Origin: an uncultured Planctomycetota bacterium
GTDB taxonomy: Bacteria; Planctomycetota; Planctomycetia; Isosphaerales; Isosphaeraceae
Assembly (NCBI GenBank): GCA_963818975.1
Contig: CAWFUI010000015.1
Coordinates: 230,979 to 294,978 of the forward strand
DNA length: 64,000 bases
Reading direction: 5' to 3'
Part shown: positions 1 to 64,000 of the stretch, piece after piece
How the letters are laid out: every line of letters begins with the position of its first letter
Position numbering within the stretch: position 1 is the first letter of the stretch
Made by a program: the position numbers and the translations under genes
The notes under the pieces: generated by a model
Database searches by the model: none
What the model was told of the DNA's origin: nothing
What the model saw: only the letters and a program-made list of their open reading frames with translations

Positions 1-766
1 GTCGGGCCAATACCTTCCCTTCAGGTTGAGAAAGGCAATGGGCGCCGTGGCGGGATCGACCTTGTGGCATTCTGAGATGAACGCATCTACTTCCGATGGA
101 CCGAACAATTGGTCTGGAGTGGCAAGGATGTTTCTCCGTATTTCCCTCGCGTCGAGGGTGAAGGGTCCATGGATCCACTCGGAGAAGGCTGCGGTCGAGG
201 ACGTTCCGTCTGAGACGTCTCGAGGTCCGACGGCGCCCTGGGCGCCGCCGTTTGGGAGCCAGGCGAAGTCGGCGGGGCCCGAAAACAGGCCGTTGAAGCC
301 CAGGGTCTGAGGCGTGTGGCCGAAGCAGCCTGCGTAATTGGTCCAACCCAAAGATCCTGGGGCTGGGAGCGCACAGCGGGTCCGACGGACAGAGTAGTTG
401 GGACAAAATGACGGTGTAGAACGTTTGGTTGGGCGAGCTCGGGCCCGCCCCCGCGACGGTCGGAGTGAAGTTGATTGTGTCGTAAAGAGGCCGCTGGTCG
501 AGATACGGCAGGAGGACGGCAAAGGGCGAAAACCCTCTCCCGTTGTAAGCCGCGGGGAAGACGTCGTACGACGAAACGTAGTTGTTGCAGGCGATGCCGA
601 GTTGCCTCAGATTGTTCGAGCAAAGGGTGCTCCGCGCCGACTCTCGCGCCGTTTGGACGGCGGGGATCAAAAGCGCTGCCAAGAGAGCGATGATGGTCAC
701 TACGACGACGAGCTCGATCAAAGTCAACCCGCGGCTATTGCGTTCCCCGGAGCAAGGTATGGTCAT
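1..766 (-). CDS. DUF1559-domain protein with prepilin-type N-terminal helix (type II pseudopilin-like); 3' end runs past window start; apparent 1-nt frameshift near 390-400
   Basis: Minus-strand translation from ATG at 766..764 gives [63 protein letters not shown]...LLCPSDP. The frame then slips by one base into [11 protein letters not shown]...[16 protein letters not shown], which are canonical DUF1559 motifs. The ATGA overlap with the upstream gene at 763-766 suggests translational coupling. Confidence 0.7.
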
Positions 767-1377
767 TGGACTTCGACCTCAATAGGATTTGAGGTGTAAC
801 GAAGGATTTCGAGGACTTCGAAGTCTTCGGTTTTTCTTCCCTTGTCGAGCATAATCGGTCGAAACGTCTCTGCCACCAACGAGTACGCGCCTGGTCGAGC
901 CGGTGCGGTGAGGGACGCCCTATAGAGGTAGACGTTTTCGGCTTCCTTCACGTTGGGCTCGGCGTTGAAGGCGTTAGCGATCACTCGACGGCCGTTCGCC
1001 TGGACGGCGCCCTCGAACCGGACCTGTACTTGCCCTGGACCATAACCGCCCGAGGCCACGGATGGCACGGTTACCCGGACAAGGCATTCCGACTTTCCGC
1101 CGCGCGAGAGCGTGGCTGGGGACTTTGGCCTTTCGATCTCGATGTGATACGGCGGGTATGGAGGTTCGAGCCTCGGATCGCCCGCTGGAAGAGGCCCGGG
1201 ACCGCCATAACGGAACGGCCTGCCGATGCTGCTGGCGTCCGTTTGAGATCGATGATGCCGACTCTGGTAGAACCAAAAGCAGAGGACTGCTGCTCCGGCG
1301 ACGAAGAATGATGCCAATCCCGCGAGAGCAAGCAGCCGTGCGCTCGAACGAGGCGCGTCGATCTTTATTGCACACAT
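763..1377 (-). CDS. hypothetical membrane-anchored protein (N-terminal hydrophobic helix, Pro/Gly-rich linker)
   Basis: 204-aa ORF starting [37 protein letters not shown]. Its stop overlaps the start of the downstream DUF1559 gene (ATGA). No recognisable domain. Confidence 0.5.
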
Positions 1378-1943
1378 ACAGGCGATACTCGCTGGCTGGG
1401 TGTCACGGTCCCTGAAATGCCGTAAGGCTGGCGGTTTCTGTGTTTTCCCAATGCCGTGTTTACTGTGCCCGGTCGATCGACAGATACGGATCTCCCAGAC
1501 GGGTCAGCCGCCAGAACTTCGTCCCGCCATTGGCATTTATTGCATCTTGGGGCGTGCCAGGTGCGTGCGATCCATATCACGAAACGCCGAAGCGATTCTC
1601 CGTCAGGGAACTCCTCCCAGGGTTCTGATGTGTTCGAAATGCGCGTGTGATGGGGCTCTAATGATCGGGCGCAAAGCTGCTCTCTCTCCCGCTCTCTCAT
1701 GTTCGCACCCCGCAGAACAGAAATGGGGCCGAGAATGGCCCGCCCGCGATGGGACAGACCGCTCGACATCTTGAGCGATAGGTGGGAGGAGGGTGCGAGC
1801 GCCATGGTAGGTCAGCCGACCGGCCTTGGTCAAGTCGATGGACCTTACGCCTCGTTGAAATCTTGACATCTACTGGCAGAGGCCCTCGCCTCGCGTTCAA
1901 GGGGGCGCTCCGAAGATTCTGCTGCACATTTCGGAATGACGTC

Positions 1944-3959
1944 TCAAGAGCTCGGAGGCGCCTTGAGCAGTCGCTCGATGGCGGCTTTCAAGTCGTCGAA
2001 CGCGATCGGCTTGGTGAGAATGGTTCGAAATCCCGCTGATCGGACGACGCCAAGCTCGAGGCTTCCATCCCAGCCCGTGAGCGCCACGCCTTTGATGTTG
2101 GTCTTGCTCTTGAGCGTTTTCATGAGCTCGGCGCCGCTGATTCCGGGAAGCGAGAGGTCGCAGAGCAGGAGGTCGAATTCGCGAATGGCGGCGAGCTTCA
2201 AAGCCTCTTCGGCGTTGGGCGCCGACGAGACCTCGTGGCCAATCTTATAAAGCAGTCCCGCAAGGATGCCTCTGGTGTCGTCGTCGTCCTCGACGAGGAG
2301 AATGCGAGACGACTTTGGAGGAGCATCGGCGTCTTCGTCTTCAAGTCTCTTTTGGTTTTGCTTTTCGGAAGCAAGAGCGAAGACGTTGAGCTCGATCGTG
2401 AAGACGGCGCCTTTGTCCCTTCCTTCGCTGTGTGCGTGGATCGATCCTCCGTGGGCGACGACGATGGCCTTGCAGATCGAGAGACCAAGGCCCAGTCCCG
2501 AAGGGCCCCTTATCCTGGCGATTGCGCCTTGTTCAAAAGATTCGAAAATCCTCTCGAGCGCCCCGGCTTCGACGCCAACGCCGTTGTCCCTGATCTCGAG
2601 CCTCCAGATCGGAGGCCCAGAAGGGTCTTTGGCGTTGCTCTGGTTGGACGATCGAATCTCGATTGTGCCGCCGGAGGGAGTGTATTTGATTGCGTTCTGG
2701 AGCATGTTCCAGACGACCTGCATGATCCTCGCAGGATCGGCGCGGGCGATGTTCTGAACCGCCTGAAGCTCGAGACGGAGCTCGAGGTTTCCTTGCTCCG
2801 CGCTTTCGCGACAAATTTCGACGGCTCGCTTGACAACTTCGCGCAGATCAACGGTCTCGAGCTTTAAGGTCAGCTTGTCTTCGCGGATGCGGCTGACGTC
2901 CAAAAGGTCTTCGATCAGTCGCGATTCGAGCTCGACGTTTCGCTTGACGACCTCGAGCGCCTTCCTCACCGAGGCGTCGATGTGCGTCGAGCCCAGCAGC
3001 GAAGTAACCGAAGCGAGAATGGGGGTCAGGGGGGTTCTCAGTTCATGGCTCAGCATTGCGATGAAGCGGTCCTTGGCCCGATTTGCCGCCTCAGCCTCGC
3101 GCCTGGCGATGAGTTCGCTCTGGTGCGTGCGGTCTCGTTCCATCTCCACTTGGACGCGTGCGGAAACGTCGGTGGCCATGACCAGCCGAGCCAATCGGAC
3201 GCCAAATTCCATGGCGCTCGAGACGACCTCGGTGTGAAACTTGGAGCCGTCTTTCCGCCTGTGCTTCCAGATCCCCGCGTGATGTTCCTTCAAGGGGATC
3301 GATTCTCGCACAGCCGCCTTGACCGCGGCCTCTTCTTTCGGATCCCTGATGTCGAGGATCGTCATTCCCATGAATTCTTGATGTGTATATCCATAATTTC
3401 GGACGGCGGCGGCGTTCACCGCGAGGAAGCGGAGCGTTTCGACGTCGTAAACCCACATCGGCTGGGGGTTCTCGTCGAAAAGCAGGCGGTAGCGCTGCTC
3501 CCCCAGCCGGTTCCTTTCGGCTTCCAATTTGGCCTTCTGGGTGGCCCTCCTGAGTAACTCGACCACGGAGACCATGGTGAGGCCCTCGAGCTGCATTAGA
3601 ACGAAGCGCACAATCCGCCATGTTGGCATATCATATTGCCAGGTGATGATCGTGAGTAAGATGATCGCCACGATCGCCGGGGGAGTCCCGCCGACCAAGG
3701 CCGTCGAAACAATGATGAAAAAATAGAGAACAAGGAGCGTCCCGCCCTCTTCGAGGAAGGGGAAGAAATCGAGCGCGACGGACGTTGCGTACATCGTGAT
3801 CAAGGCCACGACCAAGCCTGCGAGTTGCCTGCGCCAGTGGATTCGAGGTCTATGCGATTCAGGCGCCGACGTCCCGGCGGGCAAAGCTATTCCGCCGTAT
3901 TCGGACTCCAGAAAGCCGGGCGCGGCGCGCATTGGACTTCCGGGTTGGTGCGCGACCAT
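1944..3959 (-). CDS. hybrid sensor histidine kinase / response regulator (N-terminal TM segments, PAS, HisKA, HATPase_c, C-terminal REC)
   Basis: Motifs: MLSHELRTPLTPI (H-box), NAIKYT...DNGVGV...GLGLGLSICK (N/G boxes), and C-terminal ILLVEDDDDTRGILAGLL...DLLLCDLSLPGISG (receiver). The ORF is open to 4166, but 3960-4166 is low-GC and looks non-coding, so the start is placed at the internal Met (MVAHQPGS). Confidence 0.85.
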   Translation of the reverse strand: MVAHQPGSPMRAAPGFLESEYGGIALPAGTSAPESHRPRIHWRRQLAGLVVALITMYATSVALDFFPFLEEGGTLLVLYFFIIVSTALVGGTPPAIVAIILLTIITWQYDMPTWRIVRFVLMQLEGLTMVSVVELLRRATQKAKLEAERNRLGEQRYRLLFDENPQPMWVYDVETLRFLAVNAAAVRNYGYTHQEFMGMTILDIRDPKEEAAVKAAVRESIPLKEHHAGIWKHRRKDGSKFHTEVVSSAMEFGVRLARLVMATDVSARVQVEMERDRTHQSELIARREAEAANRAKDRFIAMLSHELRTPLTPILASVTSLLGSTHIDASVRKALEVVKRNVELESRLIEDLLDVSRIREDKLTLKLETVDLREVVKRAVEICRESAEQGNLELRLELQAVQNIARADPARIMQVVWNMLQNAIKYTPSGGTIEIRSSNQSNAKDPSGPPIWRLEIRDNGVGVEAGALERIFESFEQGAIARIRGPSGLGLGLSICKAIVVAHGGSIHAHSEGRDKGAVFTIELNVFALASEKQNQKRLEDEDADAPPKSSRILLVEDDDDTRGILAGLLYKIGHEVSSAPNAEEALKLAAIREFDLLLCDLSLPGISGAELMKTLKSKTNIKGVALTGWDGSLELGVVRSAGFRTILTKPIAFDDLKAAIERLLKAPPSS

Positions 3960-4322
3960 GGGTTTCCTAGACGAACTATGCCTATCGACCACTGAATCGA
4001 ACGGCCAAGGACTAGTACTAATGAGAAGCTTCGTCATTGCCCAGTAATGACGACAAGCAACACGACGCTTGATGAGCGCCCCAAGGTGTAGGACGCGAGC
4101 TTTGACCCGAAGCCGGCCAGTCAAGGACTGAGATTCGTCCTTGAAGGGCTCCGGCGGCAACTCCACTTAACCGGCACATTAAGCTATTGTAGGCGATGCA
4201 GGCAAGTGAGCGATCTTCGATCTTTCGATCTTTGCCAAGAATGTTGCGGAGAGCAGGCGCGCAGGTGCGTTTGGACCCACAATGGCAGGCCCAAGAGACT
4301 CACTTGGAAAGCCGGCCTTGCT

Positions 4323-6864
4323 TCAGACTTTCCGTTGCGGTCTCGTGCTGTGCGAGATCGAACGCTGTTTGTCGTAATGCGACCTCGAGGAGGTCCGACC
4401 ACCTTTGGTTTTGACGAGTCTCGGTTTCTCGGACGGCGTCTTCACCTTTGCGAAGAGTCGAGGGACTACGTCGTCCAAGGTGTCGATCAAGGGAAAGGAG
4501 ACGTCGGCCTTGACCTCGGCGGGCAGGTCCGCCAGATCCTTGGCGTTGAGCCTGGGGATGAGCACGGTCTTGATGCCCGCTCGGCGGGCGGCGAGCGCTT
4601 TCTCGCGCACTCCCCCGACCGGCAAAACGCGCCCGGTGAGGGTGACTTCGCCGGTCATGGCAAGGGTTTGAATGATGGGCTCCTTGCGGAACAAGCTTAC
4701 TAGCGCCGCGGCAAGAGCCACTCCCGCGGAAGGGCCGTCCTTGGGGACGGCGCCTGCTGGTACGTGTATATGTACATCTGTATTACGAAATTTCGCCGGA
4801 TCCAGGCCCAGTATCTGCGCGTGGCTCTTGAGATAAGAAAGCGCCGCGTGGCGCTTTCCTTCATGCTTTCGCCGAGCAGTCCCGTGAGCGCCAGCGCCCC
4901 CTTGCCGGGCATTCCGGTGGCCTCGATGAAGAGGATTTCACCTCCGGCGGGGGTCCAGGCCAGGCCGGTGGCAACGCCTGGCAGATTTCCCGAGGCGGCG
5001 ATCTCTCGGAAGTATTTCGGAGGGCCCAGAGATTCCGCAATCTTCTCGGCGCCGATCGGCGCGACAATGCGCTTGCCCTCGGCGAACCTGCGAGCGGCCT
5101 TGCGGCAGATGGTCGCGATCTCTCGCTCCATGTTTCGCAAGCCCGCCTCGCGCGTGTAGTCGACGATGACCCTGCGGATCGCGTCGTCGCTCATGACCAG
5201 GGCTTCGGCGCAAGCCCATGCGCGTCGAGTTGCTTGGGAATGATGAACTTCTTGGCGATGAGAGTCTTTTCTTCTTCGCTGTAGCCGGGAAGCTCGAGAA
5301 CTTCCATGCGATCCAAGAGCGCGGGAGGAATCGTCTCCAGCATGTTCGCCGTGGCGATGAACATCACTTTCGAGAGGTCGAAATCGACGTCGAGGTAGTG
5401 GTCGCGGAACGTCGAGTTCTGCTCGGGATCGAGCACTTCCAAGAGCGCGGCCGAGGGGTCTCCTCGGAAATCATGACCCAGTTTGTCCACTTCGTCGAGC
5501 ATGAAGACAGGGTTGTTCGTGCCTGCCTTGCGCACGCCCTGAATGATCCTTCCAGGCATGGCCGCCACGTAGGTGCGCCTGTGGCCTCGAATCTCGGCTT
5601 CGTCGTGCACTCCGCCCAAACTGATCCGGACGAATTGTCTGCCCAAAGCCAAGGCAATGCTCTTGCCGAGAGAGGTTTTGCCCGTTCCCGGCGGCCCAGC
5701 GAAGCAAAGAATCGGGCCTTTCATGTCTTTCTTCAGCTTCCGAACGGCGAGATATTCGAGGATCCGTTCCTTCACCTTCTCGAGGTTGTAGTGGTCCGCG
5801 TCGAGGGTTCTCTTGGCTTTGCGGAGGTCGAGCCTGTCCTTGCTTTCCTTCTTCCACGGCAGAGTGGCCAGCCAATCGAGATATGTCCGAATGACTGAGA
5901 ACTCCGCCGAGCTCGGGTGCATACCGTTCAAGCGGTCGAGCTCTCGCTTGGCTTCGACGAGCGCTTCGTCGGGAAGCTGCGCTTTCTCGATTCGGGTCCA
6001 GAGCTCGTCGGATTCGCTGTTCTCTCGCTCGCCGTCTCCCAGTTCCTCGTGGATGGCCTTGATCTGCTGACGCAGGAAGTGGTCGCGTTGGGCCTTCGAG
6101 AGTTCACTGCCGACCTGGTCCTGGATCTTGCTCGAAAGCTCGAGGATCTTGTTTTGCCTGTCGAGAAACTGTCCCAGTCGAAACAGCCGCGCCCGGACGT
6201 CGATCTGCTGGAGCAATTCTTGCTTCTCTTCGACGGAAAACGGCAAACTCGAGGCGAGCAGGTCGGCCAATCTGCCGGGCTCTGGGGTATTCATTGCGGC
6301 AACCTGAAGGTCTTCAGGCACTTGCTGGCTCTGCTCGACGATCCGTTGGAATTGTTTCAGTACGTGGTGCACAAGGGCGTCGGTTTCGAGCCCGGGCTGG
6401 ACGACGTCCTCCAGCGGCTTCACCCTGGCGACCAAATAGGGGGTGGTTTGAACCAGCTCGACAATTTTGCCCCTGGCAAGTCCCTGCGAGACGATCCGGG
6501 TGGTTCCGTCCGGGAATTTGAGCATCTTCAATATTGAGCCGATGCAAATCCATTCGTGCAAATCCTCGACCTTCGGTTCTTCCCGGCTTTGGTTTTTGCG
6601 GGTGACGAGGCCGAGGACTTTGTGTCCGGAGTTGACTTCGTCGACGAGCCTAATGCCCGAGGGCCGATCGACAACGAGTGGGACGACGGTTTGAGGAAAG
6701 ACGACCTCTCCCGAGAGCGGCAGCAGCGGGATCAGATCCGGCATTTCGTCTTCAGTGGAGCTCGAGCTCACGAACGGCTCTGGGCCGACGGCGCGAACCG
6801 ATTTGCTTCGAGTGGTCGTTCGTCTCTTGCCGGTGGAAGTGCGCCGCTTTGGAGTCTTCGCCAT
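4323..6864 (-). CDS. lon: ATP-dependent Lon protease (LON N-domain, AAA+ ATPase, S16 protease domain); two apparent 1-nt frameshifts (~5193 and ~4848)
   Basis: The gene is split over three track ORFs. It has Walker A GPPGTGKTS and ...YTREAGLRNMEREI... The true frame continues as ALSYLKSHAQILGLDPAKFRNTDVHIHVPAGAVPKDGPSAGVALAAALVSL (catalytic Ser in the PKDGPSAG motif). Restoring one base in a C-run (5193) and a G-run (~4848) rejoins the protein. Confidence 0.9.
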
Positions 6865-7299
6865 ATGAGGTTCAATTATCTATCAAGGAAAATAGCGTTC
6901 CAGTGGACCGGTTTTGCCCCGGCCCGCGACCGGGTTGCAAAGGATTGTCGATGAGTGCGCGCCGAAAAGAAAGAGGCGGCTTTGACCCGCCGCGACTCAC
7001 GGTTCCCAATGAAGGCGCCGGCGCCTCCCTACATCTCGCCTTACACCATCAATTCTATACGACGATCAAGGCTTGCCCAAACGTTCGTCTCGAATTGTTG
7101 GGGAATCGAGGAGTGAGCCTGCTGCGCCGACTGAGCGACGACGACTCGCCTTGAAGAAATCCAGTGCAGAACTACGATCGGCCGCGCCGGCCGTCGATGC
7201 CAAGGCAAATGACGTTGTTCACGGCAATCTCCCGAGCGTTGGTGCGATCGTGTCGCTCGTTCTGGTCGTAGGATCGAAATTGTCGCGGCGAGACCGAGT

Positions 7300-7518
7300 T
7301 CACGCCGCACTCTCGGGCAGGCTCGAGTCGAACATCCGCGCCAATTCACTCACGGCGTCGCGGAGCTCGTCCGGAAGCTCGCACGCCAAGGAAACTGTCG
7401 GCTCCCCTGCGTAAATCCCGATCGTACCGCACAATTGCCGCGCGTAAGCCTCGATTAGCTCTCCCGAAGACCTCCGCGTCAAACCTGAATCTTTCGTGAC
7501 ACGTTTACGTTGAGACAT
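7300..7518 (-). CDS. small hypothetical protein (72 aa)
   Basis: ORF MSQRKRVTKDSGLTRRSSGELIEAYARQLCGTIGIYAGEPTVSLACELPDELRDAVSELARMFDSSLPESAA lies between the DUF1559-domain gene and lon. There is no domain match, and a plus-strand ORF overlaps it, so this call is weak. Confidence 0.25.
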   Translation of the reverse strand: MSQRKRVTKDSGLTRRSSGELIEAYARQLCGTIGIYAGEPTVSLACELPDELRDAVSELARMFDSSLPESAA

Positions 7519-7720
7519 CCGGAAAGCTCCAATTGAAGTATCCAAGCATCGCCTCTGCCCAACCTTCCAAGGCAAATCTCTTTATACAGTAATGCGCCCC
7601 TTTTCGCAATCCCGGATTCGCAATATTATTGGCGTTTTTCGCTTCAATTGCTCCAAAAAAAGAAAGACCGAGGCCTGGATATCGGCCTCGGTCCTGGTTG
7701 TGGCAGGCCTTGCAGGGTTC

Positions 7721-9253
7721 TCAATAATCGTCGGAGTTGATCACCTCGCCGCCGTTTTTGGTCAGGAGGCTGAGCAAGACCATCGGATTGACCGACGCCT
7801 TCAAGAATCGGACGCCGCCGTCGGCGAAACAGACGTTCGTCCCGTCGGAATGATGCCCAAACAGGCCTTTTACTGGATCGGCGTCGTTGATTTCCCAATC
7901 GTCGGGCTTGGTCCAAACCACGGCCGCCTGATCGCCGGCGTCGACGATCATGATCGTGTTCGAAGTGCCGTCGGTGATTTCCTCGAGCTTGACGCCAAGG
8001 TTGCCAGGGAAGATCGATTGTTTCGATCGTGGAGTCAGGTAGGTGGACTTGCCTTCGGCGGTCAATTTGCCTGCTTCGTCCGGACAGGCGAATATCGCCG
8101 GCATCTTGGAAACCAGGGGCTTGTTGTGCGGACTGTCCCAGGGCTCGTCGAGGTGGAACTCGTTGTAAAGAGCTTGCTGATCGAGGTAAGGCAAAAGCAG
8201 TACGCGCCAGCTCAGGTGCGGTTTGCCGGTCTTATCGGAAGTGTAAGCTCCTGGGAAACGTCCGTTGCTGTGGGCGAAGTTATGCATCGCCAGGGCGAGC
8301 TGTTTGAGATTATTGGTGCAGAGCGACCTCCGCGAGGCCTCGCGCGCTTGTTCAACGGGAACCCTGACGAGTGCGGAGGCCTTATCCAGATCGAACGCCA
8401 TGCTGATTCGACCGGCGTCGATTTGAGGTTCGACCTTCCCCAGTTCCTTGACGACGGCGTTGAGCTTGGGTTTGTCAGCACTCAATTTTTCACCAAGTTT
8501 GAAAGCGTTTTTGCCCAATTCGACGAGCGCCTTCGCCGAGCTTTCGTCCTTGGCTGAGACGACGAGTTGGAGCGTAGGCTTAGGGTCGATCTCGATCGCG
8601 GCGGAGGCCCAGTTCAGCCCCTTTGTGATCGGCGTTGCACTGCCGCCTCCGAGCTCGGCGGGAAGTTCGGGAAGCGATTCCTCGAGGACGCGCCGTTGCG
8701 TGTCGCTGGGAACAATCACCACCTGTACGGCGGCTTTGGAGAAGACCGAGAGCGCTGCGGAAACCTCGGGCCGATTTGCCGGTTTGGCGTTTTTGACGCG
8801 TTCGATGGCTTCCGCGCTGGCCCCAACGACCATTCCCCGTATCACCGCTGAGGCTGGCCAATGTACTGGCGATTTGGGATCGGCCTTGCCTTCCAGCAAC
8901 GAGGCGACCGCCTGCGGGTCGCCTCCCGAGCCCATCGAGACGACGACCACTGGAGCGCCTGGAACGTCCATTGGGTCGATCAGGAGGTAGAGCTGTTTAC
9001 CCCCCTTTTGCGTGATCGCTTTGATGAGGGACGCAGCCTTCTCGAGAGCGTCCTTGGTCTGACCGGGTTCCTTGACGCCGTCCCCCAAGATCTTGATTCC
9101 CAGAGCCGTCGGATCGAACTTTTCGAGGTCGATCCTGACGATCGCCGCGGTCTCTTCTCCGGCGAAAGAAGCGATCGGTTCCTGGCCCGACGCCGAGGCG
9201 GCCGAGGCCAGCCAAGCCGTGGACACAACTAGCAATGTTGCCCTGCGCATCAT
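7721..9253 (-). CDS. secreted protein with C-terminal DUF1559 domain but Sec signal peptide plus ~290-aa unknown N-terminal domain instead of the usual prepilin helix
   Basis: N-terminus MMRRATLLVVSTAWLASAASASGQEP (signal peptide). The C-terminal half reads SRRSLCTNNLKQLALAMHNF...SWRVLLLPYLDQQALYNEFHLDEPWDSP...ITDGTSNTIMIVD...HHSDGTNVCFADGGVRFL...LLTKNGGEVINSDDY, a complete DUF1559 signature. Confidence 0.75.
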   Translation of the reverse strand: MMRRATLLVVSTAWLASAASASGQEPIASFAGEETAAIVRIDLEKFDPTALGIKILGDGVKEPGQTKDALEKAASLIKAITQKGGKQLYLLIDPMDVPGAPVVVVSMGSGGDPQAVASLLEGKADPKSPVHWPASAVIRGMVVGASAEAIERVKNAKPANRPEVSAALSVFSKAAVQVVIVPSDTQRRVLEESLPELPAELGGGSATPITKGLNWASAAIEIDPKPTLQLVVSAKDESSAKALVELGKNAFKLGEKLSADKPKLNAVVKELGKVEPQIDAGRISMAFDLDKASALVRVPVEQAREASRRSLCTNNLKQLALAMHNFAHSNGRFPGAYTSDKTGKPHLSWRVLLLPYLDQQALYNEFHLDEPWDSPHNKPLVSKMPAIFACPDEAGKLTAEGKSTYLTPRSKQSIFPGNLGVKLEEITDGTSNTIMIVDAGDQAAVVWTKPDDWEINDADPVKGLFGHHSDGTNVCFADGGVRFLKASVNPMVLLSLLTKNGGEVINSDDY

Positions 9254-9301
9254 ATTGAAGTCTCCTGTCGTACGGTAAACGGTGATGATTTCAATCGCCG
9301 A

Positions 9302-10903
9302 TTATTTGGCGATCTTGATTTCGTAGAGAATCGCGTATGTGGGATGGTCTGGGCCTCCGGGAACGATCGGTCCGAAGAGGGTGGCGACTTTGTCGACGAC
9401 TTTGTATTCGAACGGTTTGCCTGTGGCGCAGTCGATGGGCGCCGGGGAATCGACGAGCGCGTCGAGAGAAGCAGGCAATTCGCCTCCGGCGCCAGCGGCG
9501 TAGAGTCGTAGACCCTCAACGCACTGGAGCGCGTCCAACTTACGTTCGAAGCGGACCGAGGCCAGGCGAGCGCTCTGCACTGCGGGCATCAGCAGCGAGA
9601 AAATTGTCGCCAACGGGTTCGTGGTCTTCTGCGTGGAGAACCCGCTCCACGCGTCGATCATACCCTTGTACGATTGCCAGTAAGGCAGGCTGTTCCATTT
9701 GAAGGCGTTGTCGCGGAATTCGGAGTACGTCTGGATGGCGTAGAGCGTGGCCGCCTGGACCGTTGGCATGGCCTCGACCGTTGCCGCGGGCCTTCCCTGG
9801 GCGATGAGCGCTGCCTTCGCCTCCGGGTAGATTTTGGCGATGATGCCCGCCATGACGAGTCGGGCCTGGAACGCGTTTAGGCTTGGTTTGCCTCCACTGC
9901 CGCCGCCGGGTTTGCCCAGAACCGGCGATTCGGTCAAGGCTGCGAGTTTGGTTTGCATCTCGTCCAGGAAGCGGCGGGCGTGCTCGGTCGACCACGGTTC
10001 GCCGTCGAGTTCTCGCAGATCGGGAAGTTCGCGCTCGAGCATGAATCGTTCGTTGTCGAAGGCGAATGATTGGTTGACGAACGGCCTGGGCCTGGTTGCC
10101 AGAGCCCAGTACAAATTCGGGGCGCCCTTCTGCTGGATGAACTCCTCGACGTCCACGAGCATGATTTGGCTCATCGCCAAGCCGACGAGCGTTTGGATGA
10201 GAAACGATCCGTCGCCAACGTGTCTGCCCATCGCCATTCCTACCTGAATCCAGTGCATCGCTTCGTCGAATTTCTTTTCGGCGATTGCCAGTCGGGCTCT
10301 CAGAGAGACCAATCTGCCAAGTGAGCGCATCTCCTGGATTTCCGGCAAGAGCAGGTAATAGCCTTCCTTTCGCGAGTCGAATTCCCAGTCGCAGCTTTTT
10401 CGTAAGGCGCCAAGCTCGATCTCATTGAGGACGTTGGCGGATTCCGAGACGACTTTGCGGACGTCGTCGAGAGGCAGTTCACTCAGAGGCTTCGACAGCC
10501 AATTGTGGATCTTCACGTCCTGGCTCTCGCGCTTCGGCTGGCCAGCCGCCGGCGCCGGCTTTTTCTGATCCTCGAGGAGCTTGGCCTCCTCGATAAGCTT
10601 GGCCGACCGCCGCTCGATGAGCATCTGGATCGCCCTGTGGTAGAAGATCGCGGCGTTTCCAGCGACCAACTCCTGCCTCGAAGGAACGAGCGAATACTTG
10701 AGCGCCGGCTTGGGCGCCTTGGAGGGCGTGACGACCAGAATCGTCGGCTTGAGCTCGGGCTTGGGGGGAGGCTGGCCCGGGGCGACTTTCGACTGAATCC
10801 CCTGGATCTGACAGTAGGCGGGCCTGGGGAACGCAAGGCCAGTCGAGACCCCACAAATCGTCCAAACGAGTGCGGAGCCGATAACGAGGGACGTCCGATT
10901 CAT
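9302..10903 (-). CDS. hypothetical secreted protein (~533 aa)
   Basis: The internal Met gives the signal peptide MNRTSLVIGSALVWTICGVSTGLA. There is an ATGA overlap with the upstream anti-sigma gene at 10900-10903. No recognisable domain. Confidence 0.55.
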   Translation of the reverse strand: MNRTSLVIGSALVWTICGVSTGLAFPRPAYCQIQGIQSKVAPGQPPPKPELKPTILVVTPSKAPKPALKYSLVPSRQELVAGNAAIFYHRAIQMLIERRSAKLIEEAKLLEDQKKPAPAAGQPKRESQDVKIHNWLSKPLSELPLDDVRKVVSESANVLNEIELGALRKSCDWEFDSRKEGYYLLLPEIQEMRSLGRLVSLRARLAIAEKKFDEAMHWIQVGMAMGRHVGDGSFLIQTLVGLAMSQIMLVDVEEFIQQKGAPNLYWALATRPRPFVNQSFAFDNERFMLERELPDLRELDGEPWSTEHARRFLDEMQTKLAALTESPVLGKPGGGSGGKPSLNAFQARLVMAGIIAKIYPEAKAALIAQGRPAATVEAMPTVQAATLYAIQTYSEFRDNAFKWNSLPYWQSYKGMIDAWSGFSTQKTTNPLATIFSLLMPAVQSARLASVRFERKLDALQCVEGLRLYAAGAGGELPASLDALVDSPAPIDCATGKPFEYKVVDKVATLFGPIVPGGPDHPTYAILYEIKIAK

Positions 10904-11448
10904 AGTGTTTCTCCTGTTTTGAGCAACGTGTTGATCTCCTCTCTCAATAGGTATTGCGACGTTTGATGCGTACCGCTTGACGCGTGATCGAGCCAAGCGG
11001 CCGAAGCAGGTTGAGGCAGGGCGTCGAGTCCCAGGCGAGCCAGTCTGTCGACGTTGCGGCTGTATTCCGCCACCGAATAGGCAGGTCGATCGAAGGTGGC
11101 TGCGACAATCCGGGGGTTCGCATCGCCCGCTGGGGTCGACTTGGGAACGCTGTTCTCCTTGGGCAGAGGCGATTCCGCCCCCGTGTTCGAAGCGACGACT
11201 GGAGCTGCACCGAGTGGTCTCGAGGCCGTCGCGATCCAGCCCGCCTCCACCGCGGCGACCAAACCGAAAGTCGCGGCAACCGCCCAGGGCAAGGCGCTGC
11301 GAAATTGCGATGGTTTTACCGCCGAAAGCTCCCCTGAGCGGAACATGAGACGATCGCGGTCGAGTTTGGCTTTTTGAGGAGCAAGCGATGCAAGCGCTTG
11401 CTCGAGCGATTTCAGTTCGTCCGCGTCGATTTCTTCTGGCCTGGACAT
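10900..11448 (-). CDS. putative anti-sigma factor (single-pass membrane protein downstream of ECF sigma)
   Basis: 182 aa with a central TM helix (ALPWAVAATFGLVAAVEAGWIA). Its position immediately 3' of the ECF sigma gene is typical of anti-sigma factors. Confidence 0.5.
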   Translation of the reverse strand: MSRPEEIDADELKSLEQALASLAPQKAKLDRDRLMFRSGELSAVKPSQFRSALPWAVAATFGLVAAVEAGWIATASRPLGAAPVVASNTGAESPLPKENSVPKSTPAGDANPRIVAATFDRPAYSVAEYSRNVDRLARLGLDALPQPASAAWLDHASSGTHQTSQYLLREEINTLLKTGETL

Positions 11449-11995
11449 GTCACCCCCAATCGATCTCTCAGACGTCCTATGGCGGTTTGGTACGTCCTAT
11501 GCAAAGTGCTTGACGACCTTCCGGAAATCTTGCTGATTTGTTCGAACGAAAAGCGCGCCCCAGAGGTGCGCGACGACCACTTCGCGTTCGTCGACCGGCA
11601 GCGACTCGAGCGCTCTCGGTCGCTGCCTCCGGGTCGATGTTTTCGGAGGAATGGAGACTCGGTGGCGCGAACCAAGCCGTCCTGGACGCTCCAGCTTGGC
11701 TCTCGTGGCGTTTACGCCTGCCTGCCGCCTTGGCTGCGTTGATCGAACCATTGCGCACAGCCCTGTAGAGCCATGCGCAAACATCGCTAGGCATGGTCTG
11801 GAGCCCAACCAGCTTGAGGAACGCTTCCTGGACCACGTCCTCGGGCGTATCACAACGCACCCGAGCGAACAGGACGAGCGCGTCGGCGTGGCGGTCGATC
11901 AACTTTCCCAGCAGTTCGGAATCCATCTGATCTCGAAAACGGGCGCCAGGGTCTTCGTTCGATCTATAGACAACGCTCGCAACCCGCCGTCCCAA
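11412..11995 (-). CDS. ECF (sigma-70 family) RNA polymerase sigma factor; two apparent frameshifts
   Basis: Region 2: LLGKLIDRHADALVLFARVRCDTPEDVVQEAFLKLV...AWLYRAVRNGSINAAKA. Region 4 is in two other frames: LESLPVDEREVVVAHLWGAL then SFEQISKISGRSSSTLHRTYQTAIGRLRDRL. Confidence 0.7.
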
Positions 11996-12013
11996 AAAAA
12001 CACGAAAGCCCCG

Positions 12014-12334
12014 CTATCGACTCATGACGTCGATGAGGAAATTGCGGATCCGCTGCCGTTGGAAGATCGAAAGCTTGCCGCTGATTTTGAGAAGCGGAGG
12101 TTTAGCTGGGACCTTCCAGGCGCGGACCCTGAAGGGCTTGGAGGCCCTTAGGTCGGACTCGAGGAATTCGCGGATCAGGCTTCGCCGGGCAGGCGCTAGT
12201 CGACCGCCGACCTTCGGGGGCCTGCCAGGGCGATGGTCGATCGACAGATCGGCGCCGGACGGCAAGCCTTTTCGCAGGAGTCTCCATACAAGAGCTCCCA
12301 CGACGATGAAGAGCAACGTGCGCAGAAGGTTCAT
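12014..12334 (-). CDS. small hypothetical membrane protein
   Basis: 106-aa ORF with an N-terminal TM helix (MNLLRTLLFIVVGALVWRLL). It sits between the M50 protease and the sigma factor on the same strand. Confidence 0.4.
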   Translation of the reverse strand: MNLLRTLLFIVVGALVWRLLRKGLPSGADLSIDHRPGRPPKVGGRLAPARRSLIREFLESDLRASKPFRVRAWKVPAKPPLLKISGKLSIFQRQRIRNFLIDVMSR

Positions 12335-12361
12335 GGAAGTCGCGTACCGCTCGCGCGCGGC

Positions 12362-13141
12362 CTACCTCTTGGATTTCCACCAATCCGCGGGATCGTTCTC
12401 TTCATAGCCGTACGAATGAGCCAACGCTTGATAATATTGGAAGTTCAAGATCGCCAAGATCACCATCATGATCCCGAGATATTGGTTCTTCTGGAGAAAT
12501 CCCCAGAGAGCCAATGCTCCAGCAACGACGATCGACACAATGTGCGTGGTTTTCTGCGGATTCCGCGCTCGGCTCGCCGAGAGCAAGATCGGGGTCATCT
12601 GGCCGCCGTCCAGCGGGTAGATGGGTAAGAGGTTCACCAGACCCCAGGCGAAGTTGATATAAAGCAGTTGAAAGTAGACGAAGAAGAGTAAAGGCCTCCC
12701 GCCGAAAGCGCTCCTCAGCGAGTCGAGCTCCTCTCCTCCAGTAAACAACCCAAGCACTTCGATCGGCTTGGCGCCGAGAAATAAGTAGAACAGCCCCGCG
12801 ATAAGTCCTCCAAAGAGGAAGCCAGCGAAGGGTCCGCATGCGAGCTCGGTCAAACGCTGGCCAGACGAGAGCCTGCCTTTCTCATGAACGCAAAGGCCTC
12901 CAAGTCCGTGCAGCACGATCCAGGGTCTTGCTCCGTTGATCCTCGCAATCACGGCGTGTCCAAGTTCGTGAATCAGGATCGAGACGAACACGCACGCCAC
13001 CCAGGCCAAGATTTCTCGGCCGCCTTTGGCCTGAGCCCCCATGAGCAAAGCGGTAAGCCAGAAGAACGGATGGACTCGTACCGGGAAGTCGCCGAGCGCG
13101 AAATTCCAGTCGTAAGCAGTTCGCTGCGGTTCGCCGATCAT
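12362..13141 (-). CDS. site-2 protease family (peptidase M50) intramembrane metalloprotease
   Basis: HELGHAV zinc-binding motif and the LLPIYPLDGG motif, with multiple TM helices. Confidence 0.8.
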   Translation of the reverse strand: MIGEPQRTAYDWNFALGDFPVRVHPFFWLTALLMGAQAKGGREILAWVACVFVSILIHELGHAVIARINGARPWIVLHGLGGLCVHEKGRLSSGQRLTELACGPFAGFLFGGLIAGLFYLFLGAKPIEVLGLFTGGEELDSLRSAFGGRPLLFFVYFQLLYINFAWGLVNLLPIYPLDGGQMTPILLSASRARNPQKTTHIVSIVVAGALALWGFLQKNQYLGIMMVILAILNFQYYQALAHSYGYEENDPADWWKSKR

Positions 13142-13344
13142 TGGCGTCTCCCTGGACGATCGGCCGCGGAGCAAAGCTTCCGCTTAACGATTCGTCGATC
13201 ATCAGCCTATAGGTCAGGGTACCCCGCAACAAGCCGAGACTGTACGACCTGCCTCTCGAATCAGACTCGAGTCGCCAAGCGCAGCCCCTGGTTCCTCCCA
13301 GGCGGTTGTTGACGAAGCCCGCCGGGTTTGCCAAGACTACTTTC

Positions 13345-14178
13345 ATGAGATTTACGAAGATGCAGGGCATCGGCAACGACTATGTCTACGTCTGCACGTT
13401 TGACCAGACGCCGCCCGCCGACCCCGCCGCGTTGGCAGTGGCGATCAGCGATCGGCACTTTGGCGTCGGGTCCGACGGTCTGATCCTGATCGAGCCGTCC
13501 AGCAAGGCAGACGCTCGGATGCGGATGTTCAACGCGGATGGGTCCGAATCGGAGATGTGCGGCAACGGAGTGCGCTGCGTCGCCAAGTACATTCACGACC
13601 ATGGCCTCGTCAAGAAGCCCAAAGTCACGGTCGAGACCGGTCGAGGGGTGCTTGCTCTCGACTTGGAGACCGAAGCAGGCAAAGTCCAGAGGGTCCGCGT
13701 CGATATGGGCCCGCCGATCCTGAGATCGGAATTGATCCCCACGACGTTGCCAGGCGACCCACCGATCGATATGCCGATCGAAGCCGCGGGCAAAGCGTTC
13801 CATATCACGGCGGTCTCCATGGGCAATCCGCACGCTGTGATCTATGTCGACGACGTACGTGGATACCCTGTTCATGAGTTTGGGGCTGCGATTGAGCGCC
13901 ATCACGCGTTTCCCAAGCGGGTGAACGTCCACTTCGTCCAGGTTCTCGGTCGCGGCGAGGTGCGGATGCGGACGTGGGAGCGCGGGTCGGGAGAGACCTT
14001 GGCCTGCGGCACGGGCGCATGCGCTGTATGCGTGGCCGGCGTTCTCTTAAAAGCAACCGACCGTAAGCTCAAAGCAAACTTGCCTGGCGGCGCGCTCGAG
14101 CTCGATTGGCCCTCTCCCACGGCCTCGGTGTTCATGACGGGTCCAGCGACCGAAGTGTTCTCGGGCGATTGGCCATGA
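13345..14178 (+). CDS. dapF: diaminopimelate epimerase
   Basis: MRFTKMQGIGNDYVYV...GNGVRCVAKY...ACGTGACAV (both catalytic Cys motifs). Confidence 0.9.
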   Translation: MRFTKMQGIGNDYVYVCTFDQTPPADPAALAVAISDRHFGVGSDGLILIEPSSKADARMRMFNADGSESEMCGNGVRCVAKYIHDHGLVKKPKVTVETGRGVLALDLETEAGKVQRVRVDMGPPILRSELIPTTLPGDPPIDMPIEAAGKAFHITAVSMGNPHAVIYVDDVRGYPVHEFGAAIERHHAFPKRVNVHFVQVLGRGEVRMRTWERGSGETLACGTGACAVCVAGVLLKATDRKLKANLPGGALELDWPSPTASVFMTGPATEVFSGDWP

Positions 14179-15056
14179 CCGCTTCGATACTGGACGGAAA
14201 GCTGCTGGCAGAGAGACTTCAGACCGAGATCGCGGCCGAGGCGCGGCGGCTGGCGGAGACCACGGGAGTCGTTCCAGGATTGGCGGCGGTGTTGGTCGGC
14301 GACGATCCCGCAAGCCAGGTCTACGTCCGCAATAAAGAGCGCGCCTGCAACAAGAACGGCTTCCACGCCAAAGTCGTGCGGCTGCCCATTGATACCACCG
14401 AACAGCAGGTATTGGGAGTCGTCGACGGTCTCAACGCCGACCCCAAGGTCCATGGGATTTTGGTTCAGCTCCCCCTGCCCTCTTCGATCCGCGCCCACAC
14501 AGTGATCGACCGGGTCGACCCCAGGAAGGACGTCGACGGTTTTCATCCCATAAACGCCGGCTTGCTAGCGACGGGCAGGCCCAGATTCGTCGCATGTACG
14601 CCACTTGGAATTCAGAAATTGTTGATGCATTATGGAATTGCCCTGCGAGGTTCCCGCGTGGTCGTGTTGGGCAGGTCGTCGACGGTCGGAACGCCCATGG
14701 CCCTGCTGCTCTTACAGAAAGGGGACGGCGGCGATGCAACCGTCACGGTCTGCCACAGCGCCACCAAGGATGTGGAAGAGGTTTCGAAGACCGCCGACGT
14801 CCTGATCGCCGCGATCGGCAAGCCCGAAATCGTCCGCGGCCCATGGATCAAGCCAGGCGCCGCGGTGGTCGACGTGGGAATCCATAAGCGAGACGATGGA
14901 TCGCTCTGCGGCGACGTCGCCTTCGAAGAAGTTCGCGAAAAAGCGTCCTGGATCAGTCCCGTCCCCGGCGGCGTCGGACCTCTGACGATCGCCATGCTTC
15001 TGGCAAACACTTTGAAATCCGCCGGTTTGATTTCTCGAGAGAACTTAAAAGCATGA
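14175..15056 (+). CDS. folD: bifunctional methylenetetrahydrofolate dehydrogenase/cyclohydrolase
   Basis: MTASILDGKLLAE...VGDDPASQVYVRNK...TPLGIQKLL...GRSSTVGTPMALLL...PVPGGVGPLTIAML. The ATGA overlap with the dapF stop suggests an operon. Confidence 0.9.
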   Translation: MTASILDGKLLAERLQTEIAAEARRLAETTGVVPGLAAVLVGDDPASQVYVRNKERACNKNGFHAKVVRLPIDTTEQQVLGVVDGLNADPKVHGILVQLPLPSSIRAHTVIDRVDPRKDVDGFHPINAGLLATGRPRFVACTPLGIQKLLMHYGIALRGSRVVVLGRSSTVGTPMALLLLQKGDGGDATVTVCHSATKDVEEVSKTADVLIAAIGKPEIVRGPWIKPGAAVVDVGIHKRDDGSLCGDVAFEEVREKASWISPVPGGVGPLTIAMLLANTLKSAGLISRENLKA

Positions 15057-15883
15057 TCAAGTTTGGAATTTGCAACGAGCTTTTCGAGGATTGGGGCTTT
15101 AGAGAGACGTGCGAGACGATTAAGAAGTTGGGATACGACGGGGTCGAAATCGCTCCGTTTACCCTGGCGCAGCGGATCGTCGATTTGCCGAGCCAGCGAC
15201 TCAGCGACTTGGCGAGCGTCGTCTCGGACGCCGGGTTGGAGACGATTGGTCTGCACTGGCTTCTGGCGAAAACCGAGGGTTTTCACCTGACTTCGTCCGA
15301 CAAAGCGGTGCGCGGACGGACGGGCGACTATCTCATCGAGCTTGGTCGCGTGACGAAGGAGCTTGGCGGCAATCTCATGGTCCTTGGTTCGCCCAAGCAG
15401 CGGGACGTGCTCAATGGCGTGTCGTACGATGCCGCGATGAACTATGCGGTCGAGGTGCTCACGAAGGTTTCCACCGAACTCGGCTCGATGGGCCTGGATC
15501 TTTGTTTCGAACCGTTGGCGCCCAGCGAGACGAACTTCGTGAACACCTGCGCAGAAGCCAACGCGTTGATCGCGCGCGTGGGCCTGCCGAATTTCAAGCT
15601 GCACATGGACGTCAAGGCGCAGAGCAGCGAGCGTACGGCGACGGTTCCCGAGCTAATTCGCAAGCACGCCCGAACCGCTGGGCACTTTCATGCGCAGGAC
15701 GTGAACATGAAGGGTCCAGGGATGGGTGAGGTCGATTTCGTACCAATCCTTGAGGCCCTGGTCGATTCGGGTTACGACCGCTGGGTCTCGGTCGAGGTGT
15801 TCGATTTCAGTCCAGGCCCCGAGGCGACGGCGTCGAAGAGCATCGCTACGCTGAAGTCGGCTCTGGCAAAGGCGACGCCCTGA
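15053..15883 (+). CDS. sugar phosphate isomerase/epimerase (xylose-isomerase-like TIM barrel)
   Basis: MIKFGICNELFEDW...GYDGVEI...HMDVKAQ...DRWVSVEVFDF. The ATGA overlap with folD suggests an operon. Confidence 0.75.
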   Translation: MIKFGICNELFEDWGFRETCETIKKLGYDGVEIAPFTLAQRIVDLPSQRLSDLASVVSDAGLETIGLHWLLAKTEGFHLTSSDKAVRGRTGDYLIELGRVTKELGGNLMVLGSPKQRDVLNGVSYDAAMNYAVEVLTKVSTELGSMGLDLCFEPLAPSETNFVNTCAEANALIARVGLPNFKLHMDVKAQSSERTATVPELIRKHARTAGHFHAQDVNMKGPGMGEVDFVPILEALVDSGYDRWVSVEVFDFSPGPEATASKSIATLKSALAKATP

Positions 15884-15894
15884 GCAACGGAAAA

Positions 15895-15923
15895 GGCCGC
15901 GGCGATCAGTGATCGCCGCGGCC
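15895..15923. terminator. perfect 29-nt palindrome (GGCCGCGGCGATCAGTGATCGCCGCGGCC) between convergent genes; candidate bidirectional terminator
   Basis: A 14-bp perfect inverted repeat around a single central base, lying in the 76-bp gap between the convergent 3' ends at 15883 and 15960. Confidence 0.5.
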
Positions 15924-15959
15924 GATCGTGATGGGTTGTTCGCCCCGCCGTGCGAAGCC

Positions 15960-16619
15960 TCAGACCTTGGTCTCGGGGTTCACGAACTTGAAGACAAACG
16001 CAGCCAACGCTCCAGCAGCGAACTCGCTTACCAGGAAGATCCAGATGCTCGAGATCGGCTTGAGGCCCATGGCCGTGATTCCCGTCGCGACCGCTGGGTT
16101 GAACGCCCCACCGGAGATGTTGCCCACAGCGTACGCACCGGTAACAACCGTGAATCCGATCGCCAGGCCGTAGAACGAATTTCCAGACGTTCCCTGCGCC
16201 GTGGCCACGTTGAGCACGACGTAGCAGAGAGCGAACGTGAACAGGAACTCGGCGATCAATCCGTCTAACATTGGCACAGGCAAGGGTTCAGGCGTGAACC
16301 CGTGCTTCAGGAAACGGACGAGCCCCGCCGCGGCCAATGCGCCAAGGATTTGTGCAAGCCAATAAAAGGGGACGTCCTTGATCTCGCACTTGCCTCTCAG
16401 CCAGACCGCCAGGGTCACCGCTGGGTTGTAGTGCCCGCCGGAGATGTGCCCGCCAGCGAAGATCATGACCATCAGGCTCGACCCTATTGCCAACCCAGCC
16501 AGAATGCCGGCGTTGCCGTAGCCTTCTGTTTTGGAAGAATCGATCACCGTCATGCCGACGGTAAACACAAGGAAAAACGTACCGATGAACTCAACGATGT
16601 ACTTACGCATGAAGAACAA
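15960..16619 (-). CDS. aqpZ: aquaporin Z (MIP family water channel)
   Basis: Two NPA boxes (GGHYNPAVT and GGAFNPAVA), six TM segments and 219 aa. Confidence 0.9.
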   Translation of the reverse strand: MFFMRKYIVEFIGTFFLVFTVGMTVIDSSKTEGYGNAGILAGLAIGSSLMVMIFAGGHISGGHYNPAVTLAVWLRGKCEIKDVPFYWLAQILGALAAAGLVRFLKHGFTPEPLPVPMLDGLIAEFLFTFALCYVVLNVATAQGTSGNSFYGLAIGFTVVTGAYAVGNISGGAFNPAVATGITAMGLKPISSIWIFLVSEFAAGALAAFVFKFVNPETKV

Positions 16620-16803
16620 CCCCTACAGAGTGCGCAACCGATCGTATGCGATGGGCCTCGACGAAAGACCACGCGAATCCGCCTTAAATCAAATTGTGAC
16701 ACATGATTGGAGAAAGGCTGGACGGTGACTGTCTTATTCGCTCCAGAGACCAGCGTCAACAGACCGGTGACGGCGTCCTTGGTTCGGGCCTGGCGTCTTT
16801 CAG

Positions 16804-18618
16804 CTAAATCCGGCAGATCAAAAGCTCGCGTTCGTAGATGGTTTCCGGCGGCAAGCGGTCGTGAAGTTCGATGAAAAGCTCCTCGTGGGCAAGCACCTCC
16901 GCCCGCCATTCGCCGCGGTCAAAAGCCTGGAGCTGCTCGAATTTTTCCTTGGGGAACTCGAGTCCCTTCCACTCGATGTCCGCATAGCGCGGGGTCCAGC
17001 CGATGGGCGTCTCCTTGCCGAGAGCCCTGCCTCGGACGCGATCGACGATCCACTTGAGAACCCGCATGTTCTCGCGGAAGCCAGGCCAAATGAACTTGCC
17101 TGCCGCGTCTTTGCGGAACCAGTTGACGTGGAAGATCCTGGGCGTCTCCGAGAGATCCCGTTGCATCCGGAGCCAATGCCTGAAGTAATCGCCCATGTGA
17201 TACCCGCAGAAAGGCCTCATGGCCATTGGGTCTCGCCTGAGCTGGCCAAGCGCCCCTTCCGCCGCGGCGGTCGTCTCCGACCCCATCGTCGCGCCGATGT
17301 AGACCCCTGCGCTTCAGTTGAACGCTTGATACACCAGCGGCGTCGTTGTTGCGCGGCGGCCGCCGAAGATGATCGCGCTGATCGGGGCCCCTTGTGGATC
17401 CTCCCATGCTGGATCGATGGTGGGGCACTGGGCAGCAGGCGCTGTGAACCGCGCATTCGGGTGCGCCGCCTTCGCGCCTGTGTCCTTGGCGAGCGCTGGA
17501 GTCCAGCGGTTCCCCTTCCAGTCGATGCACTCTTCCGGAGGCTCGTCGGTCATCCCTTCCCACCAGACGCCCCCATCATGCGTGAGCGCGACATTCGTGA
17601 AGATCGTGTTCCGCGATAACGCCGCCATCGCGTTTGGGTTGGTTTTTTTCGAAGTTCCCGGCGCCACTCCAAAGAACCCAGCCTCGGGGTTGATTGCACG
17701 AAGCCGCTTGTCCGCGTCGGGCTTGAGCCAGGCGATGTCCTCGCCCACCGTCCAGATCTTCCAACCCTCGAAACCCTCCGGCGGAATCAGCATTGCGAAG
17801 TTCGTCTTGCCGCAGCCCGAAGGGAACGCCGCGGCAACGTACGTTTTTTCTCCTTTGGGGTCCTCCACGCCAAGTATGAGCATGTGCTCGGCCATCCATC
17901 CTTCGTCGCGGGCGAGGTTCGAGGCGATCCTCAGCGCAAAGCACTTCTTGCCCAGTAGCGCGTTGCCGCCGTACCCCGAACCGTAAGACCAGATTTCGCG
18001 CTTTTCGGGGAAGTGGACGATGTACTTCTCTTTGTTGCACGGCCAGGCGACGTCTTTCTGGCCAGGCGCCAGCGGAGCACCAACCGTGTGCATGCAAGGC
18101 ACAACCCGCTTCTCGTCCTTGTCGATCTCCGCGAAGACCGGCAGGCCAATCCGCGCCATGATCCGCATGTTGACGACGACGTAAGGCGAATCGGTCAGTT
18201 GCACGCCGATCTGCGACATCGGCGAGCCAACGGGCCCCATGCTGAACGGAAGCACGTACATCGTCCTTCCACGCATCGATCCGTCGAACAAAGTCTTGAG
18301 CCTCCGACGCATCTTGAACGGATCTTCCCAATTGTTGGTCGGTCCCGCCGCCTCTTTGGAATACGAACAGATGAACGTCCTGTCCTCGACCCTTGCCACA
18401 TCGCCGGGGTCCGACCGAGCCAGGAAGCAACCAGGCCAGAGCTGCTGGTTCAGCTTGATCAGCGATCCGCTCGAGACCATTTGGTCGCAAAGGGCGTCGT
18501 ATTCTTCGATCGAACCGTCCACCCAGTGAATCGCGTCGGGCGCGGTCAGCCTGGCCATCTTCTCGACCCATTTCAGAAGGTGGATGTTTTTGGAGAGCGG
18601 GGTCGATGGGTCGTTCAT
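16804..18618 (-). CDS. pckG: phosphoenolpyruvate carboxykinase (GTP); one apparent frameshift near 17290-17310
   Basis: [30 protein letters not shown] (kinase-1a) and [18 protein letters not shown]. The C-terminal 160 aa ([18 protein letters not shown]...) are in a second frame. Start chosen at [20 protein letters not shown]. Confidence 0.9.
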
Positions 18619-18910
18619 GCTTCGTTCCGGACTTGGTTGGGTCGCCTTTTTCCGCCCACTATGGGGCGATTTCCGATCAGCCAGCATGATCGGACAAGCC
18701 AGGCCGGTCCAGCCCAGCACCGCCAACTCGACGCCCAGGACGGCTTTCGTCAACGAATTTCGGTGTAAGGAAGATTATCGGCGAGATTGCAAAAACGCTG
18801 GCGAAAGGGTTATGTTGGGGTCGATTCCGGTTCTATGAACCCGGTCGACCCGAACGGCATGGGCGCGACCCGGGCGGGTCTTTGTTTCGAGACGGAGCAG
18901 TGCGAACGAA

Positions 18911-21372
18911 ATGGCGAAGAGGGATCGTAGGGGCGTTTCGAAGGATGGAAAAAGGCCTGCGCCAGTCGCGAGGTCATTGAGATCCTCCCACTCGCCGAAG
19001 CTGCCCGCTCGCGATACCTGAACTACGCCCTCAGCGTCATTACCTCACGCGCCCTCCCCGACGTCCGCGACGGCCTCAAACCCGTCCAAAGGCGTATCCT
19101 CTACGCTCTTTGGAACGATCTAAACATTACGGCCACAAGTCGATACGTCAAATCGGCCGCGATCGTCGGCGAGGTGATGAAGACCTATCACCCGCACGGC
19201 GATCAGGCGATCTACGACGCCTTAGTCCGTATGGCGCAAGACTTTAGCTTGCGCTATCCGCTAATCGACGGCTATGGCAATTTCGGTTCGATCGACGGCG
19301 ATCCACCTGCGGCGTATCGCTATACCGAGGCAAGACTTACACCGATCGCCGAAGAGCTCTTGATCGAACTGAGAGACGCCACGGTCGATTATCGACCGAA
19401 TTACTCGGCGACTGCGGAAGAGCCGATCGTCATACCCGCACGGGTCCCCAACCTGCTCATCAACGGCGCCTCGGGAATCGCTGTCGGCATGGCAACGAAC
19501 ATCCCGCCGCACAACATCAAGGAGGTGACCGGGGCGCTCGTTGCACTTCTCGACAATCGAGAGCTAAACCCCGACAAACTCTTGAAGTTTGTCCATGGTC
19601 CCGATTTCCCGACTGGCGGGGTCATCCTCAACTCGCCCGAGGAAATCCGCCTCATCTATGCGACGGGCCAAGGATCGATTCGCTTGAGGGGCACGCATAT
19701 GCGCGAGCCCGAGAAACCGAACGTCGTCTTTATCGATTCCATTCCGTACGGCATCGAAAAAGACGCGCTCGTTCAGCGCATTGGCGAACTGATCTCCAAA
19801 GGCCAAGTTCCCCAGCTCACGAACGTCAAAGACCTTTCCACCGACGAAATCCGCATCGCCCTGGAGCTCAAGCCGGGGTCGAACGCCGACGCAGCTCTTG
19901 CATATTTATACAAGAATACGAATCTGCAAACGAACTTTGGAGTGAACCTGACGTGCCTGCTGCCGGCGGCGGGCGCCGAAGTGGCCGTGCCCGACCGCCT
20001 TGACTTGAAGACGATTCTCGAGCACTTCCTCGACTTCAGGCTCGACATCGTGACCCGCAGGCTCCAGCACGAGCTCGAGAACCTCAAGAAGCGAATCCAT
20101 ATCCTCGAAGGCTTCGCGATCGTCTTCAACAATCTGGACGAGGCGATCCGGATCATCAGAGCGTCCGACGGCAAGGCCGACGCTGCGCCCAAATTGATGA
20201 CGAGGTTCGACCTCTCCGACCTCCAGGCCGATGCAGTGCTCGAAACCAAGCTCTACCGCCTGGGCAAGCTCGAAATCAAAGACATCGTCGGCGAGCTCAA
20301 GGAAAAGCGAGCCCGGGCCAAGGAGATTCAGGCTCTCTTGAACAACGAGTCGGCCCGCTGGCAGATCATTCGCGACGAGCTCAAAGAGGTTTCCCGAAAG
20401 TACGGCGACGCCCGGCGAACCAAGATCGAGGAAGCACAGACGGTCGAATTCCGCGAGGAAGACTATATCGTCGACGAGGACGCCTGGGTCATCGTTACCC
20501 GCGACGGTTGGATCAAGCGACAAAAGACGTTTACCGACGTCGCCAGCATCCGGGTGCGCGACGACGACAGGGTGGGCTGGGTTTATCGAGCCAAGGCCAC
20601 CAAGACGCTCACCTTTTTCACCGATCGGGGAGTCGGCTATACGATGCGGGTCAACGACGTGCCGATGACGACCGGACACGGCGAGCCGATCCAAACCCAT
20701 TTCGCCTTTGACGATCAAGAGCATGTGGTGGGAGTGGTGTGTCATGACCCGCGCTGTCTGCCGCCCGCGACTGTTGCCGCCTTGAAGGGCGCATCCGAGC
20801 CCGACGATCATTTCCTCTCGGCCGAGCTGGCGGAGGCCGCGAGGTCGAACGGCCATTCGACCAACGGAGTGGTTCCTCCGCCGCCTTACGGACTTGCTCT
20901 TACCGCAGGCGGCAAGGTTCTCAGGTTTGCGCTTTCCCAGCACGCCTCCGTCTCGACCAAGAAGGGCAGAAGCGTTGTCAGGCTCGACGCCGACTTCAAG
21001 GACGACGTGGTCGTCGGGGTCGAAGCGACCGACGGGACCGAAAACGTTTGCCTGGCGACAAAGAGCGCTCGTGTGTTGATCTTCCCTGTGACCGAGGCCA
21101 ACGTCGTCGCCGGAGTGGCCAAGGGCGTTTTGGCGATCAAGCTCGACCCCAAGGACAAAGTGATCGGCTTTACGCTCGCCAACCGCAAGCGGGACGGCCT
21201 GGAGGTTCGGACCAGCCGGGGCGCGTCGATGATCGTCAGGGCCACGAAATATCCCGTCGCCTCGCGCGGCGGCAAAGGCTATGCAGTGCTCCAGCGAGGC
21301 AGCCTCGATTCAGTGATCCACGCCGAGGCCGAGCCCATTCCGCCGATGGAAGACGTGGTCGAAGAGAAGTGA
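18911..21372 (+). CDS. type IIA DNA topoisomerase subunit A (GyrA/ParC family); frameshift near 18950
   Basis: RALPDVRDGLKPVQRRILYAL...KTYHPHGDQAIYDALVRMAQDFSLRYPLIDGYGNFGS (catalytic Tyr region), followed by a beta-pinwheel C-terminal domain. The ATG at 18911 (MAKRDRRGVSKDGKRPAPVA) joins the main frame after a 1-nt slip. Confidence 0.85.
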
Positions 21373-21455
21373 GAGTAACAACAAGGACGTAGCAGGCGTA
21401 CTCTTGGTTTGAATGCATGCCAAGTCGTTAGTATTGAACGAACAAGGATTGAGCG

Positions 21456-23379
21456 ATGGCTTCTGGACGTTACGACGCCGATTCGATCACCGTATTGGAA
21501 GGCCTGGAGGCCGTTCGCAAACGGCCTGGGATGTACATTGGAGGCGTCGACAAGGAGGGTCTGCACCACCTGCTTTGGGAGATCGTCGACAACTCTGTCG
21601 ACGAGGTGATGAACGGCCACGCCTCGAGGATCGTCGTCTCGATTGCCAAGGACCATCGCGCAGCGACCATCTCCGACAACGGCCGAGGCATTCCTGTCGA
21701 CATTGTACCCAAGACAGGGCTTAGTGCACTCGAAGTGGTCTTCACCAAACTCCACGCCGGGGGCAAGTTCGATAACGACGCCTACAAGGTGGCCGGTGGA
21801 CTGCACGGAGTGGGCGCCAGCGTCGTCAACGCGCTCTCAAAAAGCCTCGAAGCCGTCGTCAGGCGCGACGGCCGCACCTACACCCAGCGTTACCGTCGCG
21901 GAAAACCCTTGGGCCCTATCGAAAAGGGCGAGCCCGCGCGGGGAACGGGCACCACGGTCACCTTCTCTCCAGACCCCGAGATCTTCCGAGAAGTCGCAAT
22001 TCGACGTATTGCTTATTGCCGAACGTCTGGATGTGAAAACGTACTTGAATAAAGGTTTGGTGATCCAGCTCGTCGACGAGAAGACCGGCCAGACGACCGA
22101 ATTCCAGCATGCGGGCGGCGTTGTCGACTATCTCGACTCGATCAATAAAGAACGGGACGACCAGCGCGTCTCCCCTGCCCCTTTCGTGCTCGAGCGCGAA
22201 GACTCCGATGAAGGGATCAAGCTCTCGCTTGCCTTGGCTTGGACCGAGTCGACCGACGAGGTGTTGAGGTCTTTCGTTAACACGATTCCCACGCGCGACG
22301 GCGGCACTCACGAACAGGGCCTGAGGGATGCAGTGGGCGCCGCGATCAAACGGTTCATGAGCCATCACGACGTCGTCAAAAAGGGCATGGAGATCAAGGG
22401 CGAGGACATTCGCGAAGGACTCACGGCTGTCCTTTCGATCTTTGTCCACGAACCTCAGTTTCAAGGACAGACCAAGGGCAGACTGAACAATCCGGAGGTC
22501 AAGGCCCTGGTCGATTCGATGGTCAGGCCCAGGCTCGAGGACTATCTGCTCAAGAACAAGAGCATTGGCGACGCGATTGCAGACCGCGTGATTCGTGCAG
22601 CCAAGGCTCGCGAGGCGAGCCGAGCCGCGGCGTCCCAGGTTCGCAGAAAGACGGCGATCAGCGGCAAGCTCAATTTGCCTGGGAAGCTGCACGACTGCGA
22701 TTCGACCGATCCGGAGATCTCGGAGCTCTTCATCGTCGAGGGAGACTCGGCGGGAGGCTCTGCAAAACAAGGACGCGACCGCGACGTCCAGGCCATCCTT
22801 CCGCTAAAGGGCAAGGTCTTGAATGCCGAGCAAGCTGGCAAGGCCAAGGTGCTCGACAACAAGGAACTGACCGATATCGTCAGCGCCCTGGGCTGTGGAA
22901 TGGACGACCAGTATGACGTTGGCAGACTGCGCTATGGGAAGGTCATTCTCCTGACCGACGCCGACAGCGACGGCCACCACATCGCCACGCTCTTATTGAC
23001 CTTCTTCTACCGGCATCTTCCCGGTCTCTTCGAAGGCGGGAAGGTCTACCTGGCATGTCCACCGCTTTACAAAATCAGCCATGGACAGGAAACCCACTGG
23101 GCAGCCGACGACGCCAACAAGGCGAGGATCCTCGACTCTCTGCCCAAAAACGCGAAACCGAACATCACCCGGTTCAAGGGTCTTGGCGAGATGCCCGCGA
23201 AGCTCTTGTTCGAGACGACCCTCGACCCCCGCAGACGAAAACTCTTGAGGGTGGTCGTCCCCGACGACGACCGCCCCTACACCGAGAGCACAGTCAGCGA
23301 CCTGATGGGCAAAGAACCCGAAGCCAGGTTCAAGTTCATCATGGAAGAGGCGTATACGGCCAAGGATATTGATATCTAA
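21456..23379 (+). CDS. type IIA DNA topoisomerase subunit B (GyrB/ParE family); frameshift near 21985
   Basis: [26 protein letters not shown] (GHKL ATPase), then in the second frame [29 protein letters not shown] (Toprim) and ...[10 protein letters not shown]. Confidence 0.85.
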
Positions 23380-23464
23380 AACAACGGTTCTCGAGTTGGG
23401 TTTCACTTTGCGAAAGTACTTCTTGATAACCACCACCTTCCGCGTAGCGAGAGGCGGCCATGAC

Positions 23465-23505
23465 AACAAAAAAAGGCGCCGGCCGCGATCGGTCGACGCC
23501 CTTTG
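23465..23505 (-). terminator. putative intrinsic terminator for the minus-strand gene ending at 23533 (GC hairpin followed by a T7 run on the minus strand)
   Basis: The plus strand reads aaaaaaaGGCGCCGGCCGCGATCGGTCGACGCCCttt. Read on the minus strand this is a GC-rich imperfect stem followed by TTTTTTT. Confidence 0.35.
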
Positions 23506-23532
23506 TGAATTGATCAAATCCACTCGACAACG

Positions 23533-25011
23533 TCATTCTTTCTTGAGAGTCAAATCAACGGTCTCTGCGGTTCCAGGCGCCAGTTTGACGGTCCGGACGG
23601 CCGCAGCATAGCCCTTGGCCGTTGCGGTAAACGTTGCGTACTCCTCGGGAACGAGCGAGACGGTCTGGAACTCGCCGTCGCCGCGAGCAACGAGGTCAAC
23701 TGCAGCCGCGTCGGCTGAGTATGTCGCGGAGCGTCCATAAACGCCCTTCACGACAAGCTGCTCGGGACTTCCTCCGTCGATCGTTCGGACGCGAATTGTG
23801 GCGACGGCGGATTGTTGGACGACGAACCAGAGGTCGCGTACATCCTCGGTCAGTTTGCCGAGGGGATAGGCCCTCGAGAGGACGGGCGGGAGGTCCTCTT
23901 CGACACCCAAAGGCATTCTGCCTGCCCGCACGGCTTGGGCGCTCAAGAGCTCGATCGTCGCGTCGGCAAGCTCTCGCGGGACGATCACCTCGACGCGAGC
24001 GTCGTGCTGAACAGTGCGAATCGTTTGCCAAGTCGTCGATCCAAGCGAACCCTTGATGATTACGCTGAGTGCCTGAGGAGGCAGTTCCGATTTGATCCTG
24101 GCTTCGACCACCACAGCCTGCGTTGGCTTGAGCTCGATCGAAGGCGTATTGGACTTTTCAATGACCTCGACTCGTTTGGCGAGGTAGATCTTGGAGGTCG
24201 CTTCGCCGCCAGTCTCGTTGGATACTGGGGTTGGTTTGACGTCGTACACGCCCTGGGCAAGGTTGGCGATTTCGAAGACGCCAGACTCGTTTGTGACTGC
24301 CGAGCCATAGTTCAGGACATAGATGTGCACGTCCTGAGATAGCGGTTGATGCTCAGTGCTCGAGCCATAGATCTCGCTCGCCACAACTTGCCTGTTGGCG
24401 ATGGGCCTCCCTTGCTCGTCCCTGAGCGTCCCTTTGATGGAATGTCCTTGAGGCAAGACGATCGAGCCTGCGTCTCCGCTGGGCGCCTCGACAAACGCTC
24501 TGACCTTATTGGCCAAGCCCTTCGATAGATCGTTCGACCCAACAACAAGCATATAGCGATCGCCCGCGGCGGTTGGACCGAACTCGAACGTGCCATCAGG
24601 ATTGGCGTATCGGAAGCCGAGCTGACTGTATCCGGATTTGCCTTTGCTCGCGACAAAGACATGTACGTTCGCATTAGGTACCGGCTTGCCAGCGGAATCG
24701 ACGACCGTTCCCCGAGGGCCATGGGTCTCTTCCATGACGAGATGCTGGTAGAACGGCTGGTCGCCGCGCTTGCGGTCCTCGATGATCTTGCCAATCGTCT
24801 CGCCTTGAACGACCGCTCGGCCGTAGCTGGTTGCGTGCGTCATTTCGAGGCGCAAGACATTCTTGGGATTTCCCGTGACCGAGGGAGGCAGCGTAAAGAC
24901 AAACTCGCCTTTTTCGTTCGAGAAGGCCGAGGAGTTGCCGTCGCCGCCGCGGATCGGCTTGAGCACGTCGGGATGGAGAACGTCCGGCCTCTCGAACGCA
25001 AAGACTTTCAC
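23533..25011 (-). CDS. secreted carboxypeptidase-regulatory-like domain (CarbopepD_reg/Cna-B-like beta-sandwich) repeat protein
   Basis: 492 aa with repeated GxVxDxxGxPxxxAxV beta-sandwich modules (e.g. GTVVDSAGKPVPNANVHVF and GTLRDEQGRPIANRQVV). It is the last gene of the blaI and blaR1 operon. Confidence 0.6.
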   Translation of the reverse strand: MKVFAFERPDVLHPDVLKPIRGGDGNSSAFSNEKGEFVFTLPPSVTGNPKNVLRLEMTHATSYGRAVVQGETIGKIIEDRKRGDQPFYQHLVMEETHGPRGTVVDSAGKPVPNANVHVFVASKGKSGYSQLGFRYANPDGTFEFGPTAAGDRYMLVVGSNDLSKGLANKVRAFVEAPSGDAGSIVLPQGHSIKGTLRDEQGRPIANRQVVASEIYGSSTEHQPLSQDVHIYVLNYGSAVTNESGVFEIANLAQGVYDVKPTPVSNETGGEATSKIYLAKRVEVIEKSNTPSIELKPTQAVVVEARIKSELPPQALSVIIKGSLGSTTWQTIRTVQHDARVEVIVPRELADATIELLSAQAVRAGRMPLGVEEDLPPVLSRAYPLGKLTEDVRDLWFVVQQSAVATIRVRTIDGGSPEQLVVKGVYGRSATYSADAAAVDLVARGDGEFQTVSLVPEEYATFTATAKGYAAAVRTVKLAPGTAETVDLTLKKE

Positions 25012-26746
25012 CTCGGCGCCTTTGACGGGCTTGCCTGTCGACTTGTCGAGCAGCTTGCCAACCAGGTCCAGAGTGGCGCGGGGACGAGCTCGAAGCGCTC
25101 AAAGAACGCGGGCTTGCCGTACACGCGGTCCTGCAAGACCTGAATGAACGGTACCGTCACGTCCTCGCGCGGAATGTAGTCGGTGGCGTGCCAAACGTCG
25201 ATCCGCATCAGTCCATTGTTCCACGACTGCAACTGGCCAAACTTCGCCGGTATCGAGAAGGCATACTTGCCGTGCTTGTCGGTCTTGGTTTGCGATTGGG
25301 CCAAGGTCGGCCGGACCTGCGGGGTGCTCGTCGCGCAGCCCATGGGGTTGTAAGGGAACATCGAGACGACCACCTGGGCGTCCGCGACGGGCAGACCAGT
25401 CGCCTTGTCGACAATGACTCCTTCGAACTGCATCGGCGCCGGCTCGGGCTCTGGTTTCGCCAAGTCGTTTCCATTGACAACGACGTTCGTGTTGATCAGT
25501 GGGTCCGACGCCGGCGTCGGCGGCGGCGGAGCAAGAATACCCGCCATGGCTGGCTTCGAGGTCGATCGCTCGAGCGAGACCTGCTTCGATAGGACCGTGG
25601 ACGCCGGCCTCGGCGTCGTCGGAGGGGCAATCTGCTGGGCAATCGTCTTGCCAGCGGGCAGCAAGCTCGAGCCCACCACCAAGACGAAAGCGGATGCAAA
25701 AGCCGCCAGGCCCCAGGCCCGCGGACATCGCTTCTCGATAACAAAATTGGAAGAAATAATCATGTGAACTCTCCTAGAAAGATGAGACGGATAAGAACCG
25801 AGCCCCAGAGGGGCCAAGGCGCGGACGGGATCCAAACGTCGGGCGGCGGCGACCAAAAACGCCGCGTAATCCTCCGCCGACGCCGCGAGCTCGGTTGCAC
25901 GCGCGTCGGCAATAAAGTCTTGATAAAGGCGAATCCGGTCGCGGACGATCCATGCCAGCGGGTTGTACCAGAAGGCGAGCTGGGCGATATTCGCGAGGTG
26001 CCAGGTCCAGACGTCGTTGTGCTCGACGTGCGACCATTCGTGCGCAGCGCCAGTGCTACGGATCGCTCGCTTTCGTTCTCCCAGCTCCGCGGCAAGACGA
26101 TCGTGGGCCTGCGAAGACCGATGGTGATCGGCAGCCGTATTGCGTCGTTCTCGAGCAAGAGGGCCTTGTCGGTCGCCCCACTCGCGATCGATCTCAGGGC
26201 AGTCGAGATCCTCCCTTCGCATTTCCTGCTTCTCTTGCGGATACGCTCCAAGCCGGCCAAACCAAAGAGACGCACGCAAGCGAGAACGAACAGGCCCGAA
26301 AGATAAACCACTGTCAAACGCTTGGAAGGAAGACTTGAACGCGACCGGGTCTTGCCGATCGAACCAACCGAATCGAACTTCGGTTCACGCGGCGTGGGAT
26401 TCATCGCCAGGTCATCGGAGGAGCTATATGTATGAAAATGTTCGGTTCCATCGCAATGGCAGATGTACCTTCGTTGGGCGCTGGGCGCGTCGCCCGCCTT
26501 TTTTGGGGAACCTTGCGGATTGACGAATCCTGGGCGTAGGGTTGCAAGGATGCTCGCCTGAACCGCGGAAGACGCAAGCGCCAGCAATGGGCAGGCGATC
26601 AAGCCCGCCGCGGCGAGCTCGAGGATCCTCAACTTGCGCGCGGGCTGACGAAAGAGATGAGTCGCCGCGAGCCCCGAGAGACAAATGACGAAACCCACGA
26701 TCGCTGTGTTAGCCAGCCAGCTCTCTGGATCGAAGAAGTGGATCAT
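25008..26746 (-). CDS. BlaR1/MecR1-like peptidase M56 family signal transducer (membrane); apparent frameshift near 26080
   Basis: N-terminal TM region MIHFFDPESWLANTAIVGFVICLSGLAATHLF. In the second frame, HEWSHVEHNDVWTWHLANIAQLAFWYNPLAWIVRD gives the HExxH plus WxNPL M56 signature. Confidence 0.8.
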
Positions 26747-26747
26747 C

Positions 26748-27158
26748 TCACTGGCCCCCCTTGCCTTTTGAAGTCGCTCGCGAGGTTTTCTTTTTCTTGG
26801 CTTCCGCGACCAGTTCCTCGAGTTTGTCGAGCTCTTGGGTGGAGACGCTGCGCGACGACAGCAGCGAAAGGACGAGCTGATCCACAGCGCCATCGAAGAC
26901 TCTGTCCAGGAACCTCGAGCTCACGCGATCTCGGCTGTAGAGCGGGCGATAATAGAACGTCCTTCCCTCGTGTCGATGGGCGACCAATCCTTTCTCGTCC
27001 ATGATCCTCAGGAGCGTCTGGACCGTATTGAAAGCAAGCTCGCCGTTGGGGCACATGCGTTCGCGCACCTGACGCACGCTCGACTCGCCCAATTCCCAGA
27101 GCACCTTCAAGATTTCGAGCTCGCGCTCGCTGGGCGTCGTCTCCGACACTGGAACCAC
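26748..27158 (-). CDS. BlaI/MecI/CopY family transcriptional repressor
   Basis: SERELEILKVLWELGESSVRQVRERM...FNTVQTLLRIMDEKGLVAHRHEGRTFYYRP (winged helix of penicillinase-repressor family). It sits immediately upstream of the M56 gene. Confidence 0.85.
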   Translation of the reverse strand: MVPVSETTPSERELEILKVLWELGESSVRQVRERMCPNGELAFNTVQTLLRIMDEKGLVAHRHEGRTFYYRPLYSRDRVSSRFLDRVFDGAVDQLVLSLLSSRSVSTQELDKLEELVAEAKKKKTSRATSKGKGGQ

Positions 27159-27369
27159 CCTTTCTCTTGATTCACTTGGCTATACCTAACTTACTAGGTT
27201 AGGTTATCGTGCCGTTCGATTGAAGTCAAGCGACGGAACTAAAAAGAACGCGACGGGCGAAATGGAGGTCGATCAGTTCTTTTCGAGAACGTGCGCCTAG
27301 AATAGTATTGGTCGCGGCTATTTGCTCGGAATCGGCGACGTCTCGAATGCAATCGGCTGACGTTCCGCG

Positions 27370-29061
27370 ATGGCAACCTGGAGTTTGAGCATGCCTGTGG
27401 CAAAATCGGCGCCCGCGAGAGTCGAAACCTCGGTTACTACGGTTGGTCAATATGTGATTGATCGTTTGATGGAGCTTGGGGTCAAGCACGTTTTTGGGAT
27501 CCCTGGGGACTACGTTCTGGGGCTTTATAAGCTGCTGGAGGAGAGCCCCATCGATGTAGTGGGCATGACTCGAGAGGACTGCGCCGGCTTCGCGGCGGAT
27601 GCGTATGCGCGCGTGCACGGCCTCGGCTGCGTGTGCGTGACGTATTGCGTGGGCGGCCTCTCCCTTTGCAATAGCATCGCCGGGGCGTACGCCGAGAAGT
27701 CTCCGGTTGTGGTTCTCTCCGGGTCTCCTGGAGTGTCCGAACGCGCCAGGAATCCGCTCTTGCACCACAAGGTGCGAGATTTTTCGACCCAGCTCGAGGT
27801 CTTCGAAAAAATAACCGTCGCCCAAACGGTGATCGACGACCCAGCTCGCGCCTTTTCGGAAATCGATCGCGTGCTCGGCGCCGCCTTGAGGTACAAGAGG
27901 CCCGTTTATATCGAATTCCCACGCGATCAGGTGTTGATCGAGCAACCTGTATTGGCCGGCAAATCGATCGGCATTCCCCCTTCGGACGCAGACGCTCTGC
28001 GCGAGAGCCTGGACGAAGCCTGCGCCATGCTCTCGTCGGCCAAACGGCCCGTCATTCTGGCCGACGTCGAGATCCACCGCTTCGGCCTTCAAGAAGAGCT
28101 CGTGGCTCTGGCGGAGGAGATGGGAATCCCGATCGCCACCACCATCCTCGGTAAGAGCGTCATATCCGAATCCCACCCACTCTTCGTGGGGGTTTACGAA
28201 GGCGCGATGTGCAGGGAAGAGGTGACTCGCTGCGTCGAGGAGGCCGACTGCCTGCTGATGCTTGGCTGTTTCCTCTCGGACATCAACATGGGGATTTTCA
28301 CCGCCCAGATCGATCCATCGAGATGCATCAACGCCACAAGCGAAGATCTGCAAATTCGGCATCACCATTATCACGACGTGAGGTTGGACGATTTCATCTC
28401 CGGTCTCAGGCTTCGCAAACCCAAGACCGTGCGAAATCTGCCTCCGCCAAGGCCGGCCGCCGACGCGCTCTGGAAGGCCAAGAACGGGCAAAAGGTCACT
28501 TCCGCACGCTTGTTCGAGCGGTTGAACCTTTTTTTGGCCGATCAGATGGTCGTCATCGCCGACATCGGAGATTCGCTTTTTGGATCGGTCGACCTCTCGA
28601 CTTCCGGGCACACCGAGTTCATAAGCCCCGCGTACTATACGTCTATGGGCTTTGCGGTTCCGGCGGCGGTCGGAGTGGGCGCCGCCCGCCCCGACGCCAG
28701 GGCTCTGGTCATCGTCGGCGACGGCGCGTTCCAGATGACCGGACTCGAGCTTTCCACAATTGCTCGCATGAAGATGAATCCAATCGTTATCGTCATGAAC
28801 AACCGAGGCTATACCACCGAACGTTTCCTGCTGGAAGGCGATTACAACGACATCCATGTATGGAACTATCATAAAATGCCAGAGCTCTTGGGCGTTGGAT
28901 TGGGGCTCGAGGTTCGCACCGAGCAGGAGCTCGACGCCGCTCTCGAGAAGGCTTTGGCGAACGTCGAGAGCTACAGTCTGCTGAACATCCACCTCGACCC
29001 GATGGACCGGAGCCCCGCGCTCGAGCGGTTGGCCCAGCGGCTTTCGAAGGTGATTCGCTAG
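27370..29061 (+). CDS. thiamine-diphosphate-dependent 2-keto-acid decarboxylase (indolepyruvate/phenylpyruvate/pyruvate decarboxylase family)
   Basis: [11 protein letters not shown] (Pyr domain) and GDSLFGS...[62 protein letters not shown] (TPP-binding GDG-X24-NN motif). About 563 aa, typical of IPDC/PDC. Confidence 0.85.
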
Positions 29062-29082
29062 AGTTTGGGCGAAGGAGGTTCG

Positions 29083-29820
29083 ATGAGCGGCCTCTTGATC
29101 AGCGTCAGAGACGCGGGAGAAGCCTTGACGGCCCTGCGAGGAGGGGCCGACGTGATCGACGTCAAGGAACCCGCGAGGGGCGCCCTCGGGCGCGCCGACG
29201 CAGGCGTTTGGACACTCGTGCGCCAGGCGATTGGTCCAGACGCGCCGATGAGCGCTGCGCTGGGCGAATTGACTGAATGGCTCAACCCACTGGACGACAT
29301 CGAAAAGATCAAAGCCGAGCTTGGTTCGGTTGCCTTTTGCAAGCTTGGCTTGGCTGGCTGCTTGTTTAAAAAATGGCGGCAAGAGTGGCGCGGATTGAGA
29401 CAATCGCTCCCCGCGACCTTGAAGTGGGTGGCGGTCGCGTATGTAGACCACGCGGCGGCCCACGCGCCTGACCCACGCGAGGTGGTCGACGAGGCGAACC
29501 GATCGGCGGATATCGCGGGCGTGCTGTTCGACACGTTCGATAAGGCTTCGGGCTCGATCGACCGAGCAAGCCACATGCTGTTCGAATGCGCCCGCCTTGC
29601 GAAGAGCGCGGGGCGGTTCGTCGTCGCCGCCGGCTCCTTGAACAAGCAATTGATCGAACGGTTCGACGCCTTCGAGCCCGATCTCTTCGCCGTGCGAGCC
29701 GCGGCGTGCGAAGCCGGGGGCCGGGAGGGCGCCGTCCAGATCCACCGCGTTCGTGAATTGAAACAAGCAGTGCTGGCGCGAGAAGGTGTTGTGATACAAA
29801 GTAAAAATGAATACGTTTAA
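29083..29820 (+). CDS. DUF556 / MfnB-like protein ((5-formylfuran-3-yl)methyl phosphate synthase family, class I aldolase fold)
   Basis: LLISVRDAGEALTALRGGADVIDVKEPARGALG...KLGLAG...VAVAYVD...VLFDTFDKASGSI...VAAGSL...FAVRAAACEAGGREGAV follows the archaeal MfnB pattern (LLVSP...GGADIIDVKNP.EGSLG...KVGLYG...VAAGYAD...LDTA.KDG...ALAGSI...GVRGAAC..GDR.G.I). An alternative start is at 29065. Confidence 0.7.
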   Translation: MSGLLISVRDAGEALTALRGGADVIDVKEPARGALGRADAGVWTLVRQAIGPDAPMSAALGELTEWLNPLDDIEKIKAELGSVAFCKLGLAGCLFKKWRQEWRGLRQSLPATLKWVAVAYVDHAAAHAPDPREVVDEANRSADIAGVLFDTFDKASGSIDRASHMLFECARLAKSAGRFVVAAGSLNKQLIERFDAFEPDLFAVRAAACEAGGREGAVQIHRVRELKQAVLAREGVVIQSKNEYV

Positions 29821-29838
29821 ATAACGAGTAATAGAATA

Positions 29839-30345
29839 ATGATGGACGAGAGCCCTGTTCCAATCACCCTGCTCGAGCGCCGTACGATCGAGGCTGGGAT
29901 CGCGGCTCCGCTCATCCGCGCGTTTGCCGAGGAAGTCGGCCGGGAAAAAGCACTCGAGATCGTCAGAGGCGTGGTTTCGAAACTCGCACGCGAAAGCGGC
30001 GCCGAGCTCGCCGCATCGGTTGGCGAAGCGACTCTCCAGGCCTTCGCGAAGACCCTCGGCCGTTGGAGCGAGGGAGGAGCCCTCGAGATCGACGTGCTCG
30101 AGGGCAACGAAAACGAGCTCTCGTTCAACGTCACCCGCTGTATGTATGCGGAAATGTACAAGGTGCTTGGCCTTGCCGACCTTGGCTCTTCGCTCTCCTG
30201 CGTTCGCGATTTTGAGCTCGCTCGAGGATTTAACGCCGATATCACGCTCGCACGCACGCAAACAATAATGCAAGGATCGAGTCATTGCGACTTTCGGTTC
30301 AAGCTCGAGAAGACCAAGTGCGACCAAGAGATAAGTAAATCCTGA
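29839..30345 (+). CDS. ATC-hydrolase-like (L-2-amino-thiazoline-4-carboxylate hydrolase family, PF14196-like) small protein
   Basis: 168 aa: ...NVTRCMYAEMYKVLGLADLGSSLSCVRDFELARGFNADITLARTQTIMQGSSHCDFRF. The conserved Cys pattern and C-terminal CDFRF fit my recollection of this family, so this is a tentative family-level call. Confidence 0.5.
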   Translation: MMDESPVPITLLERRTIEAGIAAPLIRAFAEEVGREKALEIVRGVVSKLARESGAELAASVGEATLQAFAKTLGRWSEGGALEIDVLEGNENELSFNVTRCMYAEMYKVLGLADLGSSLSCVRDFELARGFNADITLARTQTIMQGSSHCDFRFKLEKTKCDQEISKS

Positions 30346-30444
30346 ATAAAACGGTCTGGCGAGCGAATCTTCTACTCGACCGAGGGCCGTTGGCCTCGTA
30401 TGGCTGCGGCGGTCCGGGTTTGTGTTATAGAAGAGGTCCCTTGA

Positions 30445-32713
30445 ATGGGCGCAGCATTGAGCGGCTTTCTGAGTGGGGGATTGGTTTTCGCGGAGTTTGA
30501 AGGCATGGGGACGGGTGTGAGCGTCCTTGTCTTTGCGGCGGTCGGAGTTTTGGCGGCGGCGGTTCTTTCCGGCGTCCGCTACATTCCCAACAACAAAGTG
30601 GGCATCCTCGAGAAGCTTTGGTCTTCCAAGGGGTCGGTGCCGGAAGGAAGGCTGATTGCACTTGCCGGGGAGGCGGGTTACCAGGCCGACGTCCTTCGCG
30701 GCGGCCTGCATTTCGGGCTTTGGTTCTGGCAGTTTCGGGTTCACAAGGTTTCGCTTGTGAGCATTGGCCAAGGCAAAGTCGCCTACGTTTACGCCCGCGA
30801 CGGCGAACCGCTTTCGACCACGCAAACGCTTGGCCACTATGTCGAATCGAATAATTTTCAAGATGCACGCACGTTTTTGATTGGCGAGCGCGAGTCGGGC
30901 GATTCCGAACCGAGCTTTGGCCAGCGAGGTCGACAGAGGAAGATCCTTCGCGAAGGCGTCTATGCGATCAATCTGCGCTTTTCGTCGTGATTACCGAGGA
31001 CGTCGTCTTCCGGCTGAATTTTCAGGGTCAGAAGGAGCTCGAGACTTTGGTCGCGTGGCAGAAGACGCTGCGCGAGATCGACGGCTTTAGCCCGGTGGTG
31101 ATTGGCCCTCCGATCGCGGCGCCGGACCCTTTGAACCCAGGCAAGGAGACGACGGTCGACAGCATCGGCATCGTGACAGTGCACGACGGACCTTCCTTGG
31201 GCCGGGGGAAATCATCGCGCCATCGGTTGGCGCCGATCGATCGGATAAGAATTACCACAACAATTTCCAGGATCCCGAGGCGTTCTTGATGGCTGGGGGC
31301 CGACGAGGCAGGCAGTATCTCTCGTTGACGGACGGCACATACTTCATCAATCGTTGGTTCGCCACGATCGAGGAGATTCCCAAGACCGTCGTGCCGATCG
31401 GCTACGTTGGCGTGGTGATCAGCTACTACGGACAGGCGGGTCACGACCTCTCGGGAGAGGCTTTCCGTCACGGCGAGCGAGTCGCCGAGGGGGAGCGAGG
31501 CGTTTGGGAACGTCCTTTGGGTCCAGGCAAATATCCGTTCAACACGTACGCGGGCAATATCATCCTGGTCCCGACCACGAACTTCGTGCTTCACTGGGTG
31601 ACCGGAAGGTCGGAATCCCACCGATACGACGAAAGCCTGCGATCGATCGACCTGGTGACTCGCGACGCCTACGAGCCTTCTCTGCCGCTTTCGGTCGTCG
31701 TGCACATCGACTACCAGAAGGCGCCCAGCGTGATCCAAAGGTTTGGAGACGTGAAAAAGCTGATCACACAAACGCTTGATCCTATGTTGAGCGCATACTT
31801 TCGGGACGTCGCTCACAAGAAAACGATGCTCGAGCTGCTGCACGAGCGGGACAAGATTCAGCAGGAGTCTCGCGACGAGCTGAGGCGGAAGTTCCACGAT
31901 TTCGACATCGAGTGCGTCGACGTTCTGATCGGCAAGCCCGACACGGCGGCTGCCGGCGACAAGATCGAGATCCTGCTCGAGCAGTTGCGTCTGCGGCAGC
32001 TTTCGATCGAGCAGATCGAGACGTTCGGGCGGCAACAAGCGGCTGCGGAGAAGCTGATGCAATTGAACCACGCGCAGGCTCAGGCTGCGATGCAGACGCA
32101 GCTTACGAACTCTCGCGTGCAGGTTCAGATTGCCGAAAACAAAGGGGACGCGGCCTTGGCCTACGCCCGCAAGGAAGCCGAGAAGACGGTTGTTACAGCG
32201 CAGGCCGACAGCCAGCAACGCATTCTCGCAGGCCGAGGCGAGGCATCCAGACTTCTTCAAGTCGGGCTCTCCGAGGCTTCGGTCATGCTCCGCAAAATCC
32301 AGTCGATGGGCGACTCGCGTCTCTACGCCCTGGCGCAGACCGCGGCGAACCTTTCGAAGAGCACGCAGCCCTTGGTTCCCGAGCGCGTCTTCATGGCTGG
32401 CGGCGGGGGCGGGGGCAACGGCGACGGCGAATCGTTGGGCGCCAACGGATTGATGGGCGCCTTGATTGGCCTCTTGGTCGCCGAGAAGTCGGGCTTTCAT
32501 CCCAACGGAGAACACGGAAGCGAAGCCCTTTCGAGCCTCGAGGCTTACGCCGAAAAGATGACGCGAGAGGTGCTCGACGGCGCCCCAACCCAGGCGATCG
32601 GCGACGCCGAGGACTGCGCTCTGAGCCCAGCCTCGAACGCGGCCGCCTTGGCAACCGAGGAGAGAAAGGAACTTCAAACGATCGCCTCTGGCCCGAACGA
32701 GGAAGGCGCCTGA
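30445..32713 (+). CDS. flotillin / SPFH (band-7, YqiK-like) family membrane protein; two apparent 1-nt frameshifts (~30978, ~31200)
   Basis: N-terminal TM, then VRYIPNNKVGILEKLW. After the frame slips the sequence reads ...EGVYAINLRF | ITEDVVFRLNFQGQKELETLVAWQKTLREIDGFSPVVIG | ...RSDKNYHNNFQDPEAFLMAGGRRGRQYLSLTDGTYFINRWFATIEEIPKTVVPIGYVGVV..., with a long coiled-coil and Gly-rich C-terminus. Confidence 0.8.
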
Positions 32714-32813
32714 AGGAAGCGCCAGGACAAGAAGCCTCCTGACTTGAAACCCCCAGGCCCGGCCGCCAACTCAAACGAGCGGACGGGCTTGGTTGGTTTC
32801 TCCTTCAAAAGCC

Positions 32814-35800
32814 TCAGCTCGAATACGTCCAGGTCTGGATCGCCTGGGTCGAAGCGAACCCGCCGGTCGACCCAGTGAAGCCAACGTACGCGACCGAGCC
32901 GCCGATGATCGAACTCAAGTTCAGGCCTGCGTAAATATGTGTAAATGTCGCCTTTGTGACGTCGTCGACCACGGTCTCGGTCAGGTTTGATCCGTTGTAG
33001 ACGAGAGTGGCGGTCATCAGGTCGCCGGAGAGCAAGTTGACGTACCCCGTCATGTCGACCGCGGGAGTCGTGGGCGAGGCGCCGTTGGTGTAGAGCCCCG
33101 TCGAGTCCGACCCCTCTCCAGCGTCGTTGAAAGTATCGAACTTGATCGCGACGCTGTTGCCGACGCCCTGGTAGCCGAGCCCCGCGCCGATGGCGCAAGG
33201 GCGGTATTCCCCGAGCCCTGGAGTGTGAAGGTGAAGCCGTCGCCCAGCGTCCCCGTCCCGCTGATCTGAAAATTAAACGTGGATGTGAATGTGCTGATGG
33301 GTTCTTCCACCGTGGTGAAGACGCTTCGAGCTTCGAGAGTGTTGCCGTCGGTCAATACCAGGTTCGACCCGCTGACGGCGGCGCCTCCGTTCAATGTGAG
33401 AACTCCCAAAGCGCCCGAGGCGAACCCGTTGGAGAAATTGACGAAGGGAGGCGTCGTGGCGTTTGCCATGTTCGAGGGGTTCGAGAGGCCCGACGCGTCT
33501 TGCGCCAGGACGACGAAGTCATACGCGACTCCCGACGAAAGTCCAGCGCCTGGAACGTCGACGAGCCTGCTGGAGCGAACCCGATGGTTGCGAAGTGGAT
33601 CCCGTCGGTCGAGTCCTCGACGAGGTAACCGGTGGCGAGGTTCGGTTTCACGTCGTTAGAGGTCCAGGCCAGGTCGATTTCGGTCGGCGAGACCGCCGTC
33701 GCCGTGAGGTTCGATGGTGCGTTGGGCAGGTTCGAGAGCGTCCAGTTCTGGACGACCTGGGTCGACTTGAAACCGCCAGTCGACGCGGTAAACCCGACGT
33801 AGGCCGAGGTCCCGCCAACGATCGATGGAATGTTAATTCCAGTGTACGTATGATTGAACGTTGATTTCGTGACCAAGTCGACGAGCGTTTCGACAAGATT
33901 CGCTCCGTCGTAGGAGATCGTAGCCGAGATCGGGTCTCCCGAGTGGAGATTGACCGAGCCGGTCATGTCGATCGCTGGGGTCGTGGGCGCCGCGCCATTG
34001 ATGAAAACGCCGGTCGAGTCGCTGCCTTCTCCGGCGTTGTTGTAGAGGTCGAATTTGATCGCGACGCTCTTGGCGATTCCCTGGTAGCCCAGTCCGCCGC
34101 CGTTCGCTCCGAGAGCTGTATTGCCAGAGCCTTGGATCGTGAAGGTCAAACCGTCGCCTTGGTTTCCAGAGCCGGTGACGAGGAACGTGAACGTCGTCGT
34201 GAACGTCGAGATTCCTATGGGCGCGGTGGTGAAGACGCTGCGGGATTCGAGGATCTGACCGTTGGTGAGAACCAGGTTCGAGCCCGAGACTGAGGCGCCT
34301 CCGTTGAAGGTCAAGCTACCAGCCGAACCGGTCGCGAAGCTGTTGAAGTTGACTCCGCCGTTGCTGTTCGTGGAGGCCTGAGCGACGTTGGAATACCCGG
34401 AGTACCCGATGGAATCATGTGCTCGTACTCGGAACTCGTAAGACGTTCCGGCAGCCAATCCGGCGACGGAGTAACCCACTGCCCCCGCCGGAGCAACGGC
34501 GATCTGGGTGAAGTGGACTCCGTCGGTCGATTCCTCGACGGCGTAGCCGTCGGCCACATTGGGGGCAACGTCGTTGTCGGTCCACGATAGGTTGATTTGG
34601 CTAGTCGAAAACGCGGACGCCGCGAGGTTGGTTGGCGCCGTGGGCGCGGCCGTTGGCCCGGCTGGGAGCGTCGCGGTATCCACCTCGGTGAACGCCGAAG
34701 GTCCGGAGGCGTTGTACGCCAGGATCCTGTAGTCGTACGTCGTGCTCGGAAGAAGGTTCGTGTCGGTATACGTGTCGGTGCTGGGCGCGACGGAGACGTC
34801 CGCGGGCAGCGCGACCAAGAGCGAGAACGCTCCTCCTGAGACGCTTCGATAGATCTGGAATCCGTCTTCGTTGTTGGCGTTGTCGGTCCACGTAAGACTG
34901 ATCGAGTTCGATGTGATCGAGGCCGCGGCCGCGTTGGTCGGGGCGATCGTTGCGACCGGCGTGCTGACCCAGACTTCGCCCGAGTCTTCGCTTTCTCCAC
35001 CAGGGCTCGTCGCAGTCACTTCGTAGAAATAGATTTCGCCCTGTGAAAGGTTAACGTTGCTGTATTCGTCGTTACTGGCGCCTAGCGTGGCGTAGAGGTA
35101 GAAATCCTCGTCGCTGGACGAGGCTCGATAGATGTTGTATCCGGTCGCTCCAGCCACGGGGTTCCACGTGATCATGGCCGTCATCGGAACGCTGGCCGTG
35201 GAGGTTGCGTTGTATCCCTGGAGCACGGCAGCCACGTTTTGGGGAGCTGATGGCGCTCCGGACGTGGCTGAACCTGGCGTGTACGTCCAGCTCTTGATTA
35301 CTTGCGTAGCGGTCAACGTGCTGTCCGACGCGGTGAAGCCGACGTACGCCGTGTTGCCGCCGACAAGAGAAGGAATGTTCACCCCTGTGTAGGTTTGAGT
35401 AAAAACCTGGCCGGTGATCGAATCGGCCAGCGCTTCGATAAGATTCGATCCGTCATAGGAGATTGTCGCGTAAATCGGGTGGCCGGAGTTCAGGTCGATC
35501 GAGCCGGAAAGGTCGACCGAAGGCACCGTGGCGCGGCGCCGTTGATGTAGAGTCCGGTCGAGTCGTTGCCTTCGGTTACGTCGTCGTAGGTGTCGAATTT
35601 GATCGCAAGGCTGTTGGTTATACCCTGATAGCCAAGGCCGGCGCTGCCGAGCCCAAGCGCGCATTGCCGACTCCCTGGATCGTGAACGTAAAGCCGTCCG
35701 CAAGTGGGAGGGCGCCAGTGATCTGGAATTCGAAAGTCGTTGAGAACACGTTGACGTTCGTGGACGTCGTCGAGAACACGCTCCGCGTTTCGTTGGGTTG

Positions 35801-38800
35801 GCCGTCCGTTAGGACGAGATTCGACCCCGTGACGCCCGCGCCGCCGTTGAACGAGAGTACGCCGGACGTGCCGGTCGCGAAACCCGTCGGGAAGTTGATC
35901 GGGACGGAGGGCGTTGCCGAAGCGACGACGTTCGTGGGGTTCGAAACTCCCGATGCGTCTTGGGCCTGGACGATGAAGTAGTAGTTCGTGGCGGGCTGGA
36001 GCCCAACGACGTTGTAGGCGGTCGACCCCGGGGGCCCGACTGCGATCTGATTGAAATGGACTCCGTCGGTCGATTCCTTGATCGAATAGCCCGTCGCCAG
36101 GTTTGGCGCGACGTCGTTGTCGGTCCAGGCGAGGTCGATTTCCGTCGGCGAGGCTGGGTTGGCGGAAAGGTTCGTCGCGGGGTTCGGGAGGTCCGAGAAC
36201 GTCCAGGTCTTGACGACCTGGGTGGCCTTGAACCCTCCCGTGGAACCCGTGAAACCTACAAAACCGAGCGTTCCACCGAGGAGGGACGGTATGTTGATGC
36301 CAGTATATGTATGTGTGAACGTCTGATTGGTAGCGAGATCGGTCAGCGTTTCGACCAGGTTGGAACCGTTGTAAGCGATCGTGGCCGACATGAGATCGCC
36401 CGCGTGGAGGTTCACGACGCCTGTCATGTCGATCGCCGGCGTTGTGGGCAGAGCTCCGTTGGTGAAGACTCCCGTCGAGTCGTTGCCTTCCCCTGCGTTG
36501 CTGTAAAGGTCGAACTTGACTGCGAGGCTCTTGGCGATTCCTTGGGAGCCGAGCCCAGCTCCGTTGGCGCCCAGAGCGGTGTTTGCCGTGTTTTCAACGG
36601 TAAAGGTGAACCCGTCGCCTTGCGTTTGCGAGCCCGTGATGAGGAACGTAAACGTTGTAGTGAATGTCGAAATCCCGACGGGGGCGGTGGTAAACACGCT
36701 GCGAGACTCGAGCGGTTGCCCGTCGGTGAGAACGAGGTTCGAGCCCGACGTGGTTGCTCCGCCGTTGAAGGTCAAGATTCCAGACGTACCCGAACCGAAG
36801 CCCGACGAGAAATTCATCGAACTGCTGTTCGTCGACGCCGAGGCCACGTTCGAATAACTCGAGTAGCCCATTGTGTCGTGGGCCCGAACTCGGAAGTCGT
36901 AGAGCGTCGAGGCCAAGAGCCCGACGACGGAGTAGCTCGAGGATCCCGACGGCAAGAGAACGATTTGCGTGAAATTGACTCCGTCGGTCGATTCCTCGAC
37001 GGCGTAGCTGTCGGCGAGGTTCGGCGAGACGTCGTTGTCGGTCCACGACAAGTTGATCTGACTGCTCGAGAACGTCGTCGCCGAAAGCGCCGATGGCGCC
37101 GCCGGCGGGGCGCTTGCTGGAACTTGAGGCGTGTAGGCCGTCACTCCCGTGAAGTCTGAATATCCAGCTAAATTAAAGGCCTGGATATGATAGTCGTATC
37201 GTGTGTTGGGGGTCAACCCCGAGTCGGTGTACGTGTCGGTGCTGGGCGCGGGGTTCAGGTCGGCGGGCAGCGAGACGAGCAGGGAGAAGGCGCCGTTGTT
37301 AACGCTTCTGAAGATCTGGAACCCTGCTTCGTTGTTGGCGTTGTCGGTCCAGGTGAGCGTGATCGACGTCGGCGTAATATTGACGGGCTGACCGTTCGAG
37401 GGGGTGGGGGCTAGAGCCGGCGTGGTGATCGAGGTCTCGGTCGAGAAGGCGCCTTGCCCGACCTGATTGACTCCCGCCACTTCGTAATAGTAGGTCGATT
37501 CGGTCGCAAGGCCTGTATCGTAGAACGCGGGCGTCGTTGTCGTGGCGACCTGTTGGTAGTGCAAATCGTCGCCCAGGCTGCGCTCGACGATGTAGCTCTG
37601 CGCGTCTGGAACAGTGCTCCAGGTGACCGTGGCGCCCAGGGGCACCGGCGTGGTTGACCCGGCGGTGTAGCCGGTGACGAATGCTTGGAGATTCTGTGGC
37701 ACAGCGGGCGGAGAGGCCGTCGCCCCCGTATTGACCGTATAGACCCATGACTCGATCGCCTGGGTCGCTTTTACGCCGCCCGAGGCGCCGGTGAAGCCGA
37801 CATACCCGTTGGAGCTGCCAACGAGCGACGCCAGGTTGATCCCGGTGTAACTCGTATTGAACGACGCGTTGGTCACTGTGTCGGTGATCGATTCGTAGAT
37901 CGTCGATCCATCGTACGAAATGGTCGCGGACATGAGATCGCCGCTGTGCAAATTGATCGAAGAACTCAGGTCGACGAAGGGGACGGTTGGGGCGGCTCCG
38001 TTTTCGTACAGCCCCGTAGAGTCGTTGCCTTCCCCAGCGTTGTTGTAGAGGTCGAATTTTACGGCGAGGCTGTTGTTGATGCCTTGATATCCAAGTCCGC
38101 CGCCGGTAGACCCCACTGACGTTGGAGAGACTCCCTGGACTGTGAATGTGAACCCATCGCCCTGAGTCCCAGGTCCGGTGATCTGGAACGTAAACGTGGT
38201 CGAAAACTCATTGATTGGAACGGTTGAAGTCGAGAACACGCTTCTCGTCTCGGCGGCGTTTCCATTGGTCAAGATCAGGGAGCTGCCGCTGATCGACGCG
38301 CCGCCGTTGAACGTAAGCGGACCTTGCGCCTGCTGTCGAATCCGTTGGGGAAGTTGATCAGGTTCTGGGCCCCTCCCGCGGGGAGGGTGGTTGTGCTGGC
38401 GATATTCGTATAGCTGGAAAAACCAACGGCGTCGTGGGCTCGGACTCGGAAGTAATAAGTGGAATCCGGCTGAAGGTTGCCGACGTAATACGCGGAGGCG
38501 CCGACGGCGACTGTGGCGATCTGCGAGAAGTTCACGCCGTCGGTGGAGTCTTCAATCGCGTAGTAGTCCGCGAGGTTGGGCTGGACGTCGTTGTCGGTCC
38601 AGTAAAGATTGATCTGAGAGCTTGAAGCGGCAGTCGCCGTGAGGTTGGAGGGCGGCAACGGCGGGCTCGTCGGCGAGTTGATCAATCCATAGATGACCAG
38701 GAAGTTGTTCGGGTTGCCGGTTCCGGACGCGACGTAGACGTGGCCGTTGGCGACGGTCGGCACCTCGAACTTGACCGCCTGCCCCAACGAGTCTCGGTTT

Positions 38801-40502
38801 CCAGGCGCCTGTGCGCTGGTGTAGAGCTCTAGGTTGTAACCATTGGTGGAATATGCTCGGAGTTGGCTCGATCCTCGATCGACGTCCCAGACCACACCCT
38901 GACCGCTGCCGTCGACGGTGATGACGGGGGTGGATCCCGCGAACGTGAACGTGTCGTTGGAGCGAGTGGTTGGCGACGAGCTCATAACCGCATTGGAGAT
39001 CGAGAACGTTTTGGCGTTGCCTCCGTATCCCTCGACGTAGTAGATCGTGTTGTTGTAATAGGCCGCCGTATCGAGAGAGGAGCTCAAGGCCCCGCCGACT
39101 TCCTGGACGATGTTGTCGGTCAGGCCAAACTTGCCCATGTTGTCGCGGTTGACGAGATAGAGCGTGCCGGTTTTGCCGCCGCCAACGATCAGGTTGGGAA
39201 TGGCCGTACTGCCGGCCGAGGCGGGCAGGATCAAAGGCGCTCCGGAGCCGAGGTCCAGGTCGTGCGCGGTCAAGTAGAGTTGGTTGTAAGGAGTGAAGTA
39301 GTCGACGACTGTAAGTCCCCAGCCGTTGATATTCTCATTCGTGGCGCTTGTTGTGGGATCAATCGCGAGCTTGACGAACGAATCTCCGTAATCGCCTTGG
39401 GCGGGAAATCCCGCGGCGTTGAGCCCGGTGACGGGTCCTGGCGCGGGGGAGGTTGGGTTGGTTGCGGAGCTCGTGCCGTTGTTGCCGTCGAACGTTCCGT
39501 TTCCCGACTCGAAGTAAAAGTACGTCCCGTCGAACGCAATCGAGCCGCCCGCCTCCCAGATCCCCCCCGCGGTGCCGTTGGGGCTGTCGTTGAATACGGC
39601 GGTCAAGGCGAGGTTCGACGCGCTAAAGCCGAGGACCCAGCCGTGGTAAGGGCCGTTGTCCCCGTGCGAAGCGTACGGTATGTAAACGACGTTGTTCACC
39701 AGCGTCAGCGCCCGCGCTGGCTTTCCCGAAGCGCGTTGAACTGGTCCACGTTTTTGCCAGTGTTGTTGTACGGGTCCTTCACGTAACCTGAACCAGTTCC
39801 ATAAACATAAATCTGTGTGTTATTTTGATTGATATTCGTGCCGTTCGTATCCCCTGGAGCGTCGGTGGTGTCGCCGATCATGTGCGGGCTTATCGCGTTG
39901 GCGCCGTTGGAGATGTTCAGCGCGAACAGAAATTGGACGTAGTGCGCAGTCGTCCCCACCATTTGTTTCGTGGCGGCCACGACGTACATGGTGTTGTTTG
40001 CAGGGTCGATCACCGGGGTGCCGGTTATGCCGATCTCGACGGTGATGTCGCCCGACGCGACGTCGGTTGATGGGACGGTCGTGACCGACGTGGCGCCTGG
40101 GATTCCGGTGTCGAACAGGCTGCGCTGCCACAAGAGCTTGCCGGAATTGGCGTCGAAGGCGTAGACGCTGTCGTGTTCGGTCGCCGCGAAGACCACGTCG
40201 TGAACGCCCTGGTAGAGGCCCGTGGTGATGTTGACCCCAGTCTTCACAAGCGGTTCGGCGTAGATCTGGCCGTCGACCTGTGATTGGGCGACCTTGCCAA
40301 AATCCTGCTGATTGACCGTCGTCGGCGTCAAAGCCGTTTCCGTCGCGTCCACGCCGGAGCTTGCCACGTTGTAGCGATAAGAAAGCACGTCGGTTGCAAG
40401 CAGACGTCGCGTTTCCAGTTCTTCAAGACGCGGCAGCCGCGCGTGAGCCTTGCCGCGCCCGGAGAATCGACCAGGCCTTGGATGCTTACGGTTCGGTTTC
40501 AT
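32814..40502 (-). CDS. giant secreted repeat protein (~2,560 aa): N-terminal signal plus PQQ-like beta-propeller, then about five tandem [fibronectin type III + L-type (legume-like) lectin] modules; multiple apparent frameshifts
   Basis: N-terminus MKPNRKHPRPGRFSGRGKAHARLPRLEELETRRLLA, with DSVYAFDANSGKLLWQRSL (PQQ repeat). FN3 repeat example: PSNLTATAASSSQINLYWTDNDVQPNLADYYAIEDSTDGVNF...YYFRVRAHD. Lectin repeat example: FTFQITGPGTQGDGFTFTVQG...GGGLGYQGINNSLAVKFDLYNNAGEGNDSTG...VDLSSSINLHSGDLMSATISYDGS. The gene is assembled from six track ORFs in different frames (39705..40502, 38275..39699, 35618..38272, 33391..35703, 33050..33469 and 32814..33053). Confidence 0.75.
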
Positions 40503-41100
40503 GGAAGAAGTTCCTGATGCGATGTCTAATTTGTAACGTATACTTATGTGTTTAATATAGCAACTTTAAGTCGAGAAGCTTCGTCCCAGGATGTTGGCGA
40601 GCGGGGCGCGCCAAGCCAGGACAGCAATTCGACGGCCAGACCGCGAAGAAGCAGTCGGCCCGGGGCAATACCACGGAGAGAGATCGAATTGTTCGAATCT
40701 TCAATCGAAGGAGTGTCGTCCGCCGGATGCTAACTTTGGACCGAACCAACAGGACTGTTCGTGCAGCCCAAGCGATCCGCTCCACCACCGAGTGAAAACG
40801 GAAAGACACTATTGAACTACCAGAAAGGAACCGTTCAAAGCAAGTGCCTTGGAGTTGGTCTCGACCGCGAAAGTTGAAAAAAATTAACAAACACTAACGC
40901 ATGAGTATTTGGATGGATGCGCGATACTTTGATGTGCAAGTCGAGTTACGGCGAATTGAGTTGGGTGTCTCGCGAAATTATTCCGGATGTTCAGCCATTC
41001 AATTCTCACTTATTGGCTTCCCTCACGTTCGAGACCCGCCAACGTGCTTTTCCGCTACGCGCGTTTAGACCATTGTGCAACGATTCATTTTCGGCTCCTT

Positions 41101-41739
41101 CTAACTCGAAAACCGAGGATCGTTTTGGCCGTCGAGCCATTCGTCGTTTCGCACGCTCTGATTTTTTGTTATGTGTCGAGTCAATATGATCAAAAAAGCG
41201 AACAGTCCAAGAACTCCAGCCAAAGTCCAGCCCACGGCTTTTTCGGCGGCTTTGAACCCTTTCCCGCGGCGAGAGTTTTCGAGAACCGGCCGAGCCGCGC
41301 CGACAATCAATGGCGCCAGACGGGATCCTTCGCGCGATTCGTATTCGATCAAACGAACCAGGACGCCCTCGAAATCCACTTCAGACCCAGGTTCGATCGA
41401 CTTCGACTTACGTTCTTCGAGCGGCCAGACCAGACAGTAAGGGTTGCCTCGAGCGTCGAATGCCCATGTTTCGCATAAAGGAGGAAACGCCCCGGAAGCG
41501 CCTTGTCTGAATTCGAGCTCCACCTTGGCATGGATGCGGATTCGTTTGCCTGTGAATGCAGCAGGGTCTTTCCAGAGGGCTCCGAAAGAGACGATTTGGG
41601 GCGATCCTCCAAGTGTGGAGTCTTTCAGAGCCTTGGCGTAAAGCGGCAGGTCGGCTTGGGAAAACGGCGAACCCTCGGGTGGGTCGTCGTCCACCACTTG
41701 CAGGATCAAGATCATCGCCGAGAGTATGAGGCTTGTCAT
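41101..41739 (-). CDS. hypothetical membrane protein (N- and C-terminal TM helices) downstream of the exbBD genes
   Basis: MTSLILSAMILILQVV... and ...GWTLAGVLGLFAFLIILT. No proline-rich TonB-like segment. Confidence 0.45.
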   Translation of the reverse strand: MTSLILSAMILILQVVDDDPPEGSPFSQADLPLYAKALKDSTLGGSPQIVSFGALWKDPAAFTGKRIRIHAKVELEFRQGASGAFPPLCETWAFDARGNPYCLVWPLEERKSKSIEPGSEVDFEGVLVRLIEYESREGSRLAPLIVGAARPVLENSRRGKGFKAAEKAVGWTLAGVLGLFAFLIILTRHITKNQSVRNDEWLDGQNDPRFSS

Positions 41740-41749
41740 TGAAGCTTTA

Positions 41750-42295
41750 TTATCGAAGCGAACCCTTGGGCGGTTCATCCGTTTCCGGATCGGCGAGGCG
41801 AATCGAACTAACGCCCGCTTGCGAAAATGCTCCGATAATCTTCGCTGCCTGGTCGTAAACCAAAGCGTCGTCGGCGATGAACAGCACCCGTAGCGGGCGA
41901 TCCGCAAGGATTTCCCGATATCGCGTGAGTCGCTCCTGGAGCAGATCGACGTTCGCGATTGGTCCTCCGCCCAATCGGATCGACCTCAAACCGCCCAGGT
42001 CGTCGGACTCGGCCCGGACCACCAAGTCGCTCTCGAACTGCTCGCCGATTTCGGGCTCCTTCGAAGCTGGAGTCGCATTCGACTCGATCGGAAGATCCGC
42101 GCGTCTGCGTTCGATTGTCGCGGGCGCCACAGGCAAGTAGAGGTCGAGTCTGCTTTCCCGAGAGGGCGCCCGGAAGGTCAGAATGAAGAAGGCCAGGAGC
42201 TGAAACGCCATGTCGAGCATGGGGGTCACTGGGAACACAACCTCTTCCAGGGTTGCTGTGCGTCGGCGGCGGCGAGTCGATCTTGGCCAGCTCAT
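41750..42295 (-). CDS. exbD: ExbD/TolR family biopolymer transport protein (paralog 2)
   Basis: VTPMLDMAFQLLAFFILT (ExbD TM motif). ATGA overlap with upstream exbD. Confidence 0.75.
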   Translation of the reverse strand: MSWPRSTRRRRRTATLEEVVFPVTPMLDMAFQLLAFFILTFRAPSRESRLDLYLPVAPATIERRRADLPIESNATPASKEPEIGEQFESDLVVRAESDDLGGLRSIRLGGGPIANVDLLQERLTRYREILADRPLRVLFIADDALVYDQAAKIIGAFSQAGVSSIRLADPETDEPPKGSLR

Positions 42296-42768
42296 CTTTG
42301 GCTCCGCAGGACGACCAGAGTGAATCGAGCAAAGCCGCGTCGTTGGGCCATTGCAAGTTGGCGGCGAACCATGCCATAAGGCGCCCTTTTGTCTGCTCGC
42401 ATGAAGACCCTGGTCGTGAGCTCCCCAGGGGTCGATCCCAGCAACTCCTGACCCGTCCTGCGCAGCTTGGCCTGTTCGTCCCACCACAGGTCGGCCGCTG
42501 CGTCTTGCATCGCCTTGCCCTGAAAGACCAGGCTTCCCGAGGCGTCGACGATCACGACCAACCGATCAACGCCCATATCCGCCTTGGGCATCGCGGATGC
42601 CGCCACCGGAAGGCGTACGGCCACGGTTGAACCTTCGATCCTCGTGCCGAAGTGGACGAGCATCATAAAGAACGTGATCAGTTGCAAAACGACGTCGAGC
42701 AACGGAGTGAGGTTCAATCCCTGACCCTGTTCGATGCGCTTGGATCGTCTGGAACGCCTCATATCCAC
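42292..42768 (-). CDS. exbD: ExbD/TolR family biopolymer transport protein (paralog 1)
   Basis: LNLTPLLDVVLQLITFFMM, 158 aa. Confidence 0.8.
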   Translation of the reverse strand: MDMRRSRRSKRIEQGQGLNLTPLLDVVLQLITFFMMLVHFGTRIEGSTVAVRLPVAASAMPKADMGVDRLVVIVDASGSLVFQGKAMQDAAADLWWDEQAKLRRTGQELLGSTPGELTTRVFMRADKRAPYGMVRRQLAMAQRRGFARFTLVVLRSQR

Positions 42769-42772
42769 GCCT

Positions 42773-43807
42773 CTAGGTCGATCGATCCGATGGGAACGCC
42801 CTGCGGGCGATTTCGGCTTTACGGATCCGAGCCTTGTCCTTGGGCGTCGAGTTCGCCGATCGAATCGCCCGCGGCCGGACCGCCGACGGTCGGCAACTGA
42901 GGCGAGCCGATGTGAATCGAGCTCGATTGCGTGGGCCCAGACCTTTGCATGCCGAGCACAAGCCCCCCATCGTCGACGCGGGCTTGGCGCCGGGGGCGAA
43001 CTGGTCCAGAAGCGATTCCGCCGCCATCGTCACTTCGAGCGAAAGCCGCGCAATCCTGTTTCGAAAGAATGCATGAAAGCAGATCGCCGGGATTGAAAGG
43101 GCAATGCCTTCGAGCGTCGCGAACAGCGCCGTCGAGATTCCAGAGGCAAGCTGGCTGGCTCGAGGCAACGCGCCTTCGAACGCCATAACACGAAAACTCA
43201 TGATCATACCATAAACCGTCCCGACCAGGCCGATCATTGGGCCCAGGGTGCCGACGGTGGCGAGGTAGGTGGTTTTGTGCTCCATCTCCATCGTCAAATC
43301 TTCGTTGGCGAGGTCCGCGGACAAGAGAGCTGCGTCTCGACCCAGCGAGAGCTTTCTGGCGCCGGCCGCGAGCACTCTTGCCAGAAACGAACGGTCGTTC
43401 GCAACCCGGTGGTAGGCGTCGTTAAATCGTTTTTGGGTCAACAGGTCGTTCAACTCGCGCAAGAGCAGCGGCGGTAACGCGACCTTCCTGCGGTATTCGA
43501 TCGACATCCAGACGACCAAGGCGATGAGGTAGAACGATAAGAGCAGAATGACCAGGCCTATTGGTCCAGAGGCCTCGCGCATCCAATCGAGGAACGAGCC
43601 CGAATCGGCGATTCGCGGCGAGCCTGAGGATTCCTCGACGTCGTCGGTGCTGGACTTTTCGACCCCAGCCGTTTGGCCGCCAGGTTTACGATCGCCTTGA
43701 GCGGCCGCCGAGTACGCCTGCGGCACAAGCATTACACCGACAAACGCAAAGCAAAGGACGAATATCGGAAAGCCAGCCGACTGCCTGGCGCTCATCCATG
43801 CGTTCAA
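42773..43807 (-). CDS. exbB: MotA/TolQ/ExbB proton-channel family protein
   Basis: ATVGTLGPMIGLVGTVYGMIMSF...ISTALFATLEGIALSIPAICFHAFF (MotA_ExbB signature). Confidence 0.8.
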   Translation of the reverse strand: MNAWMSARQSAGFPIFVLCFAFVGVMLVPQAYSAAAQGDRKPGGQTAGVEKSSTDDVEESSGSPRIADSGSFLDWMREASGPIGLVILLLSFYLIALVVWMSIEYRRKVALPPLLLRELNDLLTQKRFNDAYHRVANDRSFLARVLAAGARKLSLGRDAALLSADLANEDLTMEMEHKTTYLATVGTLGPMIGLVGTVYGMIMSFRVMAFEGALPRASQLASGISTALFATLEGIALSIPAICFHAFFRNRIARLSLEVTMAAESLLDQFAPGAKPASTMGGLCSACKGLGPRNRARFTSARLSCRPSAVRPRAIRSANSTPKDKARIRKAEIARRAFPSDRST

Positions 43808-43960
43808 GGGACTGCCTCAAAGCGAAATTGCGAGCCTCGAGCCACAGTCGCCAGATTAGCGGATTACGTCGGCGTCAACCAGACTTAAGAGGCGTACTCA
43901 GGCTGGCCGCCAGTCGCGCAAGCGGGAATTGGGCGCCGTGGTCTAAGCCAAACGCGTGAT

Positions 43961-44185
43961 TCAACGTTTCGGCTTGGCAGTTGGCGGAGCTTCCGCGGAT
44001 CCCTTGGCCCTGGCAGGCTTACCTTCCATATACCGATTGCAACCGCTGTTCCCTGAAACTCGAAGTCGAAACGCCTGGAGCTCTTCGTCGATGCAGAGCC
44101 CCAACGTCGTACCCGCGACCGCAACCTCTGGTTCGATCTGCCACCACTTGCAGTCCTTACACAGTCCCCATTCATGATCACTCAT
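43961..44185 (-). CDS. small Cys-rich hypothetical protein (74 aa)
   Basis: MSDHEWGLCKDCKWWQIEPEVA...LCIDEE...SGCNRYM shows a CxxC...C...C pattern. There is no competing strong ORF. Confidence 0.3.
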   Translation of the reverse strand: MSDHEWGLCKDCKWWQIEPEVAVAGTTLGLCIDEELQAFRLRVSGNSGCNRYMEGKPARAKGSAEAPPTAKPKR

Positions 44186-44407
44186 TGGAAAAATCCCTCG
44201 AGCATCGGTTTCATTTGAAAAGCGAACAAATCCAGAAACACATAGAATCCACTAAGCACAATCCATGCCGAGGTTGCTTCCCAGGCTCCGTCCGCGCCTC
44301 GTGCGCGGTCCTTCCGTATGGTCCCCAGCTCTCCACGACCGGGGGACGGACTTCAAGATGCAGCCGGATTGCCAAAGAGCCGTAGAACCGACGAAACCGA
44401 TCGCTCG

Positions 44408-46108
44408 CTAGGCCGATGGGCCCTGCGATGGATTTGATTCCAACGGTGTGTTGTTGATTGGGTGGCCTTGGATCACGTCGTTTCGCGTGACCAAGGCGTT
44501 TTCGGCGACGATCGGCTCGATGTAAGTCACTGATTCGCAAGCAATTTGCGTCCCCTGACCATTCGAACCCAATTTTTCGGCGTCCTCAGAGGGCGTGACA
44601 GGTGTCTCGCCCCTACAGGGATGGGAATCAATCAGCGTAGGGGCGGATCCCCCGATCCGCCCTCCGGGGTTTCGAAGGCCATCGCCGTATGAAGAGGGCG
44701 TGACAGGGGTCTCGCCCCTACAGGGATCGGACTCAATCAGCGTATGGTCGGATCCCCCGATCCGCCCTCCGGGGTTTCGAAGGCCATCGCCGGCTGAAGA
44801 GGGCGTGACGGGGGTCTCGCCCCTACGGGATTGGGACGCCAGTACGGATTCGCAAACAATTTGCCTCTCCTGACCATTCGAACCCAATTCTTCGGCGGAC
44901 ACAGAGGGCGTGACGGGGGTCTCGCCGGTACCGGGATCGGAATCAATCAGCGTAGGGGCGGATCCCCCGATCCGCCCTCCGGGGTTTTGTAGGCCATCGC
45001 CGTATGAAGAGGGCGTGACGAGGGTCTCGCCCCTACGGGAATCGGACGCCAGCACAGATTCGCAAGTAATTTGCGTTTCTTGAGTCCGCCGGAGGCGGAA
45101 ACCCAATTCGTCGGCCGGCTCGTCGTCGACAACGGGGTCGTCTTTATGGAGGTGAGACTTCTCCCTCACGTAGGCGTCGTCGGTATCGCGATACACCAGG
45201 TTGTGCCTTTTGTCCCAAGGCGGAGCTGAGTCCCAATCGTACTCCTCCTCGGGTTCGCTCGCTGCCTGGGCCTGCGCCAAAAGCTCGGCCTCTGCCCGCT
45301 TCTTGGCTCGATGTTCAGCAAGGGCCTTCTCGAGTTGGCGATCCTTCTGAATTTTGACCGCAGCCAGGCGCTTATCAGCATCGAGCAGGCCCGTCGTGGA
45401 GAGCAGGAACTCGAGATCGTCGTCGTCGTACTTGGTCTTGAACTCGTCGACGAGCATTCCGAACGTCGGGGTGCTCGGCGCTCGCATGCTCAACTTCTTG
45501 CGTTCGAGCTCGAGCCTCTCTGCCCTGTGGGCATCGTTCTTGCGTTCGATCCGCCGTTTCTCGAGCTCGCGATAGGCACGAAAGAACCCGCGTTCGAACG
45601 AATTGTAATAGCGGAAATAAGCCTCGATTTGAGGCTCGGTCAGGTCGATCCTCAGCCATGCTTCACGAGCGGCCTCGCGATCGAATCCTGGTTCTTGCAA
45701 CCCGAAGCATTTCAAGCTCTTCAGTCGTTGGGCGATCGCAGGCCGGTCGTCGATGTCGATCTTTCTGCCTTCTCGATGCCCGATCAGGTTGGCTGCCTTG
45801 TGCTCGACCTGGGTGTCCTGTGCCAGCGCCAGCATCATCGCGGCCCGCGATTGCTTCCAGAGGCACATCGCCGCCTTCTCGGCGAGCTTGAATTCGACGT
45901 CGCCGACGGGCTGAGTATCTTCAATGTAGGCTTGCAAGTGTGCCTCCCAGTCCTCGTCGAACTCGAGCGACCGGAGGACGATCTCCTCGGACCGAAGTCC
46001 GTGTCTGAGAGCGTTTTTGGACGATTTTGCTTTGCCTTCGGGCGTCTTGGGACCGGTGGACCGCTTCGCATGTCTTGCGTTTGCGTAAATCTGAGACGGC
46101 GTTGCCAT
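44408..46108 (-). CDS. hypothetical protein; charged/coiled-coil N-terminal 330 aa followed by about five in-frame 35-aa tandem repeats (RGETPVTPS...GDGLRNPGGRIGGS...)
   Basis: 566-aa ORF. The N-terminal part has ordinary composition. The C-terminal 3' third is encoded by a 105-bp tandem DNA repeat that maintains the reading frame. Confidence 0.45.
   Translation of the reverse strand: MATPSQIYANARHAKRSTGPKTPEGKAKSSKNALRHGLRSEEIVLRSLEFDEDWEAHLQAYIEDTQPVGDVEFKLAEKAAMCLWKQSRAAMMLALAQDTQVEHKAANLIGHREGRKIDIDDRPAIAQRLKSLKCFGLQEPGFDREAAREAWLRIDLTEPQIEAYFRYYNSFERGFFRAYRELEKRRIERKNDAHRAERLELERKKLSMRAPSTPTFGMLVDEFKTKYDDDDLEFLLSTTGLLDADKRLAAVKIQKDRQLEKALAEHRAKKRAEAELLAQAQAASEPEEEYDWDSAPPWDKRHNLVYRDTDDAYVREKSHLHKDDPVVDDEPADELGFRLRRTQETQITCESVLASDSRRGETLVTPSSYGDGLQNPGGRIGGSAPTLIDSDPGTGETPVTPSVSAEELGSNGQERQIVCESVLASQSRRGETPVTPSSAGDGLRNPGGRIGGSDHTLIESDPCRGETPVTPSSYGDGLRNPGGRIGGSAPTLIDSHPCRGETPVTPSEDAEKLGSNGQGTQIACESVTYIEPIVAENALVTRNDVIQGHPINNTPLESNPSQGPSA
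44590..45115. repeat. tandem repeat, ~105-bp unit x 5 in two alternating flavours, containing short hairpins (CGGATCCCCCGATCCG)
   Basis: Units begin GAGGGCGTGAC(A/G)GGGGTCTCGCC at ~44590, 44694, 44799, 44903 and 45008. Flavour X ends ...GGTTTCGAAGGCCATCGCC. Flavour Y carries GATTCGCAAACAATTTGC...CCATTCGAACCCAATTC, which also occurs once just upstream at 44531-44580. Confidence 0.8.
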
Positions 46109-46419
46109 GGTCTTTTTTTTCGGTTCTCAAGGGTCGATTTTTCTTGATAATTCCAGGTTCTATGTCACCGCTATCCAACTGCTATCCAAATAATTCTAGG
46201 CGAATCTCGATAAAGTTGAGAACTGGATAAACCAAATCTTTTGCGTTTGTGCGAATAAATTCCAAACAGATCCCACATATTGGAGCGGCCGGGGAGAAAG
46301 GCTGTGCAGTATGCGAGTCCGGCGGGCTTGCTGGTATGACGTGCAGACTGTTCCATAATTTTAGTGAACAAATACACAGAATTCTAGCGAGACCATCAGG
46401 GCTTGCGTAAAATCACGTG

Positions 46420-47094
46420 ATGAGCACTGCAACCGCCGCAAGCATTCAAGACCGCGCTCGCCAGTCGCTCGGCTCGAGTGGGGAGCCGATTTACGCGATG
46501 GTCGCCAAGGTCGTCCAAGAGCGCCATAAAGGCCTGGGTACACTGATTGACGTGGGCTGCGGGAGCGGAGCCTTGTGGCGAACCGTCGGCCAAGGCTTCA
46601 ACGGTTACCTTGGCGCGGACGTGGTTCGATACAACGGATTTCCAAGCGACGGCACGTTTCACGAAATCGACGTCGAGGCTGGCCGCGTTCCGCTTCCTGA
46701 TGAGACCGGCGACGTCGTGGCGGCCGTCGAAACGATCGAGCACGTTGAGAACCCTCGAGCGTTCGCTCGCGAACTCTTTCGGCTCTGCAAGCCTGGCGGT
46801 CTGGTCGTCATCACCACGCCAAATCAAAACAGCTTGCTGGCCAAGGCGTGCTTTATGGTCAAGGGCCAGTTTCCAGCGTTCCAAGAGGCCCCCGGCAGCT
46901 ATCCCTCGCACCTGTCGGCGTTGCTCGAAATCGACCTCGTGCGCATCGCCCGCGAGGTGGGTCTCCAAGGAATCGAAACCCGGTTCAGCGATGACGGGCG
47001 CATTCCAGGGAGCCGACGTCATTGGCCGAGATGGTTCAAAGGCAGGCTCTGGTCGGATAATACGTTGGTTGCCGGACTCAAGCCCGGGTGTTGA
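46420..47094 (+). CDS. class I SAM-dependent methyltransferase
   Basis: LIDVGCGSGALW (motif I), ...DVVAAVETIEHVENP (motif II/III), 225 aa. Confidence 0.75.
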   Translation: MSTATAASIQDRARQSLGSSGEPIYAMVAKVVQERHKGLGTLIDVGCGSGALWRTVGQGFNGYLGADVVRYNGFPSDGTFHEIDVEAGRVPLPDETGDVVAAVETIEHVENPRAFARELFRLCKPGGLVVITTPNQNSLLAKACFMVKGQFPAFQEAPGSYPSHLSALLEIDLVRIAREVGLQGIETRFSDDGRIPGSRRHWPRWFKGRLWSDNTLVAGLKPGC

Positions 47095-47391
47095 AACTTG
47101 CATCAATCGCTGACACACAGGATCTCTGGCTGTCGGTGGGCTGGCGAGTCGAAAAATCGGCGCCGCGGGGTTCCAATTTCCTGGGCTCGCTATTGACCAC
47201 TGCCGACGCCTCGGCGGGTAAGCTGTAAGCGACCGTTTGCAGGTCTCCGAATCGCTCCCAACGACATTCCCCGACAGTCCCAGATTGTCTGCAACCATTC
47301 CCCGGATCTGGAAAGGCCATGTGCTTTTACGGCTTTTTTCGAAACGAACGGACTAGTAAGATAAGTGCACAGTGTTTCAGAGTATCAACAA

Positions 47392-47979
47392 ATGAATGAA
47401 ACAAATCCCAAGGTTGATTTTTATTTCAGTAAAGCCACGAAGTGGCGGGAAGAATATGAGCTGTTGAGAACGATCGTTCTCGACTGTCAACTAAGCGAGG
47501 AGCTGAAGTGGGGTTGTCCGTGCTACACGTTTCAGAAAACGAACATCGTTTTAATTCATGGATTCAAGGAGTATTGCGCGCTTCTGTTTATGAAAGGCGC
47601 GTTGTTGAAAGACTCCAAGCGCCTTCTCATCCAACAAACGGAGAATGTGCAGGCTGCTCGGCAGATTCGGTTCACCAACCTCAAAGAAATCGTCAGGATG
47701 AAAACGATCCTGAAAGCCTATATTCAGGAAGCCGTTGAAGTCGAAAAAGCCGGTTTGAAAGTGACACTCAAGAAGACCAAAGAATTCGCCGTTCCCGAAG
47801 AGTTTCAAAAGAAACTGGACGAAAACCCTGGCTTGAAGACTGCTTTTGATGCGTTGACGCCTGGGCGACAAAGAGGATACATCCTTCATTTTTCCGCGCC
47901 CAAACAATCGAAAACTCGGGAGTCGAGGATTGAAAAATGTATGCACCAGATTCTTAAAGGAAAGGGATTAGAGGATTAG
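47392..47979 (+). CDS. YdeI/OmpD-associated family protein (DUF1801-like N-terminal plus YdeI C-terminal); conspicuously low GC (~45% versus ~62% surroundings)
   Basis: MNETNPKVDFYFSKATKWREEYELLRTIVLDCQLSEELKWGCPCYTF...GRQRGYILHFSAPKQSKTRESRIEKCMHQILKGKG. It has AAA/GAA-rich codon usage unlike its neighbours. Confidence 0.7.
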   Translation: MNETNPKVDFYFSKATKWREEYELLRTIVLDCQLSEELKWGCPCYTFQKTNIVLIHGFKEYCALLFMKGALLKDSKRLLIQQTENVQAARQIRFTNLKEIVRMKTILKAYIQEAVEVEKAGLKVTLKKTKEFAVPEEFQKKLDENPGLKTAFDALTPGRQRGYILHFSAPKQSKTRESRIEKCMHQILKGKGLED

Positions 47980-48024
47980 GGCGATCCATGAGAATCTCAA
48001 CTCAGTCAGCGTGAGGGAACAACA

Positions 48025-48437
48025 ATGACTGGGAGTATCCCAATCGCCGCCAAACAGAGCGGGAAGAAGTCGGTTGCGCGCCCCGGCCCTCGAGCGGAAA
48101 AGGCAGTCGGGGAAAGTGCAGTGCTCGCGAATCTCGCCGAGACGCCCCAACCGGATCGCGCTTTAGGCGAAAGGCTGCATGTGATTATCAAAGCCAACGC
48201 TTCTGCACTTTCGCCCAGGCTCTGGTACGGGATGCCCGCGTATGCCAAGGGCGGCAAAGTCGTTCTCGCTTGTTCCAAAGCGCGCACAAGTTCAAAACAA
48301 GGTACGCGACGCTTGGCTTCATGCACGAGGAGAACCTCGACGATGGCGCGATGTGGCCGACCGCCTTCGCAGAGAAAGCTTTGACTCCCGCCGACGAGGC
48401 GAAGAGCGCGGTGCTCGTGGAGCAAGCAGTGAGCTGA
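48025..48437 (+). CDS. DUF1801 (YdhG-like) family protein; one apparent frameshift near 48268
   Basis: ...[40 protein letters not shown], then in the next frame [55 protein letters not shown]. Confidence 0.65.
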
Positions 48438-48562
48438 GGCCTGCGTCATTCGTCTAGCCAACGAACCTCCATGTTGACTTCGATTGGCGATGGCTTTCCT
48501 GGCTCACTGCGATCGGTTTGTGCGATCGGTTTCGTGACCATTGACATCGAGAGCCCGGCTTA

Positions 48563-49873
48563 TTACTTGGCGTCCACCTTCTCGTGCGAGACGTGCAGGC
48601 GCCCTGCCAATCTCGTCAGGTCCGATTTCTCGGGCGACTTCGCAGTTTCTTTCTTATTTCCACCGGCGGAGACGGCGGCCTCCGCGAAGGCCTTGCCGAT
48701 GGGAGCGAGAATCTTGGCCGCGCCAAGGTAGTGGTATCCGCCGTTGGAGACGCCCTTCAGGCGTTTCCATTCTTCCGGAGTGAAGTTCTGAGCCATGATC
48801 TTCATCTTGTTCTCCCATGAATCCGCATTTGGATTTTTCTTCTTCTCCTCGGCGACCTTCGCGTCCACCTTCGGCCAGTATTTATCCATTCTCTGTTGCA
48901 GGGCGTCCAGGTCTTCGTCCCAGAAGGGGGCCGTCTCCACCGCCACCACGTTTCCCTTGAACTCGTCAAGTGTTGTAGGTTTGATCTGGGCCTGGCGGAA
49001 GTGCATCTGGGGGGCCTTCTTCCCCTCTTTCTCGCCGCCAATCCCCATGACGCCGATGACGAACGGCATCTTCGGGGCCGAGAGGTCTTTCCGCACGTCG
49101 CGGATGAGGTGCTCCAGGAGTTCCGTGTATAAGTCATACCCGCCGGGTTTCATTTGCTTGTCGTAGGTCCAGTCGGAAACGTAATCGTTGAAACCCTGGA
49201 ACCAGACGAACCCTGCCAGTTCGTACCCCTGCTTCTCGTCATAGTCCGGCGCCACCCGCTTGATGTCCTTGAGCACCTTCTTCGCGTGCCCGATCATCTC
49301 GCGGTAGTACACGCCTGTGGCCTTCTCCTTCTCGGCCTTGATCTTTTTCAGGTCGTCGCCCCGCTGTTTGCACTGGGCCAATTCGTACTCGCTCCACACG
49401 TAGGGCCCTGCGCTCGGCGGGCGGAAGTCGGTGTGCAGGCTCCGACCGCCCCACGAGGTCTTGATGATGAGCACCGGCTCGTCGAGCAGCTTCTCCATCG
49501 TGATGCCGAAGGTGAACTCCGGGCCGATCTTGTCCTCTGGCGCCCCGAACCCGGCCGTCAACTTGCCTTTCGCCTCATTCAAGTCCGAGTAGGCGTCGCC
49601 AAGGCAACCGACCGACGTGATCCAGACCTTTTCGCACACCTTAGGCTTGCCGGCCTTGTCCCGCATTTCCTCGAGCAGCGGGGCCGTCTTCGGGTCGTCG
49701 GCCATGGAATCAAAAGTCGAGATCCTCGCGTGCCCCTGCATGTTCGACTGCCCTGCCAAGATAAACACCTTCAGTGGCTTGTCGCCGGCGGACGCAACAT
49801 TTGCGTTCAAGGCCAGCCCCAAAACAGTCAAACCAAAGGCCAGCGTGTCAAAGCACCTTTGCAACAAAGCCAT
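48563..49873 (-). CDS. secreted sialate-O-acetylesterase-like SGNH hydrolase (DUF303/carbohydrate esterase family)
   Basis: Signal peptide MALLQRCFDTLAFGLTVLGLALNANVASAG, then KVFILAGQSNMQG (DUF303 catalytic Ser motif) and ...WFQGFNDYV. Confidence 0.8.
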   Translation of the reverse strand: MALLQRCFDTLAFGLTVLGLALNANVASAGDKPLKVFILAGQSNMQGHARISTFDSMADDPKTAPLLEEMRDKAGKPKVCEKVWITSVGCLGDAYSDLNEAKGKLTAGFGAPEDKIGPEFTFGITMEKLLDEPVLIIKTSWGGRSLHTDFRPPSAGPYVWSEYELAQCKQRGDDLKKIKAEKEKATGVYYREMIGHAKKVLKDIKRVAPDYDEKQGYELAGFVWFQGFNDYVSDWTYDKQMKPGGYDLYTELLEHLIRDVRKDLSAPKMPFVIGVMGIGGEKEGKKAPQMHFRQAQIKPTTLDEFKGNVVAVETAPFWDEDLDALQQRMDKYWPKVDAKVAEEKKKNPNADSWENKMKIMAQNFTPEEWKRLKGVSNGGYHYLGAAKILAPIGKAFAEAAVSAGGNKKETAKSPEKSDLTRLAGRLHVSHEKVDAK

Positions 49874-50242
49874 AACAGCAACTCCTGACAGGGGACCAGA
49901 GAAACGTTTGGACCGATCGTACGAGCGAATGATTCTCCTTAGCCGAAAAAGCGATTCTATAACAGGACCTCGACGCTTGAAATGATCGGGATACGGATCG
50001 GTCATCGCACAATCGTGCACTTCGAGACAGTCTGCGATCGGCAGTCTCTTTTGCAAGGCAGCACCTTAAACCAAATCGAGCACCTGAACTCCCAGACTGT
50101 CTGCGATCAGCGCCCGAAGTGCGCCCACGTCGCTGGAACCGAGTCAGGCGCATTCAAGACGTTTCGCAACGTTGCGGCCAGCCATTCCAGTTCGTCTTTT
50201 GTTAACTGCACGCCAAGCAAAACATCGGTTTCATCAACAGAA

Positions 50243-50785
50243 TTATTTTGTGTGCATGCGAATATCATAGTGATAATATGTGCCGAACTCGCCGTCGCTT
50301 TCGAGTTGGGAAACGACGCGAAGCCACACGATTTCCGAATTTCGCCAGATTTTGGTCGTAGTACCCTTCCACCCAAAGATCGTGCGAGTCAGCTTCTCGC
50401 GACTGGCCACTAGCATGAAACCCCTGTGCGCGGCCCTGAAATTGTGATTCGACCAAAACACGCCGGCGAGGCTGACGCCAATCGACATCAGAATGGCTGC
50501 GGGATAACTCTGTTGGCGCCCGTCATCCATCCACGGGACGCCGTTCGACCAGTAATGAATCAGCCGGACGGCTTCGATCAGTGGCAGCACGATTAACGTC
50601 GCGGCCATGATCATGGCTATGACAAATCCCGCGTCACAACCGGACGCTGCAGCTCCGATGCGGATATCACCGTTCTTGAGATATTCGAGTTTGATCTTAG
50701 AATCACGGGGCGGGGGCAATCGCTCGCTTTTCTCGATCCCGATCAGGCTCTCTCCTTGCATCGCCTCGCCGGCCACGTTGCCCAA
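50243..50785 (-). CDS. hypothetical membrane protein
   Basis: 180-aa ORF with 3 predicted TM helices (FVIAMIMAATLIVLPLI, AAILMSIGVSLAGVF). Moderate GC, no domain match. Confidence 0.35.
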   Translation of the reverse strand: MGNVAGEAMQGESLIGIEKSERLPPPRDSKIKLEYLKNGDIRIGAAASGCDAGFVIAMIMAATLIVLPLIEAVRLIHYWSNGVPWMDDGRQQSYPAAILMSIGVSLAGVFWSNHNFRAAHRGFMLVASREKLTRTIFGWKGTTTKIWRNSEIVWLRVVSQLESDGEFGTYYHYDIRMHTK

Positions 50786-50940
50786 CTCCGGGTCGATTCC
50801 TAAAACCTTGCTGCGATTCGATACATCGTTTCCATGTAACAGAAGCTCTCATGTGGGAAGCAATAAATCAAGTTGCGGGGCTTTCGAACCTGACGGCCTT
50901 TCGAACCTGACTGTCTGCGATCGGTTTCCCTCCTTGCAAC

Positions 50941-51698
50941 TCACTTCCATTGCAACGGATCCTCCGCTCGACGAAACAAATCCACGACCCAGCAGCCACG
51001 AACATGCGGCCCATCACTTCGGCAATGCTGCATGATAGCCGCGTTATCGCATCCTGCCTCAGCCAGAGCCGTTGCGAGCTCTGGTAAGCGTCCGAAAGAT
51101 CTGCCTAGATCAATCTCTTCGGCGAGTGCGAGGACGGCGGCCGTTCTCCACTCTTCTTGAACAGCGGCGAGGTGGAATGGGTTGCCGAGGATGTCGTGCA
51201 GGAGCGCCAGCACTGCACTACGCGTTCTCGTTCCGCCGCTCGTTCCCCAGCGTTCTCCCGGACTGCGGCAACGGCCCAGCGGCTCGCATCATATGCGGGG
51301 GACAGAAACGGCGTCCGCATCGAGTCAAAAGCCGAGTCCACACCGCTCGACAAATCCGCACACGACCGGGCTGCCATTGAAGCAGGCGTGCAGCTTTCAT
51401 AACTGCCCAAATCCTGAAACCATTTTTCCATTTCGCCACTCACGGCCAGCATTTGCGGGTAGGTTGCTTTCCCATCGGCGAACTGCTCGACGATCCGTAT
51501 TGCATTCAGCCAGCGAGCGTCGTCGACGAAAGGCCCCATACGACGACAGCACGCACTTCCCCAAAGGAGACACTGGCGATCGGTTGCAATGACACATCGT
51601 AAGCTCCCTTGTGGCCCACGAATCCGTTCGAGTGGACCAGCAATATGTTCGAGCATCTCCCATGGATCCGTAAAAGCCATCCATTCCGGCTCGGTCAT
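50941..51698 (-). CDS. hypothetical protein of a Planctomycete-expanded family (Cys-rich CxxxxxxxACCRR N-region and C-terminal HVRGCWVVD motif); one frameshift near 51200
   Basis: MTEPEWMAFTDPWEMLEHIAG...LRCVIATDRQCLLWGSACCRRMGPFVDDARWLNAIRIVEQFADGKAT..., then in the second frame ...LALAEEIDLGRSFGRLPELATALAEAGCDNAAIMQHCRSDGPHVRGCWVVDLF. Confidence 0.4.
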
Positions 51699-52161
51699 GA
51701 TTCACCTCCCACTTTTCCACGATTGCCGGACCATTCATCCCGTCAAGTACCCAGGGCAATCTCGTGGCGCCTATCCGTTCAATAGGATCTCTGCTACCAG
51801 GTTTCCGGCTTGAAAGCTCACTCCTCGACAAGATCGGGATTCCCCTCCGCTCTCAAAGACTCTAACGATCGTGTGCGCGACCTTGGACGCTCTTCGATTG
51901 TTACCGGTACGCCCGAAATCGATCCCCCAGGATGTTCTGACGAACTCAGCACCCAAACTTCCAGACAGTCTGCGATCTGCACCCGTTACCGGTACGCCCG
52001 AAATCGATCCCCCAGGATGTTCTGACGAACTCAGCACCCAAACTTCCAGACAGTCTGCGATCGGCACCCAACATCCAGACAGTCTGCGATCGGCACCCTC
52101 TGCGATCGGCACCGTCTGCGATCAACGCCTTGACCGGGGTCAGGGCTTGGGAAGGCGATTG

Positions 52162-52733
52162 TCACGGCTTTCTTTTGGATTTCCTACTTGCACCATAACG
52201 TAGCCCATCGACGAGCAGAGAAACCATGCGGCGAGCGTGATCGGGACCCTGAGCGTAGGCATGCATGCACAAGCTTGCGACCGCACCCAAGAGTTCCTCG
52301 GCAGTGACATCGGTGCGGACTTCGCCGGCGGTCGCGGCGGACTCGAGAAGTTTTCCAAGTGCGGGTTCGAGTCGCTTCTCGAAGTAGGCGGGCAAGCTGT
52401 CGAAGGCCGGGTTTCCCGAATGCAGGGCCGCGGCAAGCCCACGTTTGGTGGCAATGAAGGCGGCGTATCGCTGCATCCATCGCGCCAGCGCCTCGCCAGG
52501 CTCGTGCTCGGCAGCCAAGCTTTGTGCAGCGTCGGCGCAGGCATCGATTTCATGGCGGAAGACGGCCGCGATCGAGGTCGGACGCGCTGCGGAAAGTGGC
52601 GATAGAACGTGCCGATGCCGACGCCGGCCTTCTCAGCGATCTCTCTCACCGGGGCATCAACGCCAGAGGTCGCGAACACCGCCATGGCCGCCTCCAGCAA
52701 CGCGTCGGTATTGCGTTGCGCGTCGGCGCGCAC
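52162..52733 (-). CDS. TetR/AcrR family transcriptional regulator; one apparent frameshift near 52550
   Basis: N-terminal HTH MRADAQRNTDALLEAAMAVFATSGVDAPVREIAEKAGVGIGTFYRHFPQR. The C-terminal ligand-binding domain is in the adjacent frame (...LARWMQRYAAFIATKRGLAAAL...ELLGAVASLCMHAY...). Confidence 0.75.
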
Positions 52734-52810
52734 GGGCCGATCTGCGCTGCCGCGAGGCTCCGAGTTCCATCAGCTTTGTTCTTTTCAATTGTCGCTCACC
52801 ACGCCTCCAC

Positions 52811-52856
52811 TTGACAAGCGGAACAGTGTTCCGTATAAATCCGGAACAGTGTTCCG
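52811..52856 (+). promoter_or_regulatory. sigma70-like promoter TTGACA-N18-TATAAA overlapping two identical 15-bp perfect palindromes CGGAACAgTGTTCCG (putative TetR operators) in the tetR and SDR divergent intergenic region
   Basis: TTGACA at 52811-52816 and TATAAA at 52835-52840. The operators lie at 52819-52833 and 52842-52856, spaced 23 bp centre to centre. They sit between the divergently oriented tetR (start 52733) and SDR (start ~52920) genes. Confidence 0.65.
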
Positions 52857-52919
52857 TTTGAGTCGAATTAGCACAGCAGGGCTGCTCTGCACGACACATC
52901 GATGAACAAAAAGGAGATG

Positions 52920-53689
52920 ACTATGCAAGATAAACGCCGTCGCCCTGGTCACCGGGGCCAATCAAGGAGTCGGTCTTCAGGTCGCAAAGGAACTGGTGGC
53001 AGCACGGCTTCACTGTGCTGGTCGGGTCGCGCAATTTCGAGCGCGGCGAGGCCGCGGCCAAGGAGATCGGGCCGGGCGCCATCGCGCTCCAGCTCGACGT
53101 GACGGATCAGGCTTCGATCGCCGCCGCGGCGGAGCGCATCCGCAAGGAGTTTGGCCGCCTCGACCTGCTCGTCAACAACGCGGCTATCTCGAATACAAGG
53201 AAGCGGCCGGCTTGTCCCTTCGGGAGTACGCGCAAGATAAGCCTGCCCGAGCAACGTGTCCCTCGATGAAGTGCGCGCGGTGTGGGAGACCAACGTGTTC
53301 GGCGTCCTCGCCGTTTACCAGGCGATGCTGCCGCTCCTTGCGCGAGTCGTCGGACGCCCGCATCGTCAACGTGTCGAGCGGCGTTGGCTCGCTGACGCAG
53401 CAACGCGGACCCGGCCTATCCCTTACCAGCGCGATCTTCGGCCCCGTTTACCCTGCGTCCAAGGCGGCTCTCAACGCCATGACGCTGGCCATGATGATCG
53501 AACTGGAGTCGACCGGGATCAAGGTCAACCTGGTCTCTCCAGGGCTTCACCAAGACGAACCTTAACGGATATGCGGGCACGGAGTCAGTCGAGGACGGCT
53601 CCCGCGAGGTGGTGCGCGTCGCGCTGCTCGGCCCGGACGGCCCGACAGGTACGTTCACGCGCTGGGAAAACGTAACGATCCCGTGGTGA
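52920..53689 (+). CDS. short-chain dehydrogenase/reductase (SDR) family oxidoreductase; at least three apparent frameshifts
   Basis: ALVTGANQGVGLQVAKELVAA (TGxxxGxG), ...LLVNNAAI, ...PVYPASKAALNAMTLAMMIELESTGIKVNLVSPG (YxxxK), ending ...WENVTIPW. The frame slips near 52935, 52990 and 53555. Confidence 0.65.
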
Positions 53690-54052
53690 TGAAGTGGCGG
53701 GCACGTGTTAATGGGCTCGGCCCGAACTTCCAGGCAGTCTGCGATCGGCGGTCCGTGGTGATGAAGTGGCGAGCGCGTGTTAATGGGCTCGCCCGAACTT
53801 TCAGACCGAACTTTCAGACAGTCTGCGATCGGCCTCAAGGAACATGTCGCACGATTTCTTCAGACAATGCCGGCATACCACTGCTGGTCTCATCAGTTCG
53901 TCGGCATCTCACCAATTTTGGATGCAGATCATCGAGCGACGCTTACCAACCACGACATCATTCCGCAGGATTTGAACGATCTAACGCTCGGCTTGGAATA
54001 GTGTGCACCGGGAGCAGAACGCCGTAAGGCCAAGCTGAATGAGCTCTCTACC

Positions 54053-54643
54053 TCAGACGCTCTTTGATCGTTCCCGGTAAGCCCCCAAATCGATCCCCCA
54101 AGAGGTCCGGACGATTTCCGGGACGACGCCGAGGGTCGCTTTGTCGTCCGCCCACTTCAGAATTTCGGCGCGTTTCGCAGCGTCGGTGCAGAGTCGGTCC
54201 GGGCGAGGGGTGATGCCTACGCGACCAAGGTCGAGCCGATCGGCGTCCCAGCAGGTCTGGATCGTGACGTCAGGATGGGTACGCTCGTGAGAGTGCCCTG
54301 TGCAGGCAGAGTGCAGAAGGTGAAACTCGTGGTCAGGCAGGTCGAACAACGTCCCTCGCACCTTCAGTGCGAATGCGGCGGCGCGAGGTCCGTGCTTGGG
54401 ATCGCCGCCTTCATTAACCCGGCGGCAGTCGTGCAGAATGGCAAAGAGCTGCACGACGTCGACGCTGGCCCCAGTTTCCTCGGCCAGCCTAAGCCCGTTT
54501 TCCAGAACCCTTGCCCAGTGGGCGATGCCATGATCGCCGTCCCAGGGAAGGACATACCCTTCGAGGATGCCGTGGAGTATCGAGGTGATGTTGAGTGTGG
54601 GCAATTTAATTGCTTCTCGTTGAGGCGCCTCGTCTCCGCACAT
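54053..54643 (-). CDS. HD-domain metal-dependent phosphohydrolase-like protein
   Basis: H...HD...D pattern: GDHGIAHWARV ... FAILHDCRR ... CWDADRLD, 196 aa. Confidence 0.55.
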   Translation of the reverse strand: MCGDEAPQREAIKLPTLNITSILHGILEGYVLPWDGDHGIAHWARVLENGLRLAEETGASVDVVQLFAILHDCRRVNEGGDPKHGPRAAAFALKVRGTLFDLPDHEFHLLHSACTGHSHERTHPDVTIQTCWDADRLDLGRVGITPRPDRLCTDAAKRAEILKWADDKATLGVVPEIVRTSWGIDLGAYRERSKSV

Positions 54644-55095
54644 GATCTTGTATCATTATTGGATCTTAAAGAAGCTTATTCGTCCCCCGCGGGCTGGTCA
54701 ATCGGGCGCCCACGAATCTGTTAGTTGGTGCTCCGTCGATTCAGGAAGGCCCCCGTTGGCTGTCCAACGTGACGAACGTACAGATTTCACATCCTCGAGA
54801 GTATCGCGCAAGATTGAATTGTCCTTAGCTAGAGGCTTCGACCGCCTCGATCGGCCCGCCGCGGTTCCCCATTGGGCGTTGTGCCGACATTTTGTGTTTC
54901 CGCTCCTCGAGGATCTCAAGTCCCGGAGCGTTCGAGGCTGTTCGACGAGCCAAGTCGTCGATCGGCCGCGTTTGGTCGTCAATTCCCTTTCGATAGGAGG
55001 CGCCAGTGCGCTCGAGTCGCGGAGTGTTCCTGAGATTCTCGTTTTTGTCATGGGTTCGAGGAGTCAAAAGACCTTTATCACTTCCGGCCTACGAG

Positions 55096-55497
55096 ATGGA
55101 TCGATTCTATATCGCGGGATTTCAATACCACGAAGGTCCAAGGGTTCTGGACAGGATGACCGAGGGGCAGGAGTTGACGCTCGTTCGCGAGCCCACGAAC
55201 CCGCACGACGACCGTGCAGTCGCTCTCTTTTGGAAGGACCGGAAGATCGGCTACGTTCCATGCAAACGGAACCACGCGATCGCTCGGCTTGCCGATCAGG
55301 ACGCCCCGCTTTCGTGCAAGGTGACCGTTGTCGATCGATACGCCAAAACGTGGGAGGCTGTGGAAGTCTCAATCGCGATCCAGACTCAAGCCGTCGCAAG
55401 CCCTTCTCGCATCGAGAAACGATGGCTTTTCGGTGTGTCGATCGACACGCGCAACTCGGCGGTCGTGGAACTCGACGATCCAGTCTATCTGGGGTGA
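55096..55497 (+). CDS. standalone HIRAN-domain protein
   Basis: MDRFYIAGFQYHEGPRVLDRMTEGQELTLVREPTNPHDDRAVALFWKDRKIGYVPCKRNHAIARL matches the HIRAN consensus (GxxYxxG...L.L.REP.NPhD..Ai.V......IGYvP). Confidence 0.7.
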   Translation: MDRFYIAGFQYHEGPRVLDRMTEGQELTLVREPTNPHDDRAVALFWKDRKIGYVPCKRNHAIARLADQDAPLSCKVTVVDRYAKTWEAVEVSIAIQTQAVASPSRIEKRWLFGVSIDTRNSAVVELDDPVYLG

Positions 55498-55808
55498 CGC
55501 AGCTCCCGATCGACGCGAATTCTGGAAAACCAAAACATCAGGCACTTGACGAATGTCCGGGAGTCGGTTAGCCTCCAAGTACGACTTTCGTAAGAAGGCA
55601 GAAAAAAGAGGCTAAAGTTCGCGTCTGATTTGTTCAGTCGATTCATTTTGCGTTCAATCTCGAACGACGTCGGGCGAATGGATTTCTTTGGCAGTGCTCG
55701 TTTCGTCCGCCAGGCCTTTCGAGCCGCTCCGTTGAGAGGACGTTTGCAAATGGTTATGGTTGCGCGGGACGGGGTGGGGTTTTGGGCGGTCGGCTGCTCG
55801 CCTCGACG

Positions 55809-58800
55809 ATGCTTACGCTCGCGATTTTGAACTCCTGGGCCCTCGGCGCACGTGCCCAGCAGGACTCTGATTCCGCAAAGTCGTCTCAGCTTTTCGCGGG
55901 TGCTGTAGAAGAACCTTTCTCATTCGAGCAGAACACTTCGACGACGTTTGAAAGCCGTTTCTCGGAGATCTGGGCGGCTGCGTTTCGCCCAGACGGAAAG
56001 ACCGTTGCGATTGCCTCTGGAAAATGGGACAGACCTGGCTACCTGAAGATCTACGACGTCGAGACGCGGAAGGAACTCGTCAATCTCGCCGCTGCCAATA
56101 ACGCTTGGATTCGCTGCCTGGCGTTCACTCCCGACGGCAAGACCCTCGCGACCGCGGAGAACAGCGAACTGAAGCTCCGCGACCCAGCCACCGGCGACGA
56201 GATGCGAACGATCAAGTGCAAAGACGGCAGGATCGACGCATTTGCCTTTAGCCCCGACGGCAAGTTTTTCGCCACAGCGAAGAACGACCAAGTGAGAGTC
56301 TTCGACCTCGAGAAAGGCGCCGAGCAGTGGCACGCCAAGGCGCACGCAGGTGGGTGCTACGCGGTTGCCTACTCGACCGATGGGAAATGGGTCGCGACCG
56401 GCGGTGCGGACGCTCAGGTCAAGAGCTGGGACACGGCGACACACAAAGAACTCAAGACGTTCAAGCCTCCAAAGGCGGTTCCGGGGTCGTTCAATTCTTG
56501 GCAGTGAGTCCGGACGGGACGAAAATCGCCTCGGCTTCTTGGGACAAGACGATCACGATTTGGGATGCCTCGGAAGGCAAGGATCTGGCTCGACTTGAAG
56601 GGCATGCGGAAGCGGTTTTGGCCGTGGCATTTTCGCCCGACGGCAAGACGCTGGCCTCCAGTAGCGGTCGATGGGGAGGAGGCGAATCCAAGCCCGCGAC
56701 CCCGACGCCGAACCGCCGAGGAGCCCAACCCGCCGCCCCAGTGGCGGACGAAACGACCGTCCCGGGAGAGGTCAAGACCTGGGACCTGCAAACGTATAAA
56801 GAATCGTCGTCTTGGACCGCGCACAACGACCGGGTCTTTGCGCTGGCGTATAGTGCCGACGGCAAGACTCTTGCGACGGGAAGCTGGGACAAGACGCTCA
56901 AGCTTTGGGACCCAGCCAACCGCTCCGAGCTCGCCTCTCTACCCCCCATCGCCGAGATCGAACAGCCCAAGATCATCCTGGCAATGGCAGCCTCGCCGGA
57001 CGAGAAATGGCTCGCAACCGGCGGAGAGGACAAGATCGTAAGAGTTAGGGACGCGCTGACTGGGAAGATGAAATTCGCGCTCACTGGGCATCAAGACGCC
57101 ATTGCTTGTATTGCGTTTAGTCCCGACGGCAAGACGCTCGCGACAGGCAGTTTCGACCGTGTCGCCAAACTTTGGGACGCCGAGACGGGTAAGGAGCGGG
57201 CGACGCTGAAAGGACACAAGGGCTGGGTGCTCTGCATGGCATTCTCACCCGACGGACAATTTTTGGCGACGGGAAGCTATGACAAAACAATTCGGCTCTG
57301 GCATGTGGCCGACGGCCGCGAATCGGGCTCGCTCGAAGGCCATCGCGCCGCAGTGCGCGGGCTCGCTTACGCACCCGACGGCAAGACGCTCGCCTCCGGC
57401 GGCGGCGACCGATTGATCAAGATCTGGGACTTGGAGTCGCTCAAGGAAAAAGCCAGCCTCAAGGGGCACAAAGGCGGCATTCGCGGAATCGCCTATAGTC
57501 CTGACGGTTTGACCATCGCCTCGTCTGGGGAAGACAACGTCGTCAAGCTCTGGGACGCGGGGTCCGGCAAAGAACGAGCCACGCTTTCAGGCCATAACGA
57601 CATCGTCTGGTCGGTGGCGTTCTCGCCCAAGGGCGGAACCTTGGCGTCGGGTTCGTTTGACGGCATGGTCAAAGTCTGGGATCCCGTCGCCGGGGTCGAG
57701 GTCGAGACGCTTCAAGGGCACTCCGACGCGGTCTCTTCGCTCGCGTTCGCCGATCAGGGACGAATGCTCTATACGGGCGGGTACGACAAGCTCGTTCGCA
57801 CGTGGCATCCCGCCACTCCCACGCTCTCCCCGTTCGCGACGCTCCGCGGCCACAAGGGACAAATCTGGTTCGTCAAATACTCTCGCGACGGGTCTCTTTT
57901 GGCCAGCGGCGGAGAGGACGGGACGATCCAAATCTGGAACGGTCGGACGCGTCGATTTATGAAAAAAATCGACATGATGGGTTCCGTCCCACTCAATGCT
58001 GTGTTCACGCCCGACGGTCTCTTGCTGGCCACCTCTTGCCAGGACGGGTTGATTCGCTTGTGGAATCTGAATATGGGCGAATGCGTGAGCGTTTTGGAGG
58101 GGCATTCCAAAAGCGTCCCTGGGTTGGCGATCTCCGCCGACGGCAAATTGCTCGCGACCGGCGGGCTGGACAGGACCATTCGAATTTGGGACGTCGATTC
58201 GAGGCGCGAGCTAAGAGTTTACTCCGAGCAAGCCAGTCCGATCAATGCGGTCGCCTTCAGTCCGGACGGCAGGACTTTGGCTTCCGCGTCGGGCTCGGCG
58301 AACGAGCAGGGACCTGGCGAGGTCAAGCTCTGGGACGTGGCCACGGGGCGCGAGCTCAATTCGCTGGCGGTGGTCAAGGGGGAGCATAGGCCGATCCACT
58401 CGGTCGCCTTCGACGCATCCGGCAAGTATCTGGCGGCAGGCGGCGACGAACAGAAAATCCGTGTTTGGGACCTCCAGGAGATGAAGGCCCTCGAATCGAT
58501 ACCGGTCAATTTCCGAATTCGAGAGGTCGCGTTTGCACCTCGTGGATTGTTCGTCGCGGCTGGCGGCCAAAACGGCTCGTTGGCGTTGTGGGAGACGACG
58601 ACGAAACGCAAGAAGCTCACCCTTCAAGGCTACCCTGGTCAGATCAACGGGTTCTGTTTCTCGCCCGATTGTTCGACCGCGGCGTGCGTGGGAGGCGACG
58701 ACTCGATTCGCCTATGGGATCTTACTCCCAAGAAAAAGCCCGAGATCATCTGGAAGAACGGAGCGGCGCTTGGCGTCTGCTATTCTCCAGAAGGAGATCG

Positions 58801-60671
58801 GATAGCGATCGCCGCCGACGACAAGACAGTAAGGATCCTCGACGCCTCGACAAAGAAGGAAATCCGCAAACTCTCAGGCCACTCGAAGCGCGTCTGGTCC
58901 GTGTCGTTCAGCCCAGACGGCAAGCTGCTGGCGTCCTCCAGCGGAGATTACGAAAAACGCAACGAGGCGGGCGAAATCATAGTCTGGGACCTCGACTCCG
59001 GCGCCCAAAAGGCTGTGCTCAAAGGGCACACAGCGCCGATTTTCATGGTCAAGTTCAGCCCGGACGGTAAACTGCTCGCGTCGGGCTCGTGGGATTCGAC
59101 CATACGTCTCTGGGACGTCGACTCGCTGAAAGAGAAATGCGTGCTCAGCGGTCATAAGGACGGCGTAAGAGCGCTCGTGTTCCTGGTCGACGGCAAGACG
59201 CTGGTTTCGGGCGGATACGACGGCCACGTCAAATTCTGGGACGTCGCCGCGCAGAAAGAAGTCGGCGACGTCGCCGCCCATAACGTGGGGATCAACGGTC
59301 TGGCGCTCTTCACCTGACGGGCAGACCTTGGCGACGAGCACTTCGCCGGCCGCGAACAACCCGAACAATGGTATGCAACAACAGGCAGGCGAGATCAAGC
59401 TTTGGGACGTCGCCAAGAAGACGGAAACGGCCAAGCTTGCAGGGTTGACCGCGCCTGCGCTTTGTCTGGCGTTCAGCCCCGACGGTTCGATGCTGGCCTC
59501 TGGAGGAGGCGTCTACGGTCAGTCGTCCGAACTGCTCTTGTGGGACCTCAAGTCTCGAAGCATCCGCGCGAGGCTCGCTGGGCACGTCCGCTGGGTTGAG
59601 GGTGTTGCGTTCTCGCCCGACGGCAAGTCTCTAGCGGCCGTCGGCGGCGTGAGCAGCGCTCCTGGCGAAGTTGTTATCCACAACCTGCGAGACCTTAAAC
59701 GTGCAGCCCTAAAAGTTCTTGCTGGCTCGCCCCAGCCGATCTGGCAGCTCGCCTATAGTCCCGATGGAAAACGCGTGGCGGCAGGTACTGGGGATTACAA
59801 AAACCCGGCGAACGTCCTGGTCTGGGAACTTTCGGAAAACAAGCTCGAGCAGACGCTCAAGGGCCATGCCAACGGCATTGGGTCTTTGGCGTTTCGCGGC
59901 GACGGCAAGTACCTCGTTAGCGGGTCTTGGGATCAAACCGTCAAAATCTGGGACGCGGCCGCCTGGACCGAGAAGACGACGCTCAAAGGGCACGCAGCAA
60001 AGGTCAAGGCCGCCTTCACTCCGGACGGCAAGTTCGTGGTTTCCGCGAGCGAAGACAAAGAGATCCGGATTTGGAACTTTGAGGACGGCAAGCTCGTCAA
60101 AACGTTGAAGGGGCACGAATACCCAATCCTTTCCATGGCGATCAGTCCCGACGGGCGGATTTGCGCCACGGGAGCCGGCAAGCTCGAGAACGAGGGCAAA
60201 GGCGGGGAACTGAGGCTCTGGGATCTGGTCGAAGGCAAAGAGCTCGGCAAGCTCGAGGGCCACACGCAAGCGGTCCGCACCTTGTCGTTCAGTCCAGACG
60301 GGTTGACGCTGGCGACGGGCGCCTCCGACCACACGTTGCGACTCTGGGACGTATCGAGTAAAACCTTGATGCGATATGCTGGCGCATTCGAAGCCAATGT
60401 TTATCGGGTTTATTATTCCCCTGACGGTCGAGTTTTGGCGGTTCTGTTCGAAAACGATCCTGCGGTTCATCTTTTCGATTCGACAAGTTTGGAAGAGTTG
60501 ACGGTGCTTGAAGGGCATCCTCAAGCGTGTTATTCCGCGGCGTTCAGCCCAGACGGCCGCTTTCTGGCGACCGGCGGCCTGGACATGTCGGTAAGAATTT
60601 GGGACGTCCAGGCGGCTCTGGACGCCGCAAGGACTAGCGGCACGGATTCAAACGGGAGCTCGATTCCATGA
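55809..60671 (+). CDS. giant secreted WD40-repeat protein (~1,620 aa, about 28 or more WD40 blades, i.e. multiple beta-propellers); two apparent frameshifts (~56475, ~59312)
   Basis: Signal peptide MLTLAILNSWALGARAQQ. WD40 units are repeated throughout, e.g. GHAEAVLAVAFSPDGKTLASSS, GSWDKTLKLWD and GHKGWVLCMAFSPDGQFLATGSYDKTIRLWH. Three track ORFs (55782.., 56327.. and 59328..) join after single-base corrections. Confidence 0.8.
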
Positions 60672-62369
60672 GTAAGCCGGGAACGAAGCAGATCGGCGGG
60701 TTCGTTATAGGAGTCGCCGTATTGGGCGCTGCCCTAACGGTTATCGCCAGTCGCGCAAGCGAACCGGCGGCCGATCCCTCCCCGGGTAAGGTTGCTCCTG
60801 GAAAGCTCAAACGCTCTGCCGCCGAGATCGAGCGCGACGTACAGAAGCTGGCGCAAAGGATCGACGAGCTCGTTGAGGTCAAGGCCGTCGAAGCCCAGGT
60901 GGTTCCCGCTCCCGTCGCCGACGACGCCGAATTCCATCGCCGAGCCTGGCTCGACGTCGCGGGCAAGATCCCAGCCGCCGCCGACGCCCGCGACGTTCCT
61001 GGCCGATCAAGATCCCGCCAAACGCAAGAAGCTGGTCGACAAGCTGCTCGCCAGCCCAAATTACACCGCGCATTTTACCGAGGTTTGGCGCGAGCTTCTG
61101 CTTCCTGAAACCAACACGTCTTTCGAACTCAAGTACGTTGTGCCGACGTTCGAAGCTTGGCTGAGAGACAAGCTCAGGACCAACGCGAGCTACGCGGATC
61201 TGGCTCGCGAGGTGGTGACGATGAAGCTCAATTCGAATTTCAACGGAGGTTTTAGCTTCTTCAACCCCGGCGAGACGCCGAGTCCGTCGGCGTATTTCAC
61301 AGCCAAGGGCGCCAAGCCGGAAAATCTGGGCGCCGCTGTGGCTCGCACCTTCTTGGGCATTCGCATCGAATGCGCCCAGTGTCACAACCATCCTTTCGCG
61401 CGTTGGAAGCGGGACGAGTTCTGGGGTTTCGCCGCATTCTTTGGCGGAGTCGAGCGGCAACCCGGCCCCGACGACCAGATCTTCTTCGCGATGCGCGAGG
61501 TGGTAGACCGTCGCGAGGTGGTCGTTCCAGGGTCCGAACGGGCGATTCAGCCCGGCTATTTGGGCGGCGGCGAGCCCGAGCTCAAGTTCAACGTCTCTTC
61601 CAGGCTTGCACTTGCCGACTGGATGACTTCGAAAGAAAACCCTTACTTTGCCAAGGCCGGCGCCAACCGGGTTTGGGCGTGGCTCTTCGGGATTGGTTTG
61701 GTGGATCCGGTCGACGACCTGAACGATCAGAATCCCCCGAGCCATCCAGAGCTGCTCGACGAGCTGGCCCGCGAATTTGCCAACCACGATTACGACGTCA
61801 AGTTCCTGTTCAGGGCGATCATGGCGAGCAAGGCTTACCAGCGTTCGAGCATACCGGCGACGCCCAGCTCCAGCGGCGATGAGATCCGGCTCTTCACGCA
61901 CCACGCCGTCAAAGGCCTTTCCGGCGAACAACTTTACGACAGCCTGGCGCAGGCGATCGGCATGGTCGTCGAATCCAGACTCAATGCCAACCCGTTCGTC
62001 ATCAACCAAAACGACGACACCCGAGCGGGCTTCGTCGAGAAGTTCCGGAAGACCGAGGAGAAGCCGACCGAGCACGACACCTCGATTCTTCAAGCCCTCG
62101 CCCTGATGAACGGGAAGATGGTTCAGAACGCCGTCGACTTGCAGCAGACGGGCACTTACTCGGCCGTGGCGGAGGCTCAGTTCCTGGACGCAAGGGGCAA
62201 GGTCGAGGCGCTCTATCTTGCCGCTCTTTCGCGCACGCCCAAGCCCGAAGAGCTCGATCGCATGGTGGAATACGTCGAACGGGGCGGGCCCACGGGCCAT
62301 CCCAAGAAAGCCCTTGCCGACGTCTTCTGGGCTCTGCTCAACAGCGCCGAATTTATGCTGAATCATTGA
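60668..62369 (+). CDS. PSD1-type protein (DUF1549 plus DUF1553 domains) with N-terminal TM anchor; one apparent frameshift near 61000
   Basis: MSKPGTKQIGGFVIGVAVLGAALTVIA (TM), ...FLGIRIECAQCHNHPFARWKRDEFWGFAAFF (DUF1549 motif), ...LNSAEFMLNH (DUF1553 C-terminus). ATGA overlap with the WD40 gene stop. Confidence 0.8.
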
Positions 62370-62424
62370 TGCACCGTTTCAACCTCGCCTCGAGCTTCGG
62401 CGACCTTTTGAAAGGTATTGGGAC

Positions 62425-63787
62425 ATGAAACGAACGAGCGCGGATGATCTGGGTTCGAGCGTCTCCAGACGCGACTGGATGAAACTGGCCGCCGCGGGCT
62501 TCTCCGCGTTCTCGGCTTCCGGCTGGATCGAATCGCTCGCGGCCAGCGCCGCGGCCGACCCAGCGCGGAAACGGGCGTGCATCTTGCTATGGATGAGCGG
62601 CGGGCCAAGCCAGATGGACACCTTCGACATGAAGCCAGGCCACGCCAACGGCGGGACGTTCAAGCCGATCGACACCGCCGTTCCAGGCATACAGATCTGC
62701 GAGCATCTGCCGAAGGTCGCCAAGGAGATGAAAGACGTCGCCATTATCCGCTCGATGAGCACGAAAGAAGGCGACCACGGCCGAGCGACGTACTATCTGC
62801 GAACCGGTTATACTCCCCAAGGCGGCATCCAGTTCCCGACCATGGGGTCGGTGCTCTCGAAGGAGCTCGAGGAGGCGACTTCGGACCTGCCCAGTTTCAT
62901 CAGCGTCGCCCCGTTCAAATTCCTGAGCCCAGGGGCGTTTGGACCTGGATTCCTGGGGCCCGCGATACGCCCCACTTGTGGTTGGCGACGTCGGTTTCAA
63001 CGTCCCCCAGGGCAACGCTTACGAGCAGGCCCTGAAGGTCGGAGATCTCGATCTGCCTGGCGGAATCAAGCTAAACCGCTCCGACGCACGTTTGGGCTTG
63101 CTCGAAGGAGTCGAGCGAGACTTCATGGCCAACAGGCCCGCCGGATCGCCGCTGGCGCATCGCACGGCGTACGAACGCGCGGTCAAGATGATGCGATCTC
63201 CGGCCGCCAAGGCGTTCGATCTGAACGAGGAATCGGGATCTCTCCGCGACGCCTACGGCCGCAACCTGTTCGGCCAGGGTTGTCTCCTGGCTCGCAGGCT
63301 TATCGAGCGTGGGGTTCCCTTCGTCGAAGTCTCGCTCAACGGCGTCGACGGCGGCGGCAACATCGGCTGGGACACCCACCAGCAGAATTTCGACAGCGTC
63401 AAGAAGCTTTGCGGCACCCTCGACCCAGCCTGGTCGACCTTGCTCCAAGACTTGCGGACCAGAGGCATGCTCGAATCGACTCTGGTGGTTTGGATGGGCG
63501 AGTTCGGCAGGACGCCTCAGATCAACGGTCAGGGGGGCAGAGACCACTTCCCCAACGCCTGGACGACCGTCCTTTCCGGCGGCGGAATCAAAGGCGGGCA
63601 AGCGCACGGCAAGACCTCGGCCGACGGCACGATGGTCGCCGACAACCCTGTGACCGTTCCCGATTTTATGTCCACCATCTGCAAATCGCTGGGCATCGAT
63701 CCGATGAAGCAGAACATGTCGGACGTCGGCAGACCCATTCGAATCGCCGCTCCCGAGGCCAAACCGATCAAGGAGCTGCTCGCGTGA
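62425..63787 (+). CDS. DUF1501-domain protein (sulfatase-like fold, Tat signal); one apparent frameshift near 62950
   Basis: Tat-type N-terminus MKRTSADDLGSSVSRRDWMKLAAAGFSAFSASG, ...GGPSQMDTFDMKP. The second frame has ...GWDTHQQNF...WMGEFGRTPQINGQGGRDHFPNAWTTVLSGGGIKGG, which are DUF1501 signatures. Confidence 0.8.
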
Positions 63788-64000
63788 AGACGTTTTGCAT
63801 CGCTTTTTTAGGTTTGTTCGCCGCGTTGTTGTCGCTTGTCTCGAGCACCGGTTTTGCCGCCGAAGACCTGCCTAAACAGGTTTGGGCCGTGACTCGCGAC
63901 GACGAAGAGCAAGATGTAATCTTTGTTCAGGGCGATCGGCCCGTGCTCGTCCGGTTCCACGTTTGGGCGGGCGACAAGGGCTTTCGGATGGCCTGGGCAA
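63784..64000 (+). CDS. hypothetical secreted protein, 5' part only (runs off window end)
   Basis: The GTG start at 63784 overlaps the DUF1501 stop. It encodes the signal-peptide-like VKTFCIAFLGLFAALLSLVSSTGFAAEDLPK... Confidence 0.4.
   Translation, partial: MKTFCIAFLGLFAALLSLVSSTGFAAEDLPKQVWAVTRDDEEQDVIFVQGDRPVLVRFHVWAGDKGFRMAWA

Follow-up and report, generated by a model that had tools for sequence, protein, structure and literature searches.

A planctomycete-type MfnB homologue in a compact gene trio of narrow distribution

In a 64-kb stretch of planctomycete DNA (hereafter the window) the gene for an MfnB homologue lies between genes for a TPP-dependent decarboxylase and an ATC_hydrolase-family protein, and we lean, with slightly more confidence than doubt, towards reading this trio as three genes, each conserved in its own right, that stand side by side in one lineage and are probably co-transcribed, not as a dedicated new pathway. 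The arrangement was found only in the window and in the two nearest relatives found, the loci L006 and L169; given such narrow co-location, a new pathway shared by the three genes is possible but lacks support. The features of the region are as follows.

27370..29061, plus strand: TPP-dependent 2-keto-acid decarboxylase of the phenylpyruvate/indolepyruvate decarboxylase family (Pfam TPP_enzyme_N/M/C; 563 aa from ATG 27370)
29083..29820, plus strand: MfnB homologue (PF04476/UPF0264, 4-HFC-P synthase family; 245 aa; from Pfam, the P0001 start and a Shine-Dalgarno sequence)
29839..30345, plus strand: small ATC_hydrolase-family (PF14196) protein with a V4R/MopR-like fold (168 aa; from Pfam and an AF2 model)
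27226..30861, minus strand: 1,211-aa antisense ORF, not a gene (no Pfam match; GC3 below GC1)
26748..27158, minus strand: BlaI/MecI-type repressor (Pfam Penicillinase_R), divergent to the decarboxylase gene
23533-26893: BlaR1-like M56 gene, frameshifted in the window, after the BlaI-like gene (Pfam)
27185..27203, strandless: 19-bp palindrome CCTAACTTACTAGGTTAGG, an inverted repeat between the BlaI-like and decarboxylase genes

Layout and surroundings of the trio

Three intact, co-directional ORFs occupy positions 27370-30345 of the plus strand, where a sequence-only reading of this DNA had placed them. The middle ORF was first listed as 29065-29820 from TTG 29065, which is an unlikely start for MfnB because the public gene call P0001 (245 aa) begins at ATG 29083, with the Shine-Dalgarno sequence GAAGGAGG at 29071-29078, 4 nt 5' of this ATG. 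The gap between the decarboxylase and MfnB genes is therefore 21 nt and not the 3 nt read earlier; the 18 nt read between the MfnB and ATC-like genes was correct. The decarboxylase may start at ATG 27391, as it does in public call P0241 (556 aa). In L006 the spacing is 17 nt, together with an ATGA start/stop overlap of the MfnB and ATC-like genes, and in L169 there is an overlap or an 11-nt gap. A scan of the cluster gave no sigma-70-like promoter and no convincing terminator within it (the counts were at shuffle level and are uninformative), and no riboswitch or other known RNA reached its match threshold in positions 26500-31000; the trio is probably transcribed together. The window also carries DUF1559, PSD1/PSCyt2 and DUF1501 genes and the best homologues are from Planctomycetota and Isosphaeraceae, in accord with the planctomycete origin suggested earlier.

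The long ORF on the opposite strand had been dismissed as an artefact of GC-rich sequence, and rightly: it has no Pfam match and its codons show an antisense-type GC pattern, with GC3 (0.62) below GC1 (0.70), as against GC3 of 0.69-0.73 and GC1 of 0.62-0.67 in the three sense genes. In most related loci, similar long antisense ORFs face the homologues of these genes, and they are therefore a by-product of the GC-rich coding strand. We thus rejected the 1,211-aa ORF as a gene.

A divergent BlaI-BlaR pair stands upstream of the trio in L006 as well as in the window, and we treat it as context for the trio and do not claim it as a member. No other element in the intergenic alignment with L006 is as well conserved as the palindrome CCTAACTTACTAGGTTAGG (5693-5711 in L006), which occurs once in the window against 0 occurrences expected by chance and is probably an operator for a BlaI-family repressor. 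One could therefore imagine that the trio, whatever the chemistry of each gene, responds to stress or to a signal as one unit, controlled by the BlaI-like repressor and the BlaR1-like sensor protease through this shared operator, since pair and palindrome are kept 5' of the trio in both loci while the remaining intergenic region has diverged. We consider such control decidedly improbable. Simple blaI-blaR autoregulation is the plainer reading, because only about 26 nt separate the palindrome from the start of the blaI-like gene, as against about 165-185 nt for the decarboxylase; in addition, only two loci are available, and in the window the BlaR-like gene carries a frameshift.

The three proteins

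All three family assignments of the sequence-only reading were confirmed by Pfam profile search. The decarboxylase matches TPP_enzyme_N, M and C with E-values of 8e-29, 6e-26 and 2e-26, respectively. Its scores against NCBIfam TIGR03394 (indolepyruvate/phenylpyruvate decarboxylase; 445 bits, cut-off 554.5) and TIGR03393 (330 bits, cut-off 946) fall below the equivalog cut-offs, so that family membership holds and a specific substrate assignment is not licensed. The closest solved structure is the phenylpyruvate decarboxylase of Azospirillum brasilense (2nxw, E 1.4e-107), with which, as with the IPDC family generally, it shares the three-domain TPP architecture, the Asp/His-His/Glu catalytic set and the GDG...NN motif. 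Residues D47, E69, H132-H133, E484 and G450-D451-G452 ... N477-N478 are invariant in 15 homologues and align with those of 2nxw and ANC27; we take their roles to be those established for PDC and IPDC enzymes. The alignments put Leu403 at the position of the pocket-closing Trp of PDC-type enzymes, and 2nxw likewise has Leu there; on the other hand, the active-site Glu of the window protein aligns with the PDC/IPDC position and not with that of 2nxw. A preference for aryl-pyruvates is hinted at by two features only, this nearest solved relative and Leu403. The enzyme would thus be of the phenylpyruvate/indolepyruvate type, converting a bulky 2-keto acid to the aldehyde. Homologues are 70-79% identical within Planctomycetota and 54-61% identical in other metagenomic contigs, and by these comparisons the window protein is part of a distinct, strongly conserved clade, whose gene appears in most genomes to be stand-alone and slowly evolving.

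The MfnB identity proposed for the middle protein is upheld by a strong match to 4HFCP_synth (PF04476; E 1e-43, 150.1 bits against a cut-off of 22.4, profile positions 1-227 of 228) and by retention of the catalytic residues. It scores below both NCBIfam equivalogs tested for (5-formylfuran-3-yl)methyl phosphate synthase (NF002573, 69.7 bits, cut-off 341; NF002575, 69.5 bits, cut-off 304), and reaches 84-85 bits with two "hypothetical protein" PRK02227 models whose cut-offs are 286-297; judged by such scores, the planctomycete MfnB clade is outside all four curated NCBIfam PRK02227 equivalogs. It matches MJ1099 of Methanocaldococcus jannaschii (structure 4rc1) with E 1.7e-14 and about 27-28% identity. 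Two lysines, including the Schiff-base Lys27, and two aspartates are essential in the MfnB active site (PMC6604932), and D26, K28, K87, D150 and K154 of the window protein correspond to D25, K27, K85, D151 and K155 of MJ1099, in an alignment of 25 planctomycete-type homologues (the window's included) and MJ1099 in which they are invariant. The AF2 model (pLDDT 91.7) has 4rc1 as its best Foldseek match (TM 0.78, E 4.5e-16); the top six matches are all to 4rc1 and 4u9p (E 4.5e-16 to 2.7e-14, TM 0.74-0.81), and CutC is the next family, with E 2e-8. The protein thus has the Pfam family, the TIM-barrel fold and both essential Lys and both Asp in common with MJ1099 and with Orf22 of Methylorubrum extorquens. 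We infer that the middle gene is the MfnB of this planctomycete, with the canonical job: it would convert two glyceraldehyde-3-phosphates to 4-(hydroxymethyl)-2-furancarboxaldehyde phosphate (4-HFC-P) through a Schiff base on K28, the equivalent of Lys27. This reaction would be the first step towards the furan of a methylofuran/methanofuran-type cofactor, which would serve the formyltransferase/hydrolase complex when formaldehyde is oxidised by the H4MPT-linked route.

The window MfnB is at most 49% identical to other planctomycete MfnBs, and this divergence, along with the tight packing of the cluster, might be taken to mean that the product of the trio is some other furan or heterocyclic small molecule, as the sequence-only reading had allowed. 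4-HFC-P bears a reactive aldehyde and PDC-family enzymes catalyse carboligations, so the TPP enamine might, for example, be joined to that aldehyde and the ATC-like protein act as a tailoring hydrolase or cyclase. However, MfnB evolves fast everywhere (two Isosphaeraceae that were compared have 66% identity in MfnB and 88% in the decarboxylase) and its divergence in the window is therefore not special. The best matches of the window protein are solitary planctomycete MfnBs, its catalytic residues are canonical, the surroundings have none of the further genes for tailoring, transport or regulation that are typical of a metabolite cluster, and the arrangement is not conserved elsewhere; we regard such a product as very improbable indeed.

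The third protein matches the ATC_hydrolase profile PF14196 over its full length (positions 1-145 of 145; E 4e-35, 122 bits, cut-off 28.1) and has no NCBIfam match. Its AF2 model (pLDDT 85) finds as its top Foldseek matches the phenol-sensor domains of MopR/PoxR (5kbh, 5kbe, 5frw) and DmpR (6iy8), with TM 0.5-0.57, followed by Bet3 and H-NOX. C101, C121 and C150 are invariant in 22 ATC-like sequences (alignment A1), and a common three-Cys cluster has been reported for V4R domains and the ATC hydrolase domain (PMC5847659). The ATC-like protein therefore shares with the V4R-type phenol sensors MopR/PoxR its closest model fold and the three-Cys cluster; unlike the MopR/PoxR/DmpR sensor domains, to which it is 13-19% identical, it stands alone with no DNA-binding or AAA+ output domain. 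It would be a small V4R/MopR-fold protein whose three-Cys site is predicted to bind a metal. The full-length match is also shared with AtcB, the ATC hydrolase of Pseudomonas sp. BS after which PF14196 is named. In that organism atcA/atcC-type genes are reportedly the partners in an ATC-to-cysteine pathway, and such a pathway was rejected for the trio because these partners are absent: no amidohydrolase or racemase-type gene adjoins the ATC-like gene in the window.

Distribution of the arrangement

The three genes differ in how well they are kept between the window and L006, with identities of 42% for MfnB, 62% for the ATC-like protein and 79% for the decarboxylase; the synteny with L169 was recorded for the MfnB-ATC part. 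An arrangement that is kept between genomes as distant as these, including the MfnB/ATC-like start/stop overlap, could reflect selection for co-expression. The collinear block shared with L006 extends past the trio, however, from BlaR-BlaI through a flotillin-like gene, and this therefore appears to be general collinearity and not selection on the trio.

Outside this lineage the genes are apart. In Tundrisphaera lichenicola they are dispersed at 2.02, 1.15 and 7.17 Mb, and MfnB is solitary in all three MfnB contexts examined (L001, L002 and L005). Alignment scans followed by tblastn found neither a decarboxylase nor an MfnB gene within 10 kb of the ATC-like gene in any of 80 genome loci (alignment A1), and neither an MfnB nor an ATC-like gene within 10 kb of the decarboxylase gene in any of 80 metagenome loci (alignment A2). 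The synteny in related genomes that the sequence-only reading had set as a test is thus partial, being present in L006 and L169 and missing in Tundrisphaera, the three other MfnB loci and both sets of 80.

Unbiased clustering of the neighbours of the ATC-like and decarboxylase genes returned lineage-specific genes only (a MotA/ExbB-like gene in Isosphaeraceae, a thiolase and a Zn-ribbon protein in Dehalococcoidia), in addition to the recurrent antisense ORFs. The neighbours of the ATC-like gene vary by lineage (the thiolase in Dehalococcoidia, for instance), and across 80 related loci it has no recurrent partner. Identity to its homologues is 60-83% within Planctomycetota and 46-58% in other phyla; the subfamily is present in Dehalococcoidia/SAR202, Desulfarculia, Acidobacteriota, Verrucomicrobia, Methylomirabilota, Actinomycetota and Nitrosocosmicus, and the gene is probably stand-alone as a rule. 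Among 1.84 billion cluster representatives (Pfam being run on the long matches) its fusions are sporadic, to NUDIX, His_Phos_1 and Fer2_3 domains, and none is to a TPP or PF04476 domain. In Isosphaeraceae-like loci, and only there, the decarboxylase gene has a GGACT gamma-glutamyl(amine) cyclotransferase-like gene overlapping it or fused to it; the 64-kb window has no GGACT homologue.

Relation to methanofuran biosynthesis

The sequence-only reading had remarked that the layout is not the canonical one, and this is so. The cluster shares the mfnB step with the canonical methanofuran and methylofuran sets (mfnA-F, and orf22-orf21-orf9 with myfA/myfB/orf17) and differs from them in having no other member in the cluster or the 64-kb window, where no other H4MPT or methanofuran gene (mfnA-F, fae, mch, fhc) was found. 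A FolD gene at 14106-15056 was considered in this connection and set aside, as it belongs to the folate pathway. No mfnE, mfnF or other mfn/myf gene stands beside MfnB in the window, L001, L002, L005 or L006, whereas proteobacterial MfnB (Orf22) clusters with mfnE and mfnF; neither a TPP decarboxylase nor an ATC-like gene is among the listed genes of that cluster, and no described set has TPP decarboxylases or PF14196 proteins (PMC8141765).

MfnA is PLP-dependent, and the core of methanofuran contains gamma-glutamyl-tyramine. The sequence-only reading had suggested that the decarboxylase supplies the precursor in place of MfnA. In full, the trio might work as a module that builds the core of a methylofuran-tyramine-type cofactor, in which MfnB makes 4-HFC-P, the TPP enzyme converts 4-hydroxyphenylpyruvate to 4-hydroxyphenylacetaldehyde, an unlinked MfnC-like aminotransferase turns the two aldehydes into the amines F1-P and tyramine, thereby replacing MfnA, and binding or processing of the phenolic intermediate falls to the ATC-like protein. 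An aryl-pyruvate substrate in the closest solved relative of the decarboxylase (with Leu for the pocket-closing Trp of PDC) and a phenol-sensor-like fold in the ATC-like protein fit a phenolic, tyramine-type intermediate; the decarboxylase and MfnB genes adjoin in a tight cluster in three related contigs, and the GGACT overlap or fusion with the decarboxylase is suggestive beside the gamma-glutamyl-tyramine of the cofactor core, though suggestive only. Moreover, MfnA is missing from three of six methylofuran-tyramine producers, for which the authors of that study propose another precursor (PMC8141765); some other route to tyramine is thus called for. Nevertheless we think a module of this kind unlikely. 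None of the 160 loci outside the one lineage has the genes together, they are dispersed in Tundrisphaera, and the block conserved with L006 goes past the trio; members of the ATC-like subfamily are spread over several phyla, at 46-58% identity and among unrelated neighbours, the 64-kb window has no aminotransferase, mfnD, mfnE or mfnF, and our literature search found no link between methanofuran biosynthesis and a TPP aryl-pyruvate decarboxylase, nor anything relevant on a planctomycete IPDC. With the genes apart in these loci, the view that the decarboxylase stands in for MfnA is speculative and does not follow from conserved context. For this lineage in particular, it is quite unlikely that the phenol arm of the cofactor is made without MfnA, with the TPP decarboxylase taking 4-hydroxyphenylpyruvate to 4-hydroxyphenylacetaldehyde, this being transaminated as 4-HFC-P is, and the ATC-like protein handling the phenolic intermediate.

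As the evidence stands, then, the window offers a planctomycete-type MfnB that is catalytically intact by its residues and is missed by the curated NCBIfam equivalogs, in a gene adjacency that is lineage-specific and should not be taken for a pathway. Two other leads may tell more than the trio does: the fusion of GGACT and decarboxylase in Isosphaeraceae, and the ATC-like protein with its three Cys, which is common to several phyla. If the trio does truly cooperate, it would indicate where tyramine comes from in strains with no MfnA, a step missing from bacterial methylofuran biosynthesis, and would give a first functional handle on a strongly conserved, multi-phylum PF14196 subfamily; an MfnA-independent phenol arm, if true, would explain how tyramine is supplied in the MfnA-less methylofuran-tyramine producers, a point left open in the earlier study of these organisms (PMC8141765).

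Gene layout, gene starts and reading frames

ORF calling places three ORFs on one strand within positions 27370–30345 of the window:

27370–29061, +, TPP decarboxylase (Pfam TPP_enzyme_N, M and C)
29065–29820 as an ORF, +, MfnB homologue (PF04476 4HFCP_synth, E 1e-43, profile nearly full-length)
29839–30345, +, ATC-like gene (PF14196 ATC_hydrolase, E 4e-35, complete profile)

These Pfam matches confirm the three family assignments of the sequence-only reading. Exact counterparts of the three proteins (P0241, P0001 and P0121) are present in the public gene calls, on a single 491,774-bp contig. The MfnB homologue is 245 amino acids long in that call, and GAAGGAGG (29071–29078) ends 4 nt 5' of the ATG at 29083, so this ATG rather than the TTG at 29065 is most likely its start. 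The gaps between the genes are therefore 21 and 18 nt; the 18-nt gap claimed earlier stands, and the 3-nt gap becomes the one of 21 nt. No known RNA families were found between 26500 and 31000, and a promoter and terminator scan of the cluster gave counts at background level.

One long ORF lies opposite the three genes:

27226–30861, −, 1,211-aa antisense ORF, artefact

It has no match in a Pfam search, GC3 falls below GC1 in it and exceeds GC1 in the sense genes, and comparable long antisense ORFs lie opposite the decarboxylase gene in 80 of 83 loci examined and opposite the ATC-like gene in 64 of 80 (window and L009–L168 surveyed). We reject it as a gene on these grounds, in agreement with the earlier view that it is an artefact. 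Such ORFs group as "conserved" families in all-against-all BLAST, and their recurrence urges care when genes are predicted from ORFs in GC-rich genomes of this kind.

Several window genes are each split between frames, over two or three ORFs that adjoin or overlap:

4700–6864, −, split Lon protease
16804–18753, −, split GTP-PEPCK
21456–23379, +, split GyrB/ParE-like gene, without the ATPase part
23533–26893, −, split BlaR1-like M56 gene
30445–32713, +, split flotillin/SPFH-like gene

In L006, a Logan contig from a near relative, the BlaR1-like and flotillin/SPFH-like genes are single intact ORFs, each of which matches the window across three frames. The splits suggest either pseudogenes or indel errors, the latter perhaps introduced by long-read assembly. 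The trio genes are intact. Three consecutive legume-lectin and fibronectin type III ORFs (770, 884 and 474 aa; 33391–39699, −) may be frameshifted pieces of a single giant surface protein, and three consecutive WD40-repeat ORFs (241, 996 and 447 aa; 55782–60671, +), an array of nearly 5 kb, may likewise be a single split gene.

The three protein families

The MfnB homologue matches MJ1099 (4rc1) in sequence (E 1.7e-14), and 4rc1 is also the best fold match of its AF2 model (pLDDT 91.7; TM 0.78, E 4.5e-16), with CutC far behind. Residues D26, K28, K87, D150 and K154 (D25, K27, K85, D151 and K155 in MJ1099) are invariant among 25 planctomycete-type homologues, of which the window protein is one, and in MJ1099 aligned with them; in MfnB two lysines and two aspartates are essential, and the Schiff base forms on Lys27 (PMC6604932). 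The protein falls below all four NCBIfam PRK02227 equivalogs (70–85 bits versus about 290–340), and the planctomycete clade is a divergent branch of the MfnB family. Identities of the decarboxylase, ATC-like and MfnB proteins are 88, 77 and 66% between two Isosphaeraceae and 79, 62 and 42% between the window and L006. Because this ranking holds in every genome pair compared, the low identity of the window MfnB is a property of the family and not the sign of a special paralogue.

Among NCBIfam models the decarboxylase scores best against TIGR03394 (indolepyruvate/phenylpyruvate decarboxylase), with 445 bits where the cut-off is 554.5. Of the solved structures, 2nxw, the phenylpyruvate decarboxylase of Azospirillum brasilense, is closest to it (E 1.4e-107), followed by indolepyruvate, branched-chain and pyruvate decarboxylases. 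All 15 homologues aligned share D47, E69, H132-H133, E484 and the GDG...NN motif. Where PDC-type ANC27 has Trp, the window enzyme and 2nxw both have Leu, which suggests a roomy pocket. Conservation across Planctomycetota is striking (70–79% identity), and relatives at 54–61% identity occur in many other metagenomic contigs of unassigned taxonomy. The orthologous decarboxylase gene of Isosphaeraceae-like loci is immediately preceded by a gene for a GGACT/AIG2-like gamma-glutamyl cyclotransferase (PF06094):

L007, 7574–8035, GGACT gene, overlapping the decarboxylase start
L008, 7619–8041, GGACT gene, overlapping the decarboxylase start
L090, 9532–9942, GGACT gene
L092, 473–808, GGACT gene

One protein (P0285, 709 aa) is a fusion of GGACT and TPP decarboxylase. 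The decarboxylase is tied more specifically to GGACT than to its partners in the window, where a GGACT homologue is absent.

The ATC-like protein has no match in an NCBIfam search. Three of its cysteines, C101, C121 and C150, do not vary among 22 homologues, and its AF2 model (pLDDT 85) is nearest in fold to the MopR, PoxR and DmpR phenol-sensing domains, with Bet3 and H-NOX next. These features agree with the reported kinship of ATC hydrolase, V4R and HNOB domains, in which a three-cysteine cluster is common to V4R and ATC hydrolase (PMC5847659). This PF14196 subfamily keeps an unusually high level of conservation between phyla, at 46–68% identity from Planctomycetota to Dehalococcoidia, Acidobacteriota, Verrucomicrobia and Nitrosocosmicus. 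At 46–58% identity its reach includes Dehalococcoidia/SAR202, Desulfarculia, Acidobacteriota, Verrucomicrobia, Methylomirabilota, Actinomycetota and Nitrosocosmicus. In a library of 1.84 billion proteins, 2,562 cluster representatives match it at E ≤0.001, of which 186 reach E ≤1e-30. Its members nearly always stand alone (L009–L088, in each of which the gene was placed near position 10001; P0361–P0510), with rare fusions to NUDIX (P0396, P0434), His_Phos_1 (P0368) and Fer2_3 (P0390). Thiolase genes immediately precede the ATC-like gene in 14 Dehalococcoidia loci.

Linkage of the three genes in relatives

The expected synteny of the trio in related genomes is seen whole in L006, where the genes are separated by a 17-nt gap and joined by an ATGA overlap, and in part in L169, a 1.46-kb JGI contig (DNA about 75% identical) that carries MfnB, the ATC-like gene and the window's downstream flotillin-like gene. 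Collinearity between L006 and the window spans six genes or more, reaching from the BlaR1-like to the flotillin-like gene, so the trio is not singled out by the conservation. The three genes are unlinked beyond this one lineage. They lie at 2.02, 1.15 and 7.17 Mb in Tundrisphaera lichenicola; neither decarboxylase nor MfnB is within 10 kb of the ATC-like gene in any of the 80 best genome loci, and neither MfnB nor the ATC-like gene is near the decarboxylase in any of the 80 best metagenome loci. Unbiased neighbour clustering found lineage-specific partners only.

MfnB is solitary in the Isosphaeraceae-like loci L001 and L002 and in the Tundrisphaera locus L005. In the first two, a convergent aldehyde dehydrogenase gene overlaps the MfnB 3' end (L001 8731–10257, −; L002 8676–10220, −) and a YjbQ gene is a few kb away; this arrangement is absent in L005.

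Proteobacterial MfnB (Orf22) adjoins homologues of mfnE and mfnF. Planctomycetes encode H4MPT/methanofuran-linked C1 transfer (PMC5020050). Methylophilus methylotrophus, Hyphomicrobium zavarzinii and Burkholderia sp. Leaf177 make methylofuran-tyramine but lack MfnA (PMC8141765), so the earlier idea, a decarboxylase in place of MfnA, speaks to a real gap. A joint methylofuran-core module would be compatible with the decarboxylase's affinity to aryl-pyruvate enzymes, with the phenol-sensor fold predicted for the ATC-like protein, and with the GGACT–decarboxylase overlap and fusion in Isosphaeraceae. We nevertheless consider it doubtful, given the failure of synteny beyond one lineage, the reach of at least the ATC-like gene into several other phyla, and the decarboxylase's many taxonomically unassigned relatives. 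That the trio makes a different furan metabolite, as was also proposed, seems very improbable.

Window context and the upstream palindrome

The gene content of the window is typical of planctomycetes (DUF1559, PSD1/PSCyt2, DUF1501, giant lectin/fn3 and WD40 proteins), and fae, mch, mtd, fhc and the other mfn genes are all absent from its 64 kb. Its sole C1-metabolism gene is FolD (methylene-H4F dehydrogenase/cyclohydrolase; 14106–15056, +), which is folate-linked, not H4MPT-linked. As listed, FolD overlaps diaminopimelate epimerase (13306–14178, +) by 73 nt; since the Pfam match of FolD sets in only at residue 29, the gene probably begins downstream of the listed start.

A BlaI-type repressor gene and the BlaR1-like gene lie upstream of the trio, divergent from it, and in the intergenic region that separates the BlaI-like gene from the decarboxylase, one element is better conserved between the window and L006 than any other:

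window 27185–27203, L006 5693–5711, 19-bp palindrome CCTAAC(T/C)TA-N-TAGGTTAGG

It occurs once in the window, with 0 expected by chance, and is probably a BlaI-family operator. Control of the trio itself by BlaI-linked regulation, which is compatible with the other readings, is unlikely.

We favour, with modest confidence, the view that the trio is a lineage-specific, probably co-transcribed juxtaposition of genes with canonical, separate functions. Each of the three belongs to a known family, and their arrangement is a local peculiarity.

Follow-up and report, generated by a model that had tools for sequence, protein, structure and literature searches.

A same-strand 37-bp element at the joints between unrelated gene segments in an uncultured Isosphaeraceae bacterium: a candidate accretion array

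Introduction

What does a short sequence represent when it is repeated many times on one strand of a few kilobases, beside local tandem duplications, in a zone of short or broken open reading frames? The question is raised by a 64,000-nucleotide stretch (the window) of contig CAWFUI010000015.1 from an uncultured Planctomycetota bacterium of the Isosphaeraceae. The original prediction, made from the letters of the window, reported at least 11 copies of an 18-mer, all in the same orientation, within about 3.8 kb, and proposed a REP or MITE-like element, a target for a site-specific recombinase or nuclease, or an array of protein-binding sites. The clustering of the motif on one strand was confirmed here, and the copy count and some coordinates were revised. 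We tentatively read the locus as the remains of serial insertion at a double-stranded recombination or breakage site.

The element and its distribution

The reported 18-mer is the core of an element of about 37 bp with the consensus AGCACCCGAACTTCCAGACAGTCTGCGATCGGCACCC. A search for the 18-mer on both strands with up to three mismatches recovered eight copies, all on the plus strand between 50024 and 53832, compared with a chance expectation of 0.03, and none of 100 shuffled sequences reached eight. The core GTCTGCGATC yielded two additional truncated right halves at 52098 and 52114, giving 10 copies in the reported zone, and two further right halves lie outside it, 1.5 kb to the left (Table 1). 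All 12 copies are thus on the plus strand, as had been claimed, within 5.3 kb (48508 to 53837), and the remaining 58.7 kb of the window contain none. The sequence TGCGATCGG occurs nine times in the window, always on the plus strand and inside 48.5-53.8 kb, and a profile built from the eight full copies gave no further significant match when run over the 64 kb.

The consensus contains both of the abutting palindromes originally described, CAGAC-N-GTCTG and a near-HIP1 sequence, but the second is not specific to the motif. Of all palindromic hexamers in the window, CGATCG shows the strongest over-representation (110 observed versus 20 expected), which indicates that the near-HIP1 half is a genome-wide signature. 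The 37-mer has GCACCC at either end, a sequence that belongs to a 29-bp tandem period. Certain right flanks are common to non-adjacent copies, namely GGTTTC at 48521 and 50916 and CA(G/A)CGCC at 50093 and 52114, which looks as if every segment had brought its own half-site. No inverted copy or terminal inverted repeat was detected in the window, either with up to three mismatches or by profile search. DNA folding predicted no structure for the single element (z = -0.01) or for the element with its flanks (z from -0.8 to +0.9), which fits a site bound by protein as double-stranded DNA. A separate, hairpin-forming, GTAG-headed REP-like repeat family was also observed in the window at 44.6-45.05 kb.

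Table 1. Element copies, duplications and genes of the array (positions in the 64-kb window)
Feature	Position	Strand	Remark
Two tandem right-half copies (TGCGATCGGTTTG, TGCGATCGGTTTC)	48508-48533	+	29 bp past esterase gene 3' end
Segment 1: SASA-type sialate O-acetylesterase	48563-49873	-	Intact
Element copy 1	50010-50046	+	27/37 to consensus; left half degenerate
Element copy 2	50079-50115	+	32/37 to consensus; right flank CAGCGCC
Segment 2: ORFan, 177-180 aa, hydrophobic stretches	50243-50785	-	Sole database match is itself (P0125)
Left-half micro-duplication, 16-17 bp x2	50878-50911	+	Runs into copy 3
Element copy 3	50893-50929	+	Right flank GGTTTC
Segment 3: hypothetical protein	50941-51698	-	Two overlapping ORFs, 50941-51213 and 51105-51698
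HD-family gene, 3'-terminal fragment	51886-51943	-	83% identical to 54056-54114
Tandem duplication, 85 bp x2	51900-52069	+	99% identical; carries copies 4 and 5
Element copy 4	51948-51984	+	In 85-bp duplication
Element copy 5	52033-52069	+	In 85-bp duplication
Micro-array	52033-52130	+	Two full and two truncated copies; periods 29, 16, 16 bp
Element copy 6	52062-52098	+	Followed by two truncated right halves
Truncated right halves	52099-52114 and 52115-52130	+	3' of copy 6
Segment 4: TetR-family regulator	52162-52733	-	N-terminal domain in ORF 52140-52733, C-terminal part in ORF 52162-52518
Segment 4: short-chain dehydrogenase (SDR)	52923-53689	+	Divergent from TetR gene; stop TGA 53687-53689
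Tandem duplication, ~70 bp x2	53681-53837	+	SDR stop codon, GC-rich hairpin and element
Element copy 7	53717-53753	+	In ~70-bp duplication
Left-half micro-duplication, 13 bp x2	53793-53819	+	Inside ~70-bp duplication
Element copy 8	53801-53837	+	In ~70-bp duplication
HD-like gene, 196 aa	54053-54643	-	Intact; flanks array; 3' end 215 bp from last copy

Genes and segments between the copies

The copies sit exactly at the joints between unrelated gene-sized segments, and no homology was found between one segment and another. The GC contents of the segments are 0.51, 0.58, 0.54, 0.57, 0.63 and 0.52, and the element copies flank, as direct repeats, apparently inserted DNA of foreign composition. 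Five of the six genes, all on the minus strand, each have an element 3' of the stop codon, with 29, 127, 11, 31 and 215 bp between the gene 3' end and the next element. The esterase of segment 1 has an exact 436-aa match on record (P0001, from a contig of 491,774 bp). The nearest relatives show only 77-83% protein identity and are not syntenic. The protein of segment 3 matched no family and is apparently frameshifted, since it reads as two overlapping ORFs; the TetR gene is apparently frameshifted as well, as its domains are split over two ORFs. This regulator has its own, different twin operator, CGGAACAGTGTTCCG, present twice at 52822-52860. A module like the TetR-SDR pair is common on proteobacterial plasmids, and the SDR gene has approximately 80% nucleotide identity, with at least 15 gap openings, to a gene of the Caballeronia plasmid pSBC2-1, the homology stopping at the stop codon.

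The intact HD-like gene belongs to a widespread and highly conserved but uncharacterised family. The same strand carries, 2.1 kb away, a 59-bp fragment of the 3' end of such a gene; its truncated side adjoins element copy 4, and it is repeated in the 85-bp duplication (51984-52028). Scars of integrative elements usually take the form of duplicated gene 3' ends. An origin of the element itself from HD coding sequence, in a frame that reads through as ADRRLSGSLGAEF, was considered and rejected, as nucleotide identity drops to about 32% outside the homology block (manual comparison over the middle 28 nt of the element).

A scan of approximately 55 ORFs in the window detected no integrase, resolvase, transposase, HUH nuclease or reverse transcriptase, nor an integron intI tyrosine recombinase, no Phage_integrase or other recombinase domain being present. 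No tRNA or tmRNA was found, the element matches no Rfam family, and a promoter and terminator scan was negative, with no promoter-like signal coinciding with its copies. An origin of the nested, seemingly 5'-truncated units by reverse transcription was also rejected, because the TetR-SDR segment retains its divergent promoter region and a reverse transcriptase is lacking.

Tandem duplications and their breakpoints

Two of the duplications are essentially as first described, the pair of about 86 bp at 51901 and the pair of about 72 bp at 53686 that includes the SDR stop codon. The units of the latter (53681-53733 and 53753-53804) share 92% identity, followed by the motif. The pair of 14 bp given for 50881 is present as a slightly longer repeat, and the four-copy micro-array placed at 52048-52127 extends further and has only two full copies. 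Each of its units ends at GGCACC(C/G) or a variant. Six of the eight tandem-duplication junctions fall after element position 36-37, the right edge, and the other two fall at the centre of the palindrome. Duplicate units differ by substitutions and by an internal 13-bp insertion.

Origin of the array

The explanation we prefer, tentatively, is that small foreign segments were inserted one after another and left behind an array of double-stranded sites of recombination or breakage. A recombinase or nuclease target is the best fit among the original suggestions, with copies at segment junctions, breakpoints at two fixed positions and the HD fragment adjoining a copy. The element would be the recognition and breakage site of a site-specific recombination or nicking activity whose gene lies elsewhere or is no longer present. 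Small horizontally acquired segments, each of one gene or a divergent pair, would have been added successively to form an accretion array (48508-53837), every joint keeping one copy in the same orientation, and the segments would afterwards have decayed by frameshift and truncation. The half-site, whole-site and flank-plus-site tandem duplications could then stem from recurrent breakage or exchange at two points, the right edge of the site and the centre of CAGAC-N-GTCTG. The accretion array is suggested by the uniform orientation and confinement of the copies, their position between unrelated segments, the compact distances from gene to element, the foreign content (the TetR-SDR plasmid module and one ORFan), the HD fragment as a scar, the recurrent breakpoints, the shared flank variants, the absence of a fold and the precedent of tycheposon islands (described below). 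The anatomy, orientation, junction positions and mosaic content are direct observations, whereas we infer, with the same caution, that recombination built the array, where strands would have been exchanged, and that a dedicated enzyme exists.

Several observations count against serial insertion. The ORFs scanned in the window include no recombinase-type gene, and the element does not have the usual architecture of a recombinase site, in which two inverted arms surround a spacer of 6-8 bp for tyrosine recombinases or a centre of 2 bp for serine recombinases. At only 16-85 bp, some "segments" are too short for elements. A polar decay gradient along the array was rejected, since it is in the middle, among the recent duplicates, that the best copies lie. 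The broken ORFs of the original prediction do occur, but frameshifts also split lon, gyrB, pckG, a DUF1501 gene and a WD40 gene elsewhere in the window, so that broken frames, including those in the segments, count for little. In addition, no second array was found in genome, metagenome, viral, plasmid or phage collections or by peptide search. The exact 18-mer gave five single matches, within coding sequence and at chance level, in 185,579 species genomes, and 13 single matches without an array in JGI/ENA metagenome contigs; a 17-mer with a central N gave 12 single matches, again without an array, in IMG/VR viral contigs. Blastn with the 37-mer against plasmids and phages returned chance matches only, a profile search over all fetched loci matched only the core used for fetching, and the translated repeat zone had one spurious low-complexity match among 1.84 billion representative proteins. 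Loci with SASA and HD homologues, compared for synteny and empty sites, have unrelated contexts and no arrays.

The locus could alternatively be a fragile site, at which the element, by itself or with a protein bound to it, stalls replication or is nicked, and fork collapse with microhomology-mediated restart leaves nested tandem duplications with one fixed edge and occasional templated ectopic insertions, with no dedicated gene-capture system involved. We regard this as possible though doubtful. It would account for the edge common to six of the eight junctions while the other edge varies, the GCACCC direct repeats flanking the 29-bp unit are ideal for slippage, tandem duplication automatically gives an all-direct orientation, and the motif is private to the locus. 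However, the kilobase-sized segments are mutually unrelated and hence are not duplicates of one another, slippage leaves the unrelated genes between copies unexplained, and the compact one-gene segments and the HD 3' fragment are not explained either.

A DNA-binding-protein array was among the first suggestions and is retained here as an unlikely rival, in which the copies would be sites for a dimeric protein, whether an operator, an iteron or centromere-like array, or sites for a nucleoid or silencing protein on a foreign island, with incidental duplications. The 11-bp palindrome and CGATCG in an element with no single-strand structure, the clustered and intergenic copies, and the 16- and 29-bp tandem spacing of the micro-array, which is like that of iterons or integrase arm-type sites, all agree with protein binding. 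Binding would not, however, require an asymmetric 37-bp element to lie always on one strand, and it leaves the junction positions, the breakpoints and the duplications unexplained; moreover, the only regulator of the zone, TetR, has a different operator, and the copies coincide with no promoter-like signal.

A bolder version of the accretion array, which we consider improbable, is an undescribed gene-capture system of Planctomycetota, in which single-gene cassettes would be strung at a double-stranded site of about 37 bp, with exchange at CAGAC-N-GTCTG instead of at a folded attC and with the recombinase or nickase encoded elsewhere in the genome. By analogy with CRISPR adaptation or casposon integration, each insertion might in a more exotic variant duplicate the repeat.

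A REP or MITE-like element was also proposed at first; a REP, REPIN or MITE-like non-autonomous repeat, spread by a RAYT or transposase encoded elsewhere, is very improbable and is disfavoured here. The element is indeed short, partly palindromic, intergenic and often just 3' of stop codons, and it is private to the species, as REP families usually are. Nevertheless, it forms no stable hairpin (z about 0), has no inverted doublets or terminal inverted repeats, is direct in 12 of 12 copies, and is absent from the 58 kb that surround the 5 kb to which it is confined, and the true hairpin family of the window is a different one. Consensus stutter in a long-read MAG, which the assembly frameshifts and the almost perfect 85-bp duplication might suggest, is the least credible explanation, since the dispersed copies sit within unique sequence, the point changes and the insertion between duplicate units speak against stutter, and, as a partial read-level check, an independent contig assembled from short reads in Logan (run ERR11523675, 1054 bp) matches window 50151-51204 at 100% identity, a span that takes in the copy at 50907 together with its micro-duplication.

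If the element does function as a recombination site, the locus would be a cassette-type gene-acquisition locus whose site is unrelated to attC or to tRNA-derived att. To our knowledge, little of the mobile-element biology of this phylum has been charted, so in that case the site could serve as a means of looking for its enzyme. If it is merely fragile or prone to slippage, it would be a local curiosity, yet one that shows a single short motif seeding complex nested duplications. The weight of the case is limited by its resting on one locus in one MAG with known indel errors.

Comparison with known systems

The original prediction could place the motif in no known element class, and this stands: it is not an integron attC, a REP, a MITE, a CRISPR array or an Rfam family. 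A MITE was rejected because there is no inverted partner and the terminal GCACCC belongs to the 29-bp period, and a CRISPR array because spacings range from 16 to 1869 bp; the only Rfam CRISPR match, at 47797, is sub-threshold and unrelated. Tn3-family elements carry a 38-bp terminal repeat (GGGG...TAAG) as an inverted pair around tnpA. The minus strand of the element (GGGTGCC..CGCAGA..GCTGAG) has only a loose likeness to such a repeat, with no inverted partner and no transposase, and this candidate was also rejected.

REP, BIME and REPIN sequences resemble the element in being short, partly palindromic, intergenic, species-specific and often 3' of genes, whereas the element does not fold and occurs in one orientation at one locus, with no RAYT or Y1 transposase in the window. 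Arm-type integrase sites and plasmid iterons are likewise tandem direct repeats, and those at 52033-52130 have 16-29-bp spacing and lie beside a gene 3'-end fragment. In contrast to such sites, the element also occurs singly, kilobases away, and no int, xis or rep gene accompanies it.

CALIN integron arrays show single-gene units, a site-like repeat 3' of the stop codon, co-oriented genes, ORFans, short gene-less units and no adjacent integrase, and each of these is found here, with all 12 copies on one strand and the element 11-215 bp past the stop codon of five of the six genes. Unlike a CALIN site, the element has no imperfect hairpin, is only about 37 bp long and is double-stranded in character, and the segments include 5' flanks of 120-260 bp, where promoters of their own could lie. 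A regular-expression search of both strands for RYYYAAC...GTTRRRY pairs 50-150 bp apart gave two matches for the whole window, at 341-434 and 8350-8465, neither of them between 48 and 55 kb.

Tycheposons have been described as islands that arise from serial integration and contain scattered att remnants and degenerate elements (bioRxiv 10.1101/2020.12.28.424599). Islands of this type, or of tandem att integration, differ from the present locus in that its repeat does not look like a tRNA or the recognisable end of another gene, no integrase or remnant of one is present, its segments are far smaller (0.07-1.6 kb), and no mobility is seen in a second genome. They are similar to it in the same-orientation repeats scattered through a small variable island, in the cargo-only degenerate remnants between repeats, in the foreign or ORFan content, and in the duplicated 3' end of a flanking gene family.

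A single-orientation repeat confined to one array

The 18-mer CAGACAGTCTGCGATCGG had eight matches in the window at ≤3 mismatches (chance expectation 0.03), all on the plus strand between 50024 and 53832, in agreement with the original prediction of a real repeat in one orientation. The core GTCTGCGATC identified two additional copies at 52098 and 52114, both truncated to the right half, and two more right halves, TGCGATCGGTTTG and TGCGATCGGTTTC, were located at 48508-48533. The bounds first given for the zone therefore describe the cluster of 18-mer matches but miss these last two copies, which lie 1.5 kb further left. TGCGATCGG occurred nine times in the window, in all cases on the plus strand and within 48.5-53.8 kb. 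Alignment of the copies extended the repeat to about 37 bp, AGCACCCGAACTTCCAGACAGTCTGCGATCGGCACCC (the element), with higher conservation in the right 18 nt (13-18 of 18) than in the left 19 nt (7-18 of 19). Run on the 64 kb, a profile of the eight full copies recovered the same eight (E ≤ 1.4e-6) and no others. Right-flank variants were common to non-adjacent copies, GGTTTC at 48521 and 50916 and CA(G/A)CGCC at 50093 and 52114.

CGATCG is the top over-represented palindromic hexamer across the window (110 observed, 20 expected), so that only its combination with CAGAC-N-GTCTG is specific to the zone. CGATCG, TTCGAA and CTCGAG are 4-5 fold over-represented, and CCTAGG and CAGCTG are absent from the 64 kb against about 20 of each expected, which looks like restriction-site avoidance with a strong palindrome signature.

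Unrelated segments lie between element copies

The anatomy of the array is seen directly in the sequence. From low to high coordinate, the segments between copies are the esterase, a 69-bp unit, the ORFan, the hypothetical gene with an HD fragment, the element run, the TetR-SDR pair and the duplicated SDR end. Segment GC values were 0.51, 0.58, 0.54, 0.57, 0.63 and 0.52, and, beyond the elements and the HD fragment, no sequence is shared among the segments. Of the six genes, five lie on the minus strand, so the element trails each of these in gene orientation, at 29, 127, 11, 31 and 215 bp from the gene 3′ end.

Features of the array and its surroundings (window coordinates)
Feature	Coordinates	Strand	Remarks
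Split lon	4700-6864		
Split pckG	16804-18753		
Split gyrB	21456-23379		
SASA-type esterase	48563-49873	-	intact
69-bp unit			between esterase and ORFan segments
ORFan, 177-180 aa	50243-50785	-	
16-17 bp x2	50878-50911		left-half micro-duplication beside copy at 50907
Hypothetical gene	50941-51698	-	apparently frameshifted
HD-family gene 3′ fragment, 59 bp	51886-51943		same segment as hypothetical gene
85 bp x2	51900-52069		units 99% identical
Whole- and half-element run	52033-52130		periods 29, 16, 16
Divergent TetR-SDR pair	52162-53689		own twin operator
Twin palindromic operator CGGAACAGTGTTCCG x2	52822-52860		between TetR and SDR genes
About 70 bp x2	53681-53837		includes SDR stop codon (53687-53689) and GC-rich hairpin
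13 bp x2	53793-53819		element left half
HD-like gene, 196 aa	54053-54643	-	intact; outside array, at edge
HIRAN-domain small ORF	55006-55497	+	outside array, adjoins HD-like gene
Split WD40 giant gene	55782-60671		
Split DUF1501 gene	62577-63787		

The window belongs to a 491,774-bp contig, and its content is planctomycete (PSD1, PSCyt2, DUF1501 and DUF1559 families). Top named homologues of the esterase are from Gemmataceae. The nearest esterase homologue is only 83% identical, so a close relative is lacking. The ORFan matched only itself among 5.8 billion proteins. TetR-SDR modules are common on proteobacterial plasmids, and Rhizobium, Aureimonas and Paraburkholderia plasmids carry pairs that this one resembles. 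The SDR (short-chain dehydrogenase) gene is about 80% identical in nucleotides to one on Caballeronia sp. SBC2 pSBC2-1, with homology ending at the stop codon. The intact HD-like gene encodes a member of an uncharacterised family of proteins of about 180 aa that is very widespread, with thousands of soil-metagenome members 70-82% identical, and had no Pfam match above threshold (HD domain 18 bits, cut-off 22) and no NCBIfam match. The ORF with the HIRAN domain has a match to PDC-M03B, a candidate defence family in PADLOC (E = 1.8e-16). WD40 genes are also outside the array. Just left of the half-elements at 48508 is a short, apparently frameshifted YdhG/DUF1801-type-like ORF (48025-48437, plus strand), which suggests that the variable zone may reach further left than the array; an intact DUF1801/OmdA gene is at 47365-47979.

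Duplication breakpoints recur within the element

Junctions of eight local tandem duplications were mapped onto the 37-bp element coordinates. Six fell after position 36-37, the right edge of the element (ending GGCACCC), namely those of the 85-bp, 29-bp, both 16-bp, the ~70-bp and the 13-bp (at 48508) duplications, with widely varying restart points. The other two, from the 17-bp and 13-bp left-half duplications, came after position 18-19, which is the centre of the palindrome. The duplications originally described are present, although their sizes were slightly off (14 bp for the 16-17 bp unit at 50878-50911).

The best-supported reading, which we advance tentatively, is that the element may be a double-stranded site for site-specific DNA breakage and rejoining, and that the zone would have grown as small foreign segments were joined there one after another. 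This reading would explain the strict common orientation, the restriction to one locus, the copies at every joint of compact segments that are unrelated and differ in composition, the foreign and ORFan content, the 3′-end gene fragment by one copy with an intact paralogue at the array edge, and the recurrent breakpoints. Recombination would then be the origin of the array, with exchange at the palindrome centre or right edge by a putative enzyme. A recombinase or nuclease target had been among the options proposed, and it is favored by the junction positions and recurrent breakpoints, but no recombinase, transposase or reverse transcriptase was found in the 64 kb. The atypical site architecture, units in some cases too short for elements, and the failure to find a second instance also count against serial joining.

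A fragile, fork-stalling or nicked site, with nested duplications arising via slippage or microhomology-mediated restart, would account for the fixed breakpoints and direct orientation, but leaves the unrelated genes between copies unexplained; we consider it unlikely. The DNA-binding-protein array also put forward originally (operator, iteron or silencer) is consistent with the palindrome and with tandem spacings of 16/29 bp; it does not fit the junction positions, and we consider it rather doubtful.

A REP or MITE-like element, another of the original options, is quite improbable, since direct tests found no fold, no inverted copy and a single locus; the proposed secondary-structure check, run on element DNA, gave no hairpin. 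In contrast, the GTAGGGGCG family of the same window (44.6-45.05 kb) alternates in orientation and folds well. This cluster is REP/REPIN-like and unrelated to the 37-bp element. It is a tandem 105/210-bp repeat (44588-45050) with units headed GTAGGGGCG(G/A)...CCCC, present in eight copies, four per strand (1.0 expected by chance), which form long hairpins (z = -2.55) and sit within a mechanical 566-aa ORF on the minus strand (44408-46108) that matched no family.

Misassembly is very unlikely as the source of the array given direct tests, and the repeat zone is probably not an artefact. A Logan short-read contig (run ERR11523675), reached via the ORFan protein, is 100% identical to 50151-51204 over 1054 bp and spans the element copy at 50907 with its micro-duplication, and among the remaining duplicated units, substitutions and an indel set the copies apart. 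One end of this contig is 41 nt from an element copy and the other is at the overlap of the hypothetical gene's two ORFs; these end points could reflect drops in coverage or branching at the strain level. Broken ORFs were seen in the zone as predicted, but they are weak evidence of decay because lon, gyrB, pckG, the DUF1501 gene and the WD40 giant gene are each also split into adjacent or overlapping ORFs, which indicates residual assembly indel errors. Even so, the SDR gene is exceptional: in about 780 bp, its alignment to the intact Caballeronia homologue (80% identical) has at least 15 gap openings.

Comparison with known systems

As originally suggested, the element matched no known class tested. 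The attC R''/R' consensus pair is absent from the zone and there is no hairpin, Rfam contains no matching family, a tRNA scan gave no sign of a tRNA-derived repeat, and spacings of 16 to 1869 bp ruled out CRISPR. Searches of representative genomes, metagenome contigs, viral contigs, plasmids and phages turned up no comparable array; the few matches to the element were single, core only and mostly within genes. Clean and unusual as the pattern is, its basis is one locus in one error-prone metagenome-assembled genome, with no enzyme or comparator. The most economical placement is att-repeat accretion or a cassette array with an unrelated site. Islands of the build proposed for this zone, in which att remnants are scattered and cargo-only elements have degraded, are described for tycheposons (10.1101/2020.12.28.424599), and integron arrays without an integrase are similar in organisation.
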